Part shown: in pieces, positions 1 to 64,000 of the stretch | Position numbering within the stretch: the first letter of the stretch is position 1 | How the letters are laid out: every line of letters starts with the position of its first letter | Origin: a virus | Direction: 5' to 3' (one strand) | DNA: 64,000 nucleotides | IMG/VR virus record: IMGVR_UViG_3300045988_160113 | Coordinates: 1-64,000 of that record | Translations under genes and position numbers: made by a program | The notes under the pieces: generated by a model | Told to the model about the DNA's origin: nothing | The model's input: only the letters and a program-made list of their open reading frames with translations | The model's database searches: none

Positions 1-127
1 ATAGCGAAGTTACCCTATAAGGTAGAGAATTTCCTTATGTAGTAAAGAATTTACCTGGCGCAAATTTTCAGTGAAATCAAATTTTCAAACCCATAATCAA
101 TTCAAAGTTGAATAAACCTAATAAAAT

Positions 128-156
128 TTGACTTTTCAATAAATTTTTTGTATAAT
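128..156 (+). promoter_or_regulatory. sigma70-type promoter
   Basis: TTGACT (128-133), 17-nt spacer, TATAAT (151-156). Points toward the 383-1084 gene. Confidence 0.5.
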
Positions 157-272
157 ATGAATAGAAAATAAAATAAAAAATATTATTCTGTTATCCTGTT
201 TATTATTTTCTCTCTAGCTGTTCTCTTCCTAGATAAAACTTATAGAATAAATATGATAAAAAATGGAACAAA

Positions 273-356
273 ACGTAGTAATTTTTGGAACGGAACATAG
301 AAGAAATTGGAACAGAACGCAGTAATTTTTGGAACAAACGCAGTAATTTTTGGAAC
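273..356. repeat. three direct repeats ACG(T/C)AGTAATTTTTGGAAC (iteron-like) plus extra GGAAC(A/G) half-sites
   Basis: Copies at 273-291, 317-335 and 338-356. GGAACA/GGAACG also at 265, 287, 292, 309. Lies directly upstream of the RBS of the 383-1084 gene. Confidence 0.8.
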
Positions 357-382
357 ACTTTTAGTAAAGGAGGTGAAACAAA

Positions 383-1084
383 TTGAATGATTATGAAAGA
401 AGAAGAATTGATGGGCGCGCAGGAGAAAAAGGAATCCGTGATAATTTATTGAATACTTCAACTCGTGCAGTCCAGTATTATCTTCTGTCAATTAGTACTT
501 GGAATATGTCTAAGTATGAAGACCACTATTATCTTCGTAAAAAGGACATCAATAAGACGGAGATGGCTAGAAAGCTGAATTTAGGTAGGACTACTATCTA
601 TCGTAGTTTTACTGCTTTGAAGACGCGCGGCCTCCTCAGAGAAGACGATACCTATTATATTCTTCCTATGCCAGAAGCTTATTCTGTTATGCGACGTGAA
701 GTTTTGGAATATCTAATAGGCTATTTCAAAATTTTTGGAAGTGATATTATTAGAATTTGTGCAATTCTAAAATATATTCCAGAGAGTCGCAGAAAGCAAG
801 GCTTCAATGCTTCTGAGTTAGTATATATGCTTGAACACGTGCCTACTATGGAGACTAGAGTAGATGTATGTTCTATGTTAGCTGTATTAGAAAGGGATGG
901 TTTTATAAAATATCATAAGCAATGGATAACTAATAATACAGGCTTGCAATATTATAAGTATTATATTGATGAAGTAAAAATAGAAAATCTACCGCAGACT
1001 GTCGATAAAGATGAGCCGATTGACTTAGAAGATATTGAAGAGCTGAGAAAAGGTTTTATTGAAGCTGAAAGTAATATAAAGTAA
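383..1084 (+). CDS. HTH / winged-helix DNA-binding protein (regulator or initiator candidate)
   Basis: 233-aa ORF. TTG start 6 nt after AAAGGAGGTG. HTH-like segment KTEMARKLNLGRTTIYRSFTALKTRGLL. Flanked by iteron-like repeats. Confidence 0.55.
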   Translation: MNDYERRRIDGRAGEKGIRDNLLNTSTRAVQYYLLSISTWNMSKYEDHYYLRKKDINKTEMARKLNLGRTTIYRSFTALKTRGLLREDDTYYILPMPEAYSVMRREVLEYLIGYFKIFGSDIIRICAILKYIPESRRKQGFNASELVYMLEHVPTMETRVDVCSMLAVLERDGFIKYHKQWITNNTGLQYYKYYIDEVKIENLPQTVDKDEPIDLEDIEELRKGFIEAESNIK

Positions 1085-1148
1085 TTTACAAAACGCAGAG
1101 GAATTTTTTACACTTTTTCTTTACATTTATACATTTCTAATAAAAAAC

Positions 1149-1166
1149 ATAATAATTTTTGGAACA
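1149..1166. repeat. fourth, partial copy of the AGTAATTTTTGGAAC repeat
   Basis: ATAATAATTTTTGGAACA lies downstream of the 383-1084 gene. Confidence 0.6.
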
Positions 1167-1213
1167 ATTTTAGCTGAAATTCGAAACACTTATTGACAAA
1201 ATATACAAAACTA

Positions 1214-1243
1214 GGGCGGAGTTTACCTCCGTCCTTTCCTTTT
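1214..1243 (+). terminator. rho-independent terminator candidate
   Basis: GGGCGGAG-TTTAC-CTCCGTCC stem (one G-U pair) followed by TTTCCTTTT. Confidence 0.45.
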
Positions 1244-1273
1244 GCTCAGCGCGCAGCGTAATCACAGCGTAAT

Positions 1274-1302
1274 TTGACTTTTTATCAAAATTGTGATATA
1301 AT
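1274..1302 (+). promoter_or_regulatory. sigma70-type promoter with extended -10
   Basis: TTGACT (1274-1279), 17-nt spacer ending in TGA, TATAAT (1297-1302). The ATG of a 28-codon ORF lies 4 nt downstream. Confidence 0.5.
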
Positions 1303-1306
1303 TATT

Positions 1307-1393
1307 ATGTATAGACTTTTGCTTCCTTGGTATTTTTTCTTGTGTTTTTCTTTTGTGTTTTCTCTCACGCCGCGCAATTCAACCCACTATTAG
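1307..1393 (+). CDS. 28-aa hydrophobic peptide MYRLLLPWYFFLCFSFVFSLTPRNSTHY (speculative; type I toxin-like)
   Basis: ATG 4 nt after the -10 box, so it could be leaderless. No SD. Fully antisense to the transcript predicted from the minus-strand promoter at 1427-1455. Confidence 0.2.
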   Translation: MYRLLLPWYFFLCFSFVFSLTPRNSTHY

Positions 1394-1426
1394 TTAGACC
1401 TCTCTAACTCATGTATACTCTCTTCT

Positions 1427-1455
1427 ATTATATCACAATTTTATTTTATTTTCAA
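1427..1455 (-). promoter_or_regulatory. sigma70-type promoter convergent with 1274-1302
   Basis: Minus strand TTGAAA (1450-1455), 17-nt spacer, TATAAT (1427-1432). Shares the block AAAATTGTGATATAAT with the plus-strand promoter. No ORF with an RBS follows. Confidence 0.45.
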
Positions 1456-1544
1456 ATTTTCTCGCGCGTTGTAGCTTTTTCCAGCTCGCAAATCGTAGCT
1501 TATTTTAGCAGCTCGCAGCTCTCTAACACTTACTTCTTATAAGT

Positions 1545-1555
1545 GTAGTAGTCTG
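1545..1555. repeat. isolated left arm GTAGTAGTCTG of the array palindrome (right arm eroded)
   Basis: Exact 11-mer. The downstream sequence CCTTCGTTCTAC only weakly matches the right arm. Confidence 0.6.
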
Positions 1556-1586
1556 CCTTCGTTCTACGCGCATCCAAATTTGACAT

Positions 1587-1666
1587 GTAGTAGTCTGCCC
1601 CACTTTAGTGTGTTAGTGTGATGCCAAGGTGGTATGGTAGTGTGGTAAAGTGACCCAGAATACTAC
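1587..1666. repeat. split copy of the array palindrome with a 58-nt GT-rich insert
   Basis: Left arm GTAGTAGTCTG at 1587-1597, right arm CAGAATACTAC at 1656-1666. The inner inverted repeat CACTTTA/TAAAGTG extends the stem. Confidence 0.7.
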
Positions 1667-1680
1667 ACAGTCGCGCGAAC

Positions 1681-1707
1681 AAAAAGGGAGACGGTTTCCC
1701 GTCTCCC
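1681..1707 (-). terminator. rho-independent terminator of the 1724-2110 gene
   Basis: Minus strand GGGAGACGG-GAAA-CCGTCTCCC followed by TTTTT. Confidence 0.8.
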
Positions 1708-1723
1708 CATGGTGTTCTCTTGT

Positions 1724-2110
1724 TTACTCGGCGCTCGTCTCGGCGGCCTCGGCTTCCTGCCGCGCCTTATGCGCCGCCTTGCTGTCCTGCTTCTTGGCGC
1801 GGGCTTTCGCATCGCGCTCCATCTTCTTCTGCTTCTTTGCGGCGGCTTCCTCGGCCTTGCGCGCTTTTTCTGCCTGCTTCATGGTGAAGTCTTCGGCCAT
1901 GGAGTAACCATCATAGGGTTCGCCGTCGCGCGAGCCTGTCGGCACTTTCACCGTCAGGACAATGAACTCATCGTTCCCCTCGGAATCGACACAAGGGAGC
2001 GCGAACTCATTCGTGCCCGTCTGAAGCACTTCTTCACCAGCATTGACAAGGAAGTCACGAATGCGGGCCATGTAAGACACGCGCAGAGCGTCACGGGTGG
2101 ATTTAGACAT
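1724..2110 (-). CDS. hypothetical protein with K/A/E-rich C-terminal tail
   Basis: ORF trimmed to the ATG at 2110 (MSKSTRDAL), which is preceded by AAAGAGG. The longer ORF to 2200 would run through the promoter. Markedly GC-rich. Confidence 0.6.
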   Translation of the reverse strand: MSKSTRDALRVSYMARIRDFLVNAGEEVLQTGTNEFALPCVDSEGNDEFIVLTVKVPTGSRDGEPYDGYSMAEDFTMKQAEKARKAEEAAAKKQKKMERDAKARAKKQDSKAAHKARQEAEAAETSAE

Positions 2111-2232
2111 AGTATACCTCTTTCCGGGAATATTTATCCCTCTATAAGATTTTGAGATGAAAATTTGACTTTTGATTGAAAAGTCCGCCGCGCGGTTCAA
2201 TCAATCACTTTCTTTTCTCATCTTCTATAAAG

Positions 2233-2311
2233 AGTATAGCAAAAATTTGATGAAAAGTCAAGTTTTATTTTCTGATTTTTATGGAATGTAGTAGTCTCCT
2301 CAGACTACTAC
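2233..2311 (-). promoter_or_regulatory. early promoter plus array palindrome (unit 1)
   Basis: Minus strand TTGACT (2256-2261), N17, TATACT (2233-2238). Palindrome GTAGTAGTCT-CCTC-AGACTACTAC at 2288-2311, 26 nt upstream of the -35. Confidence 0.7.
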
Positions 2312-2339
2312 AAGGAAAGGACGAATGAACGTCCTTTTG

Positions 2340-2603
2340 TCAATCAAATTTGATTTCAATTTGGCCGATAGAAGAAAAGTCATCAAGACTGGTCATATAG
2401 AAAGTATCATCATCAGTGATGACTTCGATATTACCAAAGGTAGTGGAATAATCTTTGATGGCATCAACCAACTTATTCCATGCGGCTTCCTTTGCACGGA
2501 AACGTCTATGTTCAAGTTCATCGGCGATAACTAACTGTAAATCAGATAGTTCTTCGGCAGAAATTTCCTCGATAGAGTGAGCAAGCAAATCCTTAATTTC
2601 CAT
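2340..2603 (-). CDS. acidic hypothetical protein (87 aa)
   Basis: ORF with an AAAGGAGGA RBS. Followed by the GGACG...CGTCC hairpin. Confidence 0.6.
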   Translation of the reverse strand: MEIKDLLAHSIEEISAEELSDLQLVIADELEHRRFRAKEAAWNKLVDAIKDYSTTFGNIEVITDDDTFYMTSLDDFSSIGQIEIKFD

Positions 2604-2634
2604 TTTGTGTCCTCCTTTCCTTTACTGTACCCAT

Positions 2635-2704
2635 AGTATATCACACATTCTGCGTGCTGTCAATACTAAAGTGATGAAATGTAGTAGTCTGTCCAGACTA
2701 CTAC
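2635..2704 (-). promoter_or_regulatory. early promoter plus array palindrome (unit 2)
   Basis: TTGACA (2658-2663), N17, TGaTATACT (-10 at 2635-2640). Palindrome 2681-2704, 17-nt gap. Confidence 0.7.
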
Positions 2705-2748
2705 AACTTCGCGTGAGAAAAACCCACCTCTTCGGTGGGTATTTCTCT

Positions 2749-3600
2749 TTATAAGTCTGCGCGCCCAACAATGCGAAACGGAAATGCGACAATTCCCAAA
2801 TCAAACTTTTTCTTTGTTACTCGCATAAGTTCCGCGAAAATTTCACTTTCGATAGTCGCATCGTCAAGTGCCGTGTGTGCTTCATCAAATGCGTTATCAT
2901 TTTTGATAAAACGATAACACGTTTCCGCGCTCGTCTTATAATACTTTCCGCTTGCAGTAATCCAACCGTTGTTTACGCACGCCGCGCGGTAGTCATCACT
3001 GTTCAAAATGTGTTCGCACGAAAGTCCCCAAAGGTCAAACAAGGGATATTCACGACCGCGGAATCGGAAAATCGTTGTATCATCCGGCTGACGTTCTCCG
3101 CGTTTATACTTTACGCCGTCCGCGATATTATCACAAGTCCGTTCCTGATATCTCAACCACTCGTGAAAATCAGGGGAATACAGATAGGAAATATAAAGCT
3201 CGGTGAACGGAATCGCTTTCTTGAAATCAAATCCCGCATTATAAGCCGTTACACCCTCGACCGCTTCAAGTGCTTCGACAAGTTCCGCCGTTGCACTTTT
3301 CCAGTCGGTCAAAATAATCTCACCATGGTTGAGCATCTCAAGGTAGATGGGGCGCTTACTTGCGTAATAGGCGGTATCGAAAACAGAGGGAACAGAGAAA
3401 ATTTCGCTGATAAGGAAATTCTTGCGCGAGTAGACGCGCCCCTGAGCGTCGATAATTTGCCATCCAAGGTCGTAAATGAGCGGCTTAGTGACGGCGATTT
3501 GCTGACGAGCTTTGCCATCATACTTGTCAATAAAGGGAAGTGAGGCTGTTTCACAATCCAACACCATCCAATACTTGCGGCGGCGGTCAAGTTTCAACAT
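2749..3600 (-). CDS. DEDDh (DnaQ-like) 3'-5' exonuclease
   Basis: 283 aa. Exo I VLDCETAS, Exo II YNAGFDF, Exo III HTALDDATIESEIF. Confidence 0.75.
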   Translation of the reverse strand: MLKLDRRRKYWMVLDCETASLPFIDKYDGKARQQIAVTKPLIYDLGWQIIDAQGRVYSRKNFLISEIFSVPSVFDTAYYASKRPIYLEMLNHGEIILTDWKSATAELVEALEAVEGVTAYNAGFDFKKAIPFTELYISYLYSPDFHEWLRYQERTCDNIADGVKYKRGERQPDDTTIFRFRGREYPLFDLWGLSCEHILNSDDYRAACVNNGWITASGKYYKTSAETCYRFIKNDNAFDEAHTALDDATIESEIFAELMRVTKKKFDLGIVAFPFRIVGRADL

Positions 3601-3663
3601 TTTTCAAAATCTCCATTCAATTTACTAATCAAGGTTTACCATCGTTCCCTTGACTGTATACAC

Positions 3664-3742
3664 AGTATAGCATATACCGCGCACACTGTCAAGAAGAAAT
3701 TGAAAAATTTTGCTTGGTGTAGTAGTCTGACCAGACTACTAT
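3664..3742 (-). promoter_or_regulatory. early promoter plus array palindrome (unit 3)
   Basis: TTGACA (3687-3692), N17, TGcTATACT (-10 at 3664-3669). Palindrome 3719-3742 (last base T), 26-nt gap. Confidence 0.7.
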
Positions 3743-3762
3743 AAAAGGACGATTACTCGTCC
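3743..3762 (-). terminator. terminator hairpin with the stop codon in its loop
   Basis: Minus strand GGACGA-GTAA-TCGTCC then TTTT. The 5' stem encodes the C-terminal DE, and the TAA stop (3753-3755) sits in the loop. Confidence 0.7.
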
Positions 3763-4148
3763 TCGATATCCGTGCCAGTATTGACAATACGAGTGAGAGT
3801 ATCATCCCATTCTTTGGTATAATGCCAAGACTGACTATAATCGCTCCAGTAGTAATAACCCCGTCTAATCATACCATTAGTTGCGTCTGTCGGGTCGATA
3901 TAGCCATCTTTATCCATCATCTCACTAAAAAGAAAGAAAGCATTGGCATCCTTGTTTTGAATGATGGAAATATCATTGAAATCAATACCCTTTTCAAGAA
4001 AAGCTCGTCCATCCATTCCACCGATGCCGCGAACGAAAATCCAGAGTTCATTCTTGAAAGTGTCTGCGCACTTTTCTTCATGTGCACGACATTCATCAAT
4101 ATCGCTAAATTCTTCTCCGCAATAAGAACAAATATATTTGGTAATCAT
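3753..4148 (-). CDS. C2HC zinc-finger protein, paralog 1 of 3
   Basis: CSYCGEEFSDIDECRAHEEKC fits C-x2-C-x3-F-x8-H-x3-C. The C-terminal domain aligns with the 7374-7772 and 7875-8273 products. Confidence 0.65.
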   Translation of the reverse strand: MITKYICSYCGEEFSDIDECRAHEEKCADTFKNELWIFVRGIGGMDGRAFLEKGIDFNDISIIQNKDANAFFLFSEMMDKDGYIDPTDATNGMIRRGYYYWSDYSQSWHYTKEWDDTLTRIVNTGTDIEDE

Positions 4149-4179
4149 GGTGTATTCCCCTTTCCTTTACTGTATTTGT

Positions 4180-4237
4180 ATTATAGCACACATTCACACG
4201 ACTGTCAACTTTTGTAGTATTCTGTCCAGACTACTAC
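4180..4237 (-). promoter_or_regulatory. early promoter plus array palindrome (unit 4)
   Basis: TTGACA (4203-4208), N17, TGcTATAAT (-10 at 4180-4185). Palindrome GTAGTATTCTG-TC-CAGACTACTAC at 4214-4237, 5-nt gap. Confidence 0.75.
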
Positions 4238-4288
4238 AATGCCCGCACGCAAAACTTTCGTTCTGCGCGCGGACTATAGGAAAGGAAA

Positions 4289-4759
4289 TTAGAGAATGGC
4301 ATGGTTTTCAGAGACAAAATAACGTGCATTGTATTTGTCAATAAATTCTTTTACTTTTGCGGAATCGGCTTGTGTCTCGCAATAGAAAGTAAATAATGTG
4401 TGCTTCGGTGAAAGAACAATGTGTGAATGCGGAATGAATACCAATGAATTATCAATAATCGAACAATACGGCGTAGCAACAGTGAATTCGATTTTCCAAA
4501 GTTTATCCTTGCGCGACTTCATTTCACCATATTTGACGATGAAAACGCCGACTAAATTGCAAATAGAAGTGATGACTACTTTCTGCCAAAGTGGAAAATC
4601 CGCAACAGTATAGATAAGAACGATATTGTAATATCCGTAATATAATGCGGATACAACAGACGCAACCCACGGCCCGGACTTGATAGTCACGATTGACTTG
4701 ATTGTTGAAAAGATGACGTTTACGATAGTCAAAATCGTAAACAAGATGATAAGATTCAT
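4289..4759 (-). CDS. integral membrane protein, UPF0316/DUF2179-like
   Basis: 156 aa. N-terminal TM helices followed by a soluble C-terminal domain. ATGA overlap with the upstream gene. Family assignment is from memory only. Confidence 0.45.
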   Translation of the reverse strand: MNLIILFTILTIVNVIFSTIKSIVTIKSGPWVASVVSALYYGYYNIVLIYTVADFPLWQKVVITSICNLVGVFIVKYGEMKSRKDKLWKIEFTVATPYCSIIDNSLVFIPHSHIVLSPKHTLFTFYCETQADSAKVKEFIDKYNARYFVSENHAIL

Positions 4760-5028
4760 TTATTCCATTCCTCCCATTTATTTTTGATAGACTTTTCATG
4801 TTTTTCTTGCGCAATACCGTTTGCGATAACCTCTTTTACCGCCGCATCAATAGATGGGTATTGATTGAGAATAACATAGTCATAATAAAAAGACCGAGTT
4901 CGACCAAAGAATTTGCGGTTAGGACGAATAACTTCATTTACATAAATAGAAATTAGTCCATATGCTTCAATGTATACTTCAACCTCAAAGGTTCTTCCCT
5001 CATATTCATAAATTTTTGACTTACTCAT
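4756..5028 (-). CDS. hypothetical protein (90 aa)
   Basis: ORF preceded by the conserved leader AAAGGAAAGGAGAATAACA-ATG. Confidence 0.55.
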   Translation of the reverse strand: MSKSKIYEYEGRTFEVEVYIEAYGLISIYVNEVIRPNRKFFGRTRSFYYDYVILNQYPSIDAAVKEVIANGIAQEKHEKSIKNKWEEWNK

Positions 5029-5058
5029 TGTTATTCTCCTTTCCTTTACTGTATCTGT

Positions 5059-5127
5059 ATTATACTACCACGCACAGAAGAAGTCAATAGAAAGTTTTGA
5101 AGTGTAGTAGTCTGACCAGACTACTAA
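5059..5127 (-). promoter_or_regulatory. early promoter plus array palindrome (unit 5)
   Basis: TTGACT (5082-5087), N17, TATAAT (5059-5064). Palindrome 5104-5127 (last base A), 16-nt gap. Confidence 0.7.
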
Positions 5128-5140
5128 AAAGGGGGAGACA

Positions 5141-5593
5141 TTAGTCTCCCACAACGATGCTAAGGTAACGGACAATCATGTCCATTTCGCAACCCATGTC
5201 ATGCCAATCGCAAACCACATAGCCCACACGTTCACCCTCCGAAAAAATCGGATAAACGCCATAAGTGTTATTGAAAACAAACTGCTTGTTTTCAAATTCC
5301 CACTGGGTCGGGACGTAGGTCGGAAAGTTTTCCATACCTCGCAGTTTCCCAGTGGTATCATAAATTGCGATAGGACGCAGACCGGACTTTGATGCCATCA
5401 TGATAGCCGTTCGCAGAGCTTCCTCACTCAAAGAGCCAAGCACAGAATACCTCTGAAAACAAACGCAGTTGTCATCTCCAAGGAAGATTTCGAGCGGGTC
5501 GCCCTCGCGAATCTTCAAAGTCCGGCGAATCTCTTTCGGAATGACCACGCGACCCAAATCATCAATACGACGAATAATACCTGTTGCTTTCAT
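5141..5593 (-). CDS. SpoVT/AbrB-family transcriptional regulator
   Basis: The N-terminus MKATGIIRRIDDLGRVVIPKEIRRTLKIREGDPLEIF closely matches the SpoVT/AbrB swapped-hairpin domain. It is followed by a C-terminal domain of about 100 aa. Confidence 0.8.
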   Translation of the reverse strand: MKATGIIRRIDDLGRVVIPKEIRRTLKIREGDPLEIFLGDDNCVCFQRYSVLGSLSEEALRTAIMMASKSGLRPIAIYDTTGKLRGMENFPTYVPTQWEFENKQFVFNNTYGVYPIFSEGERVGYVVCDWHDMGCEMDMIVRYLSIVVGD

Positions 5594-5646
5594 ATTTTTT
5601 ACTTCCTTTCCGGTTTATAAGTGTTTTTCCCTCACTTGATGTATGT

Positions 5647-5704
5647 ATTATAACATATTACATGAGAAAGTCAAGTGTATGTAGTATTCTACCCAGACTA
5701 CTAC
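5647..5704 (-). promoter_or_regulatory. early promoter plus array palindrome (unit 6)
   Basis: TTGACT (5669-5674), N16, TATAAT (5647-5652). Palindrome GTAGTATTCTA-CC-CAGACTACTAC at 5681-5704, 6-nt gap. Confidence 0.7.
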
Positions 5705-5708
5705 CAAG

Positions 5709-5728
5709 AAAAGGACGATTACTCGTCC
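5709..5728 (-). terminator. terminator hairpin with the stop codon in its loop
   Basis: The same GGACGA-GTAA-TCGTCC-TTTT module as at 3743-3762. The TAA stop is at 5719-5721. Confidence 0.7.
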
Positions 5729-5991
5729 TCTTCCTCTTCTTCATCTATTTCAATTTCACCAATTAGTTCTTCTTGAATTTCTGCAAGTGCATCCCAATAT
5801 TGTTCTAAGAACCAACTATGAAATTCTTCTTTATCCATTCTGAGAAAATTGTTCAAAATTTTTTCAATAGTCAAACTCTCATCGAGTTTATCGGCAATTT
5901 CTCCAACATCGACAAAATCGAGTAAGTCCTCACGGCAATCTTCAATAGTTTCAAATTTTTCCTGACTGTATTCGTGCATATAATAAGTCAT
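5719..5991 (-). CDS. highly acidic hypothetical protein (90 aa)
   Basis: ORF with a conserved leader. C-terminus is EIDEEEEEDE. Confidence 0.6.
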   Translation of the reverse strand: MTYYMHEYSQEKFETIEDCREDLLDFVDVGEIADKLDESLTIEKILNNFLRMDKEEFHSWFLEQYWDALAEIQEELIGEIEIDEEEEEDE

Positions 5992-6018
5992 ATTTTTATC
6001 TCCTTTCCTTTTGATATT

Positions 6019-6076
6019 ATTATAACAGAAATAATAAAAAAGTCAAGTATTTGTAGTATTCTGCTCAGACTACTAC
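6019..6076 (-). promoter_or_regulatory. early promoter plus array palindrome (unit 7)
   Basis: TTGACT (6041-6046), N16, TATAAT (6019-6024). Palindrome GTAGTATTCTG-CT-CAGACTACTAC at 6053-6076, 6-nt gap. Confidence 0.7.
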
Positions 6077-6123
6077 ACAATTTTGATAAAAAGGGACGGG
6101 AATTTCTTCCCGTCCCCGTCCGA

Positions 6124-6522
6124 TTACTCGGCGTCCTCGGCGTCCTCAACCTCAACGGCATCAGTCATGGAAATGGAATAACCATTGACCTTGCCCTTTT
6201 TCGGAATCTTGACCTCGGACTTGACAACCTTGCCGGCCTCTCCAAGCTGACGCAGAAGCGAGCTTGCCTTGGCGGTGGTAATGCCAATATTCTCGGCAAT
6301 GTCCGCGGCAATCATCGGCTCGGACTGCGTGCTCAGAAACTCCATGATAGAAGCCTTGATAGGCTCATTCTCAATGGCAGTCTTGCTGGGCTTGCTGGAC
6401 TGCTTCTCCTTGCGCGCGGCGTTACGCATATCGAGCTTGGCAATCTGCTCAGCGGCGTAGGTGGTCAGTTCATCGGACAGGCTGGAATTGGCGACAGCAG
6501 TAAGAAACTCGCGGTTAGTCAT
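6124..6522 (-). CDS. putative winged-helix DNA-binding protein
   Basis: Trimmed to the ATG at 6522 (MTNREF), preceded by AAAGAGG. wHTH-like segment MIAADIAENIGITTAKASSLLRQLGEAGKVVK. GC-rich. Confidence 0.5.
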   Translation of the reverse strand: MTNREFLTAVANSSLSDELTTYAAEQIAKLDMRNAARKEKQSSKPSKTAIENEPIKASIMEFLSTQSEPMIAADIAENIGITTAKASSLLRQLGEAGKVVKSEVKIPKKGKVNGYSISMTDAVEVEDAEDAE

Positions 6523-6594
6523 AATATACCTCTTTCTTTGTTTGGCGTTGGTCGCCACCCTATTTTAGAAGTCTTTCTCTCAACTTCTGTAATA

Positions 6595-6623
6595 AGTATA
6601 TCACAGATTTTGGAGATTGTCAA
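6595..6623 (-). promoter_or_regulatory. promoter proximal to the 6124-6522 gene (no adjacent array palindrome)
   Basis: TTGACA (6618-6623), N17, TATACT (6595-6600). Confidence 0.55.
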
Positions 6624-6706
6624 GAGGGAAATTTCAAAATTTTGAAATTTTTTCGACTTAATCCTGATGGGAGCGACCCATCATTGAGTCGTTTCCCTCT
6701 TGACAT
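6618..6706. repeat. nested inverted repeats between two tandem promoters
   Basis: TGTCAAGAGGGAAA (6618-6631) pairs with TTTCCCTCTTGACA (6693-6706). Inside are the 22-nt palindrome AAATTTCAAAATTTTGAAATTT and the hairpin GATGGG-AGCGA-CCCATC. Confidence 0.7.
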
Positions 6707-6711
6707 TATGT

Positions 6712-6770
6712 AGTATAGCAAAGATTCGATGAAAAGTCAAGTTTCTGTAGTAGTCTGACCAGACTACTAC
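6712..6770 (-). promoter_or_regulatory. early promoter plus array palindrome (unit 8, no ORF immediately downstream)
   Basis: TTGACT (6735-6740), N17, TATACT (6712-6717), nearly identical to unit 1. Palindrome 6747-6770, 6-nt gap. About 90 nt of ORF-less structured sequence follows. Confidence 0.65.
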
Positions 6771-6786
6771 AACCGAAAAGGGGAAG

Positions 6787-7266
6787 TTACTCCCCTTTCA
6801 TCAAAAGACGGAGTAACTCCTCAATGATGTTTGCCTGTGTCGGGTCGATAGTCTCACCCAAATGCCAACCGGCACGCACTTTCTCATTATCATCAATGAG
6901 AATCGCATTCTTTGCGCGGTCACGCACACTGTCGGCCTTGGTCGCGCCATACTGGACGCCGTGAAAATGGTCATAGATGAAGCCCCACTTTTCAAGCCAT
7001 GCGCGCTTAGCTTCACGAACAGCATCCTTGTATTCCTCGCTGGAGTTCTTCGACAGCCATGTGATGATGTTGATTTCCCAGCCAGCAGCGCGCAGAAGCT
7101 CACAGACATAGTTGAGCAATTCCATGTCCCACATAGGTGCGGCGTTCTCATAGGGAGAGGTATCTTCCGCACGCAGTTTGGAGAGCCAGTTGTCAACGGA
7201 GTAAGTCGCTCCGAGTGTGCCGTCCATATCGAAGCAAATCATTTTCGTGTTTTTTTCGTCTTTCAT
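6787..7266 (-). CDS. HAD-superfamily phosphatase, 5'(3')-deoxyribonucleotidase-like
   Basis: Trimmed to the ATG at 7266. Motif I FDMDGTL, with ILIDDN near the C-terminus. Confidence 0.6.
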   Translation of the reverse strand: MKDEKNTKMICFDMDGTLGATYSVDNWLSKLRAEDTSPYENAAPMWDMELLNYVCELLRAAGWEINIITWLSKNSSEEYKDAVREAKRAWLEKWGFIYDHFHGVQYGATKADSVRDRAKNAILIDDNEKVRAGWHLGETIDPTQANIIEELLRLLMKGE

Positions 7267-7299
7267 TCGTGTTTTCTTCCTTTCCTTTATTGTATACAT

Positions 7300-7358
7300 A
7301 GTATAGCACGAACCATAATGAATGTCAAGTGTATGTAGTATTCTGTCCAGACTACTAC
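7300..7358 (-). promoter_or_regulatory. early promoter plus array palindrome (unit 9)
   Basis: TTGACA (7323-7328), N17, TATACT (7300-7305). Palindrome GTAGTATTCTG-TC-CAGACTACTAC at 7335-7358, 6-nt gap. Confidence 0.7.
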
Positions 7359-7360
7359 AT

Positions 7361-7386
7361 AAAAGAGGACGAATTATTCGTCCTCT
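7361..7386 (-). terminator. terminator hairpin whose 3-nt loop is the stop codon
   Basis: Minus strand AGAGGACGAA-TAA-TTCGTCCTCT. The loop at 7374-7376 is the TAA stop. Confidence 0.6.
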
Positions 7387-7772
7387 CCAATGCTCTGATT
7401 CATAGAATCGAGAATTTCATGGCACTTGTTCATTCGTTGAACAACATCATACCACACATTGGAATCGGAATCATAAGCATAAAATTTACTGCCATATCCG
7501 ATATCCTCGCTGAGAAAATAATAACCTGCTTCATCGAACATTTCTGACAGAAAATTCCATGCTTCTTCATTAGCACAATAAATAAACTCAACATCGTCGA
7601 TAGAATCGGGGCTAATGGGAAGCTCAACCATTTTGCCACAAATCTTTTTGAAGAAATGAACCTTTTTACTCCATTTCAAAGATTTATGCTCGAATTCATG
7701 CTGACGACATTCAGATTCATTGGTGAATTTTTCTCCGCAAATGTCGCAAACATAAAAAATCTGTCTATTCAT
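7374..7772 (-). CDS. C2H2 zinc-finger protein, paralog 2 of 3
   Basis: Trimmed to the ATG at 7772 (MNRQIFYVC). CDICGEKFTNESECRQHEFEH fits C-x2-C-x12-H-x3-H. Confidence 0.65.
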   Translation of the reverse strand: MNRQIFYVCDICGEKFTNESECRQHEFEHKSLKWSKKVHFFKKICGKMVELPISPDSIDDVEFIYCANEEAWNFLSEMFDEAGYYFLSEDIGYGSKFYAYDSDSNVWYDVVQRMNKCHEILDSMNQSIGEDE

Positions 7773-7801
7773 TGTATATTCCCCTTTCCTTTGATGATAT
7801 G

Positions 7802-7860
7802 AGTATAACATACTATCACATAATTGTCAAGAAAGTGTAGTAGTCTACTCAGACTACTAC
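7802..7860 (-). promoter_or_regulatory. early promoter plus array palindrome (unit 10)
   Basis: TTGACA (7825-7830), N17, TATACT (7802-7807). Palindrome GTAGTAGTCTA-CT-CAGACTACTAC at 7837-7860, 6-nt gap. Confidence 0.7.
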
Positions 7861-7874
7861 ACCAAAAGGGGGAA

Positions 7875-8273
7875 TTAGTTCCCCCTGATGACTTTATTGA
7901 TTTTGTTGCTAAGCCCAATAAAGTAGTTCATCTTCTTTTCGAGGCAGAACCAGTCACTTGTATCATAGTCATAAACAAAGATATGACCATCGGCGCGGAT
8001 ATCTTTTGTGGGATAACCGTATCCTCTCCAGTCAAATGCTTCCTCAATGATATCCCAAGCCTCATCAGTGCCATCGCAATAAATTATGGTGCACTCATCA
8101 GCAGATTCACAAGTAAGAGGAAGTTCAATAAAGATGCCATCCTTTTCTTTCATAAACTTGACGCGATTTTTGACTAGCTCAAACTTGTGTTCCCATTCGT
8201 GCTGGAAGCAGTCTTCACTATCATCGAAGACCTCGCCGCAGTAATCGCAGATATAAGTAGTATTTTCCGTCAC
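7875..8273 (-). CDS. C2H2 zinc-finger protein, paralog 3 of 3
   Basis: GTG start at 8273, 6 nt after AAAGGAAAGGAGAA. CDYCGEVFDDSEDCFQHEWEH. Confidence 0.6.
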   Translation of the reverse strand: MTENTTYICDYCGEVFDDSEDCFQHEWEHKFELVKNRVKFMKEKDGIFIELPLTCESADECTIIYCDGTDEAWDIIEEAFDWRGYGYPTKDIRADGHIFVYDYDTSDWFCLEKKMNYFIGLSNKINKVIRGN

Positions 8274-8304
8274 TGTAAATTCTCCTTTCCTTTTTTGTAA
8301 ATAT

Positions 8305-8363
8305 AATATACTCCAATTTTGCGTATTTGTCAAGTTTACGTAGTAGTCTGTCCAGACTACTAC
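8305..8363 (-). promoter_or_regulatory. early promoter plus array palindrome (unit 11)
   Basis: TTGACA (8328-8333), N17, TATATT (8305-8310). Palindrome 8340-8363, 6-nt gap. Confidence 0.65.
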
Positions 8364-8375
8364 ACTTTCACTTTA

Positions 8376-8439
8376 CGCGCGCTTGTGGAAAATCTACAAA
8401 GTCCGGCATAAACTTTTATAAAAAATCCACAAGCGCGCG
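8376..8439. repeat. 14-bp perfect GC-rich inverted repeat CGCGCGCTTGTGGA / TCCACAAGCGCGCG with a 36-nt loop
   Basis: Arms at 8376-8389 and 8426-8439, directly after the stop of the 8444-8761 gene. Confidence 0.8.
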
Positions 8440-8443
8440 AGAA

Positions 8444-8761
8444 TCAGTGTTTACTATTCTTCAAACTTGAATACTTCTTATAATTGTGTAACAAAGTTCT
8501 ATAAACTTCTTTTGGAATCTGCATACCATCATAGAAAACTGCTACTTGGTCGAAAGTAATCAAATACGCAGTAATTACAATATGGTTCTCCCCTACAATC
8601 AAACAACATCCCGTATCAGTCAAACACTTTTTCACTCCACCAACTGCTGGTCTTTCATCAATAATTTCGCCCAGTCCATCACCTAACAAAATTTCCAGCA
8701 TACGGTCATCTCGTTCTTCTCTGATGTGACGCGACCAAATCAAGTTCGACATTTTTTCCAT
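8444..8761 (-). CDS. hypothetical protein (105 aa)
   Basis: ORF with its own RBS GAAAGGTGA. More AT-rich than neighbouring cassettes. Confidence 0.55.
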   Translation of the reverse strand: MEKMSNLIWSRHIREERDDRMLEILLGDGLGEIIDERPAVGGVKKCLTDTGCCLIVGENHIVITAYLITFDQVAVFYDGMQIPKEVYRTLLHNYKKYSSLKNSKH

Positions 8762-8890
8762 ACTTTATCACCTTTCTATCAGGACAGGCGGCGCGGCGTA
8801 TAAGGTATCTATTCCACGGAAATCTCAATCTCCCCTTATCCGCGCACCTTTATGAAACTTTCTATTGTTTCTCCTGTCCTTTGATGATAT

Positions 8891-8949
8891 GAGTATAACA
8901 TACTATATTGATAATGTCAAGAGAGTGTAGTAGTCTGACCAGACTACTA
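8891..8949 (-). promoter_or_regulatory. early promoter plus array palindrome (unit 12)
   Basis: TTGACA (8914-8919), N17, TATACT (8891-8896). Palindrome 8926-8949, 6-nt gap. The leader carries the conserved RBS AAAGGACAGGAGA but no start codon at the usual distance. Confidence 0.65.
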
Positions 8950-8965
8950 CACAAAAGAGAAACGC

Positions 8966-9334
8966 TCAATGCGCCTCTCTCCAAATTTTCATCACTGTAT
9001 CATCTTCAAATGAATCAGTGTCATTATCTTCAATCCATAACAGTAAGAAGTCATTATCTTCGACTTCAATGTCACTAACCGCCCAATATTGACCCTGTTC
9101 GTCAAGCAAAACCAACTTGTCTCCGTCTCGTCTGTACAGCTCAGCTCCAACAAAACGAATACTACCACGACGCTCGCCGCCGCACCATTGCTCGATGACA
9201 CTCAGGTCGAACGAAACAGGAGCTTCCTCACAGGCCATAGCTTCAGGGGTCTTGAGCGCCGCGAAAGCCAGAATGATGACAAGAGGAAGAGTAATGAAGA
9301 TAACCTTGATAATAGAATTGATAACAGTTTTCAT
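8966..9334 (-). CDS. secreted or membrane-anchored hypothetical protein
   Basis: 122 aa. N-terminal hydrophobic segment IIKVIFITLPLVIILAFAAL followed by AMA-C. Confidence 0.55.
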   Translation of the reverse strand: MKTVINSIIKVIFITLPLVIILAFAALKTPEAMACEEAPVSFDLSVIEQWCGGERRGSIRFVGAELYRRDGDKLVLLDEQGQYWAVSDIEVEDNDFLLLWIEDNDTDSFEDDTVMKIWREAH

Positions 9335-9382
9335 AATTGATTCCTTTCCGGTTTATGATGTTTTCCTTCACCTGATAGATAC

Positions 9383-9440
9383 ATTATACCACGTTTTACT
9401 TATCTGTCAACCCCTTGTAGTAGTCTGACCAGACTACTAC
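9383..9440 (-). promoter_or_regulatory. early promoter plus array palindrome (unit 13)
   Basis: TTGACA (9405-9410), N16, TATAAT (9383-9388). Palindrome 9417-9440, 6-nt gap. Confidence 0.7.
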
Positions 9441-9454
9441 ACAATAATGGAGAC

Positions 9455-9619
9455 TTACGTCTCCAAATTTTCCATTAGCATTTCATAAATAGTCATATAT
9501 TCCTCATAACTTCCGGCGTGCATATTACAAAAATTGTTGATGTTTTCCTCGCTGAAATCTCCATCGCAGAACCAGATAGCAATGCTTTTTCTCAACTGTT
9601 CAATGGTCATAGTTTTCAT
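9455..9619 (-). CDS. small hypothetical protein (54 aa, below the ORF-track cutoff)
   Basis: Hand-translated as MKTMTIEQLRKSIAIWFCDGDFSEENINNFCNMHAGSYEEYMTIYEMLMENLET. Has the conserved leader. The TAA stop lies in the loop of GGAGAC-GTAA-GTCTCC. Confidence 0.5.
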   Translation of the reverse strand: MKTMTIEQLRKSIAIWFCDGDFSEENINNFCNMHAGSYEEYMTIYEMLMENLET

Positions 9620-9641
9620 TTCCTTTCTTTATTGTATCTAC

Positions 9642-9699
9642 ATTATATCATACAATATCTAAAAGTCAACCCCTTGTAGTAGTCTGGACAGACTACTAC
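9642..9699 (-). promoter_or_regulatory. early promoter plus array palindrome (unit 14)
   Basis: TTGACT (9664-9669), N16, TATAAT (9642-9647). Palindrome GTAGTAGTCTG-GA-CAGACTACTAC at 9676-9699, 6-nt gap. Confidence 0.7.
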
Positions 9700-9726
9700 A
9701 CAGAGAGAGGGAGAAATTCCCCCTCT

Positions 9727-10002
9727 TTATTTGCTCCAAGAAATGAAAAGTGTGTTGTCCACGTAGGAGGCTTTATAGCCATAATCCTGCATAATATCTT
9801 TACAAGCTCGCTTGACGTCTACTCCATTTAGCGAAGTAAGATTACAAGCGTAACACGTTTCTCCCGCCTCTGCCATACGCTCAATTTCCGGCATGATGTG
9901 GTCTTCGATAAATGCGCGAGCAAGGGCATTATTTTTAGCTTGGATTTCTCTGCGAGCTTCCTTGGCTTTGCTTGTCATTTCATAAGCATATTTGATTTTC
10001 AT
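9727..10002 (-). CDS. hypothetical protein (91 aa)
   Basis: Trimmed to the ATG at 10002 (MKIKYAYE) after AAAGGAAAGGGAGAA. Confidence 0.55.
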   Translation of the reverse strand: MKIKYAYEMTSKAKEARREIQAKNNALARAFIEDHIMPEIERMAEAGETCYACNLTSLNGVDVKRACKDIMQDYGYKASYVDNTLFISWSK

Positions 10003-10032
10003 AGTATTTTCTCCCTTTCCTTTGATGTTTTT

Positions 10033-10061
10033 ATTATAACATATAGGGCTTGTTTTGTCAA
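10033..10061 (-). promoter_or_regulatory. early promoter without palindrome (unit 15)
   Basis: TTGACA (10056-10061), N17, TATAAT (10033-10038). Only 19 nt separate it from the upstream stop codon. Confidence 0.55.
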
Positions 10062-10080
10062 GTCTTATATGCAATTTCTT

Positions 10081-10389
10081 TTAGCAATAGGCGAGATTCC
10101 CGCGCGCCCAGCCATAAATGCTAATTTGCGCGCAGGCTCGACCAATTTCCAGCGCGAGCTTCTTGGTATTCACGCGCTTGGAGCGGTCAACATAATACAC
10201 ACCATTTTCCAGCCAAACACCGCAGTTACCATCATAGGACTTGACAGCGCGCATAGCTTCTTCGGGAGTAGAGCATTCGACGCCTTCGGTAGCTACTTGC
10301 CAGCCCGTCTTGTAGCGGATGATACGACCTGCGCGCAGAGTAAGACCGTCGTTGTTAGCGAGTTTACGAATTGAACGAACATTTATCAT
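10081..10389 (-). CDS. hypothetical protein (102 aa)
   Basis: Trimmed to the ATG at 10389 (MINVRS) after AAAGGAAAGGAGAA. GC-rich and contains four GCGCGC-type sites. Confidence 0.55.
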   Translation of the reverse strand: MINVRSIRKLANNDGLTLRAGRIIRYKTGWQVATEGVECSTPEEAMRAVKSYDGNCGVWLENGVYYVDRSKRVNTKKLALEIGRACAQISIYGWARGNLAYC

Positions 10390-10418
10390 TGTATGTTCTC
10401 CTTTCCTTTGATGATACG

Positions 10419-10477
10419 AGTATACCATACAATAATATATTTGTCAATCCCTCGTAGTAGTCTGCCCAGACTACTAC
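10419..10477 (-). promoter_or_regulatory. early promoter plus array palindrome (unit 16, outermost copy)
   Basis: TTGACA (10442-10447), N17, TATACT (10419-10424). Palindrome 10454-10477, 6-nt gap. Confidence 0.7.
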
Positions 10478-10513
10478 ACCGACCGACGAATAAAAGAGTG
10501 AATATTCACTCTC

Positions 10514-10777
10514 CTATTCAACTATGATGATTTTCTTTTTTGTATCAATAGAAACAGAATATTTTAAATCAAAATTGAAACTATCCCAAAAAATCGCTGT
10601 ATAACCGTTCGGAATTTTTTTCCATCCGCTTCGCCAGTCTTTTTCTATTTCTTCATGTTCAAATAAATACTTTTCAAGATTCTTTTTCAATTTATTACTT
10701 TCTTTATTATAAAACCAACTGAAACGCCCGACAATTCCGGTTTTTGCATCAATAATATTTACTTTATAAATCGTCAT
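10514..10777 (-). CDS. hypothetical protein (87 aa, AT-rich)
   Basis: ORF with RBS AAAGAGGAA. Confidence 0.55.
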   Translation of the reverse strand: MTIYKVNIIDAKTGIVGRFSWFYNKESNKLKKNLEKYLFEHEEIEKDWRSGWKKIPNGYTAIFWDSFNFDLKYSVSIDTKKKIIIVE

Positions 10778-10825
10778 AGTTTATTCCTCTTTTCGTAAAT
10801 AGGGGAGAATTCTCTCCCCTATTTA

Positions 10826-11149
10826 CTATACTTCTTTCCAATCATCGCTATAAAGTGTCTCTAACTGTTCAATCAATTCCATCGCCTTTTCAAGACGCTC
10901 CATTCTGTCTTCGGCCTTGTTTCTATCCTCAACTAACACTTGCGCGATATCATACAGGGCATCGACCTTGCCTTCTTCTTCTCCCGCATCTTCGGCATCG
11001 TTCGCGGCTTTGAATGCTTTCTGTTCCTCATCCCAAGCCTTATCAACGGCGGCGCTCCACTCGGACTTGTGTCCATACAAGTCACGCCATTCAGCACTCA
11101 AAGCAATACGCAGGCGGTCAGCAGTGGTTTTATAGATATCAATTGTCAT
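10826..11149 (-). CDS. acidic coiled-coil-like hypothetical protein (107 aa)
   Basis: ORF with RBS GAGGGGA. Followed by the hairpin AGGGGAGA-ATTC-TCTCCCCT at 10801-10820. Confidence 0.55.
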   Translation of the reverse strand: MTIDIYKTTADRLRIALSAEWRDLYGHKSEWSAAVDKAWDEEQKAFKAANDAEDAGEEEGKVDALYDIAQVLVEDRNKAEDRMERLEKAMELIEQLETLYSDDWKEV

Positions 11150-11164
11150 TGTAAATCCCCTCTC

Positions 11165-11290
11165 TTAGCGGCGAGCCTTGCGGCTCTTGATATACTTTTT
11201 TACTTCCCATTCGGCCCAGTCAATCATAGCTCCCATGCCCAGGACGCTAAACCCGATGACAATCAGCACCAACTCATTATGTAAACCCAT
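11165..11290 (-). CDS. small membrane protein (41 aa)
   Basis: Trimmed to the ATG at 11290 (MGLHNELVLIVIGFSVLGMGAMI...) after AAGAGGTGG. One TM helix and a basic tail. Confidence 0.45.
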   Translation of the reverse strand: MGLHNELVLIVIGFSVLGMGAMIDWAEWEVKKYIKSRKARR

Positions 11291-11309
11291 TCTATCCACC
11301 TCTTTCTTA

Positions 11310-11336
11310 GGTGATGAGGCTTTACGCCTCATCACC
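11310..11336 (-). terminator. strong hairpin with the stop codon in its loop (attenuator or terminator; no U-tract)
   Basis: Minus strand GGTGATGAGGC-GTAAA-GCCTCATCACC. The TAA stop of the 11322-11888 gene lies in the loop. Confidence 0.4.
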
Positions 11337-11888
11337 AAGTCCCAACCGTTCGGCCAGCCAGTCAACACGCTTACCTGCTGTCAGGTTGAACGGGAGTCTA
11401 CCGCGCGCGTTCACATAGTCCATGACCTCGGCTTTCTTGATAAGCCATACACCAACAGCGTTGACCAGCAGTGTAAACTCGCGTTCGCTCGGAGTAGCAA
11501 GTGCGTTACAGGTGAGAGAGGTCTTGACCTCGCAAGGGATACAGCCCATTTTGAAGTCGTAGCCGTCGCCAAACGTCTTGCTCACAGCTTCCTTGCTCAC
11601 GCCAAAGTGGTATTTTACAACACACTCCACGATAGAACCAGCGTTGCAGAGGGAGAAGCCGCGCTCATCATCACCGCGGCAACCCTCGACCGTCAGCTCA
11701 ACGTCAGCCGGAACGGACATGAGAACGGATTCGAGCTTTTCCATTTTGCGGATTGCTTTCGCACAGTTAGAACGACCAATGCGATTTTCAGTGGTTTTCA
11801 AGTCGTTTTGACGTTCAATTTCGCGCTCGCAGATATCAAACCATGCGCCCGCGGTTTTAGTGCTAACGTTTGAATAAGTATTGTTCAT
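11322..11888 (-). CDS. hypothetical protein (188 aa)
   Basis: GC-rich ORF with RBS AAAGGGGAA. First gene downstream of the promoter at 11946-11973. Confidence 0.6.
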   Translation of the reverse strand: MNNTYSNVSTKTAGAWFDICEREIERQNDLKTTENRIGRSNCAKAIRKMEKLESVLMSVPADVELTVEGCRGDDERGFSLCNAGSIVECVVKYHFGVSKEAVSKTFGDGYDFKMGCIPCEVKTSLTCNALATPSEREFTLLVNAVGVWLIKKAEVMDYVNARGRLPFNLTAGKRVDWLAERLGLGDEA

Positions 11889-11945
11889 TTTTGTTCCCCT
11901 TTTCGATTTTATTTTGTCAAGTGGTTTTCCCTCTTGACATTATTC

Positions 11946-11973
11946 ATTATAGCAGACTACGACATAAAGTCAA
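11946..11973 (-). promoter_or_regulatory. sigma70-type promoter for the 11888-10514 gene group
   Basis: TTGACT (11968-11973), N16, TATAAT (11946-11951). The leader resembles the one at 6690-6717. Confidence 0.55.
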
Positions 11974-11982
11974 GGGGATTTT

Positions 11983-12023
11983 GAGAAAAAGATGCACAAA
12001 AGGGAGGGGTAGTTTTTGTGCAT
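11983..12023 (-). terminator. rho-independent terminator
   Basis: Minus strand ATGCACAAAA-loop-TTTTGTGCAT followed by CTTTTTCTC. Confidence 0.6.
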
Positions 12024-12122
12024 TTTACCGATACATGAAAATGTGGACGACGTGAGGTGGACATTTCGCACTACGAAATTTGAAAATGAACTTTTACTAT
12101 CTAAATACTATTCAATCAACTA

Positions 12123-12278
12123 TCAACTCTTCCCCTTTACAATGCTCTTTACCATTATCCCAATCACGATAAACCCAGCAATCACCTGCAAAGGGCTTGT
12201 AAAAAAACCAATGATAATATTCGGTAAATGCCATAACAAAGCTAAAGCAATTAGACCTAAAATAAAAATTTTATACAT
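12123..12278 (-). CDS. small membrane protein (51 aa, below the ORF-track cutoff)
   Basis: Hand-translated as MYKIFILGLIALALLWHLPNIIIGFFTSPLQVIAGFIVIGIMVKSIVKGKS. RBS GAAAGGA. Confidence 0.35.
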   Translation of the reverse strand: MYKIFILGLIALALLWHLPNIIIGFFTSPLQVIAGFIVIGIMVKSIVKGKS

Positions 12279-12321
12279 AATAAATCCTTTCAATAGCAAT
12301 AGATTACTAATTAGTGTATTG

Positions 12322-12355
12322 TTAGTTAGTAGTAGTTAGTAGTAGTTAGTAGTAA
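12322..12355. repeat. tandem repeat (TTAGTAGTAG) x3
   Basis: Units at 12326-12335, 12336-12345 and 12346-12355, plus a partial leading unit. Shares the GTAGTAG core with the array palindrome arm. Confidence 0.8.
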
Positions 12356-12378
12356 TTATTCTTCGATTATTTTATTGT

Positions 12379-12936
12379 CTAGTCCCACAAATCCCACCAA
12401 ACTCTTTCCAATATCCTAAAAAATTCTTTTTTTGCATTATTCATTGCTGCGCTTTTCTCTTCCTCACTCCACTCCTCATACAATGGATTTTCTTCATCCA
12501 TAGCATCCAATAATACTAACATTCGAGTGAGTATACGCCGCCATTCATCACTGGCTTTTTTATCTTCAAGGAGATAATAACCATTAGCAATAAGTTCTGT
12601 GCGATTTTCGTAGGAGTATTCAACGTAATCCGCGCGCTGAAGGTTAGTAAGAGTTGGACAGACACAAGGGTAGCCAGAATTCCATTCAAGGAGACCAGCC
12701 AAACCAATGCGCCAAGCAGAAAGAAAATAGGAGTAAGTTTCAAAAGTGGAGACTGGACTTAGACCTTTTTTGAGGCAAAAATGGAGACGTTGAAGAAAAA
12801 TTTTGAAGTCGTGAGGCCAACGAGTGAGAGAGCGAAAACTATGGTGAGGGAAGAGGCCGAACGACAGTTTAGTGAGAGATTTGGAGGAAGTAAAGTAGGT
12901 AGTATATGGGGGAAGGGAATTGGGATAGGTATACAT
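12379..12936 (-). CDS. hypothetical protein (185 aa) with an unusual S/T/P/F/L-rich N-terminal half
   Basis: ATG at 12936, 8 nt after GGAGG. The C-terminal half looks like a normal acidic helical protein. The N-terminal half is encoded by a pyrimidine-rich tract. Confidence 0.45.
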   Translation of the reverse strand: MYTYPNSLPPYTTYFTSSKSLTKLSFGLFPHHSFRSLTRWPHDFKIFLQRLHFCLKKGLSPVSTFETYSYFLSAWRIGLAGLLEWNSGYPCVCPTLTNLQRADYVEYSYENRTELIANGYYLLEDKKASDEWRRILTRMLVLLDAMDEENPLYEEWSEEEKSAAMNNAKKEFFRILERVWWDLWD

Positions 12937-13047
12937 GAGAAAACCTCCGTAGTAATAGAAGTAGAACGTCCACGCGCTTCGCGCAGGACAAGACAGCAGA
13001 CAGCAAATAGTGAATAGTAAATAGTATTTCTTTTATTTTCTATTATT

Positions 13048-13076
13048 AGTATAACAAAAATTTTAGTAAAAATCAA
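13048..13076 (-). promoter_or_regulatory. sigma70-type promoter for the leftward 12936-12123 genes
   Basis: TTGATT (13071-13076), N17, TATACT (13048-13053). Confidence 0.5.
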
Positions 13077-13244
13077 ATTTGAAGTTATTCTGCGCGCTGT
13101 CCATTTTTATAGGAAGAATTGTTATAATTTTGCTATAAAATAAAGTATTTTATTACAAAATCTTACTATAAAATCACTCTGCGCGCAGAGCAAAAGATAA
13201 TAATAAATATATAACTTTTTTGTAAAATTTCAACAAATCAAAAT

Positions 13245-13273
13245 TTGACTTTGTGGCTCTTTTATGTTATAAT
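13245..13273 (+). promoter_or_regulatory. sigma70-type promoter at the head of the rightward structural block
   Basis: TTGACT (13245-13250), N17, TATAAT (13268-13273). Confidence 0.6.
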
Positions 13274-13331
13274 AATAAATGTAGGGAGAAGAATATCTAC
13301 CCTAAATAATTATAATAGAGGGGACAAATAA

Positions 13332-14576
13332 ATGAGTTTACGAAAAAATACCTCAATCCAACTTGATTTTTCCCTCTCTTCCGTAGAACAACGAAAAGAA
13401 TATGTTGAAAAACTAATAAATAAATTAGCAGAAAAAAATTATACTCCAGTAGATAGTGAACTTGAATTATTTTCTAATTATATATTATACGGCAAAGATG
13501 AGGATGGAACTTCTATTGTTGATAGAAAAGAAGTTCAAATAGCAACTAAATATAATACGTATAAAAAGAAAGCAGACCAATCTTTAGAAGAACTTAGTGA
13601 AATGCCTGGGTTCAATGAAAGTGTAGCACTAAATAATACTCCAATTCAATATAAAACTAAAAAAGTAAAATTTGATAGAGAAAAATCAAAAGACATAAAA
13701 GAGCTTTATCCGCTTTTTGAACAAATAGATGATATAAATAATTTACTTCGAGCTTATGAAAATAAATTAGAGCATACAGAAGAAAATGAAAAATATTATG
13801 AGCGCGCTAAGCAACTTACTACTCAAAAAGTATATAAAATGAAGCATCTCTTAGTTGAGTTACGAAGAGAACAATATACTATTCGAGATTTTTATCACCC
13901 TACTCTTCAGCCACTTCCAGTTCATGCTGCTTATAGAGGTGGAGAACAAGATGATTCTATTCCTTGGCAAGAAGGAGATTTTGAAATAGCGCCTTTAGGC
14001 TTTTATTACTCTGGCCTAAAACGCTTTGAAGACCCTCTGCGCGCAGATGAAAAAGATTATGAGTTCAATAATGAAGCTAAAATAATTTTGGACTTCCGTA
14101 ATTCTGAACATTTATATTCTATTTTTGATATGTGGCTTGAACTTGAAACTGCCACTATTGATAATCCAGAAAGTTCTCTTATCCCTTTATTGAATACTGT
14201 AAAGTTTTATGTAGAGCATTCTCCTTTGACTGATGAACAGCGTGATATTTTATACTATAAAATTCATAAAATTCCTAATTCTGAAATAGCAAATATTATC
14301 AATGAGAAATATAATACTAATCATACTTTGAATTATATTTCTACAATTTATAAACAAAAAATTTGCACTGAAATTGCTAGTTATGTTAGCTTTCATTATG
14401 ATGAATATTTAGCAAGAAATAATCAATTTCGTTGGAAGAAATGTGTTACTTGCGGAAAAGTAAAGCTAAAAGACCCTCGTAATTTTGTCCGTAAAGCACG
14501 TAGTTCAGATGGTTTAGCTAATCGATGCAAAGAATGTGATAAAATATATCGTAATACAAAAGGAGGCCAAGCCTAA
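13332..14576 (+). CDS. DNA-binding protein with a sigma-70 region-4-like HTH and a C-terminal zinc ribbon (late regulator or packaging accessory candidate)
   Basis: 414 aa. LTDEQRDILYYKIHKIPNSEIANII, and CVTCGK...DGLANRCKEC. Confidence 0.5.
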   Translation: MSLRKNTSIQLDFSLSSVEQRKEYVEKLINKLAEKNYTPVDSELELFSNYILYGKDEDGTSIVDRKEVQIATKYNTYKKKADQSLEELSEMPGFNESVALNNTPIQYKTKKVKFDREKSKDIKELYPLFEQIDDINNLLRAYENKLEHTEENEKYYERAKQLTTQKVYKMKHLLVELRREQYTIRDFYHPTLQPLPVHAAYRGGEQDDSIPWQEGDFEIAPLGFYYSGLKRFEDPLRADEKDYEFNNEAKIILDFRNSEHLYSIFDMWLELETATIDNPESSLIPLLNTVKFYVEHSPLTDEQRDILYYKIHKIPNSEIANIINEKYNTNHTLNYISTIYKQKICTEIASYVSFHYDEYLARNNQFRWKKCVTCGKVKLKDPRNFVRKARSSDGLANRCKECDKIYRNTKGGQA

Positions 14577-14806
14577 TGGAAAAAGAAATTAGTTCTAAAG
14601 AACTAATAAGATTTATAGAAAAAATTACTAAATTAGAACCAATATATTTTATTGGAGTTGCTAGAATAATGAATATAACTATTACTGGAACTAATGGTGA
14701 AGTCCGCGCGCTGGAAGAAATTATGTCTGATGTGATAGATAAATTTATTAGTTATAATCGAATTCAGCGGAAAAATTTATATAAAATTATCAAACAAGTA
14801 AAATAA
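14576..14806 (+). CDS. hypothetical protein (76 aa)
   Basis: ORF overlapping the upstream stop codon (TAATG). Confidence 0.5.
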   Translation: MEKEISSKELIRFIEKITKLEPIYFIGVARIMNITITGTNGEVRALEEIMSDVIDKFISYNRIQRKNLYKIIKQVK

Positions 14807-14817
14807 GGTGATTCAAT

Positions 14818-15795
14818 ATGACTGTGAAAGATAGATTCAAAGTAAGAATCTGCCCTAGATGTCAAGAGTCGAGAATTGAAAATGATTTTAGCAAAACTAA
14901 AAATGTTTTTTATCCCGATGGTTTTTGTCCTATTTGTAATACCTGTTTAGAAAATATTATAAGAGAAGCTGATTATAATTGGAAAGTAGTTGACCAACTT
15001 TGTCAATATTTAGATATTCCTTTTATACCAAAAGAATGGGAGAAAATTAGACAAAAAAATAAACTCTCTCCCTTTTCTGTATATATACAGTTATTTGAAG
15101 ATGAGAAACATGAAAAATTGCGCTGGGCAGAATATTTTGAAGAATTCAAAGCTTTAGAGGAAGCAAATCTAATTGAAGAGGAACTTCCCCTTTTTACGGA
15201 AGAAAAGATAAAAAAATTACAAGATATCTGGGGCGCTAATTATGACGCTTATGAACTAAATTATCTTGAAAAATTATATGCTGGTATCTTGAAAACTCAA
15301 TCTGTAAATGGCGACCTTCAAGAAGACCAAGCGCGAAAATTATGTAAGATTTCTTTGGAAATTGATGGTCGTATTAGAGCAGGAGAGGATTTTGATAAAC
15401 TTTTGAAATCTTATGATACTCTTGTAAAAATTGCTGATTTTACTCCACGAAATGCTAAGAATGCTAATGATTTCGATAGTGTTGGTGAATTGTTCAAATG
15501 GCTTGAAAAACGTGGTTGGAAGAATCAATATTATAATGGAGCAACTAAAGATATAGTTGATGAAACGCTTCATAATATTCAAGCCTATAATCAGCGTCTT
15601 TATACAAATGAAAGCGGTATTGGTGATGAAATAACTGAGCGTATCCGCGCGCTTCAGAATGTTGCTGAATATGAACAGAAACAAAATGACTTTAATACAG
15701 ATGAAGTTTGTGATGATTTTGATAGTTATGAAAATACTGGTTATAACGAACTTATGAAAGAAGACTTTGATGCCAATGTGGGGGTGTCAGTCTAA
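14818..15795 (+). CDS. zinc-ribbon protein; terminase small subunit candidate by position
   Basis: 325 aa. CPRCQ...DGFCPICNTC. Its stop overlaps the terL start. Confidence 0.4.
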   Translation: MTVKDRFKVRICPRCQESRIENDFSKTKNVFYPDGFCPICNTCLENIIREADYNWKVVDQLCQYLDIPFIPKEWEKIRQKNKLSPFSVYIQLFEDEKHEKLRWAEYFEEFKALEEANLIEEELPLFTEEKIKKLQDIWGANYDAYELNYLEKLYAGILKTQSVNGDLQEDQARKLCKISLEIDGRIRAGEDFDKLLKSYDTLVKIADFTPRNAKNANDFDSVGELFKWLEKRGWKNQYYNGATKDIVDETLHNIQAYNQRLYTNESGIGDEITERIRALQNVAEYEQKQNDFNTDEVCDDFDSYENTGYNELMKEDFDANVGVSV

Positions 15796-17588
15796 TGGAA
15801 TTTGTAAATACTGATTTAGAAAAAATTGAAGAAGCCGAAAGTAAAATAGGTAGACGTGAAAATATAGTCCTTGAAAAAGGAATAATTCTCACTGACGCTT
15901 ACTTAGAAGAAAATCAAAGTTTATTTGAAAAATATTGTAATTATTTTTCAGTTTATCCTGATGTTTTCTTAGATTTGATAAAGCCAGAAAAAGAAGAAAT
16001 CTCTTTATTTTTTTATCAAAGACTTATTCTTCGCGCGCTGATGAGATATAAAGAAATTTATCTTTGCGCTTGTCGTGCTACTTCAAAAACTTTTTTATCT
16101 ATTTTAGCTTTATTTTTACAATGCGTATTTATGCCAGGAACTAAAAGATTTATCGTCGCAACTTTCAAAGTACAAGCCGCAAAAGTAGCAAAAGAGAAAA
16201 TATTAGAAATATATGAACATTGGCCATTACTAAGAAAAGAGATAATTGGAGGAGACATTAGTGATACTCCTGGTAATTTTGGTAAGGACTATGTTACACT
16301 AAAGTTTCGTAATGGTTCACAATTAGATGTTGTCGGTGGCGATGGTACTCGTGGTCTTCGTCGTAATGGAGGACTTTTAGATGAGTTACGTGATGCTGAT
16401 GAGGTTGAGATTAATGAAATTGTTCTTCCCTTAATGAACGTCGCACGTCGTTTACCTGATAATACTGTAAATGAGAAAGAGCCAAATGCTCAGCAAATAG
16501 TAATGACTTCGGCTGGTGTAAAGAGCCATTTCTCATATGATAAACTTATTGATATGTTTGAAAATTCAATTATTATGCCTAATGATGCTTTTGTAATAGG
16601 ATTGGATTATCGTATTCCTATTGCACATGGGTTACTTGACCGCGCTTATGTAAATAAACTGAAGATGTCTCCAAGTTTTAATGCGGAATCATTTGCGCGC
16701 GAATATTTGAGTTTGTGGTCAGGAAGTAGCGAAGAGTCTTGGTTTAATTATGATAAAATGTCAAAATATCGAAAAATAAAAAATCCTGAATGGATGTATC
16801 AAAAAGCTAGACTCGGTGAACGCGGATTCTACTTATTAGCGATGGATGTAGGACGTTTAGGTGACCGTTCTGAAGTTTGTGTTTTTAGAGTTAATCCAAA
16901 TCAGGATGGAGTTTATTACGCTACTTTAGTAAATATTATTACTTTAGGTAGAACTCCAGAGACAAGACAATTTTCTTATCAAGCAAGAGATTTGAAACGG
17001 TTAATAAAATTATATCAGCCAAAAGAGGTAATCATTGATACTAATGGTCTTGGTATTTCTCTTGCGGATGAAATGATAAAAACACATTATGATTTAGATG
17101 GCACTGAGCTTCCTCCTCTTGGCTTTTTTAATAATGAAGATTATAAAAAAATTCAACCAAAAGATGCTCCGCAGATTCTTTATTCTATGAAGGCTAATGG
17201 TCCTTTAAATTCTCAAATTCATGGTAATGCCTATTCTCGTGTTTCTGGTGGTAGGATTCGTTTTCTTATTACTGAACAAGAAGCAAAAAGTTCATTATTG
17301 GCCACTAAAATTGGTCAAACTATGAAAACAGAAGATAAAATTCGTCGATTGATGCCACATCAGCAAACTACTAATTTATTTGAGCAGATGGCTAATTTAC
17401 GTATGAAAAGAACTGGAACTGGGCTTGATATAGTTCTTGAACAAATCAATGCTCGTTTTCCTAAAGATAAATATTCTGCTTTTGCTTATGGTCTTTGGAG
17501 AATAAAAGAATTGGAAGAAGAAAATGCAAAGAAGAAAAAGAATCGAAAAGGAGCAAGAAAATTAGTATTTTATTCAGAAGGAGGCTAA
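15795..17588 (+). CDS. terL: terminase large subunit
   Basis: 597 aa, immediately upstream of the portal gene. P-loop-like CACRATSKT. Size and architecture are typical of TerL. Confidence 0.8.
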   Translation: MEFVNTDLEKIEEAESKIGRRENIVLEKGIILTDAYLEENQSLFEKYCNYFSVYPDVFLDLIKPEKEEISLFFYQRLILRALMRYKEIYLCACRATSKTFLSILALFLQCVFMPGTKRFIVATFKVQAAKVAKEKILEIYEHWPLLRKEIIGGDISDTPGNFGKDYVTLKFRNGSQLDVVGGDGTRGLRRNGGLLDELRDADEVEINEIVLPLMNVARRLPDNTVNEKEPNAQQIVMTSAGVKSHFSYDKLIDMFENSIIMPNDAFVIGLDYRIPIAHGLLDRAYVNKLKMSPSFNAESFAREYLSLWSGSSEESWFNYDKMSKYRKIKNPEWMYQKARLGERGFYLLAMDVGRLGDRSEVCVFRVNPNQDGVYYATLVNIITLGRTPETRQFSYQARDLKRLIKLYQPKEVIIDTNGLGISLADEMIKTHYDLDGTELPPLGFFNNEDYKKIQPKDAPQILYSMKANGPLNSQIHGNAYSRVSGGRIRFLITEQEAKSSLLATKIGQTMKTEDKIRRLMPHQQTTNLFEQMANLRMKRTGTGLDIVLEQINARFPKDKYSAFAYGLWRIKELEEENAKKKKNRKGARKLVFYSEGG

Positions 17589-17591
17589 TAA

Positions 17592-19088
17592 ATGGGAAAT
17601 AATGATAAACAATCCACTATGCCTTCTAATCTTGAGGAAAAAATTACCACATTTCGGCGCGTCGCAGAAAGTATGATAGCAACTAATGATGCTTCATATG
17701 ATTCGAGATATCAACGAAGCCGTAGAGACTATGTTAGAAAATATACAAATGAGGAAATTCAGAGAATTATTTCTTCTGGTTCTATTGTTCAACAATCTAT
17801 TCTTTCTAATAATTATTTTAGTCTTGATGGATTCTATCGTAGAATTATTATTTATTATGCTACATATTTGAAATATATCGGAGTGTTAATTCCTCAAATG
17901 AAGGGAAAACCAAATAAACAAACTATTGAAATTTATAATAAAGCAATGAATTTTATAAATGTTATAAATATGAATTCTTTATGTGTTGATTTTGGTATAA
18001 AGGCTTTATTGAATGGTACTTATTATGGTGTGGTTCAGAATATAAATGAGAATGGTTTTACTACTTTAGATTTGCCTTTCAATTATTGTTCTACTCGTTA
18101 TAAAGACCAACAAAACAATGATGTTATTGAATTCAATTTAGCTTATTTTGATTCTATTGTTGATAAAAAACAAAAGAAAATTGCTTTACAAGTTTACCCT
18201 GATTCTATTGTGAAAGCTTATAAAAAGTGGACAAAAAATAAAACTATTGAAAATCAATATTTTATTATTCCAAGTGATGTAGGTATTTGTTTTTCTCTTT
18301 TTGATGGTAAGCCTATGTTTTTGAGTACTCTTCTTGATATTGCTGATTATTATGATTATAAAAATTATGATAAAAAAAGAGTCCAAGAAGAGATTAGAAA
18401 AGTATTGGTTCAAAAGATACCTCATATAAATGATGGAACTTTATTATTTGAACCAGACGAAGCTGAAGTTATGCACAAAGGCACTGTTGGAATGATGAAA
18501 AACAATGAAAATGTTAGCGTTCTTACAACTTATGCTGATACAGAAATGTATAGTAGCGATGCTTCAAATGAATCTGTAAACAATATTTTAGATAAAGCAG
18601 CAAATGCTATTTATAAGCAAGCTGGTGTTTCTCCACAGTTGTTTTCTTTAACTGGCAATGTGGCTACTGAAACTTCTATTCAGAAAGACGGCGCGCTTGC
18701 TATGTATATGGCAAATAAATTTGCTAATTTTTTTACAAGTTTAGTAAATAAATTATATAAAACTGATGAGATTAGTTTTAAATATGAATTTTTATCAGTA
18801 AGTTATTTCAATGAAAAAGAATTTATTGATAACTCTTTCAAACTTGCTTCAAGTGGTTATAGTTTTCTATATCCTGCTTTAGCTATGGGTATGAATCAAA
18901 GTGATTTGAAAAACATTAAAACACTTGAAAATAGTATACTGAAACTTGATAAAGACTTAATACCTCTCCAAAGTTCTTATACTCAAAATGGTAATTCCTC
19001 TCCTGGCGCGCCAGAGAAGAAACCTAGTGAGAAGTCAGAGCGCACTTTGGCTAATGAAGAATCTAAAAATGGAGGTGGCACTGAATGA
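17592..19088 (+). CDS. portal protein
   Basis: 498 aa, directly after terL. Call rests on position and size. Confidence 0.7.
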   Translation: MGNNDKQSTMPSNLEEKITTFRRVAESMIATNDASYDSRYQRSRRDYVRKYTNEEIQRIISSGSIVQQSILSNNYFSLDGFYRRIIIYYATYLKYIGVLIPQMKGKPNKQTIEIYNKAMNFINVINMNSLCVDFGIKALLNGTYYGVVQNINENGFTTLDLPFNYCSTRYKDQQNNDVIEFNLAYFDSIVDKKQKKIALQVYPDSIVKAYKKWTKNKTIENQYFIIPSDVGICFSLFDGKPMFLSTLLDIADYYDYKNYDKKRVQEEIRKVLVQKIPHINDGTLLFEPDEAEVMHKGTVGMMKNNENVSVLTTYADTEMYSSDASNESVNNILDKAANAIYKQAGVSPQLFSLTGNVATETSIQKDGALAMYMANKFANFFTSLVNKLYKTDEISFKYEFLSVSYFNEKEFIDNSFKLASSGYSFLYPALAMGMNQSDLKNIKTLENSILKLDKDLIPLQSSYTQNGNSSPGAPEKKPSEKSERTLANEESKNGGGTE

Positions 19089-20527
19089 AAAATGAATTTT
19101 CAGTAACTATTTATGGGAAACTTGAAAAATTTACAGATACAATTTCTCGCGCGAGAGTCCGAATTTTTTATAAGGGTCTAAATAGGAACTCTACTTATAT
19201 AACAGAAGAGTTTGCAGAGAAACTTGTAAATACATTATCTTATGCTCCAGTAAAAGGTATTTATGATAGTGAAGATAGTGATTATACGGACCATGGGAAA
19301 AAGCGTAATGAAGGGCGTATTTATGGTGTAGTTCCAGCAGATAAAAATTTTGCTTGGGAAAAGCATACTGATGAAGACGGAGAAACAAGAGAATATGCTT
19401 GTTGTGATGTTCTTCTGTATACTGCTCTTTATGGCGAAGCCGCACAGATAATTGGTAGTAGCCAATCTATGGAAATTTATCCTCCTTCAATAAAGGGAAA
19501 ATGGATTTATATGTCTGGTAAAAAGGTCTACCAATATGAAGAAGGTTGTTTCCTTGGCTTACAAGTATTAGGACAAGAAGTTGAACCTTGTTTTGAAGGT
19601 GCGGCATTCTTTTCTATGTATAAACAAATAGAAGATATTTATGAAAAGTTGAATGAGTATAAGAATATTTTTGAAAAAGGAGGTAATAAGTCAATGGATA
19701 AAATTAGTTTCAAACTTTCCAATAACCAGACTTATGATATTCTTTGGAATTTGATGAATGCTGATTATTATACACAAGAAAATGATTGGACTGTTCGTTA
19801 TAGCATTTGTGATGTGTATGATGATTATGCAATTTGCCGTGATTATCAAGAAGGCAATTATATTCGTCAATATTATACCAAAGATAATGAAAATGATACC
19901 GTAACTCTTGGTAATAGTGAAGTTTGTTATTTTGTTGATGTGACTGAATCCGAAAAAGAAGCTCTTAATAAATATCGCGAGTCTGGTGAAAATTTTGAGA
20001 AGATTGATGAAAATTTTGCTCAGATGAAAGCTGATATTGAAACTCTTACAAATGAAAAAGAGGAACTTAATACTCAGTATACAACCGTTAATACTGAATT
20101 TGAAGCTCTAAAAACCTCTAATGAGGAAACTGTCAATGCTTTGACTGAAGCCAATGGTAAAATTGAAGATATGAATGGTCAAATTGCTACCTATACTGAG
20201 CAGACCACTACTCTTCAGGCTACTATTGATACTCTTACTTCTGAAAATGAAGGACTGAAGCAGTTCAAACTTGATACTGAGATTGCTGAGAAGAAGGCTC
20301 TTGTTGATAGTTATTCTGATAAGCTTGATACCGATATTATTAGTGAGTATACTAATGAAAAACTTGCTGATATGAGTTTAGAAGATATTGAGAAGGAACT
20401 TTGCTTCAAACTAGTAAAGTCTAATCCTTCTGTTTTCTCCAAGGGCGAACCTACTCCCCAGTATATTCCTAAAAATGATGGCCCTAAATCTGGGCTTGAT
20501 GAAATTCTAAGTAAATACAAAAAATAA
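19085..20527 (+). CDS. scaffolding protein (possibly with an N-terminal maturation domain)
   Basis: 480 aa. Long coiled-coil segment (LTNEKEELNTQY...TLTSENEGLKQF). Lies between the portal and capsid genes. Confidence 0.55.
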   Translation: MKNEFSVTIYGKLEKFTDTISRARVRIFYKGLNRNSTYITEEFAEKLVNTLSYAPVKGIYDSEDSDYTDHGKKRNEGRIYGVVPADKNFAWEKHTDEDGETREYACCDVLLYTALYGEAAQIIGSSQSMEIYPPSIKGKWIYMSGKKVYQYEEGCFLGLQVLGQEVEPCFEGAAFFSMYKQIEDIYEKLNEYKNIFEKGGNKSMDKISFKLSNNQTYDILWNLMNADYYTQENDWTVRYSICDVYDDYAICRDYQEGNYIRQYYTKDNENDTVTLGNSEVCYFVDVTESEKEALNKYRESGENFEKIDENFAQMKADIETLTNEKEELNTQYTTVNTEFEALKTSNEETVNALTEANGKIEDMNGQIATYTEQTTTLQATIDTLTSENEGLKQFKLDTEIAEKKALVDSYSDKLDTDIISEYTNEKLADMSLEDIEKELCFKLVKSNPSVFSKGEPTPQYIPKNDGPKSGLDEILSKYKK

Positions 20528-20541
20528 GGAGGATATTTATA

Positions 20542-21072
20542 ATGGCTGATAAGAAACTAAATGAAGGCTTTGGCTATGGCCAGATTGAACTTAATCAGTG
20601 TGCCTTCCGTCGTGACGGCCGCATTGAAGCCCAGTGCAAGATTGCCGATGGTATTGATTTTATTGAGAATGGCGGTATTTTTGCTATTGATAATGTAAAA
20701 CGTGAGATTGGCTATCCTACTGCTGATTCTTATATGTTCGGTCTAAATTATACTTCTGAGCATATGTATGATGAACGTCTTGTTGGTGGTCTGAAGTATT
20801 ATAAGACTGATAAGGATTCTTTCCTTCCCCGTCTTGGTTACCTTGATATTGGTGATAAGTATACTACTAACCTAGTTGTTTATGACGAGTCTCTTGACCT
20901 TGCCAATGCTGTTTATGGTTATGTTAAGGCTGGCGATAATGGTTATATTCGTCTTTCTGCTGAAGAGCCTGCTGATGCTATTGCTAAGGCTCCTATGCTT
21001 CACGTTATTGATGCTAAGGCCACTATGCCTAATGGCGCTCCTGCCATTAAGTTCCAGTGCATCAAGGCGTAA
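20542..21072 (+). CDS. head-associated hypothetical protein (decoration or accessory candidate)
   Basis: 176 aa with a strong AAGGAGG RBS, immediately upstream of the capsid gene. Confidence 0.45.
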   Translation: MADKKLNEGFGYGQIELNQCAFRRDGRIEAQCKIADGIDFIENGGIFAIDNVKREIGYPTADSYMFGLNYTSEHMYDERLVGGLKYYKTDKDSFLPRLGYLDIGDKYTTNLVVYDESLDLANAVYGYVKAGDNGYIRLSAEEPADAIAKAPMLHVIDAKATMPNGAPAIKFQCIKA

Positions 21073-21098
21073 TAAAATATATATAGGAGGTAAATAAA

Positions 21099-22139
21099 AT
21101 GGCTACTATTCAGGAAATTAAAGAGCTTGCCCTAAATGCTGCTCGTGGTACTGCTCCAGAAAATTATTCCGTTGAAAATGTAAATGATGCTCTGCGCGAT
21201 GAGCTAAATGCTATGTGCAGTTCTATCAATGAGTTCCGTCGTAATCAGTATGATATTTTTGAGATTATCATTGAAACTGCTGATGATATTGTCCCTAAGA
21301 AAGTTATTGATTATGTTGGTATCTTTGCTGAGGTTAAAACTGTTGGTAATGGCCAGAAGGCTATGTTCAAGCGTAAGCTTGGTAAGAATCGCGCCAAGAA
21401 GTTCCTTACTCAGGTTGGTCTAAGTGGCGTTTACGAGACTTTCCGTCTTGATACTGAGACCTTTACTGTTGAGGCTCATGCCGTTGGCGGTGCAGGTACT
21501 ATTGATTTTGACCGTATGCTTGATGGTTCTGAGAATATGTCTGATATTATGGACATTATTACTGAGGGTCTAACTGATTCTGTTTTTTATGAGATTCAGA
21601 AGGCACTAATTGCTGCTTATGAAGCTGCTGGTGTTCCTGCCGCGAATCGTAAGGAAGGTAACAATTTTGTTGCCAAGGATATGCAAGACCTTGTTAATGT
21701 AGTTCGCTCTTATGGTACTAGTGCTGTTATCTTTGCTTGCCCTGAGTTCGTTGCTGCTATGGGTCCTGATCAGATTGGTGATCCTTCTTACAAGGCTGTT
21801 TATAGTCCTAAGGATATTGAGGATATTGCCAATACTGGTTATATCAAGATGTTCCGTGGTACTCCTATTATTCAGATGCCACAGAGCTTTATTGATGAGA
21901 ATAATGATAAAACCGCTATGAATCCTCAATATGCTTTTGTTCTTCCCGCTGGCGGCGAGAAAGTTGTTAAGGTTGTTCTTGAAGGTCCTACTCAGATGTG
22001 GATGCGTGACAACCGTGATCAGTCTATGGAAATCAACGCTTACAAGAAAATGGGTGCTGCAATTCTTACCTATCATAATTGGGGCGTTTATAAGAATAAG
22101 AGTATCTCTGATACCTCTGCTTCTCTCTACGGTTTCTAA
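21099..22139 (+). CDS. major capsid protein
   Basis: 346 aa with a strong RBS AGGAGG. Position, and a stable hairpin right after the stop. Confidence 0.7.
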   Translation: MATIQEIKELALNAARGTAPENYSVENVNDALRDELNAMCSSINEFRRNQYDIFEIIIETADDIVPKKVIDYVGIFAEVKTVGNGQKAMFKRKLGKNRAKKFLTQVGLSGVYETFRLDTETFTVEAHAVGGAGTIDFDRMLDGSENMSDIMDIITEGLTDSVFYEIQKALIAAYEAAGVPAANRKEGNNFVAKDMQDLVNVVRSYGTSAVIFACPEFVAAMGPDQIGDPSYKAVYSPKDIEDIANTGYIKMFRGTPIIQMPQSFIDENNDKTAMNPQYAFVLPAGGEKVVKVVLEGPTQMWMRDNRDQSMEINAYKKMGAAILTYHNWGVYKNKSISDTSASLYGF

Positions 22140-22153
22140 TTGAAAAAATATAA

Positions 22154-22176
22154 GCTGGGGAGTTTATCTCCCCAGC
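22154..22176 (+). terminator. hairpin after the capsid gene (RNA stabiliser or partial terminator; no U-tract)
   Basis: GCTGGGGA-GTTTATC-TCCCCAGC. Confidence 0.4.
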
Positions 22177-22205
22177 ATAATAAAGAGTAAAAGGAGTAAT
22201 ATTTT

Positions 22206-22688
22206 ATGGATAAAGATACTAAAATTAAAGTCGTTAGCACAGTTTATGGTACAGTAACAGTTCAGTTACCAAACATGAATTTCACTAGAGTTTGGCCTAA
22301 TAAGGGCGCGGCAGTTATGATACCTTTTGCGGTTCTTGAGGAAGGAATTTTTGATACTGGTTTTAATAATATGCTTCGTGATGGAGACCTCTATATTGAA
22401 GATATGGAAGTTAAGAAAGCTCTTGGACTTGAGCCAGATGATGCTACTGTTCCTGAGAATGTAATTGTACTTCCAGAAAATAGAATAATTTATTTACTAA
22501 AAACTGCTTCTATTGATGAATTGAAAGATGTTCTTAGTAAAGTATCTATTGAACAGGCCAATAACCTTGCTCAGTATGCTATTGATAATCAAATCAACGA
22601 TTTTGATAAGTCTGAATTGATTAAGGCTCGTACTGGCCGCGACATTACCAAATCCATTCTCCTAGAGAGACAAAATAAGGTTGAATAA
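22206..22688 (+). CDS. hypothetical head/connector-module protein
   Basis: 160-aa ORF in the head-tail joining region. Confidence 0.5.
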   Translation: MDKDTKIKVVSTVYGTVTVQLPNMNFTRVWPNKGAAVMIPFAVLEEGIFDTGFNNMLRDGDLYIEDMEVKKALGLEPDDATVPENVIVLPENRIIYLLKTASIDELKDVLSKVSIEQANNLAQYAIDNQINDFDKSELIKARTGRDITKSILLERQNKVE

Positions 22689-22690
22689 TT

Positions 22691-23149
22691 ATGGCTACTA
22701 AACTTCAAACAGTATTTGATGCTTTTCTGGCTAAAATGCTAGAAGATGATTGGACTGGCTGGAGTGAAGAAGAAGTCGCTAGAGATTTAGTTGAAATTTT
22801 GAATGGAGCGATTCCATATTTTAAGTTTCCTAAAAAAAGCTTGGAATTCAAAGTAAATTTTGATGAAGATGGTAACTTTATTGATGGCGATTTTGATGAA
22901 GACCTAAATAATCATGAAATTCAAATTTTAGCTACTTATATGAAAGTAGAGTGGTTAAATAGAACGATTCTTACTTGGGAAAATGTAAAGCCTCTTTATT
23001 ATGAAAAGGATTTTTCTCAAGCAAACTTAATTGATAAGTTTAAGCAACTTCTTGAAAGAGAAGAGAAGAAAGCTCTTAGATTAGAAAGTATTTACTATCG
23101 TTCAATAGATAGAAAACCTTTCGATTATGGGAGGTTGGCAGAAAATTGA
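22691..23149 (+). CDS. head-tail connector/adaptor candidate
   Basis: 152-aa ORF. Call is from position only. Confidence 0.45.
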   Translation: MATKLQTVFDAFLAKMLEDDWTGWSEEEVARDLVEILNGAIPYFKFPKKSLEFKVNFDEDGNFIDGDFDEDLNNHEIQILATYMKVEWLNRTILTWENVKPLYYEKDFSQANLIDKFKQLLEREEKKALRLESIYYRSIDRKPFDYGRLAEN

Positions 23150-23403
23150 AAAATGAAGTATATACTGGTTATTTGAATAAACTAAAAAATAAAATTTATG
23201 GTTTGCTCTGTGAGCAAGAAAAAAATGGAGAATGGGAAAAATTTTTAGATTCAATTATTTGCGAACTTATTGGATTTGATGAATCCCAAAAAACCATAAA
23301 TTATTATATTCTTCTCTCTAAACTTAGCAGTTTACGTTTTTTGAGATATGAGTATTTCAGAAAGACTATATTTGAATGTATAGGTTTGATTGATAAAATA
23401 TGA
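23146..23403 (+). CDS. hypothetical protein (85 aa)
   Basis: ORF with a 4-nt overlap on both neighbours. Confidence 0.5.
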   Translation: MKNEVYTGYLNKLKNKIYGLLCEQEKNGEWEKFLDSIICELIGFDESQKTINYYILLSKLSSLRFLRYEYFRKTIFECIGLIDKI

Positions 23404-24062
23404 AATATTTTGATATCTATCAAAAGCGTTTAAACCGCTATGGTAATAATATTCAAGAAAGAACTAAGAATCAAAGAATTTTATTTTTTGATAGGTATAA
23501 AGCTCAGTCAGTTTATCAAATTCCTTTCAAAGAAGATACCGCGGTATTCGAACCATATAAACAAAATGAGTCTAAAGATTTACATTATTTACTAACAAAT
23601 TTAAATATAGAACTAAAGAGTGGTGAATATTATAATCTAAAAGATTCTGAAGGCAATAATTTAGGCGATTGGATGGTCTTTTATCTTGATGAAAATCATA
23701 GTCGAGGATATAATAAATATATTATGTTAAGACTTACTCATAAGGTTTCGGTGAATGGAAAGGGAGACTTTCTTGCTTATTACTATGGACCGATGGAAAG
23801 AACTATTCAAGATTTGATTGCAAGTAAAAAAGCAGATATCTTATATGAAGATAAAGATAAAGATGCTCATATAATTATGCCTAAATTAGATGTAAAGAAA
23901 GATGATTATATTATTATAAATGGAATGGAAGATGAACCTTATTTAGTAACTGGATTTGATAAAACTTCTATTCCTGGAGTAATTTATATTTCCCTAAATG
24001 AAACTTTGGTTAGAGAAAAACAGAAAATAGATTCTGAAGAAACTAGTCAAATTTGGATTTAG
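23400..24062 (+). CDS. head-closure or tail-completion candidate
   Basis: 220-aa ORF. Call is from position only. Confidence 0.45.
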   Translation: MKYFDIYQKRLNRYGNNIQERTKNQRILFFDRYKAQSVYQIPFKEDTAVFEPYKQNESKDLHYLLTNLNIELKSGEYYNLKDSEGNNLGDWMVFYLDENHSRGYNKYIMLRLTHKVSVNGKGDFLAYYYGPMERTIQDLIASKKADILYEDKDKDAHIIMPKLDVKKDDYIIINGMEDEPYLVTGFDKTSIPGVIYISLNETLVREKQKIDSEETSQIWI

Positions 24063-24076
24063 GAGGGTGATAATTT

Positions 24077-24556
24077 ATGGGTGTAAAAAATTGTGAAGAG
24101 TTTGGAGCTATACTTCAAGCAATAGCTCAAAGGCTAAATAACAATGATAATTTATGTAAATTATTAACTAATGTAAATGACGCTCCAATAGACCTTCCGC
24201 GCGCAGAAGGAACCTTTGGAAAGAATATTAGAATAATTCCAAAAGTTACTGGAAAAGAGGAAGAAAGTATTATTGTTCTTATGTTTAAGCGCGCAAATCA
24301 TAATACAAAAAATGATGATTTTTCTGACCTTCAATTACTTGTTTATGTTTATACCCCTTTGACTCAATGGAATATTAAAATCAATGATAAACCTAATCTT
24401 CGTCCATTCAGTATAATTGGTGAGATTCAGAAAACCCTTTATAAGAAAACTATAAATGGTATTGGAGTTATTACTGGTGGAGATTTTAATTTGGATGCAC
24501 TCACGTCAGAAATGAGTTGTTACTGCGTAGAGTTTTATATAGATGTATTTACCTAA
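24077..24556 (+). CDS. tail-completion/terminator candidate
   Basis: 159-aa ORF with RBS AGGAGGG. Call is from position only. Confidence 0.45.
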   Translation: MGVKNCEEFGAILQAIAQRLNNNDNLCKLLTNVNDAPIDLPRAEGTFGKNIRIIPKVTGKEEESIIVLMFKRANHNTKNDDFSDLQLLVYVYTPLTQWNIKINDKPNLRPFSIIGEIQKTLYKKTINGIGVITGGDFNLDALTSEMSCYCVEFYIDVFT

Positions 24557-25262
24557 AGAAAAAATTAGTCTTGGCTATTCTTGTGAATTTGAGGAAGTAT
24601 GTTTTTTATACCCACCTTTAATTGGAGATATTGTAAAAGTTGGTTATGATAATTTTTTACAATACTATGGTTTGCTCACAATCACACAAGAACAAATTCA
24701 AGACAAATTTGTAAAAAATAATATTGATGATGAAATACCAACTCCTCTTCAATATTTATTTATGTTATCTCAATTGCCTGGATATAATAAAATAGTAGAA
24801 AAAGCATTTAAATTCTTTTTACATGATACAGTTCTTTTTCTTTCAAACTCGTATGAAATTGTTGTAGGAGATATAAGAGAAAAGCACTTATTATCTGAAG
24901 ATAATTTTGAAGATTTTCAAAATTGTATCAGAGAATTAGTAGGTGACGAACCTATTGAAAAAATAGAAGAAAATATTGATCCACGACTTGCGCGAATGCG
25001 AGCCAAACAACGCTTGCGTGATCAAATAAAAAATAAACAAGCGCAAGAAAAAATTAAATATACTTTTTCTACTTTGATGTTATCTACTTGTTGCCTTGGA
25101 GTTGGGGTAACATTTGAAAATATAGAAAAACTTCCTTATGCGACAATGCTGAAATTTCATAAGCTTTGTGCTGATAAGGATAAATATGAAACTGATATAG
25201 CTAGTATGATTGCTGGCGCAGATAGCAAACAAATAAACCTAGAATACTGGGTAAAAGACTAA
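24543..25262 (+). CDS. hypothetical tail-module protein
   Basis: 239-aa ORF overlapping the upstream gene by 14 nt. Confidence 0.45.
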   Translation: MYLPKEKISLGYSCEFEEVCFLYPPLIGDIVKVGYDNFLQYYGLLTITQEQIQDKFVKNNIDDEIPTPLQYLFMLSQLPGYNKIVEKAFKFFLHDTVLFLSNSYEIVVGDIREKHLLSEDNFEDFQNCIRELVGDEPIEKIEENIDPRLARMRAKQRLRDQIKNKQAQEKIKYTFSTLMLSTCCLGVGVTFENIEKLPYATMLKFHKLCADKDKYETDIASMIAGADSKQINLEYWVKD

Positions 25263-25277
25263 ATAGGAGGTTTTAAA

Positions 25278-26066
25278 ATGGCTAGTATTTTTGACCGCTA
25301 TGGTATTAAGGAAGTAGCTGACGTTACTTTCTACAAAATTGAGAGCGATGGCTCCAGAGGTATGCCCGTTCTCTATCTTGATACGCTAAAGGTTTCTACC
25401 GTCGAACAGACTGCAAGTTCCGCTGATGCCCGTGGTGGTAAGGGTAACCCCAAACTTGTTTCTTGGGATTTTGGTAAGGAAATCAATGTTACTCTAACTG
25501 ATGCACTATTCAGCCCCGCTTCTATGGCACTTATGTTTGGTGATAAAGATGGTGTTGGCACTGAAAATACAGAGAAGATTACTAAAGTTGCTATGACTCG
25601 TATTCTTAAAACTGCCGCAGATTCTACCATTGAAATGGATACTGCGAAAGGTCGTGAAACTGTAAAAGTTTTGGCTGGTGGTGAGGGTGCTGCTGCTTAT
25701 AATACCGGTATCACTAAAGTTACTGATGCTGATGGTGTAGAAGTTCCTGCCGCTGATTTTGGTTCTAAAACTGCTGGAGACAAATTTTTTGTTCATTATG
25801 AAGTTACCCCCACATCTAAGAAAGTAATTGATATCAATGCAGATACTTTCCCTGGTACTTATTACATTACTGGTGATACTTTCTGCCGTTCTGATGTTAC
25901 TGGTGAGGATGACTTCTTCCAGTTTATTATTCCAAAGGCTAAGATGAGTTCTGAGAATACTATTACTCTTGAGGCTGAGGGCGATCCTTCTGTCTTCAAT
26001 CTGAATCTTACTGTTCTTCGTCCCGAATCTGGCCCAATGATGCAGTTGGTTCAGTATAATCTATAA
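25278..26066 (+). CDS. major tail (tube) protein
   Basis: 262 aa with RBS AGGAGG. Biased codon usage suggests high expression. Followed by a terminator. Paralogous to the 26130-26915 product. Confidence 0.6.
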   Translation: MASIFDRYGIKEVADVTFYKIESDGSRGMPVLYLDTLKVSTVEQTASSADARGGKGNPKLVSWDFGKEINVTLTDALFSPASMALMFGDKDGVGTENTEKITKVAMTRILKTAADSTIEMDTAKGRETVKVLAGGEGAAAYNTGITKVTDADGVEVPAADFGSKTAGDKFFVHYEVTPTSKKVIDINADTFPGTYYITGDTFCRSDVTGEDDFFQFIIPKAKMSSENTITLEAEGDPSVFNLNLTVLRPESGPMMQLVQYNL

Positions 26067-26084
26067 AAACTAAATAACTTAAAG

Positions 26085-26110
26085 GAGGGTGGCGGTGCTA
26101 CCCTCTTTTT
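26085..26110 (+). terminator. rho-independent terminator after the tube gene
   Basis: GAGGGT-GGCGGTGCT-ACCCTC followed by TTTTT. Confidence 0.65.
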
Positions 26111-26129
26111 GATATAAGGAGAAATTCAA

Positions 26130-26915
26130 ATGGAACAATCTTTTGGAACGAAAGGTTTATACTCCGTAGTTTTAAAAACTACTTATGATATAGAGGATTT
26201 AGGAGTTGAAGAAGGAGAAGTTGTTGCTAGTTTTGATGACATTCAAATTGGCGGTCTTGATGAATTGCGTAGAATTGTTACTGCGCGCGGAGGTTATGGA
26301 AATCCAGGATGGGTAACTTGGGATATTACAAAAGAATTGAATTTGAATTTTTCCCAAGGAACTTTTTCTAAAAAACAGCTTCAAATTTTACTAAATTCTA
26401 AAAATGGGAAAATTGAAAATGAAGAAGGTTTAACAATTACAAAAGAAGAAAAACCTTCTGTGGTAAATGGAAAGATAAATCTAACTGAGCAACCAGTGGG
26501 AAAAGTTTTTATTTACTTTGAAGATGGTTCTAAGCAAGTTGATATTTCAAAGCAAAAAGAAATTGAAGTGAATAAAAAAGTTGAATTAGTTAGATATGAA
26601 TATATTTATTCTAAACCGAGTGAAATTATTTCGGTTGGTGATAGGCTTATAAAAGGGTATCTATCTCTTGAAGGCCGCATGAGATTAAAGGACGATGAGA
26701 CGGGACATACAATAACTGGAATTATTAAGATTCCAAAACTAAAACTAATGTCTGGCTTATCTATGAGACTGGGAAGGAATTCTATTCCTTTTGTTGCTGA
26801 TTTTACTGCGGTCGCTTATCCTGTAGGAGGCCGTGGTACTCAAAAGGTTTGCGATTTTTATATTCTTCCTGATGATATAGATAATAATGATATAATGATT
26901 GAATCGTTAAGATGA
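26130..26915 (+). CDS. tail tube protein paralog
   Basis: 261 aa. ARGGYGNPGWVTWDITKELNL aligns with ARGGKGNPKLVSWDFGKEINV of the 25278-26066 product, and IKIPKLKLMS aligns with FIIPKAKMSS. Confidence 0.55.
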   Translation: MEQSFGTKGLYSVVLKTTYDIEDLGVEEGEVVASFDDIQIGGLDELRRIVTARGGYGNPGWVTWDITKELNLNFSQGTFSKKQLQILLNSKNGKIENEEGLTITKEEKPSVVNGKINLTEQPVGKVFIYFEDGSKQVDISKQKEIEVNKKVELVRYEYIYSKPSEIISVGDRLIKGYLSLEGRMRLKDDETGHTITGIIKIPKLKLMSGLSMRLGRNSIPFVADFTAVAYPVGGRGTQKVCDFYILPDDIDNNDIMIESLR

Positions 26916-26925
26916 AATTATATTA

Positions 26926-26960
26926 GTCAGCATTAGTAAAATAATGCTGACTTTTATTTT
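26926..26960 (+). terminator. rho-independent terminator between the tube paralog and the tape measure gene
   Basis: GTCAGCATT-AGTAAAAT-AATGCTGAC followed by TTTTATTTT. Confidence 0.65.
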
Positions 26961-26973
26961 GGTAGGTGATATA

Positions 26974-29900
26974 ATGGCTGATGTAATAAAAGGTAATTTG
27001 GTAATTAATACCAAAATGTCCGTTGAAGATGCTAAAAGGCAACTTGACGATTTGCAAAAACAACTCAATAAATTAAGTATTCCAGAAAATCTTAGTGAAA
27101 AACTAAGTTCTAATTTTATTTCTTTAGGAAAAGAATTAGATACTTTACAGAAAAAATTGAATACTTCTTTTAAAACAAAAGGAGATATAAGTAGTTTTTC
27201 AAAAACAGCCCAAAATATACAGAATTTATATAATAATCTTGCTAATACTATTGGTAAAGTAAGAGATTTGGGTAGTAAAGCTTTTGCTAATATTGATATG
27301 CCTGAAGTTAATATTGCAAAAGAAAAAGTAAAAGCTTTAGAAGAACAAATTAACAAAGTTACTGCAAGTTTCTTTAATATAGGAGAAATAAGAACTAAAC
27401 TTGATAGTGTTTCTGGTGCAACAGATAAACTAAAAGAAAAAGTTCAACAATTTTATCAAGCCATTGAGAGTGGAGATATCAGCAATATTGAAGATGCTCT
27501 TAAAGTGTTGGAAACTGCTCAAAATAGATATCAGAGTCGTTATAATGTAGATCAATCTAAATCTACTCTAAAACCTGGCGAATATGCTTATGTAGAAGTT
27601 TACAATAAAGCAAAAGCCGAAGTTGATTCTTATAAACAGTCTATCCAAGCTCTTGAGGCTGCTTTAGCAAGTGCGCGAGCAGAACAAGAAAATAAGTATA
27701 ACAAAGCTATTGAGCAAGGCGCAAGAAACTTAAAAAATGCCCAATCTTCCGTTAAAGATTATGGCGCCGCGATGCAGGAATCTAATGAAGATGTAAAAGA
27801 TACTGTTGACAATATGCTCAGAATGGATGAGCAAATTGATAGTGTTGCACGTAGAATTGCGAATTTTACTTCTCTTACTGGTACGATTGAAATCTTAAGA
27901 CGTACCATGCGCGATGCCTTTAATGATGTAAAAGAACTTGATGCGGCAATGAATTCCATTGCTATTGTTACTGATTTTACAAATCAGCAATTATGGAATC
28001 AAGTAGATGCCTATGCAAAACTTGCCCAAGAAATGGGTGTCGACCTTGTTGGTGTTTATGATGTTCAAAAATTGTATTACCAGCAAGGTAGAGACATGAC
28101 TGATGTAGCAGAGCTGACTGAAAAAACTTTGCAATTTGCCAGAATTGCAGAAATGGATTATGCTGATGCTACTGATGCAATGACAGTTGCTATCAATGCT
28201 TTTAAACTTGAAGCAACTGATGCTTCGCGCGTAGTTGATGTTTATTCTAATTTAGCTGCAAAAGCTGCGGTAGACCAAAGTGAACTTGCTAATGCTATGA
28301 GTAAGGTTGCTTCTATGGCTTCTAGTGTTGGTATGAGTTTAGAGACCACTTCTGCTTTCTTAACTCAGATTATTGAAACAACAAGAGAAGCCCCTGAAAC
28401 GGCTGGTACTGCTCTTAAAACAGTTCTTGCTCGTTTTGGTGAAGTAAAGAAGCTAATTAGTACAGGCGAAAATGCTGGCACTACTGATGAAGGAGAAAGT
28501 GTTGATGTAAATAAAATTGATACTGCTCTAAAATCAGTTGGTATTAGATTGACTGATACTCAGGGCCAAATGCGTGCGCTTGATGATGTTCTGTTAGATT
28601 TAGCTAAAAAGTGGAATTCTCTTGATTCCATGACACAACGTTATTTAGCAACTATGGCCGCCGGTTCAAGACAACAGAGCCGTTTTATTGCTTTAATGGC
28701 TGATAGTGAGCGTCTTACAAAATTACTTGGTGAGGCATATAATAGCGCGGGTGCTGGTGAAAAACAGTATGAAAAGACGCTTGAAAGTTTAGAAAGTAAA
28801 ATAAATAATTTAGAAACTGCTTGGACTCAATTTACAACAAGTATATTAAATAGTGAAATAATAAAAGGTGGAGTAGATTTACTTACTAAGTTACTAAATG
28901 GCGTAAATGCTTTGACGGATGCTTTTGGTCCCTTAAGTGGAACTATAAAAGCAGCAGCAGTTGGTTTTGGTTTATGGAAAGTAAATACTGCTTTATTGCC
29001 AAAAGTAACCAGTTCTATTAAGAATATTCTGCGTGAAATTCGTGGAGCAGAAACTGGAGCGGAAACCGGGGCTACTGCTAAGGATATAGCATTAGAAACA
29101 AAAAAAGGTACTCAGCTAGGCACAATTTTTGCTAAAGCCTATGCCGCTGCTAAGAGTTCTATTGAGAATGCTCATCAGAAAGAACAAGAAGCAAAAGATA
29201 TTCTAAATGCTCAAGTTCTAGGTACTGAAAAAGCTAAAGCAGAAATGACTAGCAAAAAAATGTATGAACTTGCGGCAACTACTCAAGGAATTGAGGATGC
29301 TAAATTACAAGCAACTGCTGAAGGCTTGATTTATGGTGAATGGAAGGCTAAATTTCAAGAAGCCATGGAAGCTTTTGAGTCTCTTTCTTCTGTAAAGAGG
29401 ATAACTGCCGCATTTGCTTATGGTAAAGCAACTGGTGAAAGTTGGGGTGCTGGTTTTTCTTCAGCATTGGCGGCTTTTAAAACTACAGATTTATTTACTA
29501 AAATTCTTTCCCCATTTGGTCCAGTTGTTATAGCAGCAATGACTTCTGCTGTAGTGGCTAGTATACCAGCAATTCTTAGTAATGCAGACAGTATTATATC
29601 TAATTATAAAATAAAGAAAAATAACCAAGCTAAAGCAGAGAATGAAGAGCTTATAAATCAATATGAAGCGGAAATTGCTTCTTTAGAAAATCAAGAAAAT
29701 CTTACCGTTGGAGATAAAAAAAGACTACAGTATCTAAAAGAACAGACAGAAGAACTTAAAAAACAAAATGATTCATTAAATAAACAAAATTTCGGAGAAG
29801 AAAAAAAGAAACGCGGGGAAAAAGAATACACTGTTTATGAAAAAGTAGAGTATACTCCTGCCGGAGGTAATGAACGTTCTTCTCATGCCGGAGAAACGAA

Positions 29901-32900
29901 AACTAAAACTGTTTCCAAGCAATTAGAAGGAGAAGACGCAGCATTAGACTATGCTTCTCAAAAAATAGATGAATATCAAGAAAAACTTGACAATTTAGGT
30001 AAGGGAGATTCTCGTTACGAAGGTTATAAAGGTACAATAGAATATTATAAAAATATTGCTCAAGATATCTTTGATTTTTATTCCGATAGTTTCGAAGAAA
30101 TTACCGATACTTCTGATTATGAAAAATTATTCAAAGCGGCTGATATTTTAGGTAAAGATACTTCAGTATTAGAATTATTTGACTCTGATACTTATGATAA
30201 AATTAAAGAGTTAAATGAACAAGGAGCTTTATCAGCAGAGAATTTAGCAGATTTAGCTAAAAAGAGTGATGTATTACGAATCTATCTTGATACAACAGGT
30301 AAAACGGTAGAAGATTTTGTAAAAGATTTGAAATCTCTTGAAGCTACTAATCCATTTTCTACTGATAAAATAACTGGTTATAAAAATGCCGCAGAAGAAA
30401 TCAAAAATATAAAGACCTCTGTAAGTGCTATTACTGATGCGGTTAGTAATCTTTATAAAGATGGATATGTTGATATTGAGAAATTATCTACAATAGTTAA
30501 TGATGATGCTTTCAATAAACTGCCTTCTTTTGAAAATTTCTTTGATATTTTGAGTAAGGCTGGTAAAGAAGATATTCCTCAAGTCACCTCAGCAATGGAA
30601 ATTCTCTTACAAGAGTATATGTCCTCTGAAACCGTACTGACTAGTTTAAATGAAACTACTGCCGGTTTATATGAAAATATGCTCAAAAACATGGGGGTCA
30701 CTAATGCCTCGGAAGTTATTGAGAATAAATTACAGCAAAGAAGAGCAGAAACTGCTGCTCAAACACTTACATTAGCTGAAATAAATAATTTACTTAGTGG
30801 AAGTAATAATAATTTAAGTTCTACTCTTGCGAATTTAGCTAATCAATATAATACTACTACACAGTATATCGCGGCTTATTTAATAAAGATGAAAATAGCT
30901 TCTGGTGCAAAAGTTAGCACTTCTGCTAGTCGCGCAGAACTTGAGAAGTTAGTAAAGTCTTTAGGTATTGCTTCTGACGCGCTTAGCGCTTATTATAATA
31001 TTATTGCTATCGCTGATAGTCAGCAAAGAAAGGCAACTTTAATTCGCACTGGAGCGATGGCTGGAACAGAAGCCGAAGCAAGACAATATATGCTCAACGC
31101 TAATGCTAACTATGAATCAGCAAAAAAAGTGTTGGCGAAAAAAGCAGATGAGATACTTAATACTACATCTAATATAACAATAGATACATCTAATTTCAAT
31201 ACTACCTCTTCAAAATCTTCTTCTCCTTCTAATACTGAAAAAGAAATTCAAAAACTTTCTGAACTTTATAACGCAAAAAAGAAACTTGCTGCAATAGATG
31301 AAAAAATCAATGACCTTGAAGAAAAAGACAATATCCTTCAAGATTATGATTCCATGCTTGCCAATGAGCGTCAACTTATTGCGGCTCAAAAAGAAAAGCA
31401 AGATGTTCTTCGTGAGTTAATTAACCAAAATGAAGTTCTTCGTAAGCAAAAACTTGCTGAAGCTACTTCTGCTTGGAAAAATTTCTATAATGTTGATGAA
31501 ACTACACATGAATTAGAACTAACTAAAACTTATTATGAAGCAATCAAAAAAGGTTCTAAAACTGCTGCGAAGTATAGTGCTGATACATTAAATAATTTCA
31601 AAAAATGGGCAGAAGAATATGAAGATATCGTAGAGTTTAGTCGTGAGCAAGAGAATTCAATCAATTCTATCAATTCTAAGCTTCTTGAAACTTGGTATAA
31701 TTATCGTAGTGATTATGTTGATTTAGTTAATCAACTTGCTGAACTTTATGAACAAGCTCAACAAAAGATTATTGATGACCAAAAAGATGCTTATGATAAG
31801 CTGAAAGAGCAAGACGATAATTATCTTGATGAACTTCGTAAAAACATTGATGCTCGACGCAAGGCGCGCGACCGCGAAAATGATGTTGAAGAGATAGTAA
31901 AGAAACAAAAGCGCTTAGCTATGCTTATGCGCGATAGTAGTGGTCGTAATGCTGGTGAGATTGCTGATTTACAAAAAGAAATCCAAAATGCGCAACAAGA
32001 TGTTATTGATGAAGACATTGATAGAGTTATTGACTCTATGGAAGAAGCCAATGATAAACAGCAAGAAAATTGGGATAATGTAATTGATAAATTACAAGAG
32101 CAATTAGATCAAGATAAGGAAAACGGTAAGTTTATTAGATTGGCTGAACAGAAATTTGAAGAAGGCCCGGAAGCTGTTATGAAACAGTTTGAGATTTTCT
32201 TTAGAACTGGGAATACTCCATATTCTCAAGCAGAAATTGACCAAAAACTGAAAGAAGTCCTTGATAAACTTGATAATGCTTTTGAATATTATAATGGTAA
32301 TAATCCAGCAGAAAATCCTGGTGGCACTGGTAATAAGAATTATACTCCTATAAAATATTTAGACCCTAATGGTAATGTACAGCAAGGTTATATTTCTTCT
32401 GAAGGTAAAACTTATAAAGATAGAGGACTTACTGAAAGAGTCGATGAGGGTAGTATCGTTCCTGATGCGGCAGGCAAACACGCTTGGAAACTAGTCGGAG
32501 ATAAGGGTGTTGATGTTACCAATCAACTCACTGATGCGCAAAAAAGAATGCTTGGCATTGGTACTGGTGGTCAAGGTACTTCAAGTAGTAATATTAATAC
32601 AAATACTACTACAAGTCGTGCTAAAGTTGCTAATACTGGTGGAAAGGGTGTAAATCTCAGAAGCGGCCCTGGTCAAAATTATAGAAAAGTTGGTGCTTAT
32701 TCTGATGGTACTACTGTTACAGTTCTTGATGAATCTAATAGTGCTTGGTGGAAAGTAAAAGTTGGTAATGCTACTGGCTATATGGCTTCTCAATATTTGA
32801 AGAAATATTTAAATGGTGGTTTAGTAGATTTTACTGGTCCTGCTTGGGTTGATGGTAGTAAATCTGCTCCTGAAGCTTTCCTTAATGCACAAGATACTCG

Positions 32901-33123
32901 TAATTTTGCTCAACTGAAAGATATCTTGGCTTCGCTTCTGCGCGCCGACCGTTTCAAAGCAAATGAAGTTACTACTGCGCGTGGAGGAGACTGTACTATT
33001 TATGTTACCGTTGACCAGATTGCTTCTGATTATGATGTTGATGAAGCAGTCGCGCGAATCAAGCAAGAAATTATGAGTGGTAGTGCTTATAGAAATATAA
33101 ATCTTGTGAATCGTCACAGATAA
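26974..33123 (+). CDS. tail tape measure protein with a C-terminal SH3b-like domain
   Basis: About 2050 aa, mostly coiled-coil. Start moved to the ATG at 26974 (RBS GGTAGGTG) because the ATG at 26944 lies inside the terminator stem. The SH3b-like segment is GGKGVNLRSGPGQNYRKVGAYSDGTTVTVLDESNSAWWKVKVGNATGYMASQYLK. Confidence 0.8.
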   Translation: MADVIKGNLVINTKMSVEDAKRQLDDLQKQLNKLSIPENLSEKLSSNFISLGKELDTLQKKLNTSFKTKGDISSFSKTAQNIQNLYNNLANTIGKVRDLGSKAFANIDMPEVNIAKEKVKALEEQINKVTASFFNIGEIRTKLDSVSGATDKLKEKVQQFYQAIESGDISNIEDALKVLETAQNRYQSRYNVDQSKSTLKPGEYAYVEVYNKAKAEVDSYKQSIQALEAALASARAEQENKYNKAIEQGARNLKNAQSSVKDYGAAMQESNEDVKDTVDNMLRMDEQIDSVARRIANFTSLTGTIEILRRTMRDAFNDVKELDAAMNSIAIVTDFTNQQLWNQVDAYAKLAQEMGVDLVGVYDVQKLYYQQGRDMTDVAELTEKTLQFARIAEMDYADATDAMTVAINAFKLEATDASRVVDVYSNLAAKAAVDQSELANAMSKVASMASSVGMSLETTSAFLTQIIETTREAPETAGTALKTVLARFGEVKKLISTGENAGTTDEGESVDVNKIDTALKSVGIRLTDTQGQMRALDDVLLDLAKKWNSLDSMTQRYLATMAAGSRQQSRFIALMADSERLTKLLGEAYNSAGAGEKQYEKTLESLESKINNLETAWTQFTTSILNSEIIKGGVDLLTKLLNGVNALTDAFGPLSGTIKAAAVGFGLWKVNTALLPKVTSSIKNILREIRGAETGAETGATAKDIALETKKGTQLGTIFAKAYAAAKSSIENAHQKEQEAKDILNAQVLGTEKAKAEMTSKKMYELAATTQGIEDAKLQATAEGLIYGEWKAKFQEAMEAFESLSSVKRITAAFAYGKATGESWGAGFSSALAAFKTTDLFTKILSPFGPVVIAAMTSAVVASIPAILSNADSIISNYKIKKNNQAKAENEELINQYEAEIASLENQENLTVGDKKRLQYLKEQTEELKKQNDSLNKQNFGEEKKKRGEKEYTVYEKVEYTPAGGNERSSHAGETKTKTVSKQLEGEDAALDYASQKIDEYQEKLDNLGKGDSRYEGYKGTIEYYKNIAQDIFDFYSDSFEEITDTSDYEKLFKAADILGKDTSVLELFDSDTYDKIKELNEQGALSAENLADLAKKSDVLRIYLDTTGKTVEDFVKDLKSLEATNPFSTDKITGYKNAAEEIKNIKTSVSAITDAVSNLYKDGYVDIEKLSTIVNDDAFNKLPSFENFFDILSKAGKEDIPQVTSAMEILLQEYMSSETVLTSLNETTAGLYENMLKNMGVTNASEVIENKLQQRRAETAAQTLTLAEINNLLSGSNNNLSSTLANLANQYNTTTQYIAAYLIKMKIASGAKVSTSASRAELEKLVKSLGIASDALSAYYNIIAIADSQQRKATLIRTGAMAGTEAEARQYMLNANANYESAKKVLAKKADEILNTTSNITIDTSNFNTTSSKSSSPSNTEKEIQKLSELYNAKKKLAAIDEKINDLEEKDNILQDYDSMLANERQLIAAQKEKQDVLRELINQNEVLRKQKLAEATSAWKNFYNVDETTHELELTKTYYEAIKKGSKTAAKYSADTLNNFKKWAEEYEDIVEFSREQENSINSINSKLLETWYNYRSDYVDLVNQLAELYEQAQQKIIDDQKDAYDKLKEQDDNYLDELRKNIDARRKARDRENDVEEIVKKQKRLAMLMRDSSGRNAGEIADLQKEIQNAQQDVIDEDIDRVIDSMEEANDKQQENWDNVIDKLQEQLDQDKENGKFIRLAEQKFEEGPEAVMKQFEIFFRTGNTPYSQAEIDQKLKEVLDKLDNAFEYYNGNNPAENPGGTGNKNYTPIKYLDPNGNVQQGYISSEGKTYKDRGLTERVDEGSIVPDAAGKHAWKLVGDKGVDVTNQLTDAQKRMLGIGTGGQGTSSSNINTNTTTSRAKVANTGGKGVNLRSGPGQNYRKVGAYSDGTTVTVLDESNSAWWKVKVGNATGYMASQYLKKYLNGGLVDFTGPAWVDGSKSAPEAFLNAQDTRNFAQLKDILASLLRADRFKANEVTTARGGDCTIYVTVDQIASDYDVDEAVARIKQEIMSGSAYRNINLVNRHR

Positions 33124-33134
33124 GGAGAATGAAA

Positions 33135-34046
33135 ATGAGAAGTATTGATGAACTTAGACCAATAAGACATAGTGATATGGTTGGTTTTTATTTTGGTGAC
33201 TATCATACCTCTCAATTTGGACTCGTTAGAGTTAGTAGCGGAAACAGGTACACTGAGTACCTGTTTCCAACACTAAAAACCAATACAGTTGATAATAATA
33301 GTATAGATGGAAGTTTATATTTTGGTACAAATAAATCAACTCGTACTTTCCAAATTGATTTGGCTTTTGATGGTGTAACCGAAGATGATTTGAGAGATAT
33401 AAAGGAATGGCTAACTGGTGTCCATCCACTTATTTTTGATGAAAGACCTTATGTCGCTTATACCTGTACTCTTAATAGCGCGCCGCAGATAAAATTTCTA
33501 ACTTTTGATGAAGATGGAGATAGAGTTTATAAAGGTGAAATGAGCATTACTTTTATGAGTTATTTACCATATGGTTATACAATAAAGGGGAAGAAATATA
33601 TTGATGACTTCCTTGATGAAAATTTTGATGAATGGAGTAGTGCTAGTAAATTAGTTTGGAAAGATGGATTAGATGAGTTCAAAGAAGGACAAATAAATTT
33701 ATATAATGGTGGAGATGTAGAAACAGATTACACACTTACTTTCTATACAACTGCGGCAGGAAAAGCTAAAATTATGTTAGGAAGCAATTCTTATGAATTT
33801 ACTTTACCTTCTCCTACCAAAACCCATTTAGAAGTAAAAATAAATTCTAAACTACAACTTGCACAATATAGTAATGTAAAAATTGAAGGTAATAAGGTAA
33901 TAGAAAGTGATAATACTAATACTATATTAATTACTGATTCACTAATTTCCTGTATTCCTACTGGAAAATCTATACTTACATATGAGATAGATAGTTTAGA
34001 TATTAATGCTCCAAATAGTATTGAATATAGATATCGGTTCTTGTAA
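33135..34046 (+). CDS. distal tail protein (Dit) candidate
   Basis: ORF directly after the tape measure gene. The second ATG (33135) has better spacing from AAGGAGA than 33129 does. Confidence 0.55.
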   Translation: MRSIDELRPIRHSDMVGFYFGDYHTSQFGLVRVSSGNRYTEYLFPTLKTNTVDNNSIDGSLYFGTNKSTRTFQIDLAFDGVTEDDLRDIKEWLTGVHPLIFDERPYVAYTCTLNSAPQIKFLTFDEDGDRVYKGEMSITFMSYLPYGYTIKGKKYIDDFLDENFDEWSSASKLVWKDGLDEFKEGQINLYNGGDVETDYTLTFYTTAAGKAKIMLGSNSYEFTLPSPTKTHLEVKINSKLQLAQYSNVKIEGNKVIESDNTNTILITDSLISCIPTGKSILTYEIDSLDINAPNSIEYRYRFL

Positions 34047-34060
34047 AAGGAGTTGATAGA

Positions 34061-37000
34061 ATGAGTGAAGTGATAAAGGAGAAATATGAAATTTCTGTCT
34101 GGCGCGATATATATGAATTGCGCGAAGGACAGACTGAACCAACATGGCATGAAGATAAAATTGCTATTATTGGTAGTGACACAAGAAATGACGCTGCGCG
34201 TGCATTTAATCCTAAGTTAACTTTAGATGTCTATGGACAAGAAAGTTTTGATTTTGATATTTATAGTCGATATTATAATGAAGATGGTATACTAGAAGAA
34301 AATCCCTATTTAGGCTTGCTTTCTAATGAAGTAAAAATAAAGCTTTATTATCGTGAAAAATGGCATGATTTTATTATAAAGAATGCTGAAGAAAGCCATT
34401 CTAATAATTTGGTTATAAAATATAGTTGCCAATCTTTAGCTATATATGAACTTGGTAAAAGTGGTTATGACCTATCTTTTACTGAAGAAAATGAAACCAA
34501 TATCTTTTCTGCTACTGAATTTATGAATAGAACTCTTGAAGGAACTGATTGGACTTTTGATAGAGGTACTGCTAATTTACTTGAAGAGACTTTAGAACCT
34601 GCCTGCCAAGCATCAATTGCTTCTGGAAGTATAACTGGTAGTATTATTGATTATGAATTAGTTAATGGAAAGTATGTTGAGAAACTTATCCCAAATCAGA
34701 CCTTCTCTGCGGATGGTGTGTTTTTGTTTCCTTATAGTGAAACTCAGAAAAATACTGGTCTCGCACGAGGAACTTATGTTACTGATGGGAAGAATATTGA
34801 ATTTGATACTTGGACTTATAAAGTAACTAATGGTGTTAGATGTGAAGTTGAAGCAAAATGGGCATATAATGCTGGAGTTACTAAATATAAAGTTGGTAAA
34901 GTAGTTGGTAATGCTACTCAAGTCTATAATAAATATTTGAAAAGATATGTTTATGTATATGAAAATGCTAATGGTGATAAGTATTATGGTTATGATACTT
35001 ATACTAGTGCACCATATGCATTTGTATATAGAGTAACTGAAAATTCTGTTGGCGTAGTTTTGATGAATGTTCCTGCTAAGGCCGCAGTATTTGATTTTTT
35101 GCTTGATGGAAGAGTAGTTGGTACGCCAAAAGACCACACCAGTGCTTATGAATTTGAAGTATCTGATAATGCACAACATACTTTTAGTATTCAACCATTT
35201 GATAGCAATAATAAACCTTTAGATGAAAAAGGAAATGTAGTTGAATCCGGTGGAGTAAAATATAGTGTTCATGGTTCTGCGGGTGGAACAAATTGGACTA
35301 TTTATGTAAATGATTTGTCTGAACTTGAAGCGTTAGAAAAGTATAATTTTACTACAGTTTATTTCAAAGAAAATGATGAAACTAATATTACTACTTCTCT
35401 TCCTGATGGATATGAACAAGTAAATACTTATGAAAAATATCGTACCATGGAAGTAGAAAATTCAAATAGATTCAATATTACTCAAAGTATTGCTGAAACT
35501 TTTGAAGTTTGGTGCAGGTATATAGTTGAGCATGATAAAACTGGTCATATTATTAGTAAAAAAGTAACTTTGGCAGATGAATTTGGTCAAGACAATGTAG
35601 TTGGTTTTAGATATGGTATTAATTTAACTAAGGTAAATAGAACAGTAACAAGTGAAGAATTGGTTACCAAACTTTATGTTGAAGAGTTAGAAAACTCTGC
35701 CGCCACTGATGGTTGGTGTTCTATTACTACTGCTGTATTGAACCCAAGTAGAGAGAATTTTTTGCTTGATTTTACTTATTTTATAGATAATGGTATGATA
35801 AGTGAAGAAACTTTACAAAAGGAAATTTTTGGTTCTACTGGATATTATAGTGTATTGAGAAATTTGAATAATCAATATGAGACTTTGATAAATACTAAAT
35901 TTGGCTATGGTGATAATAGTTTAGTAAATAGAAAATTGACTCTTATATCCGAAATTCAATTAGAACAGTCAAAACTATATGCAGCGCAGGAAACTTTAAA
36001 TGAAATGGACGCAAAAGGAGAAACAGGTAACCAAGAAAAATATTTAAACATTATTTCTACTACACAAGCAAATATTGAATTGAAAGAAAAAGAGTTAGTG
36101 AGTGTAAATAATTCTTTAGAGAAATATGAAAAAGATTTACAAGATATTTTGAAAAAGAAAAAACTTGCTAATGAAAATTTTTATAAGAAATTCTCTCGTT
36201 TTATTCAAGAGGGGACTTGGACTGGCGAGAATTATATAGATGCTAATGTTTATTTCTTTGATGCTCAAAAAGTTATTGCGCGTGGAGCACAACCTAAAGT
36301 GAACTATAGTTTAGATGTAATTGATGTAAGTTCTTTAGTTGACAATGAAACTGGTTGGAGTTATTCTCCTTATGCTTTCAAAGTTGGTGATATTTCAAGC
36401 ATTATTGATACTCAGTATTTTGGTTATATAGATAAAGCTAAAACAAAACCAAAAAAAGAAAAAGTAGTTGTTTCTGAAGTTACTTATATGTTAGATAATC
36501 CTGAAAAGAATTCATTACAAATTCAGAATTATTCAACTCAATTTCAAGATTTATTCCAAAGATTGAATGCTTCAGTTCAGTCTTTAGAGTTGAATAAGAA
36601 CACTTATGCTAAATCTGAAAATTTTACTGGCAAAGGCGCGCTAACTTTAGAATCTTTACAAGAGAGTTTTGATAAAAATAAGCAACTAGCATTCTCTAAT
36701 GTAGATTCAAAAATTACATATGACAACACTGGTATTACATTGTCAACTAATGGAATTGATGATAAAACCGGTGAGACTATAGAAAATAAATATCAGGTCA
36801 AACTTGTTGGCGGTGGCATCATACTTTCAAATGACGGTGGACAAACTTGGAAAACTGGTATTTATGGTGGAGAAATAAATACGGCTCTTCTGCGCGCAGG
36901 ACAAATTGACGCAGAACTGATAAATATAATGATGGGCACTGTTCCTACATTTAAGTGGGATAAAGATGGTCTAGTTGCCTATGGACAGACGACTGATAAA

Positions 37001-37981
37001 GAAGGAAAAACTGTTGTTGTAAAAACCGGACAAAGGGTTGTGTTTGATGGTAAAGGTATTAGAGGGTATTATGAAAAAGGGGAAAATGATACTTATAATA
37101 CACCTAATTTTTCACTTACACATGATGGATTGACAATAGATAATCCTTATGATCATACTATGGATAGAGTTCCTGTTATTTCTGTAAATGGTAAAGCTAA
37201 TCCAGATAATGAAGGACATTCACATAAATTTATTGTTTATAACGATGGTTCTCTTGAAGCATATAATGGCACTTTTACTGGTACGATAAATGGTGTTGAT
37301 GGTATTTTTAGTGGAACTGTTACTGCGGCAGAGTTTAAAGGAATGAATCGTGGTAAATTGATTGGCCCAGAATTGATGGTTGGCTTAAAGAGTGGCGCTT
37401 CGAGTGTGTCTGAAAATGGAGAAGATTATAATTTCTGGGTTGATAGTAATGGTAATGTAAAAATTACTGGCGGTAGTATTTCTTTTAAGGCTTTTGATGA
37501 TGATGCTAAAAACACTATAAATGGTAAAGTGGATAATACTACTTTTGAGACTGCTATAGATAATATAAATACTACTATAAATGGTTTACCACGAATACCT
37601 GATTATATTAAAGAAACTTATATTGATGCTACTAAAATTGAATCTCCAACTATTATTGGTAATAATATTAAAGTTCATGGTAGTTTCCAAACTTTAGCTA
37701 CTACAGAAGAATTTTCAATTGCTACCGGTTATATGGGATATGCCCAAGGTTCTATGTCTGATGCTAATGGTAATGTAACTCTTACACAGGGTGTAGGTAT
37801 TAGTACAAGTAGTGGCACGATTACAGATACTACCACTTTTCCCTATGTTATTGTAACTACCGCAGGCGCGCGAATGAGTGCCGGTGGTGGAGGGCTGCTT
37901 GTATCAAATGGGTATGCTTACTTCAAAGAGAATAATGGAAATTGGCAGAGGATTGGTAGCGGAAAGGCGGTGTTTGGATAA
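34061..37981 (+). CDS. tail-associated protein (Tal) / baseplate hub with a long fibre extension
   Basis: 1306 aa, positioned after Dit. Typical of the large minor structural proteins of Gram-positive siphophages. Confidence 0.6.
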   Translation: MSEVIKEKYEISVWRDIYELREGQTEPTWHEDKIAIIGSDTRNDAARAFNPKLTLDVYGQESFDFDIYSRYYNEDGILEENPYLGLLSNEVKIKLYYREKWHDFIIKNAEESHSNNLVIKYSCQSLAIYELGKSGYDLSFTEENETNIFSATEFMNRTLEGTDWTFDRGTANLLEETLEPACQASIASGSITGSIIDYELVNGKYVEKLIPNQTFSADGVFLFPYSETQKNTGLARGTYVTDGKNIEFDTWTYKVTNGVRCEVEAKWAYNAGVTKYKVGKVVGNATQVYNKYLKRYVYVYENANGDKYYGYDTYTSAPYAFVYRVTENSVGVVLMNVPAKAAVFDFLLDGRVVGTPKDHTSAYEFEVSDNAQHTFSIQPFDSNNKPLDEKGNVVESGGVKYSVHGSAGGTNWTIYVNDLSELEALEKYNFTTVYFKENDETNITTSLPDGYEQVNTYEKYRTMEVENSNRFNITQSIAETFEVWCRYIVEHDKTGHIISKKVTLADEFGQDNVVGFRYGINLTKVNRTVTSEELVTKLYVEELENSAATDGWCSITTAVLNPSRENFLLDFTYFIDNGMISEETLQKEIFGSTGYYSVLRNLNNQYETLINTKFGYGDNSLVNRKLTLISEIQLEQSKLYAAQETLNEMDAKGETGNQEKYLNIISTTQANIELKEKELVSVNNSLEKYEKDLQDILKKKKLANENFYKKFSRFIQEGTWTGENYIDANVYFFDAQKVIARGAQPKVNYSLDVIDVSSLVDNETGWSYSPYAFKVGDISSIIDTQYFGYIDKAKTKPKKEKVVVSEVTYMLDNPEKNSLQIQNYSTQFQDLFQRLNASVQSLELNKNTYAKSENFTGKGALTLESLQESFDKNKQLAFSNVDSKITYDNTGITLSTNGIDDKTGETIENKYQVKLVGGGIILSNDGGQTWKTGIYGGEINTALLRAGQIDAELINIMMGTVPTFKWDKDGLVAYGQTTDKEGKTVVVKTGQRVVFDGKGIRGYYEKGENDTYNTPNFSLTHDGLTIDNPYDHTMDRVPVISVNGKANPDNEGHSHKFIVYNDGSLEAYNGTFTGTINGVDGIFSGTVTAAEFKGMNRGKLIGPELMVGLKSGASSVSENGEDYNFWVDSNGNVKITGGSISFKAFDDDAKNTINGKVDNTTFETAIDNINTTINGLPRIPDYIKETYIDATKIESPTIIGNNIKVHGSFQTLATTEEFSIATGYMGYAQGSMSDANGNVTLTQGVGISTSSGTITDTTTFPYVIVTTAGARMSAGGGGLLVSNGYAYFKENNGNWQRIGSGKAVFG

Positions 37982-40350
37982 TGGCTGTTTCTTTTTCAAT
38001 TAGTAATATTACCTCATCATCCTTTAGAGTTAATATTGATGGTACGAATTCATCAACGTACCGATATATTCGAATCTTTGCTAAAGAAACATTATCTGGA
38101 CAAACGGTCCATGATAATAAATGGATCGATAGTCGAGGGTCAAATCTTTCAGATAACATCACTGGTTTATCTGCGAATACATCCTATACCGTAAATGTTT
38201 CATATAATTCTACTAATAGCGCGACTGGATCGACGTGGGTTGGGGGGCAAACAGTTACAACTGGTAGTAGTGGCGGCGGGGGAGGAAGCGAAACAGTAAC
38301 TTATTGGTATTATTTTCGATATCAATTAAGTGATGGAACTTATATATCTTCTTCTGCTCCTTTTTCTAAATCTACTAGTGCTGGACGTATTGTTATACCT
38401 GTTTCTGAGTCTAGCGCACCGAGTGGATATAGTAAAAGTGGTATATATGGAGTTTATAGTGGCGACGCTTCTTATAATTCAAGTGATAGAAAATGGACTG
38501 TTTATGATACAGGTTATCCTGGTGCAGCATTGTCTGTAACTTGTTATGAGACTTCTGTTACTTATTATTATTATTTTCGTTATGAACTTAGTGACGGTAC
38601 TTATATACGTTCTTCTGCCCAATTTTCAAAAACGAGCGGAGCTGGCAGAATTAAAGTCCCCCATTCTGAGGCTTCCGCACCTACTGGTTATAAAATTACT
38701 GGTAAGTATGGAGTATTTAATAATTCTGGAGCTATTTATAATAGTAGTACAGGTAGGTGGACAGTTAGCACTACTTCCGCTCCTGGGGCAGGTTTGATAG
38801 TTTATTGTAGACCAATAACTTATACAGCAAATATTATTTATTATGCCAATGGAGCCGGAGGAAATTCCTCTCATACTCAAACGGTATCTGGGACATCAGC
38901 TACACTTTCTTTTACGGCATTAGTTCCACTAAAATGTGGTTTTACTGCCCCAACAGGAAAAACTTTTGGTGGATGGGGAATTTCTTCAAGCTCTATAAGT
39001 GCCTCTTATAATGCTGGTACTTCATATAATATAAATGCTAATAGTTATTTAAAATTATATGCTATTTGGGGATATACTTATGAAGCAAAATGGTATGATT
39101 TGAAAGCTCAAAGTACTCCTATTCGTTCAGATAGCTATAAGACTGCTAGATCTACTTGGTCTTTTACTGCTCCTTCTCGTTCTATGACAGGTTATGATTT
39201 TGTAGGATGGTATGATGGCTATAGCGGGAATAATGGTACAGGAACCTTATTGGTAAGCGCTGGTGAAGATATAAATTTACCCTATAAAAACTCTCGTTCT
39301 TGGTATTTATATGCGCGATGGTTAGTTCATACTTATATTATTTCTTTCTATGCCAATGGCGGTTTTGGCACAATGAATTCAATAACTAATTGTACATATG
39401 GAACCAGCTATACTCTTCCTAAAAATCAATTTACTCGTAATTATACAATAACTCTTGACTATAATTACGACAATAAAAAAGTTACTAAAAATGCTGAATG
39501 CCCGTTCTTATATTGGTCTTATAATAATAAAACTTATAAAGACCAAGCCACAGTAAAAAATTTAGCGGATAGTGGTACTGCTACACTTTATGCTCAATGG
39601 GGCAATTATAGTGTAGAACTTCCAACTTTGATTCGTTCTGGGTATGTATTCCTTGGTTGGTTTACTTCTGCAACTGGTGGTTCACAGGTAAATTCGCCTA
39701 TTACTGGAATGTCAGATAGAACTTTTTACGCCCATTGGAAAGAAGACGTAATTTCTCCTATAATTAGCAATGTATCTCATACAGATACAACTATTACAAT
39801 TTCCCTAAATCGTAATAATGCTACTACTGGTTCTTGGATTATCGAAGCATCTCTTTCTAATTTTGGCACAGTTGTATATACTAAAACAATTACAAGCACT
39901 ACTCAAACCACAATAACCTTAACCGACCTTACGCCAGAAACAACTTACTATATTCGCGCGCGGCACGTAAATGGTGGTATCTCAGCAAGTTCAAATGTTA
40001 TCTCTGCTACAACACGAACTTCAACTTTCCAGTGGACTTCTAATGATAGTGTTTATGTTATTAAAAGTGCAGTATTCACAGATGCCATTACTGCGGCAAA
40101 ATGGAATGAACTAATCAAAAAAGTAAATTGGTGTCGTGGAAGAAAAGGTTGGCCAACTGCTTCTTTGAATAGTGCTGTTTCAGGACAACCAATATTAGCT
40201 ACTAATTTTACTGCTATGCGAAATGCTATTGCAGATATGCATCCAGTTACTCCTGCGCGCAGCGCGGGTGATGAAATTTTAGCAACTTATTTTGCAAATT
40301 CAGATACAAGTCTAAAATCAGCAATAAATGCTGTTATTACTACTTTATGA
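37981..40350 (+). CDS. receptor-binding / tail fibre protein with FN3 domains, a tandem 87-aa repeat and Listeria-Bacteroides (InlB B-repeat-like) domains
   Basis: 789 aa. FN3-like N- and C-terminal segments. Repeat (Y)YYFRY(Q/E)LSDGTYI at about 38297-38557 and 38558-38818. Several GY.F.GW motifs. Confidence 0.6.
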   Translation: MAVSFSISNITSSSFRVNIDGTNSSTYRYIRIFAKETLSGQTVHDNKWIDSRGSNLSDNITGLSANTSYTVNVSYNSTNSATGSTWVGGQTVTTGSSGGGGGSETVTYWYYFRYQLSDGTYISSSAPFSKSTSAGRIVIPVSESSAPSGYSKSGIYGVYSGDASYNSSDRKWTVYDTGYPGAALSVTCYETSVTYYYYFRYELSDGTYIRSSAQFSKTSGAGRIKVPHSEASAPTGYKITGKYGVFNNSGAIYNSSTGRWTVSTTSAPGAGLIVYCRPITYTANIIYYANGAGGNSSHTQTVSGTSATLSFTALVPLKCGFTAPTGKTFGGWGISSSSISASYNAGTSYNINANSYLKLYAIWGYTYEAKWYDLKAQSTPIRSDSYKTARSTWSFTAPSRSMTGYDFVGWYDGYSGNNGTGTLLVSAGEDINLPYKNSRSWYLYARWLVHTYIISFYANGGFGTMNSITNCTYGTSYTLPKNQFTRNYTITLDYNYDNKKVTKNAECPFLYWSYNNKTYKDQATVKNLADSGTATLYAQWGNYSVELPTLIRSGYVFLGWFTSATGGSQVNSPITGMSDRTFYAHWKEDVISPIISNVSHTDTTITISLNRNNATTGSWIIEASLSNFGTVVYTKTITSTTQTTITLTDLTPETTYYIRARHVNGGISASSNVISATTRTSTFQWTSNDSVYVIKSAVFTDAITAAKWNELIKKVNWCRGRKGWPTASLNSAVSGQPILATNFTAMRNAIADMHPVTPARSAGDEILATYFANSDTSLKSAINAVITTL

Positions 40351-40361
40351 GGTGAATAAAA

Positions 40362-40673
40362 ATGGCAAAAGAAACTTATGCTACCATTTATTTTGATAAG
40401 GATATGACTACAGAAAAAAGTTTTGGATTTGATTCTTTCAATGAAAATCTTCTTGGAAATACCATGTCTATTTCAATTAGATATAGTGAAGATGAAAGAA
40501 GTGGTATCCCTGACTTTTCAGAATTCAAAAATTTAGCATTTTCAAAAATTGATATTCTTGATAGAGAAAATAATAAGATTCCTTATTTTGGTTCTTATAC
40601 TCATATTGATGATATCAATATCAATTATTATGGCCCAGATAATGTTTATAGTGTAAATATGTCTTTGGTGTAA
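40362..40673 (+). CDS. hypothetical protein (103 aa)
   Basis: ORF with RBS GAGGTGA. Confidence 0.5.
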   Translation: MAKETYATIYFDKDMTTEKSFGFDSFNENLLGNTMSISIRYSEDERSGIPDFSEFKNLAFSKIDILDRENNKIPYFGSYTHIDDININYYGPDNVYSVNMSLV

Positions 40674-40695
40674 TTATAAAAGGAGTGAAAGGAGT

Positions 40696-41055
40696 ATGAC
40701 AATAAAAGAAATCAATAAAGTAAGTAACTTTTTGACTAAATATCTTGATAAAGAACTCCCCGCGCGCTTGTCATTTTCTATTGCTAAATTTTGTTTGAGT
40801 GCAGAAGATAATCAAAAATTATTTGCTGAAAAGAATTTACTTTTAGCCAAAAAATATGGAGAACAAAATGAAGATGGGAATTATATCATTCCACAAGATA
40901 AAATTCCCGAATTTACAAAAGAATACAATGACCTTGAGAATATTGATATTCCAGAAGTAAGTCTTTCTCTTAGCTTTGAAGATTTAGAGAAGTTAGAGCT
41001 TACTCCGCGTGAATTTGCTATTCTTATGCCATATATTATAGGAGCAGTAGACTAA
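40696..41055 (+). CDS. hypothetical protein (119 aa)
   Basis: ORF with RBS AAAGGAG. Its stop codon lies in the loop of the following terminator. Confidence 0.5.
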   Translation: MTIKEINKVSNFLTKYLDKELPARLSFSIAKFCLSAEDNQKLFAEKNLLLAKKYGEQNEDGNYIIPQDKIPEFTKEYNDLENIDIPEVSLSLSFEDLEKLELTPREFAILMPYIIGAVD

Positions 41056-41078
41056 AGTCTACTGCTCTTTATATTTTC
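41042..41078 (+). terminator. rho-independent terminator with the stop codon in its loop
   Basis: GAGCAGTAGAC-TAAA-GTCTACTGCTC followed by TTTATATTTT. The TAA stop is at 41053-41055. Confidence 0.7.
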
Positions 41079-41196
41079 TATACATGAATAAAAAATTCAT
41101 AAATAAAATTCAAAGTTGGACGTAAACTCAAGTTTTTATCATAGTTTGTGAATAAAAATTCCTCTTATATATAGAAGGGAAAAAGGAGGTAATAAA

Positions 41197-41592
41197 ATGG
41201 GACCACAAAATATTACATACCCTGGTGCTCCTAAACCGATGAATCAAGGAGCCTTTCAACCACAGCAATATTTCCCTATGCCGCAAGGTAATGTTTATAC
41301 TATTGAACAACCTGAAGAAGTGAATAGTGTGCCTTGTGGAACTGGTGTTTCAGTAGCACTTTGTTTGAATAAAGGATTGATGTATATAAAATCAATTCAA
41401 GGTGGCTCTCCACTATTTTGGGTTTATAAAATTAGTCCGGCAATGGAAACACCACCAACCCCGCCAATTGAGAAAAAGGAAATTCAAGCGGATCGAGTCG
41501 CAAGGCTTGAAGAGAAAATTGACAAGCTCTTAAAGGAGGTAAATTCGAATGGCGAATCAAAGTCCCAACCTACTAAATTGGTTATTGACTAA
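41197..41592 (+). CDS. hypothetical protein (131 aa, P/Q-rich N-terminus)
   Basis: ORF with RBS AAAAGGAGG. Confidence 0.5.
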   Translation: MGPQNITYPGAPKPMNQGAFQPQQYFPMPQGNVYTIEQPEEVNSVPCGTGVSVALCLNKGLMYIKSIQGGSPLFWVYKISPAMETPPTPPIEKKEIQADRVARLEEKIDKLLKEVNSNGESKSQPTKLVID

Positions 41593-41776
41593 TGGTACTA
41601 TGTCAAATATGAATGTACCAACAGCTCAGCAGCCAATAAATCACGCACAATTTCAGCAATTTATACCAAAAATTACTGACGAAAATCTAAAACAGTTGGT
41701 AAACCAAGCCCGCCAGCAAGGTATTAGTGAAGAACAAATAAAACAGGGTTTGGAATTTGTGATGAATATGAGATAG
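41549..41776 (+). CDS. hypothetical protein (75 aa)
   Basis: ORF with its own strong RBS AAGGAGG. Overlaps the upstream ORF by 44 nt in another frame. Confidence 0.45.
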   Translation: MANQSPNLLNWLLTNGTMSNMNVPTAQQPINHAQFQQFIPKITDENLKQLVNQARQQGISEEQIKQGLEFVMNMR

Positions 41777-41843
41777 CAATAATTCTCCGGCGCGCAGAGA
41801 AAAGTTGATTATCTTATAATATATTTTTTGGAGGAAAGAGAAA

Positions 41844-41921
41844 ATGGATGGTAATATGTCTCCCGCCGATATTATGGCACTAACTAATGGTAATGAAAAT
41901 AACGCTATGTGGTCAAATCCT
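41844..41921 (+). CDS. exon 1 of an intron-split gene (MDGNMSPADIMALTNGNENNAMWSNP...)
   Basis: Strong RBS GGAGGAAAGAG. The ORF stops exactly where the intron-like sequence begins. The exon end is uncertain by 1-2 nt. Confidence 0.45.
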
Positions 41922-41948
41922 TGACAAATGTATTATTTTTGTATAATT
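41921..41948 (+). promoter_or_regulatory. promoter candidate for the intron ORF
   Basis: TTGACA (41921-41926), a spacer of 15-16 nt, then TGTATAATT at 41940-41948. Confidence 0.35.
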
Positions 41949-42920
41949 TAGTCCACACTTCTCTACTTATAGGTAGAGGTGATGAGGATGACAGGAATTT
42001 ATAAAATAACTTGCACTGTCACAAATGAGTGTTATATCGGGCAAAGTACTTCTATTTCAAGAAGATGGTGTACTCATAAAAGAGAATTAAGACAGGGAGT
42101 ACATTATAATAAACACTTACAAAGAGCATATGACTTATATGGAAAAGAAAATTTTACTTATGAAATTTTAGAATTATGCTCAAAAGATAAGTTGAATGAA
42201 CGAGAAAAATTTTATATAAAATTATTTGATAGTCATAATAATGGTTTTAATCAAGATGATGGCGGATGCGATATAAATGGAGAAAAAAATCCTATGTATG
42301 GTGTTAAAGGAAAAGATGCTCCACGCTTTATTGATTATATTTTGCAAATTGATAAACAAGGTAATATAGTTGGTAAACATGAAAGTTCTATCGCGGCCGC
42401 GCAAGCAGTCAATGGAAGTTCAAGCCATATACTTTGTTGTATAAAGACTTGGAAAGGTGAAAGTAACCATCAGAATGGTTATGAAGTACACCGTTATTAT
42501 CATAAAGATTATCAATGGATTTATGAAAAAGATTATAATCTATTAAAAGATTATTGGGATTTTTCTACTGTTCGTTCAAAATATAAACCGTTTATAACTA
42601 CTCAAAATTATATAGAATATACAAAGGGACTCTAAGTAGCGATACTTAGATGGTATCTTGTGAACTGCTGGGAATTCCATTATGGACAATCAGCAGCCAA
42701 GCCGCGAAAGCGGAAGGTTCAACGACTATCCTGATGCTATATAACCACGTTAAATAAATATATAGCTAAGCCGTGAGATACGGCAATAGGAGTACGGCCC
42801 AAGAGGGTGGGTGAAATTCCCTTAAATGGAAGCGCAAGACAACTCTCGTAGTTGGAGATATAGTCTGTTCTTTATAGTAATATAAAGAGAATAACGGAAT
42901 CGGTTATTCGTAACGTAAAG
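41922..42920 (+). mobile_element. group I intron carrying a GIY-YIG homing endonuclease ORF (boundaries approximate)
   Basis: The ORF at 41979-42635 is followed by about 290 nt of GC-richer, helix-rich sequence (for example CAGCAGCCAAGCCGCGAAAGCGGAAGG). The downstream ORF lacks an RBS but stays open in frame upstream of its ATG. Confidence 0.6.
41979..42635 (+). CDS. GIY-YIG homing endonuclease (intron-encoded)
   Basis: GIYKITC...YIGQS...R...H...N...E motif series at the N-terminus. 218 aa. Confidence 0.75.
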   Translation: MMRMTGIYKITCTVTNECYIGQSTSISRRWCTHKRELRQGVHYNKHLQRAYDLYGKENFTYEILELCSKDKLNEREKFYIKLFDSHNNGFNQDDGGCDINGEKNPMYGVKGKDAPRFIDYILQIDKQGNIVGKHESSIAAAQAVNGSSSHILCCIKTWKGESNHQNGYEVHRYYHKDYQWIYEKDYNLLKDYWDFSTVRSKYKPFITTQNYIEYTKGL

Positions 42921-51677: not shown

Positions 51678-53205
51678 ACTGGGACCTCCGCACGTTCTTC
51701 TTTGATTACTGCGGTTCCATCATCATTGACATCTAGAATTTGGACAATACGATGTCCCGGAGTATTTTTATACATCTTAGCAATAAAACTATCGTCTTGA
51801 CGAATACCAGTAATAATAAGTTTGTTGCCACGAGAAAACATACTTTTTTCAATAACTTTCTTTTTACCAGTAGTGGGGTCTTTCATAGAAATTTGTCGGT
51901 CATATTCACTAAATACACCATAAATTTTTACTGTAACTACTCCACTTTTTGTTAAAAGTTCTACTGTTTTCTTTTGTTTATTTTTATCAAGAACAGTACC
52001 GGCAATCTTGACTAATTTAAACATTGGGATAGTTTTTCCTTCGCGTGTAGTAAAAACTCGTTCAATTTCTGGCTCTGGTCCAAGACTTTGAAAATCAACA
52101 ATGCCATAATAACGGTCTTTTAGTTTGGCAAGTTCATGTTCATGAGAATAGAAACTAACGCTATCCATTTCCCATTTACTAATTGAACCTTTACAATATT
52201 TATCCCAAACTTCTTGAACAAGTTGTTCATTCAAAGTATCAAGTAACGTTTCATTATTTTTTTTGATATAAGAACGAACATTATCCATATATTTCTGATA
52301 AATATTATCCCATGTTTTTTGTCCAATTATCGCAGTCGCGCCATCGGAGGAATAATTGAGCAAATCGGTATCAAAATGAGATTGATAAAATTCAAGAGGA
52401 TAATCAATCAATTTGAAATTTGTTTCATCTTTACAATATTTTTTCAAATATTTATTGAAATTATATACCTTGATTTCAAATTCAAATTCACGTGGAATAA
52501 GATTATGGTTTATTAGCATTTGCATATTTTGAAGAGTAATACGTTTTTTCTTATCTGCAATACTATCAACATACTCAGACATAACAGTTACACGGTCTTC
52601 ACAAATCGAATCAAATGCGCCACTTTTGATAAGATTTACTACTTGAGGTTTAGTTAGTTTGTTCTTAGAGAGAAAGTCTGATAAATCAGAATAAGGACGA
52701 TTAGCCATAATTTGTTTTACAAGGTCTTCACCAATACGAGTAATACCACTAAGGCCATAGCGGATAGTATTAGTCTCAACATCAGGAGAAAAAGTATAAG
52801 TTGAGCGATTGATATCCGGTGGTGTAATATCTACACCCTCTTGACGAATTTTACCAATGGCCGTTGCTATTTTACCATAATTGGTTGTTTTGGCTTTCTT
52901 TTTCTTTTTCCCATTTTTTAAGACTTTTACTTCTACTGGATAACCATCACAATCTTCATCTTCGTCATAAGAATCTTCTACATCAGATTCATCATCTTCT
53001 GTAAAATCTTCCATTTCATTATAATACTCTTCATCCAGACAATTATAAACATTATCATCTTCCTCAGTTTCTTCAACTTCGTTACCACCTGCATCATTTA
53101 TAAGACAAGCACAATTCCAAAAAATGATAGGATAATTGTGAGCAAGATTCATTTCTTGCAAGGCAACAAGACTATAAGCCAAGGTATGTGCACGGCAAAA
53201 GCTAT
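51674..53205 (-). CDS. dnaE: DNA polymerase III alpha subunit, exon 2
   Basis: The frame is open upstream of the called ORF to 53205. It begins (Y)SFCRAHTLAYSLVALQEMNLAHNYP, the conserved DnaE G-Y-x-F-N-K-S-H segment. An OB-fold-like C-terminus follows. Confidence 0.8.
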
Positions 53206-54286
53206 CACGTTAATCCATTATTTCTAATGGCGTAGACTATATTTTAACCCGTATATAAAATACGTCAATATCTGTTTCGAACCGCGTATCAATAGCGGCC
53301 CTACTCTCGGCTTGACCCGAGATAGTCGTTACAGGCTTGAACGCAATGGATAATGTAATGAATTATCTTTATATGACTCGCCGTTATTTATACGACGGAC
53401 TGTTATAGCAGAAACATTAGTTTTAGCAATGATTTCCTCATTACTTGCGCCATCCAACAACATTTTTTGAATTTCAATGGCTCTTTGTTTTCCAGAAGAT
53501 ACTTTCCTGAGAGGATAATCTGTTTTATCATCTTTCCATAAAGAACCAGAATTTATTTTCTTTATTGTTGAATAACTAATTCCTAATTGTTTTGCTAATT
53601 CTTTCATTGGAATAGAAGAATTTATGAGTAAATCTTTTATATAAAATATTTCATCTTTATCTTTATAATACTTACATAAAGGATACATTTCATTATCTTC
53701 TCGATAATATACCCCATGATTAATGGCACTAATATGTGATATACTTATTCCATATTTTTGTTTTATTTCATCAAAAGATACTTTATTCTTTATAGCAGTT
53801 TTTATTTCTTGGATATTTTCTTCATATAAAGAAGATATTGGAATTTCTTCACCGCCTCTTGTAAGATTATAACCACCTTGATTATCGCCAACAAAAGTTT
53901 TTAGTTGTTCTATCCAAAATTGTTCTGCTTTATTTATATCTTCTGTATCTTCTAATTCTTGTAATATGGAGAATATGAAATTTTCTTCTCCATACTCTCT
54001 TAATTTTCTATGGAATAAATAATTATATTCTTTACTTAGCGGATTATTAGCATTGCTTCTGTGTTCTCTTTTTCTCCGTTCTAAGTTATTGGTCTTACCA
54101 ACATATTTATGACCATTTATTTTATTTGTATAACAGTAAATATAATTCATTTTTTATCCTCCTGATTCATTCCCACGGAATTATCTTTCTTACATATATA
54201 AGTGAAGATTTTCCCGTTAGCCTCTACAAATTTGAGACCCCGATGATGAATCGGAAAAGATATTTGATAGGGCAAGTTTTTCGTTC
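53206..54286 (-). mobile_element. group I intron with a GIY-YIG homing endonuclease ORF inside dnaE
   Basis: Splicing GGG-U | AU-AGC restores ...VQRGYSFCRAH... in frame (exons total 4038 nt). The internal guide GCCCU (in CTTGCCCTAT, about 15 nt into the intron) pairs with exon AGGGU through a terminal G-U pair. A G precedes the 3' splice site. Confidence 0.8.
53329..54150 (-). CDS. GIY-YIG homing endonuclease (intron-encoded)
   Basis: MNYIYCYTNKINGHKYVGKTNNLERRKREH, followed by repeated HTH-like modules (ISHISAINHG, YSTIKKINSG, AITVRRINNG). Confidence 0.8.
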   Translation of the reverse strand: MNYIYCYTNKINGHKYVGKTNNLERRKREHRSNANNPLSKEYNYLFHRKLREYGEENFIFSILQELEDTEDINKAEQFWIEQLKTFVGDNQGGYNLTRGGEEIPISSLYEENIQEIKTAIKNKVSFDEIKQKYGISISHISAINHGVYYREDNEMYPLCKYYKDKDEIFYIKDLLINSSIPMKELAKQLGISYSTIKKINSGSLWKDDKTDYPLRKVSSGKQRAIEIQKMLLDGASNEEIIAKTNVSAITVRRINNGESYKDNSLHYPLRSSL

Positions 54287-56792
54287 ACCCTCTTTGGACT
54301 CTAAGAAGTACGTCCCATACATAATGAACTAATTTCATTTCGCAACCTTTTTCTTCGGCATTTTTGAAATATTCTTGTTCACATTCCTCAAATAACTTAC
54401 CTTGTTTTTTTGCAATTGCTTTACGACATTTATCAGCAAATGAAAGGTCATTACCACCAAGTCTTGGTTCTTGGAGAAGCTGCATTAGTCCTTCTTGTGA
54501 TTCACAAATACCAGAATTAATAGCTGGACTTTTACTTAACCATTCAATTTGCTCTTCCGTTAGTCCATAATCGCGCATTTCATCATACCATTCATTTATA
54601 TTATTACGGTAACGTGCCCACATATCAAGAGGTTGCTCTGCTCCTTTTTCTGGAGCCATAAGACGAATAACAGAGTTAAGAACCGCAAGCTCATCAACTG
54701 AATGTGGTTTCGCAAGAGCAATACCGCTAATGCCTGACTGTTTTTCCATTTGAAATAGAGAAAGAATTTTATGCTTCAAAACCATTTCCCACATATCAGG
54801 ATTAGTTCTGTCAAGTTTATAAAGACCAATAGCATTTTCATAAGTTTCGCGTAATGTTGCTTTTCTCTCTACTAAACCAGCATCACAAAGTAAGTCAAGG
54901 CAGTTATGAATTTTATCCATAGCTTCAACAGAAAGAGCATCAATTTTAATCAAAGATACCTTTTCAGCATCATGTAATTCAAATTGAGTACAAATAGTCC
55001 CATCTGGTGCGCGCATAAGTGCTGTTGAGTTTGTAAAAGGTTCATCAACAAAAATAACACCACCAGCATGAAGACCAGAGCCACAAATAAGCCCTTCAAT
55101 ATTTTGTGCAACCTGCCAGAGTTCTGGATAATTATTCGTCATTTCATTGACAAATTGTTTTATTGGTGGCCAATTATTTTCTTCATCACCATAAAAACAT
55201 TGAGATAAACTTCTCAATTGCCCGCGGTCTGCGGGGATAAGAGAAGCGATATATTGTGCAATATCAACATCAATTCCTAATCCACGCGCGGCAGTAAGAA
55301 TTGCCGACTTTGATTTTTCTGTTCTAAAGGTTGCAACATTTGCTACATAATCTTCACCATAAACTTTACGAAGATGCTGAAGAACTTGTGCACGACGTCC
55401 ACCTTCAATATCTGTATCAATATCAAGAACAGATTCACGTTTTGGATTAAGAAAACGCCAAGGATATGTTTTGGTTGTTTCTCTTAATGTATCCATCTGA
55501 ATAACATCAAGACAATACAACAAAAGAAAACCACCACCAGAACCACGCGCAGGACCAACGATTGTGCCTGCATTCCAAAATTCATCAATATTACGCTGAA
55601 GATTTAGATAGTAAGCACTCCATCTTGCCTTATTTACTTCAGAGGATTCCCAAGTTCTTTGGAGATTATCTTCCAAATCTTCGAATGCTTCTTCATTTTG
55701 TAAATCTGGATGAAGTTTGATACCATCAAGAATTGCATCAACAAGATAACGGTCACTTTTATATTTTGAATTGTAAAATTTTTCAAGAGTTGGCATCAAC
55801 TTGAATGCTTCTTGATAATCATAAGTTTCTCCAAGTAAAGGACGCCAAAGTAACTCTGGAATACGAAGAGGACGACGTAAACTAAATTCTTCACATTTAT
55901 CAATAATTTCATTGATTGAATTATAAGCATTATCAAGTTCTTTTCTTGAAAGTGATAAATGATTTTCTAGTTCTTCTGTTCCCATCATATAAGTAGTCAT
56001 ATAAAAGGCATCTACTTCACGGTCACCATCCTGAGCATTAAGATAAGCTTTATGAATTAAACGGTCTTCCTTTTTAAGATAATGACTATCAGTTGTGATG
56101 ATATATTTAAAGCCTTGCTCTTTTGCAAAGTTAATTAAAAGTCTGTTTGCTAAAGTTTGTTCATTTGTTGCACTTGGCTGTAATTCTATATAAAAATTAT
56201 CTTTACCAAAAATATTACCTATTTGAGTTGCCCAATTTACAATTTTATTATATAATTCAATATTTTTAGTTTGCTCGTATTTTAATAATTGCTTTGGTAA
56301 ACAACCACCTAAACAAGCGCTTGAAGCAATAACATGGCCTGGATTAGCTCCAATAATATCAATAAGGTCTTGATAATAAGTAGGAACACGTCTCATTCCT
56401 CGTCCCATATAAGAACGCTTCCAAGCACGAGTAGAAATTTCCATAAGTTGTTTTGCGCCTTCGCGGTCACGTGCTAGAAGAATAAAATGGTAATAGCTAT
56501 CAAAATCTTTGTTAAAATTTTCTGCGTTTAGTCCATTTCTACAAAGATAAATCTCATTACCACGAATGACTTTGAAGTCTGGATGTGTCTTATGAATTTT
56601 ATCAGCATATTCTTCAACTTTTACCCAAGATGAAATGCATTCATGGTCAGTAATTGCTACTGCACGATGGCCAAGTTGAATAGCATAATCAATTAGATTA
56701 TTTTCTTTAATGATACAATCACGGAGACGAATATTTGAGTATTGTGTATGATTATGAAGACTACCTGGGTATGTTAAGTTTTGAGTATTCAA
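54287..56792 (-). CDS. dnaE: DNA polymerase III alpha subunit, exon 1 (PHP and polymerase core)
   Basis: TTG start after AAGGGGG. PHP motif SLHNHTQYS...AITDHE. The ORF-track stop at 54285-54287 is created by the intron. Confidence 0.85.
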
Positions 56793-56858
56793 AGATTAGC
56801 CCCCTTTTATTTTCTATAATAATTATAGCACAAAATCATCAAAAAGTCAAATTACTTA

Positions 56859-58586
56859 TTAAAATCCATAAGTATCATCTAATACTTCATAATCTTCAAT
56901 AAAAATTTGTGGAGTTAGATTACCCATCCATTCATTAACATTTGGTTTACCAATAACATTTAATTTTATCTGTTCATATTTTTCTAAGTCTTCAATCAAT
57001 TCTTTTGCATGAAATTTCATATAAGCAATTCCATTTTTAGTGATTTTTACAGTATTTTTATCTTTTCCTAGAATTTGAACATCTTGTTTAGTAATATTTA
57101 AATCACCAATATAAATTAATGGCTCTTGATTACCTTGACCCCAAACATTTTCATATCTGTGTAAATCAAAAATAATATCTTTAATATCTGATTCTGCGGC
57201 ATAACGAACAAAATTTACATCGTAAACACCTTCACCAAAATCAATATTTTCTAACTCTTCATCTGTATACTCCAGAAAATCTTGTAATTTTGATTCCTTC
57301 AAACATAAACCATGAGCACCTTCATGGCCAAGTGCCCATTCAAAATAACCCGTATCCAAAAAGAAGGTTTTCAAATTAGGAATTTTCGAATTAGCAACAT
57401 TTCGAGCACTTCCTTTTATTTCACCCTGTTTATTACAACGAGCTACAATAGTTGGCTTTTTATATTTAGCCGCGCATTTCATGGCAACTAATCCATTTAG
57501 TTCTGATGGAAAATTATCTTCATCTGTTAGCTCAATAAATAATATCTTATGACTAAGTAAATCATTCTCAATAATTTTTTGGTCAATTTGAGCAGTAATT
57601 TGGTCAAGTAGTCTTCCTTGGCGCGCCTTAGCATTAGTACATTCTCTTATACTTTCTAAAGATGCAAACTCTTCCGTTCCTGCGGCTCCGCGCTTATGAC
57701 TTGGAATCATTTTTCTACCATCAACAAATGCCCAAAATAAACGTTCTTTTTCTTCTTGGGTTCCAACTCGAATCATTGCATTAATGAGAGGGACTATATA
57801 GAAAGCGACTGTCATTGGATTTACTTTACCATTCATTGAATATGCTTGACGGTCAATAATATCAAGAAAAAATTTATTGCGAATATTAGATAGACCTTTT
57901 GTAACGATATATCTATTTTCTAATTCTTTCATATCCATCATATCACCTATTTCTGCGAGTGCAGCGAGGTCGAGATAATTATTAGCATAGTAATATCCAT
58001 ACTTACAATCATAATAGTTTAGAAATTGATAAACCATTCCTCCGCCGCAAAGGTCTTTATTTTTATAGTCGCGCGAAGCCTGATTGTTTATAATTACACA
58101 ATATTTAGATACTTCTGTTTCAAGAATATGATGGTCAATAACTAGTGTTTTTATTCCATTTTCACCAAGTCGTTCGATGTATTCAAAATCATTGCTACCA
58201 GCATCGGCAATAAGACAGAGTCCATAATTTGTTTCAGAGTCAAGAATTTCGTCAATCTTATCAGATAGGCCATGTTGTTTACCACTGTGAAAAAGGACAT
58301 CTATGTGCGCCTCCGGTGAAATTTGTTTGATGTATTGATAAAGCATACTACATGAACAGTATCCATCGGTATCGCAATCAGTAATTGTAATAATATTTAC
58401 TTTTGCTTCTTCTACTGCCCAATGAAGTAGACTTACTGCTTCATTTATATTGTCTAAATCAGAAGAATCTTGGAGACAAAAACTATCTGGTTGAAGGAAA
58501 TGTTCAATATTTGTCACTCCTCGCGCGCGAAGTAAATTTTCTCCATAGTCCTTTCTAAAATTTTCATTTACTAAATTATAATTCAT
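56859..58586 (-). CDS. RecJ-like DHH-family exonuclease
   Basis: 575 aa. DHH motifs ITDCDTDGY, ADAGSND, VIDHHI. Confidence 0.7.
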   Translation of the reverse strand: MNYNLVNENFRKDYGENLLRARGVTNIEHFLQPDSFCLQDSSDLDNINEAVSLLHWAVEEAKVNIITITDCDTDGYCSCSMLYQYIKQISPEAHIDVLFHSGKQHGLSDKIDEILDSETNYGLCLIADAGSNDFEYIERLGENGIKTLVIDHHILETEVSKYCVIINNQASRDYKNKDLCGGGMVYQFLNYYDCKYGYYYANNYLDLAALAEIGDMMDMKELENRYIVTKGLSNIRNKFFLDIIDRQAYSMNGKVNPMTVAFYIVPLINAMIRVGTQEEKERLFWAFVDGRKMIPSHKRGAAGTEEFASLESIRECTNAKARQGRLLDQITAQIDQKIIENDLLSHKILFIELTDEDNFPSELNGLVAMKCAAKYKKPTIVARCNKQGEIKGSARNVANSKIPNLKTFFLDTGYFEWALGHEGAHGLCLKESKLQDFLEYTDEELENIDFGEGVYDVNFVRYAAESDIKDIIFDLHRYENVWGQGNQEPLIYIGDLNITKQDVQILGKDKNTVKITKNGIAYMKFHAKELIEDLEKYEQIKLNVIGKPNVNEWMGNLTPQIFIEDYEVLDDTYGF

Positions 58587-59650
58587 TAGGTTACTATCAC
58601 TCTCTTTTTAAATAATTCTTCAAATACTTCCTTTCCTCTATCAACTGGGCTATCTTTTAAACCTAATAGTCCTTCTCTATCATATATAAAAGAGAAATTA
58701 TAGTATTGTTTATATTTGTTACAAATAGAATATAATTTATTAAAATACTCCTCACCCTTACTAGATGCTGGAAAATCATATTCTTTATCAAAAGCTATAA
58801 TTACTTCTGCAGCTTTAGTATATTTCAATAAAAGGTCAAGTTGAGTTTTGTGTAAATTGCTACCACAAACAGCAACACAATTATTATTACGATAAAAATC
58901 GTTATATTTAAGACAAGATTTTTCTCCTTCAACCACAATAACTCGTTTCGTTTTATCTATTGCTTCACGTGCAAGATTAAGACCATATAAGTTTAGGCCA
59001 AGAGGATGAGAATACCATTTATTCTCAAGTTTTATAGGCATATACTTACCAAATTCTTCTATTTCTTCTTTGTTAAGTGCGCGACCGCGTATTCCAACAA
59101 GTTCTCCATTTATATCATAATGGGGAATGATAATTTTATTTTGTGATATTGAATATTTTATATCGTATTTAGCCATAGATTCTTCACTGATACCTTCGAG
59201 TAACCACTCGGTAGGTAAATCATCAGAAAAAATAGAGAGAATGTTTTTTGGATAAGTAGGAAGTTGGATATTTTTATTTTTACGCACATATTTTTCTTTT
59301 TGAGATTTATATTTAGGAGTATTGAACCTTGATAATGTAGAAACATTAGTTAGATTAGATAAAAGACAATATACATCTTTATACCAATCATAAGGAATAT
59401 TGCGAGTTTCATAGTAGTGTTTGAGAAAATTGAATGGAGATAATGTCCCATCCTCGCTATAACATACAAATAAATGGCTATCATAGTAATAATATAATTT
59501 CATACTTCCATCTTCTACATTATGACAAATGGTATTGGTAATAAGATATGAATCTTTTTTTATTACTTCTTGTGCGCCAAGTTTATAAAGCAATGATTCC
59601 ACAAGTTCTGGAGTTAGAGCATCTGTTATTTCTTGATAAAGTAAACTCAT
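58586..59650 (-). CDS. dnaG: DnaG-type primase (TOPRIM)
   Basis: 354 aa. TOPRIM VIVVEGEKSCL and IIAFDKEYD. Adjacent to the helicase gene. Confidence 0.7.
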   Translation of the reverse strand: MSLLYQEITDALTPELVESLLYKLGAQEVIKKDSYLITNTICHNVEDGSMKLYYYYDSHLFVCYSEDGTLSPFNFLKHYYETRNIPYDWYKDVYCLLSNLTNVSTLSRFNTPKYKSQKEKYVRKNKNIQLPTYPKNILSIFSDDLPTEWLLEGISEESMAKYDIKYSISQNKIIIPHYDINGELVGIRGRALNKEEIEEFGKYMPIKLENKWYSHPLGLNLYGLNLAREAIDKTKRVIVVEGEKSCLKYNDFYRNNNCVAVCGSNLHKTQLDLLLKYTKAAEVIIAFDKEYDFPASSKGEEYFNKLYSICNKYKQYYNFSFIYDREGLLGLKDSPVDRGKEVFEELFKKRVIVT

Positions 59651-61377
59651 AACAGTCCTCCAAATAATTCGCCGTTTTTATTATTTTCTTCTACTACTTT
59701 TTCCCAATAATAAGGAGATTGTTTATCCATTTCTTCTTCACTGTCTTCTATTTCTGTGCTTTCATCATGCGCACTGTCCAAATTACTGTCTTGCTGTATG
59801 CTAAAAGTTTGCTCTGCGCGCGGAGGGATAGAATGGCTAGAATTTAGATGACGAACAAAATCATCATATTGACCGTAATTATCATCAAAATTGACTTCCA
59901 TAATAGGAACTTCAATTTCTTTGATATTTGAATCTGTAACAAATACATCACTCCTACGACAAGTTCCTAGATCAACATTAGACCAAATTTTTAGATTAGT
60001 CCATTTACCTCGACGAACTTTATAGACATCATAGACTTGAGTAGGCATACCATACTTTGCTACATAAGGAGCAATTTGGTCTCGTTGGTCATCTGGAACT
60101 AAACCACCAATCATTGCGATATCTGCTTTATCAACAATACTTTTAGAACCTCTTATTGAGTTTTGATTCTTGATACCTTTTTCATTTGTATCTTGACTAC
60201 TATTTAACTGAGTTGCACTCATCATAAAAACATCTTGTTCTACTGCTAAATCTTTTAAAGCTGTAGAAAGCATAAGTAAAGCAACATCTTCACGAATTTT
60301 CAAATCTCTAAATTCATTTAGCAATGCTGGATTAGAAAAAATATAGTCAAAAAATACATTTTTAATATCGTTTATAATACAATTCTGTCTGACTACTGAT
60401 TTTACAATTTCTACTGATGGCATTGGAATTTGAACAATCATTAAATTATTTTTATATTTTTTAATCACTTCTTTTGCTTCTTCAATAATTGTTTGTTGTT
60501 CTTTGGTAAAATGTCCATAAAGAATAACATCTTCATTAATGCCAGTTAAATAAGCAACAATCATAGTTTGAATTTCTTCTTTAGTTTGCTCAGTAGCAAT
60601 AAATAAAGTTTTTTCAGAATTTCCTGTTATTTTCCATTCCATAGTTTCCCAACTATATCTCATTGGAAAAGCAAGATAACAAGCTTCACCAAGTAATAGC
60701 CTTGTCTTGCCTCCTCCACTTGGGAAGCTAACAATATAATATTTTCCCTTTCGCGCGCCACGAGTAACTGTATTGAAATACTTACCTTGAAATCGCGCTC
60801 CCGCATCAGGAGAATTTTTCAATTTTTCTAATAGTTCATCAATACCAACAGAAACGTCAGTAGTAATTGACGCATCTCCTTCAACATATTCTCCCTCAAC
60901 CTTATAAATTCTTCTCTTTAGTCCATCAAAAATATCTTTTGGTTTCAAAGTCTCGAATTTCTGATTGATTTCAAATTGTTTTGGATTTAATTCATTTTCT
61001 TCATAGAATTCCGAAATATCAAAACCACTTTTTTTCAAATCTTTCAAGCAATTGAATTTCTTTATTCTATTATAATAATACTCAAAATTCTCCGGTGTGC
61101 TCATGTCAAGAGCATCTTGTAAATAGCTAATACCATTATTTTGTTGGAACAATAAATATTGGTCTTTATGCTCCATCAAATAATTATCTATATCAATCTC
61201 ACTCAAGGTTTGAGCGCCATTGTTATAAGAATTTAGTATTGCTATAAAAATATATCTTTCAAATCTACTCTCAAAATCATTTGGTTGTAGATTATATTTA
61301 TCCTTTTCACTCAATAAACTTGGCTTCTTCATAAGTGAGCCAATGACTTGTAAAACTGCATTTTTATCAGAGAGCAA
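59647..61377 (-). CDS. dnaB: DnaB-family replicative helicase
   Basis: 576 aa. DnaB-like N-terminal domain (AVLQVIGSLMKKPSLL). Walker A SFPSGGGKTRLLLGEA. TTG start. Confidence 0.8.
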   Translation of the reverse strand: MLSDKNAVLQVIGSLMKKPSLLSEKDKYNLQPNDFESRFERYIFIAILNSYNNGAQTLSEIDIDNYLMEHKDQYLLFQQNNGISYLQDALDMSTPENFEYYYNRIKKFNCLKDLKKSGFDISEFYEENELNPKQFEINQKFETLKPKDIFDGLKRRIYKVEGEYVEGDASITTDVSVGIDELLEKLKNSPDAGARFQGKYFNTVTRGARKGKYYIVSFPSGGGKTRLLLGEACYLAFPMRYSWETMEWKITGNSEKTLFIATEQTKEEIQTMIVAYLTGINEDVILYGHFTKEQQTIIEEAKEVIKKYKNNLMIVQIPMPSVEIVKSVVRQNCIINDIKNVFFDYIFSNPALLNEFRDLKIREDVALLMLSTALKDLAVEQDVFMMSATQLNSSQDTNEKGIKNQNSIRGSKSIVDKADIAMIGGLVPDDQRDQIAPYVAKYGMPTQVYDVYKVRRGKWTNLKIWSNVDLGTCRRSDVFVTDSNIKEIEVPIMEVNFDDNYGQYDDFVRHLNSSHSIPPRAEQTFSIQQDSNLDSAHDESTEIEDSEEEMDKQSPYYWEKVVEENNKNGELFGGLL

Positions 61378-61382
61378 TTATT

Positions 61383-61976
61383 TCACCACTCTTCAATATT
61401 ATAAATTTCCTTTTTTCTTTCTTTCTCCATACGAGGAACGATAAGCATAGTTTCTTTTGGTTTTTCTTTACTAATAGAAGCTTCTATTTCTTTCTGCTTT
61501 TTATCAAGCATCTCATAATATTTCATTGCATTATCATAAATAAAAGGAAGAATACCTATGCCACCCTTAGATTTAGAATAATCTCCATGTTGAACTTCAT
61601 AGAAATATTTGAAAGCCTTATACATATTTTGTAAAGTCCAGCCCTCATTTTCATGCTTATTTAACATTTTAGTAAGTTGGTCTTTTACTTTTTGAAAATC
61701 CATTTCTTTATGAAATTTTTCTTTGATATATCTATACATAGCATCAGCACAAAGATGGATTTGTTCTTCGCGCGCAGAAGCGTCTTTTAGAGGAGATTTT
61801 GCCATAACTTTATTACGGTCTTTTTTCTCTTCATAACATTTTACATGATAATACCATTTTTTTGGATACTGTACATAATCATATCCATCAATGCCACCTT
61901 TAGGGATAAGTTTGCCACACCAGCGACATTTCCAATAACCATTTTTATAATTTTTATTATCTAATTTCTCTGTCAT
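61383..61976 (-). CDS. zinc-finger hypothetical protein (replication-module accessory)
   Basis: 197 aa. CRWCGK...HVKC. Confidence 0.5.
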   Translation of the reverse strand: MTEKLDNKNYKNGYWKCRWCGKLIPKGGIDGYDYVQYPKKWYYHVKCYEEKKDRNKVMAKSPLKDASAREEQIHLCADAMYRYIKEKFHKEMDFQKVKDQLTKMLNKHENEGWTLQNMYKAFKYFYEVQHGDYSKSKGGIGILPFIYDNAMKYYEMLDKKQKEIEASISKEKPKETMLIVPRMEKERKKEIYNIEEW

Positions 61977-62035
61977 AAGAACACCTTTCCATATAGACCA
62001 AATGGGTGAGAGATTACTCCCTCACCCTAATTATA

Positions 62036-63004
62036 TCAAAGCTCTTTCATTCCAGAGATAACAAGCTCAAATAGGTCTTGCTGAGAAGAAGTAATTTCAG
62101 AAAGCTTAATGGGACGGTCAAAAATCTTTTCGGCAATTGCCATAATTCTTGCCGCATTATTTGGGTCTTTATCAATTAACTCCTTCCAAAGTTTCTCTGC
62201 TTCTGCTCGAACTTCTTCAAAAGAACGAACAGGCTCTTCAACTTTTTTGTCATTGTTATCTACTACAGTGGCTCCATGTTTTGCTTCCTCTTCAATAGCA
62301 TTAGCAAGTGCTTCAGTAAGTTCCTGATATCCAAATGGGATACGTGCAGGAAGATACTTGAATCGGCTACCTGCCTGTACCGAAGGCGTAGAACGAGTAT
62401 ATAGATAACGATGAGCTTCACCATTTTCATCAAACTGAATACCAATATAACCAATAATATCAACTAATTGGTTAATAATGGCCGCACCACGTTTAGGAAG
62501 AGCTGGACCAATAATAGTTACATCTTCACCCTTATCATTTTTAATAACTTTTTCCTCGCTATGGGCAATAATAATCAAACCATAACCCATAAGAGTAATC
62601 TGACGAAGAGCATCTTCAAATTCACGCTTACAAGCAGTAAAACCTTGACCCCAAGGGATATCATTGATTTTACTTACATTGTTCTGTGTGCAAATAAATT
62701 TTTCACAAAGTTCCCATGCAATGCCAACTGTATCAATGGTAACCGTGTGATACATTTCTTTGGCCTTAACACTTGCTAACTGCTTTAGAACAGTTTTGAA
62801 TTCAGACCATTTAGTAATATCTTGAGCATGGATACCTGCAATACCATTATAACCTCTCTCAAAAGCAAGAAGAAGATTATTAGGAGCCTGAGCAGCAAAA
62901 GAAGTCTTTCCTGCCTTTGGCTGGCTATATAAGCAGATATACTTTCCTCTAAGGTCACGGCTGATAGTAGTAGGCGCAATATTTAAAATATCAATTACTG
63001 CCAT
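62036..63004 (-). CDS. Sak4-like / AAA_24-type RecA-fold ATPase
   Basis: 322 aa. Walker A YSQPKAGKTSFA and Walker B-like LIIIAHSEE. Confidence 0.65.
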   Translation of the reverse strand: MAVIDILNIAPTTISRDLRGKYICLYSQPKAGKTSFAAQAPNNLLLAFERGYNGIAGIHAQDITKWSEFKTVLKQLASVKAKEMYHTVTIDTVGIAWELCEKFICTQNNVSKINDIPWGQGFTACKREFEDALRQITLMGYGLIIIAHSEEKVIKNDKGEDVTIIGPALPKRGAAIINQLVDIIGYIGIQFDENGEAHRYLYTRSTPSVQAGSRFKYLPARIPFGYQELTEALANAIEEEAKHGATVVDNNDKKVEEPVRSFEEVRAEAEKLWKELIDKDPNNAARIMAIAEKIFDRPIKLSEITSSQQDLFELVISGMKEL

Positions 63005-63019
63005 TACTACTTACCTCCC

Positions 63020-64000: not shown

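Follow-up and report, generated by a model that had tools for sequence, protein, structure and literature searches.

Conserved inverted repeats in phiC31 were reportedly described by Ingham and co-workers in 1994 and by Wilson and co-workers in 1995, and Aca-controlled anti-CRISPR operons, also reportedly, by Stanley and co-workers in 2019. In phi29, the effect of the p4 protein depends on contact with the alpha-CTD of RNA polymerase. Related systems include the promoter-early stem-loop (PeSL) cassettes of T4-type phages (Arbiol et al. 2010, PMC2839356; Comeau et al. 2014, PMC4122927), the stoperators of cluster A mycobacteriophages (PMC9283540, PMC6550527), and the p4/p6 switch of phi29 at the early A2c and A2b and late A3 promoters (PMC3100819). 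The locus described here, from an uncultured human-gut phage, carries an almost invariant palindrome of 24-26 bp.

A scan of the window (the whole 64-kb stretch of DNA that was analysed), allowing 0-2 mismatches, detected 15 copies of GTAGTAGTCTG-NN-CAGACTACTAC within 2288-10477 and no further copies elsewhere in the 64 kb; shuffled sequence gave 0 matches. The initial annotation had listed this 15-copy array with coordinates that were exact bar one (8926, which is really 8927), and both the variant arm GTAGTATTCTG in four copies (4214, 5681, 6053, and 7335) and the eroded copies (a half-site at 1545-1555 and a split copy at 1587-1666) were found as described. On the other hand, its statement that only the central dinucleotide varied freely was incorrect, since positions 1, 11, 14, and 18 also varied.

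The comparison set covered 34 contigs and comprised 220 modules, of which 204 were distinct; across it, the arms were essentially invariant at positions 2-10 and 15-23, with the exception of position 18. The sole common arm variant, a C-to-A change at this position (C18A; frequency of 26%), was always located in the promoter-proximal arm, was never compensated at position 7 in the 204 distinct copies, and lowered hairpin stability from -8.7 to -5.8 kcal/mol. Across relatives, the palindrome held ~43 bits of information in total and its flanks almost none; the values per position were 1.78 bits for the palindrome versus 0.19, 0.54, and 0.57 bits for the upstream flank, gap, and promoter spacer, respectively, which shows selective conservation rather than homogenisation of the whole module. 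The 24-bp and 25-bp forms of the palindrome occurred together in one genome.

A sigma-70-type promoter flanked the palindrome on exactly one side in 215 of the 220 copies. In the window, 10 copies had a gap of 6 nt between the palindrome and the -35 box, two had 26 nt, and one each had 5, 16, and 17 nt, in agreement with the values first noted (16-17 nt for the middle pair). The gaps of relatives fell into classes of 5-7 nt (n=139), 16-17 nt (n=37), and 25-27 nt (n=23), intermediate lengths being absent, and the proposed steps of about one helical turn were thus seen in both the window and relatives. The 6-nt gap was fixed in length and had 64 different sequences in the modules of relatives; the longer gaps comprised several unrelated AT-rich, UP-like sequence families. 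Orthologous genes changed gap class between genomes (6:6 for family F1 and 7:3 for F9; likewise F5, F36, and F20), and did so only among the 6, 16-17, and 26-27 nt classes; this switching among quantised classes indicated that helical phasing is under selection.

The promoters were near-consensus for sigma-A (10-12 of 12 consensus positions), with a TG extension in 13 of 15, and the AAAGGAAAGGAG-type leader was confirmed in most modules. An independent promoter scan placed a palindrome at 15 of the 19 strong promoters in the region. A hairpin with a T-run, previously suggested to terminate the preceding gene, was present ahead of nearly every palindrome at a variable distance of 0-16 nt (terminator-like sites: 26 observed versus 8.3 in shuffles). 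Since spacing to the -35 box was fixed and quantised, whereas spacing to the terminator was variable, the palindrome was assigned to the downstream promoter and not to the upstream terminator, as first proposed.

Table 1. Modules, palindrome-less promoters, and palindrome remnants of the array (coordinates in the window; module coordinates rest on the motif scan, gap measurement, and promoter scan).
Feature	Position (strand)	Elements	Gene(s)
P1, first early promoter	11946..11973 (-)	no upstream palindrome	operon 11888->10514
Module 1	10419..10477 (-)	palindrome 10454-10477, 6-nt gap, promoter 10447->10419	10081-10389
Array-internal consensus promoter	10033..10061 (-)	no palindrome	9727-10002
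Module 2	9642..9699 (-)	palindrome 9676-9699, 6-nt gap, promoter 9669->9642	9455-9610
Module 3	9383..9440 (-)	palindrome 9417-9440, 6-nt gap, promoter 9410->9383	8966-9334, hairpin in leader
Module 4	8892..8950 (-)	palindrome 8927-8950, 6-nt gap, promoter 8920->8892	8444-8761, long leader
Module 5	8305..8363 (-)	palindrome 8340-8363, 6-nt gap, promoter 8333->8305	7875-8273, zinc-finger-like
Module 6	7802..7860 (-)	palindrome 7837-7860, 6-nt gap, promoter 7830->7802	7374-7772, zinc-finger-like paralogue
Module 7	7300..7358 (-)	palindrome 7335-7358 (proximal arm CAGAATACTAC), 6-nt gap, promoter 7328->7300	6787-7266, HAD/deoxyribonucleotidase-like
Module 8	6595..6770 (-)	palindrome 6747-6770, 6-nt gap, promoter 6740->6712	6124-6522, wHTH
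Module 8, second promoter (same gene)	6623->6595 (-)	no palindrome	
Module 9	6019..6076 (-)	palindrome 6053-6076 (variant proximal arm), 6-nt gap, promoter 6046->6019	5719-5991
Module 10	5647..5704 (-)	palindrome 5681-5704 (variant proximal arm), 6-nt gap, promoter 5674->5647	5141-5593, SpoVT homologue
Module 11	5059..5127 (-)	palindrome 5104-5127, 16-nt AT-rich gap, promoter 5087->5059	4756-5028 and 4289-4759
Module 12	4180..4237 (-)	palindrome 4214-4237 (variant proximal arm), 5-nt gap, promoter 4208->4180	3753-4148, zinc-finger-like
Module 13	3664..3742 (-)	palindrome 3719-3742, 26-nt AT-rich gap, promoter 3692->3664	2749-3600, 283 aa, motifs look DnaQ-like
Module 14	2635..2704 (-)	palindrome 2681-2704, 17-nt gap, promoter 2663->2635	2340-2603
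Module 15	2233..2311 (-)	palindrome 2288-2311, 26-nt AT-rich gap, promoter 2261->2233	1724-2113 (F20), last array gene
Array-end split palindrome	1587..1666 (-)	distal arm, 58-nt insert, proximal arm; arms at 1587-1597 and 1656-1666	
Lone proximal-type half-site	1545..1555 (-)	CAGACTACTAC, 31 nt past split palindrome	

The system extends past the coordinates first noted, to P1 at about 11946-11973, whose operon encodes F12, a small membrane protein, F7, and F23. The P1 spacer contains a GTAGTCTG half-site (within 11953-11963) abutting the -10 box, which was invariant in the window and eight relatives while the other spacer bases varied; only 3 of 199 spacers of palindrome-linked promoters contained this 8-mer. 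At the other end of the array, the arms of the split palindrome are separated by an insert of 58 nt with its own hairpin and CA-rich repeats, and no promoter follows; every type-A relative kept this split form, the insert ranging from 55 to 81 nt. More distant phages carried a different palindrome, TTAGACGT-N3-ACGTCTAA (type B), at a similar upstream distance: the distance from its centre to the -35 box was ~18-20.5 bp, +10 and +20 variants also occurring, and was ~2.5 bp longer in L045 and L046 than in L047. The first promoter of L047 lacked the half-site.

Alignment to relatives confirmed that the modules bound exchangeable cassettes, as in PeSLs, and that these cassettes are compositionally diverse (28-59% GC). 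Cassette content varied among genomes, homology blocks began or stopped at modules, and genomes differed by gained and lost cassettes, by a duplication in tandem (F9 in L016), and by changes of order (F41, F33, and F2/F6). The modules most likely mark where related phages swap small early genes.

We regard it as slightly better than an even chance that the palindrome is a multi-copy operator phased on RNA polymerase, with a secondary role in recombination. Protein binding, polymerase contact, and the sign of regulation are what we infer beyond the observed conservation, geometry, phasing, and cassette boundaries and the exclusion of several candidate binders. A sequence-specific dimeric or higher-order protein, encoded by the phage or host, would bind the 24-bp palindrome (26 bp if the T...A flanks are counted), the centre of which precedes the -35 box by ~18 bp, or by one or two further helical turns, i.e. 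at about -53.5, -63.5/-64.5, and -73.5/-74.5 from the predicted start site. From a fixed helix face, the putative protein would contact RNA polymerase, probably around the alpha-CTD/UP-element zone, and may thereby exert joint control over ~15 early promoters that are near-consensus for sigma-A and would otherwise be constitutive. Down-regulation or early shut-off seems more likely than activation because the promoters already match the consensus closely and have extended -10 boxes, and because the palindrome-less P1 has a conserved half-site in its core. In the secondary role, the composite module (terminator, palindrome, promoter, and leader) may act as a homology patch through which single-gene cassettes would be gained, lost, duplicated, and moved, as with T4 PeSLs. 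Several observations count against the operator: a centre at -53.5 matches neither the canonical class I nor class II activator position, a rigid dimer would not tolerate 24-bp and 25-bp forms in one genome, and neither the unequal type-B centre distances nor the L047 first promoter fits. Furthermore, ~43 bits is far above operator need in a ~89-kb phage, and a second constraint may act on the sequence. In the initial interpretation, the link to the downstream promoter, the phased spacing, and the cassette boundaries were supported, while the named candidate binders were not.

None of these candidates (SpoVT/AbrB, wHTH, and C2H2 proteins) was supported, due to absence from arrays or a helix that did not track the palindrome. 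The gene for the SpoVT-like protein (5141-5593) was absent from the fetched 16-kb early region, with 16 palindromes, of a close relative (93-99% identical), and from type-B arrays; the protein was considered dispensable. The wHTH protein (6124-6522) was always present; however, its recognition helix did not co-vary with palindrome type, being near-identical among phages with three different elements and different between two phages carrying the same element. The zinc-finger-like family was missing from some arrays (e.g. L028). RepA/RepE-type initiators have iterons and an inverted-repeat operator, an arrangement resembled by the neighbouring Rep-like 233-aa wHTH protein (383-1084), which is preceded by four direct repeats of 22-bp period, one variant of which resembles the palindrome half-site. 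This protein was rejected as the binder because it co-varied with its own iterons and not with the palindrome: L050 and L051 carry a Rep-like protein at 57% identity and quite different iterons, while the type-A palindromes were unchanged. No recognisable fold was found in F12, the orphan first early protein, and no protein tracking palindrome type was found across the compared arrays.

This last result favours a sub-case of the operator model, which we nevertheless hold to be quite unlikely, in which a host transcription factor reads the palindrome and is exploited by the phage; phages of the same host would converge on a "super-consensus" site, and palindrome types would represent different hosts or factors. 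The palindrome is invariant although all array proteins diverge to 36-89% identity within type A, and two type-B lineages, whose shared array proteins are 29-51% identical, have the same type-B palindrome. However, scans of reference genomes (596 Gbp) revealed no native host sites: the 22-base motif was unmatched among 185,579 species genomes, and a relaxed 16-base core gave only 25 scattered singletons in unrelated taxa, although degenerate native sites could escape such scans.

A primary function in recombination, with the palindrome, perhaps as a cruciform, serving as the site of a nuclease or recombinase (site- or structure-specific) that drives cassette exchange and the promoter link reflecting incidental co-inheritance, appears unlikely. 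In its 12+2+12 layout around a variable central dinucleotide, the palindrome resembles hix and gix, the crossover sites of serine recombinases, but rough probes of the window detected neither a serine nor a tyrosine recombinase. Possible enzymes are the RuvC-like protein (44602-45342), F12, or an enzyme encoded outside the window; the window does encode a RuvC-like resolvase as well as homing endonucleases, and ~43 bits would suit an enzyme whose recognition site is long. Recombination at modules of this kind has a precedent in PeSLs (PMC2839356), and the cassette rearrangements and clustering of homology breakpoints at modules point the same way; nevertheless, any whole-gene indel should break at intergenic modules anyway, and ordinary homologous recombination over the ~90-bp module would be enough. 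A recombination site also has no need of a fixed gap and helical phase to the -35 box, a gap of free sequence and kept length, or orthologues that jump only among three gap classes, and the P1 half-site is left unexplained. A role as RNA, in which a read-through hairpin provides terminator backup, promoter insulation, or an RNase III-type processing/stability element, seems very improbable. The position just after the terminator, the hairpin itself (11-bp stem, -8.7 kcal/mol, z = -4.4 with DNA parameters), and the tested terminator function of the PeSL stem-loop (PMC2839356) are consistent with it. However, the sequence is invariant beyond pairing, compensatory changes were found in 0 of 204 distinct copies and C18A breaks a pair, no U-run follows the hairpin, and a separate canonical terminator already lies upstream; spacing that is constant towards the promoter but loose towards the terminator is the opposite of what a 3'-end element predicts.

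Among known systems, Aca control, in which a small phage regulator damps a very strong early promoter via an inverted repeat, resembles the repression proposed here, but Aca operators overlap the promoter at 1-2 per locus, whereas the repeat here is upstream in 15 copies. The phi29 p4 system likewise has a phage protein (putative here) bound ahead of the -35 box of a strong sigma-A promoter, again in a Firmicute, and shows that a strong early promoter is repressible from upstream via the alpha-CTD; p4 sites are, however, few and not long perfect palindromes, p4 acts with p6, and no p4 homologue was found here. As with phiC31 repeats and stoperators, both multi-copy operators of temperate actinophages, one short conserved site, differing in sequence by lineage, occurs in ~15-30 intergenic copies per phage genome, letting a single protein (putative here) control many transcription units. 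Stoperators are 13-bp, asymmetric, orientation-dependent, monomer-bound, and act on elongation within transcribed spacers, unlike the 24-26-bp palindrome here, which lies upstream of promoters and after terminators; signs of lysogeny were also absent, with neither an integrase in the window nor prophage copies in the reference genomes scanned. The modules share with PeSLs an intergenic composite of ~90-100 bp (stem-loop/terminator, strong sigma-70-type early promoter, and Shine-Dalgarno, with an AT-rich stretch in some copies), which flanks single small orphan genes of a hyperplastic early region and at which indels, replacements, and reordering among relatives break. They differ in belonging to a phage that is not T4-like and has a Firmicute host, in having as terminator a variable hairpin of its own followed by a T-run, and in carrying an extra palindrome of 24-26 bp, invariant in sequence, between terminator and promoter, with quantised and helically phased spacing.

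The palindrome was searched for over the whole 64-kb window with the pattern GTAGTAGTCTG-NN-CAGACTACTAC, allowing up to 3 mismatches, and dinucleotide-preserving shuffles served as the control. Fifteen sites, with 0-2 mismatches each, were found at 2288-10477 and none elsewhere in the window; the shuffles gave 0. These were the 15 copies described in the initial annotation, at the same coordinates except for one that starts at 8927 instead of 8926, and its structural reading of the array was right. The symmetry reached 26 bp through a flanking T and A (T-GTAGTAGTCTG-NN-CAGACTACTAC-A, i.e., 12+2+12), giving the form TGTAGTAGTCTGGTCAGACTACTACA. The eroded copies claimed at the array end were recovered by a half-site search as a lone half-site and a split palindrome, together with a one-mismatch half-site. 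When read on the minus strand, a hairpin with a T-run preceded every copy at a variable distance (0-16 nt), and a TTGAC(A/T) box lay 3' of every copy: the gap was 6 nt in ten copies, 5 nt in one, 16-17 nt in two, and 26 nt in two. The conserved palindrome itself had no T-run, and is an element separate from the predicted terminator hairpin upstream. An independent consensus scan of 1200-12200 yielded 19 strong minus-strand promoters, 15 of which carried the palindrome (the other four were 11973 (P1, the first early promoter), 10061, 6623, and 1455), while terminator-like sites in the scanned region numbered 26 versus 8.3 in shuffles. The palindrome-linked promoters matched 10-12 of the 12 consensus positions, with a TG extension in 13 of the 15 and a conserved leader/RBS. 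The palindrome is a real and strongly selected feature.

Features of the window and their positions (nt)
Feature	Position	Strand	Remark
Consensus sigma-A promoter	127-160	+	TTGACT-17-TATAAT
Direct repeats	~262-356		four, 22-bp period, AACGYAGTAATTTTTGGAAC
Rep-like gene	383-1084		233 aa
Convergent promoter pair	1210-1455		+ strand, TTGACT-17-TATAAT, 1274-1302; minus strand, extended -10, 1455-1427
Bidirectional terminator hairpin	1213-1235
Lone half-site	1545-1555		half-site search
Split palindrome	1587-1666		arms 58 nt apart (insert); half-site search
SpoVT-like gene	5141-5593
wHTH gene (family F1)	6124-6522
Longer 5' leaders with shared hairpin	~11945-11890, 6712-6523, 5647-5594, 3664-3601, 9383-9335	-
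First early promoter (P1)	11946-11973	-
One-mismatch half-site	11953-11963		half-site search
Small early genes	~12.0 to 1.7 kb	-
Sigma-factor-like gene	13332-14576	+	divergent from early array; 414 aa
GIY-YIG homing-endonuclease-like genes	41979-42635	+
	53329-54150	-	several HTH repeats
Terminase, portal, tape measure, and other structural genes	to ~44.6 kb
Replication/nucleotide-metabolism block	44.6-64 kb	-

All type-A relatives, type A being the palindrome form of the window, retained the split palindrome that closes the array (L006, 6343-6420; L016, 13300-13394; L038, 14633-14735). Its insert was 55-81 nt long, varied by the number of CA-rich 'accacactaccat' units, and had at its beginning a short hairpin (either ctttag-N4-ctaaag or cactttac...). 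Some other genomes (but not the window) had a lone distal half-site and one or two 'cacactttagtgtgcgaaagtg' hairpins ahead of the first palindrome of the array. A small hairpin whose loop is rich in purines, such as GTCAAG-agggaaaacca-CTTGAC or AAGTG-agggaaaaa-CACTT, recurred in the longer minus-strand 5' leaders, with 'ataaaccggaaaggaa' after it in two cases; it may serve these units as a common operator of translation or RNA stability.

Exact-motif scans detected the element in 2 IMG/VR contigs and 31 human-gut metagenome loci, and in 0 of the bacterial and archaeal genomes (185,579 species, one genome each). In total, 34 contigs held 220 modules (terminator, palindrome, promoter, and leader), 204 of them distinct, and a sigma-70-type promoter was present on exactly one side in 215 of the 220. 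When palindromes were oriented by transcription, positions 2-10 and 15-23 were essentially invariant, with one exception: in the promoter-proximal arm, 26% of copies had A at position 18. The variable positions were 1, 11, 14, and the central dinucleotide. Information content, computed on 91 modules of identical geometry, was 1.78 bits per position in the 24-bp palindrome (~43 bits in total), versus 0.19 in the upstream flank, 0.54 in the 6-nt gap, and 0.57 in the promoter spacer; the copies were collected by similarity (4 mismatches or fewer), and their actual spread was far tighter than that cut-off. These values mark the palindrome out as an island under selection rather than the result of homogenisation of the whole module.

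The distance to the promoter was similarly constrained. In the relatives, the gap between the palindrome and -35 box was 5-7 nt (n = 139), 16-17 nt (n = 37), or 25-27 nt (n = 23), and no module had a gap of 8-15 or 18-24 nt; in the usual promoter numbering, the centre of the palindrome was thus at approximately -53.5, -63.5/-64.5, or -73.5/-74.5. The 6-nt gap was represented by 64 distinct sequences, indicating that its length was constrained and its sequence free. The longer gaps consisted of several unrelated, UP-element-like sequence families with A and T tracts (AT content of 72-73% versus 57% overall). The gap class tracked the gene downstream (mutual-information z = 17.8) more closely than the one upstream (z = 10.8). 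Nevertheless, orthologues switched class: those of the wHTH family (F1) had a gap of 6 nt in six genomes and 16-17 nt in six, the classes of F9 were divided 7:3, and F5, F36, and F20 (the last gene of the array) also switched, with intermediate values never being found. Taken together, these spacing data give the strongest indication that the palindrome has to lie on a single helical face with respect to the promoter.

Clustering of ORFs from all contigs revealed that the order of the backbone was kept, with single cassettes being present or absent between palindromes. Among the ORF families, F41 was located on either side of the SpoVT-like gene, F33 occurred at two positions, the order of F2 and F6 was inverted, F9 was tandemly duplicated in L016, and the number of zinc-finger-like paralogues differed between genomes. 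The GC content of the early array (1545-12000) was 42%, versus 33% in the rest of the window, and cassettes ranged from 28% (10514-10777) to 59% (1724-2113). The GC-rich genes of the array were those that are universally conserved. As anticipated in the initial annotation, breakpoints in alignments of related genomes clustered at the modules: homology blocks began between -40 and +19, counted from where the palindrome starts, and ended at +20 to +39 (just past the palindrome) or at +80 to +119 (at the RBS/ATG). By analogy, this matches the picture of PeSLs as recombination linkers, although such clustering is partly expected because whole-gene indels have to be intergenic. Some terminator hairpins were common to unrelated cassettes.

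Two readings other than an operator were weighed against these data. If the palindrome were purely a recombination site, its 12+2+12 geometry (12-bp arms and a 2-bp centre), which resembles serine-recombinase sites, and its information content, which exceeds the requirement of an operator, would both be explained. However, such a site would have no need of helical phasing, and no recombinase was detected in the window: tblastn searches, for which approximate Hin and gamma-delta resolvase sequences were the probes, and Pfam scans gave no serine recombinase, and tblastn no tyrosine recombinase, in the window, ~25 kb of the genome lying beyond it. The ~43 bits and the geometry together may reflect a second, recombination-related constraint. 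A function as an RNA hairpin is unlikely. G7, the partner of position 18, was never changed to match, indicating that the arms were not evolving as a base-paired stem; the sequence was invariant without covariation, and the common arm variant weakened the fold from -8.7 to -5.8 kcal/mol and was never compensated. Furthermore, no U-run followed the palindrome, the spacing was tied to the promoter rather than the 3' end, and no Rfam match for the element was found.

The binders named in the initial annotation (the SpoVT-like, wHTH, and zinc-finger proteins) were not supported. The SpoVT-like protein, encoded on the minus strand, is a true full-length homologue of SpoVT (PDB 2w1t; E = 2e-21); the DNA-binding domain at its N terminus is nearly identical, and its initial ~40 residues hardly differ from those of Bacillus subtilis SpoVT. 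It was missing from the 16-kb early region of L043 (93-99% identity to the window in most core genes), despite the presence of 16 palindromes, and also from the arrays with the type-B palindrome described below; it probably targets host sporulation control, not phage promoters. The wHTH protein was found in every array spanning its position, and its family comprised 1,118 clusters at 50% identity. Its recognition helix was nearly the same in the window (type A), P0124 (type B), and P0138 (type C), and differed between the two type-B proteins; the helix does not track (or covary with) the palindrome type, a pattern not expected of a specificity determinant. Its AF2 model was unusable (pLDDT of 56). 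The zinc-finger-like family was not universal across arrays. The Rep-like protein, encoded 3' of the direct repeats, was attractive because of its 98-100% conservation in L038 and L043 and the resemblance of one iteron to the half-site. It was rejected because L050/L051 kept type-A palindromes although their protein was only 57% identical and their iterons were quite different, a comparison indicating that the Rep-like locus is a swappable replication-origin module unconnected with the palindrome.

F12, the first early gene, was limited to types A and A', which is the right pattern for the binder. No matches were found in Pfam, PHROG, or PDB, Foldseek gave no hit, the AF2 model was mediocre (pLDDT of 66) with no recognisable fold, and hhalign gave no link to its positional counterpart, the first gene of the type-B phage L047. 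A putative D...ExK motif was noted in its sequence. F20 had no Pfam family, no PDB match, and a weak match to a PHROG of no assigned function; no phage in GenBank had a homologue of F1 or F20. On the other hand, a host factor reading the palindrome would account for an invariant site while phage proteins diverge. Against this, exact and relaxed scans of 596 Gbp of genomes for a host regulon or prophage copies gave nothing above chance, the relaxed 16-base core appearing only as 25 scattered singletons.

P1, which drives the first operon, lacked an upstream palindrome, and its spacer terminated in GTAGTCTG, adjoining the -10 box. This 8-nt half-site was unchanged in the window and 8 relatives, with the 5' portion of the spacer being variable, and was found in the spacer of only 3 of 199 palindrome-linked promoters, even when one mismatch was allowed. 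A factor recognising the arm would occlude P1, which tilts the model towards repression. L027 was dropped as independent backing, since its spacer would be 22 nt (a non-canonical geometry), and an equivalent type-B half-site was absent from the first promoter of L047.

Distant members of the wHTH family led to related early arrays carrying other elements. L044 had type-A arms with one additional central base, and L045, L046, and L047 had a different palindrome, TTAGACGT-N3-ACGTCTAA (type B), centred ~18-20.5 bp away from the -35 box; variants at +10 and +20 also occurred. Only F11, F1, F20, and F3 were common to both type-B lineages (29-51% identity); the distance between these lineages was roughly that of either from type A, and still they shared the same palindrome. 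In L048/L049, a short GC-rich palindrome, CGCCCGGGCG (also (C)GCCCGGGCG), was located ~20-50 nt upstream of the -35 boxes of many promoters, at a variable distance and with no clear phasing; in L048, it was often preceded by a TGTAAAGGG-N4-CCCTTTACA hairpin. Separately, L027 contained both 24-bp and 25-bp (3-nt centre) type-A palindromes (3206-3290 and 4774-4798), two copies being 24 nt apart. Type-B phages had a second, divergent F1 member, convergent at the array end (L045 8415-8771; L047 10359-10694, minus strand there), in the position of the Rep-like gene in type-A phages.

The window belongs to the genome of a long-tailed phage, in which a tape-measure protein was present; no integrase and no tRNAs were detected in the window. 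The replication block encoded DNA polymerase, RecJ-like, DnaB-like, primase, NrdD, dUTPase, a RuvC-like resolvase, and GIY-YIG endonucleases. No close relatives were found among GenBank phages; the nearest cultured phages (Geobacillus GR1, Enterocloster bolteae, and SPbeta-like) showed 36-38% DNA polymerase identity, and Enterocloster phage CB473P1 was rejected as a cultured model, having no recurring palindrome. From the promoter and RBS types, the SpoVT homologue, and NrdD, we infer that the host is an anaerobic, spore-forming Firmicute. The C-terminal 150 residues of the sigma-like protein matched a phage sigma-factor PHROG. The protein showed 25% identity to annotated sigma factors of large Enterococcus phages and 35% in type-B L047; it is likely the middle/late sigma factor. 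The region 127-1084 (plus strand) looks like an initiator-plus-iteron replication origin, in which a sigma-A promoter lies ahead of the iterons and the gene for a double-wHTH/ScpB-like protein (HTH_Crp_2, E = 9e-6), and the 57% identical protein and differing iterons of L050/L051 indicate a module swap. The adjacent convergent promoters bracketed ~200 nt with no convincing ORF, conserved in L050/L051 and with no Rfam match, and may encode a pair of antisense or non-coding RNAs. In some relatives (L040 1624-2412), an inserted HNH/NUMOD4 endonuclease separated F29 from F12 a short way upstream of P1.

A mechanism acting through the palindrome is plausible. In a bolder reading, the palindrome would be read by a new or unrecognised DNA-binding family, with F12 (types A and A' only), F20, or a host factor as candidates. 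The binder would touch RNA polymerase from a place upstream that is conserved, the palindrome being centred ~18-20.5 bp away from the -35 box. Between gut-phage lineages, the specificity for DNA may have been swapped (types A and B, perhaps also C) with the architecture kept, and the same site may seed cassette exchange, such that a joint 'promoter plus operator plus recombination joint' would organise the host-takeover regions of a large group of uncultured Firmicute phages. That all of these parts (a new-family binder, contact with RNA polymerase, exchange of specificity between lineages, and cassette seeding) form one portable takeover-region system is a tentative proposal that we regard as rather improbable.

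Early, or host-takeover, regions are the least understood parts of virulent phage genomes and are rich in orphan genes. This locus provides a clean case, in which one ~43-bit site is strictly phased to ~15 strong promoters and coincides with the boundaries of exchangeable single-gene cassettes; in sister lineages, its place is taken by another palindrome, about as far upstream. The identity of the binder would give the master switch of the early programme in an abundant group of human-gut Firmicute phages, and would also supply Gram-positive synthetic biology with a compact, portable pair of operator and promoter. Comparison between the genomes carries the PeSL idea (regulatory cassettes as recombination linkers) past T4-like phages.

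Several known systems share parts of this organisation. The CIRs of phiC31 are multi-copy operators of a temperate actinophage. Similar to the present element, they are many highly conserved intergenic inverted repeats at early promoters; no candidate for a cognate repressor passed here. Crossover sites of serine recombinases (hix/gix/res site I) also have ~12-bp inverted arms round a 2-bp centre, but no serine recombinase was found in the window. In contrast to integron attC arrays, in which an integrase accompanies cassettes that lack promoters and finish in an imperfect attC palindrome, every cassette here had its own promoter, and no tyrosine recombinase was found. The Aca operator overlaps the promoter of its operon, which also contains an Aca HTH gene, whereas the repeat here ended 5-27 nt upstream of the -35 box. 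In a RepA-like iteron/operator pair, the half-site should co-vary with the initiator and its iterons, whereas here the palindrome was unchanged with a 57% identical initiator and different iterons. Stoperators of cluster A mycobacteriophages are 13-bp asymmetric sites within transcribed intergenic spaces, their orientation following transcription (PMC9283540), and differ from the 24-26-bp palindrome located after terminators and upstream of promoters. PeSLs are composite terminator/promoter motifs that act as recombination linkers (PMC2839356, PMC4122927). They resemble the modules in having a strong sigma-70-type early promoter and Shine-Dalgarno sequence in a ~100-bp conserved intergenic motif, with indel/replacement breakpoints at motifs flanking orphan genes. 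However, the stem-loop serves as the terminator there, whereas a separate predicted terminator hairpin and an additional invariant palindrome were present here, and PeSLs occur in T4-like myoviruses of Gram-negatives, in contrast to a long-tailed phage with Firmicute-type promoters/RBS. For upstream control of strong sigma-A promoters, p4 of phi29 is the nearest (PMC3100819). The element falls outside the PeSL, stoperator, and Aca families, and probably also outside those of CIRs and p4; functionally, the closest systems are the multi-copy operators of actinophages and phi29 p4, with PeSLs for the cassette-linker role.
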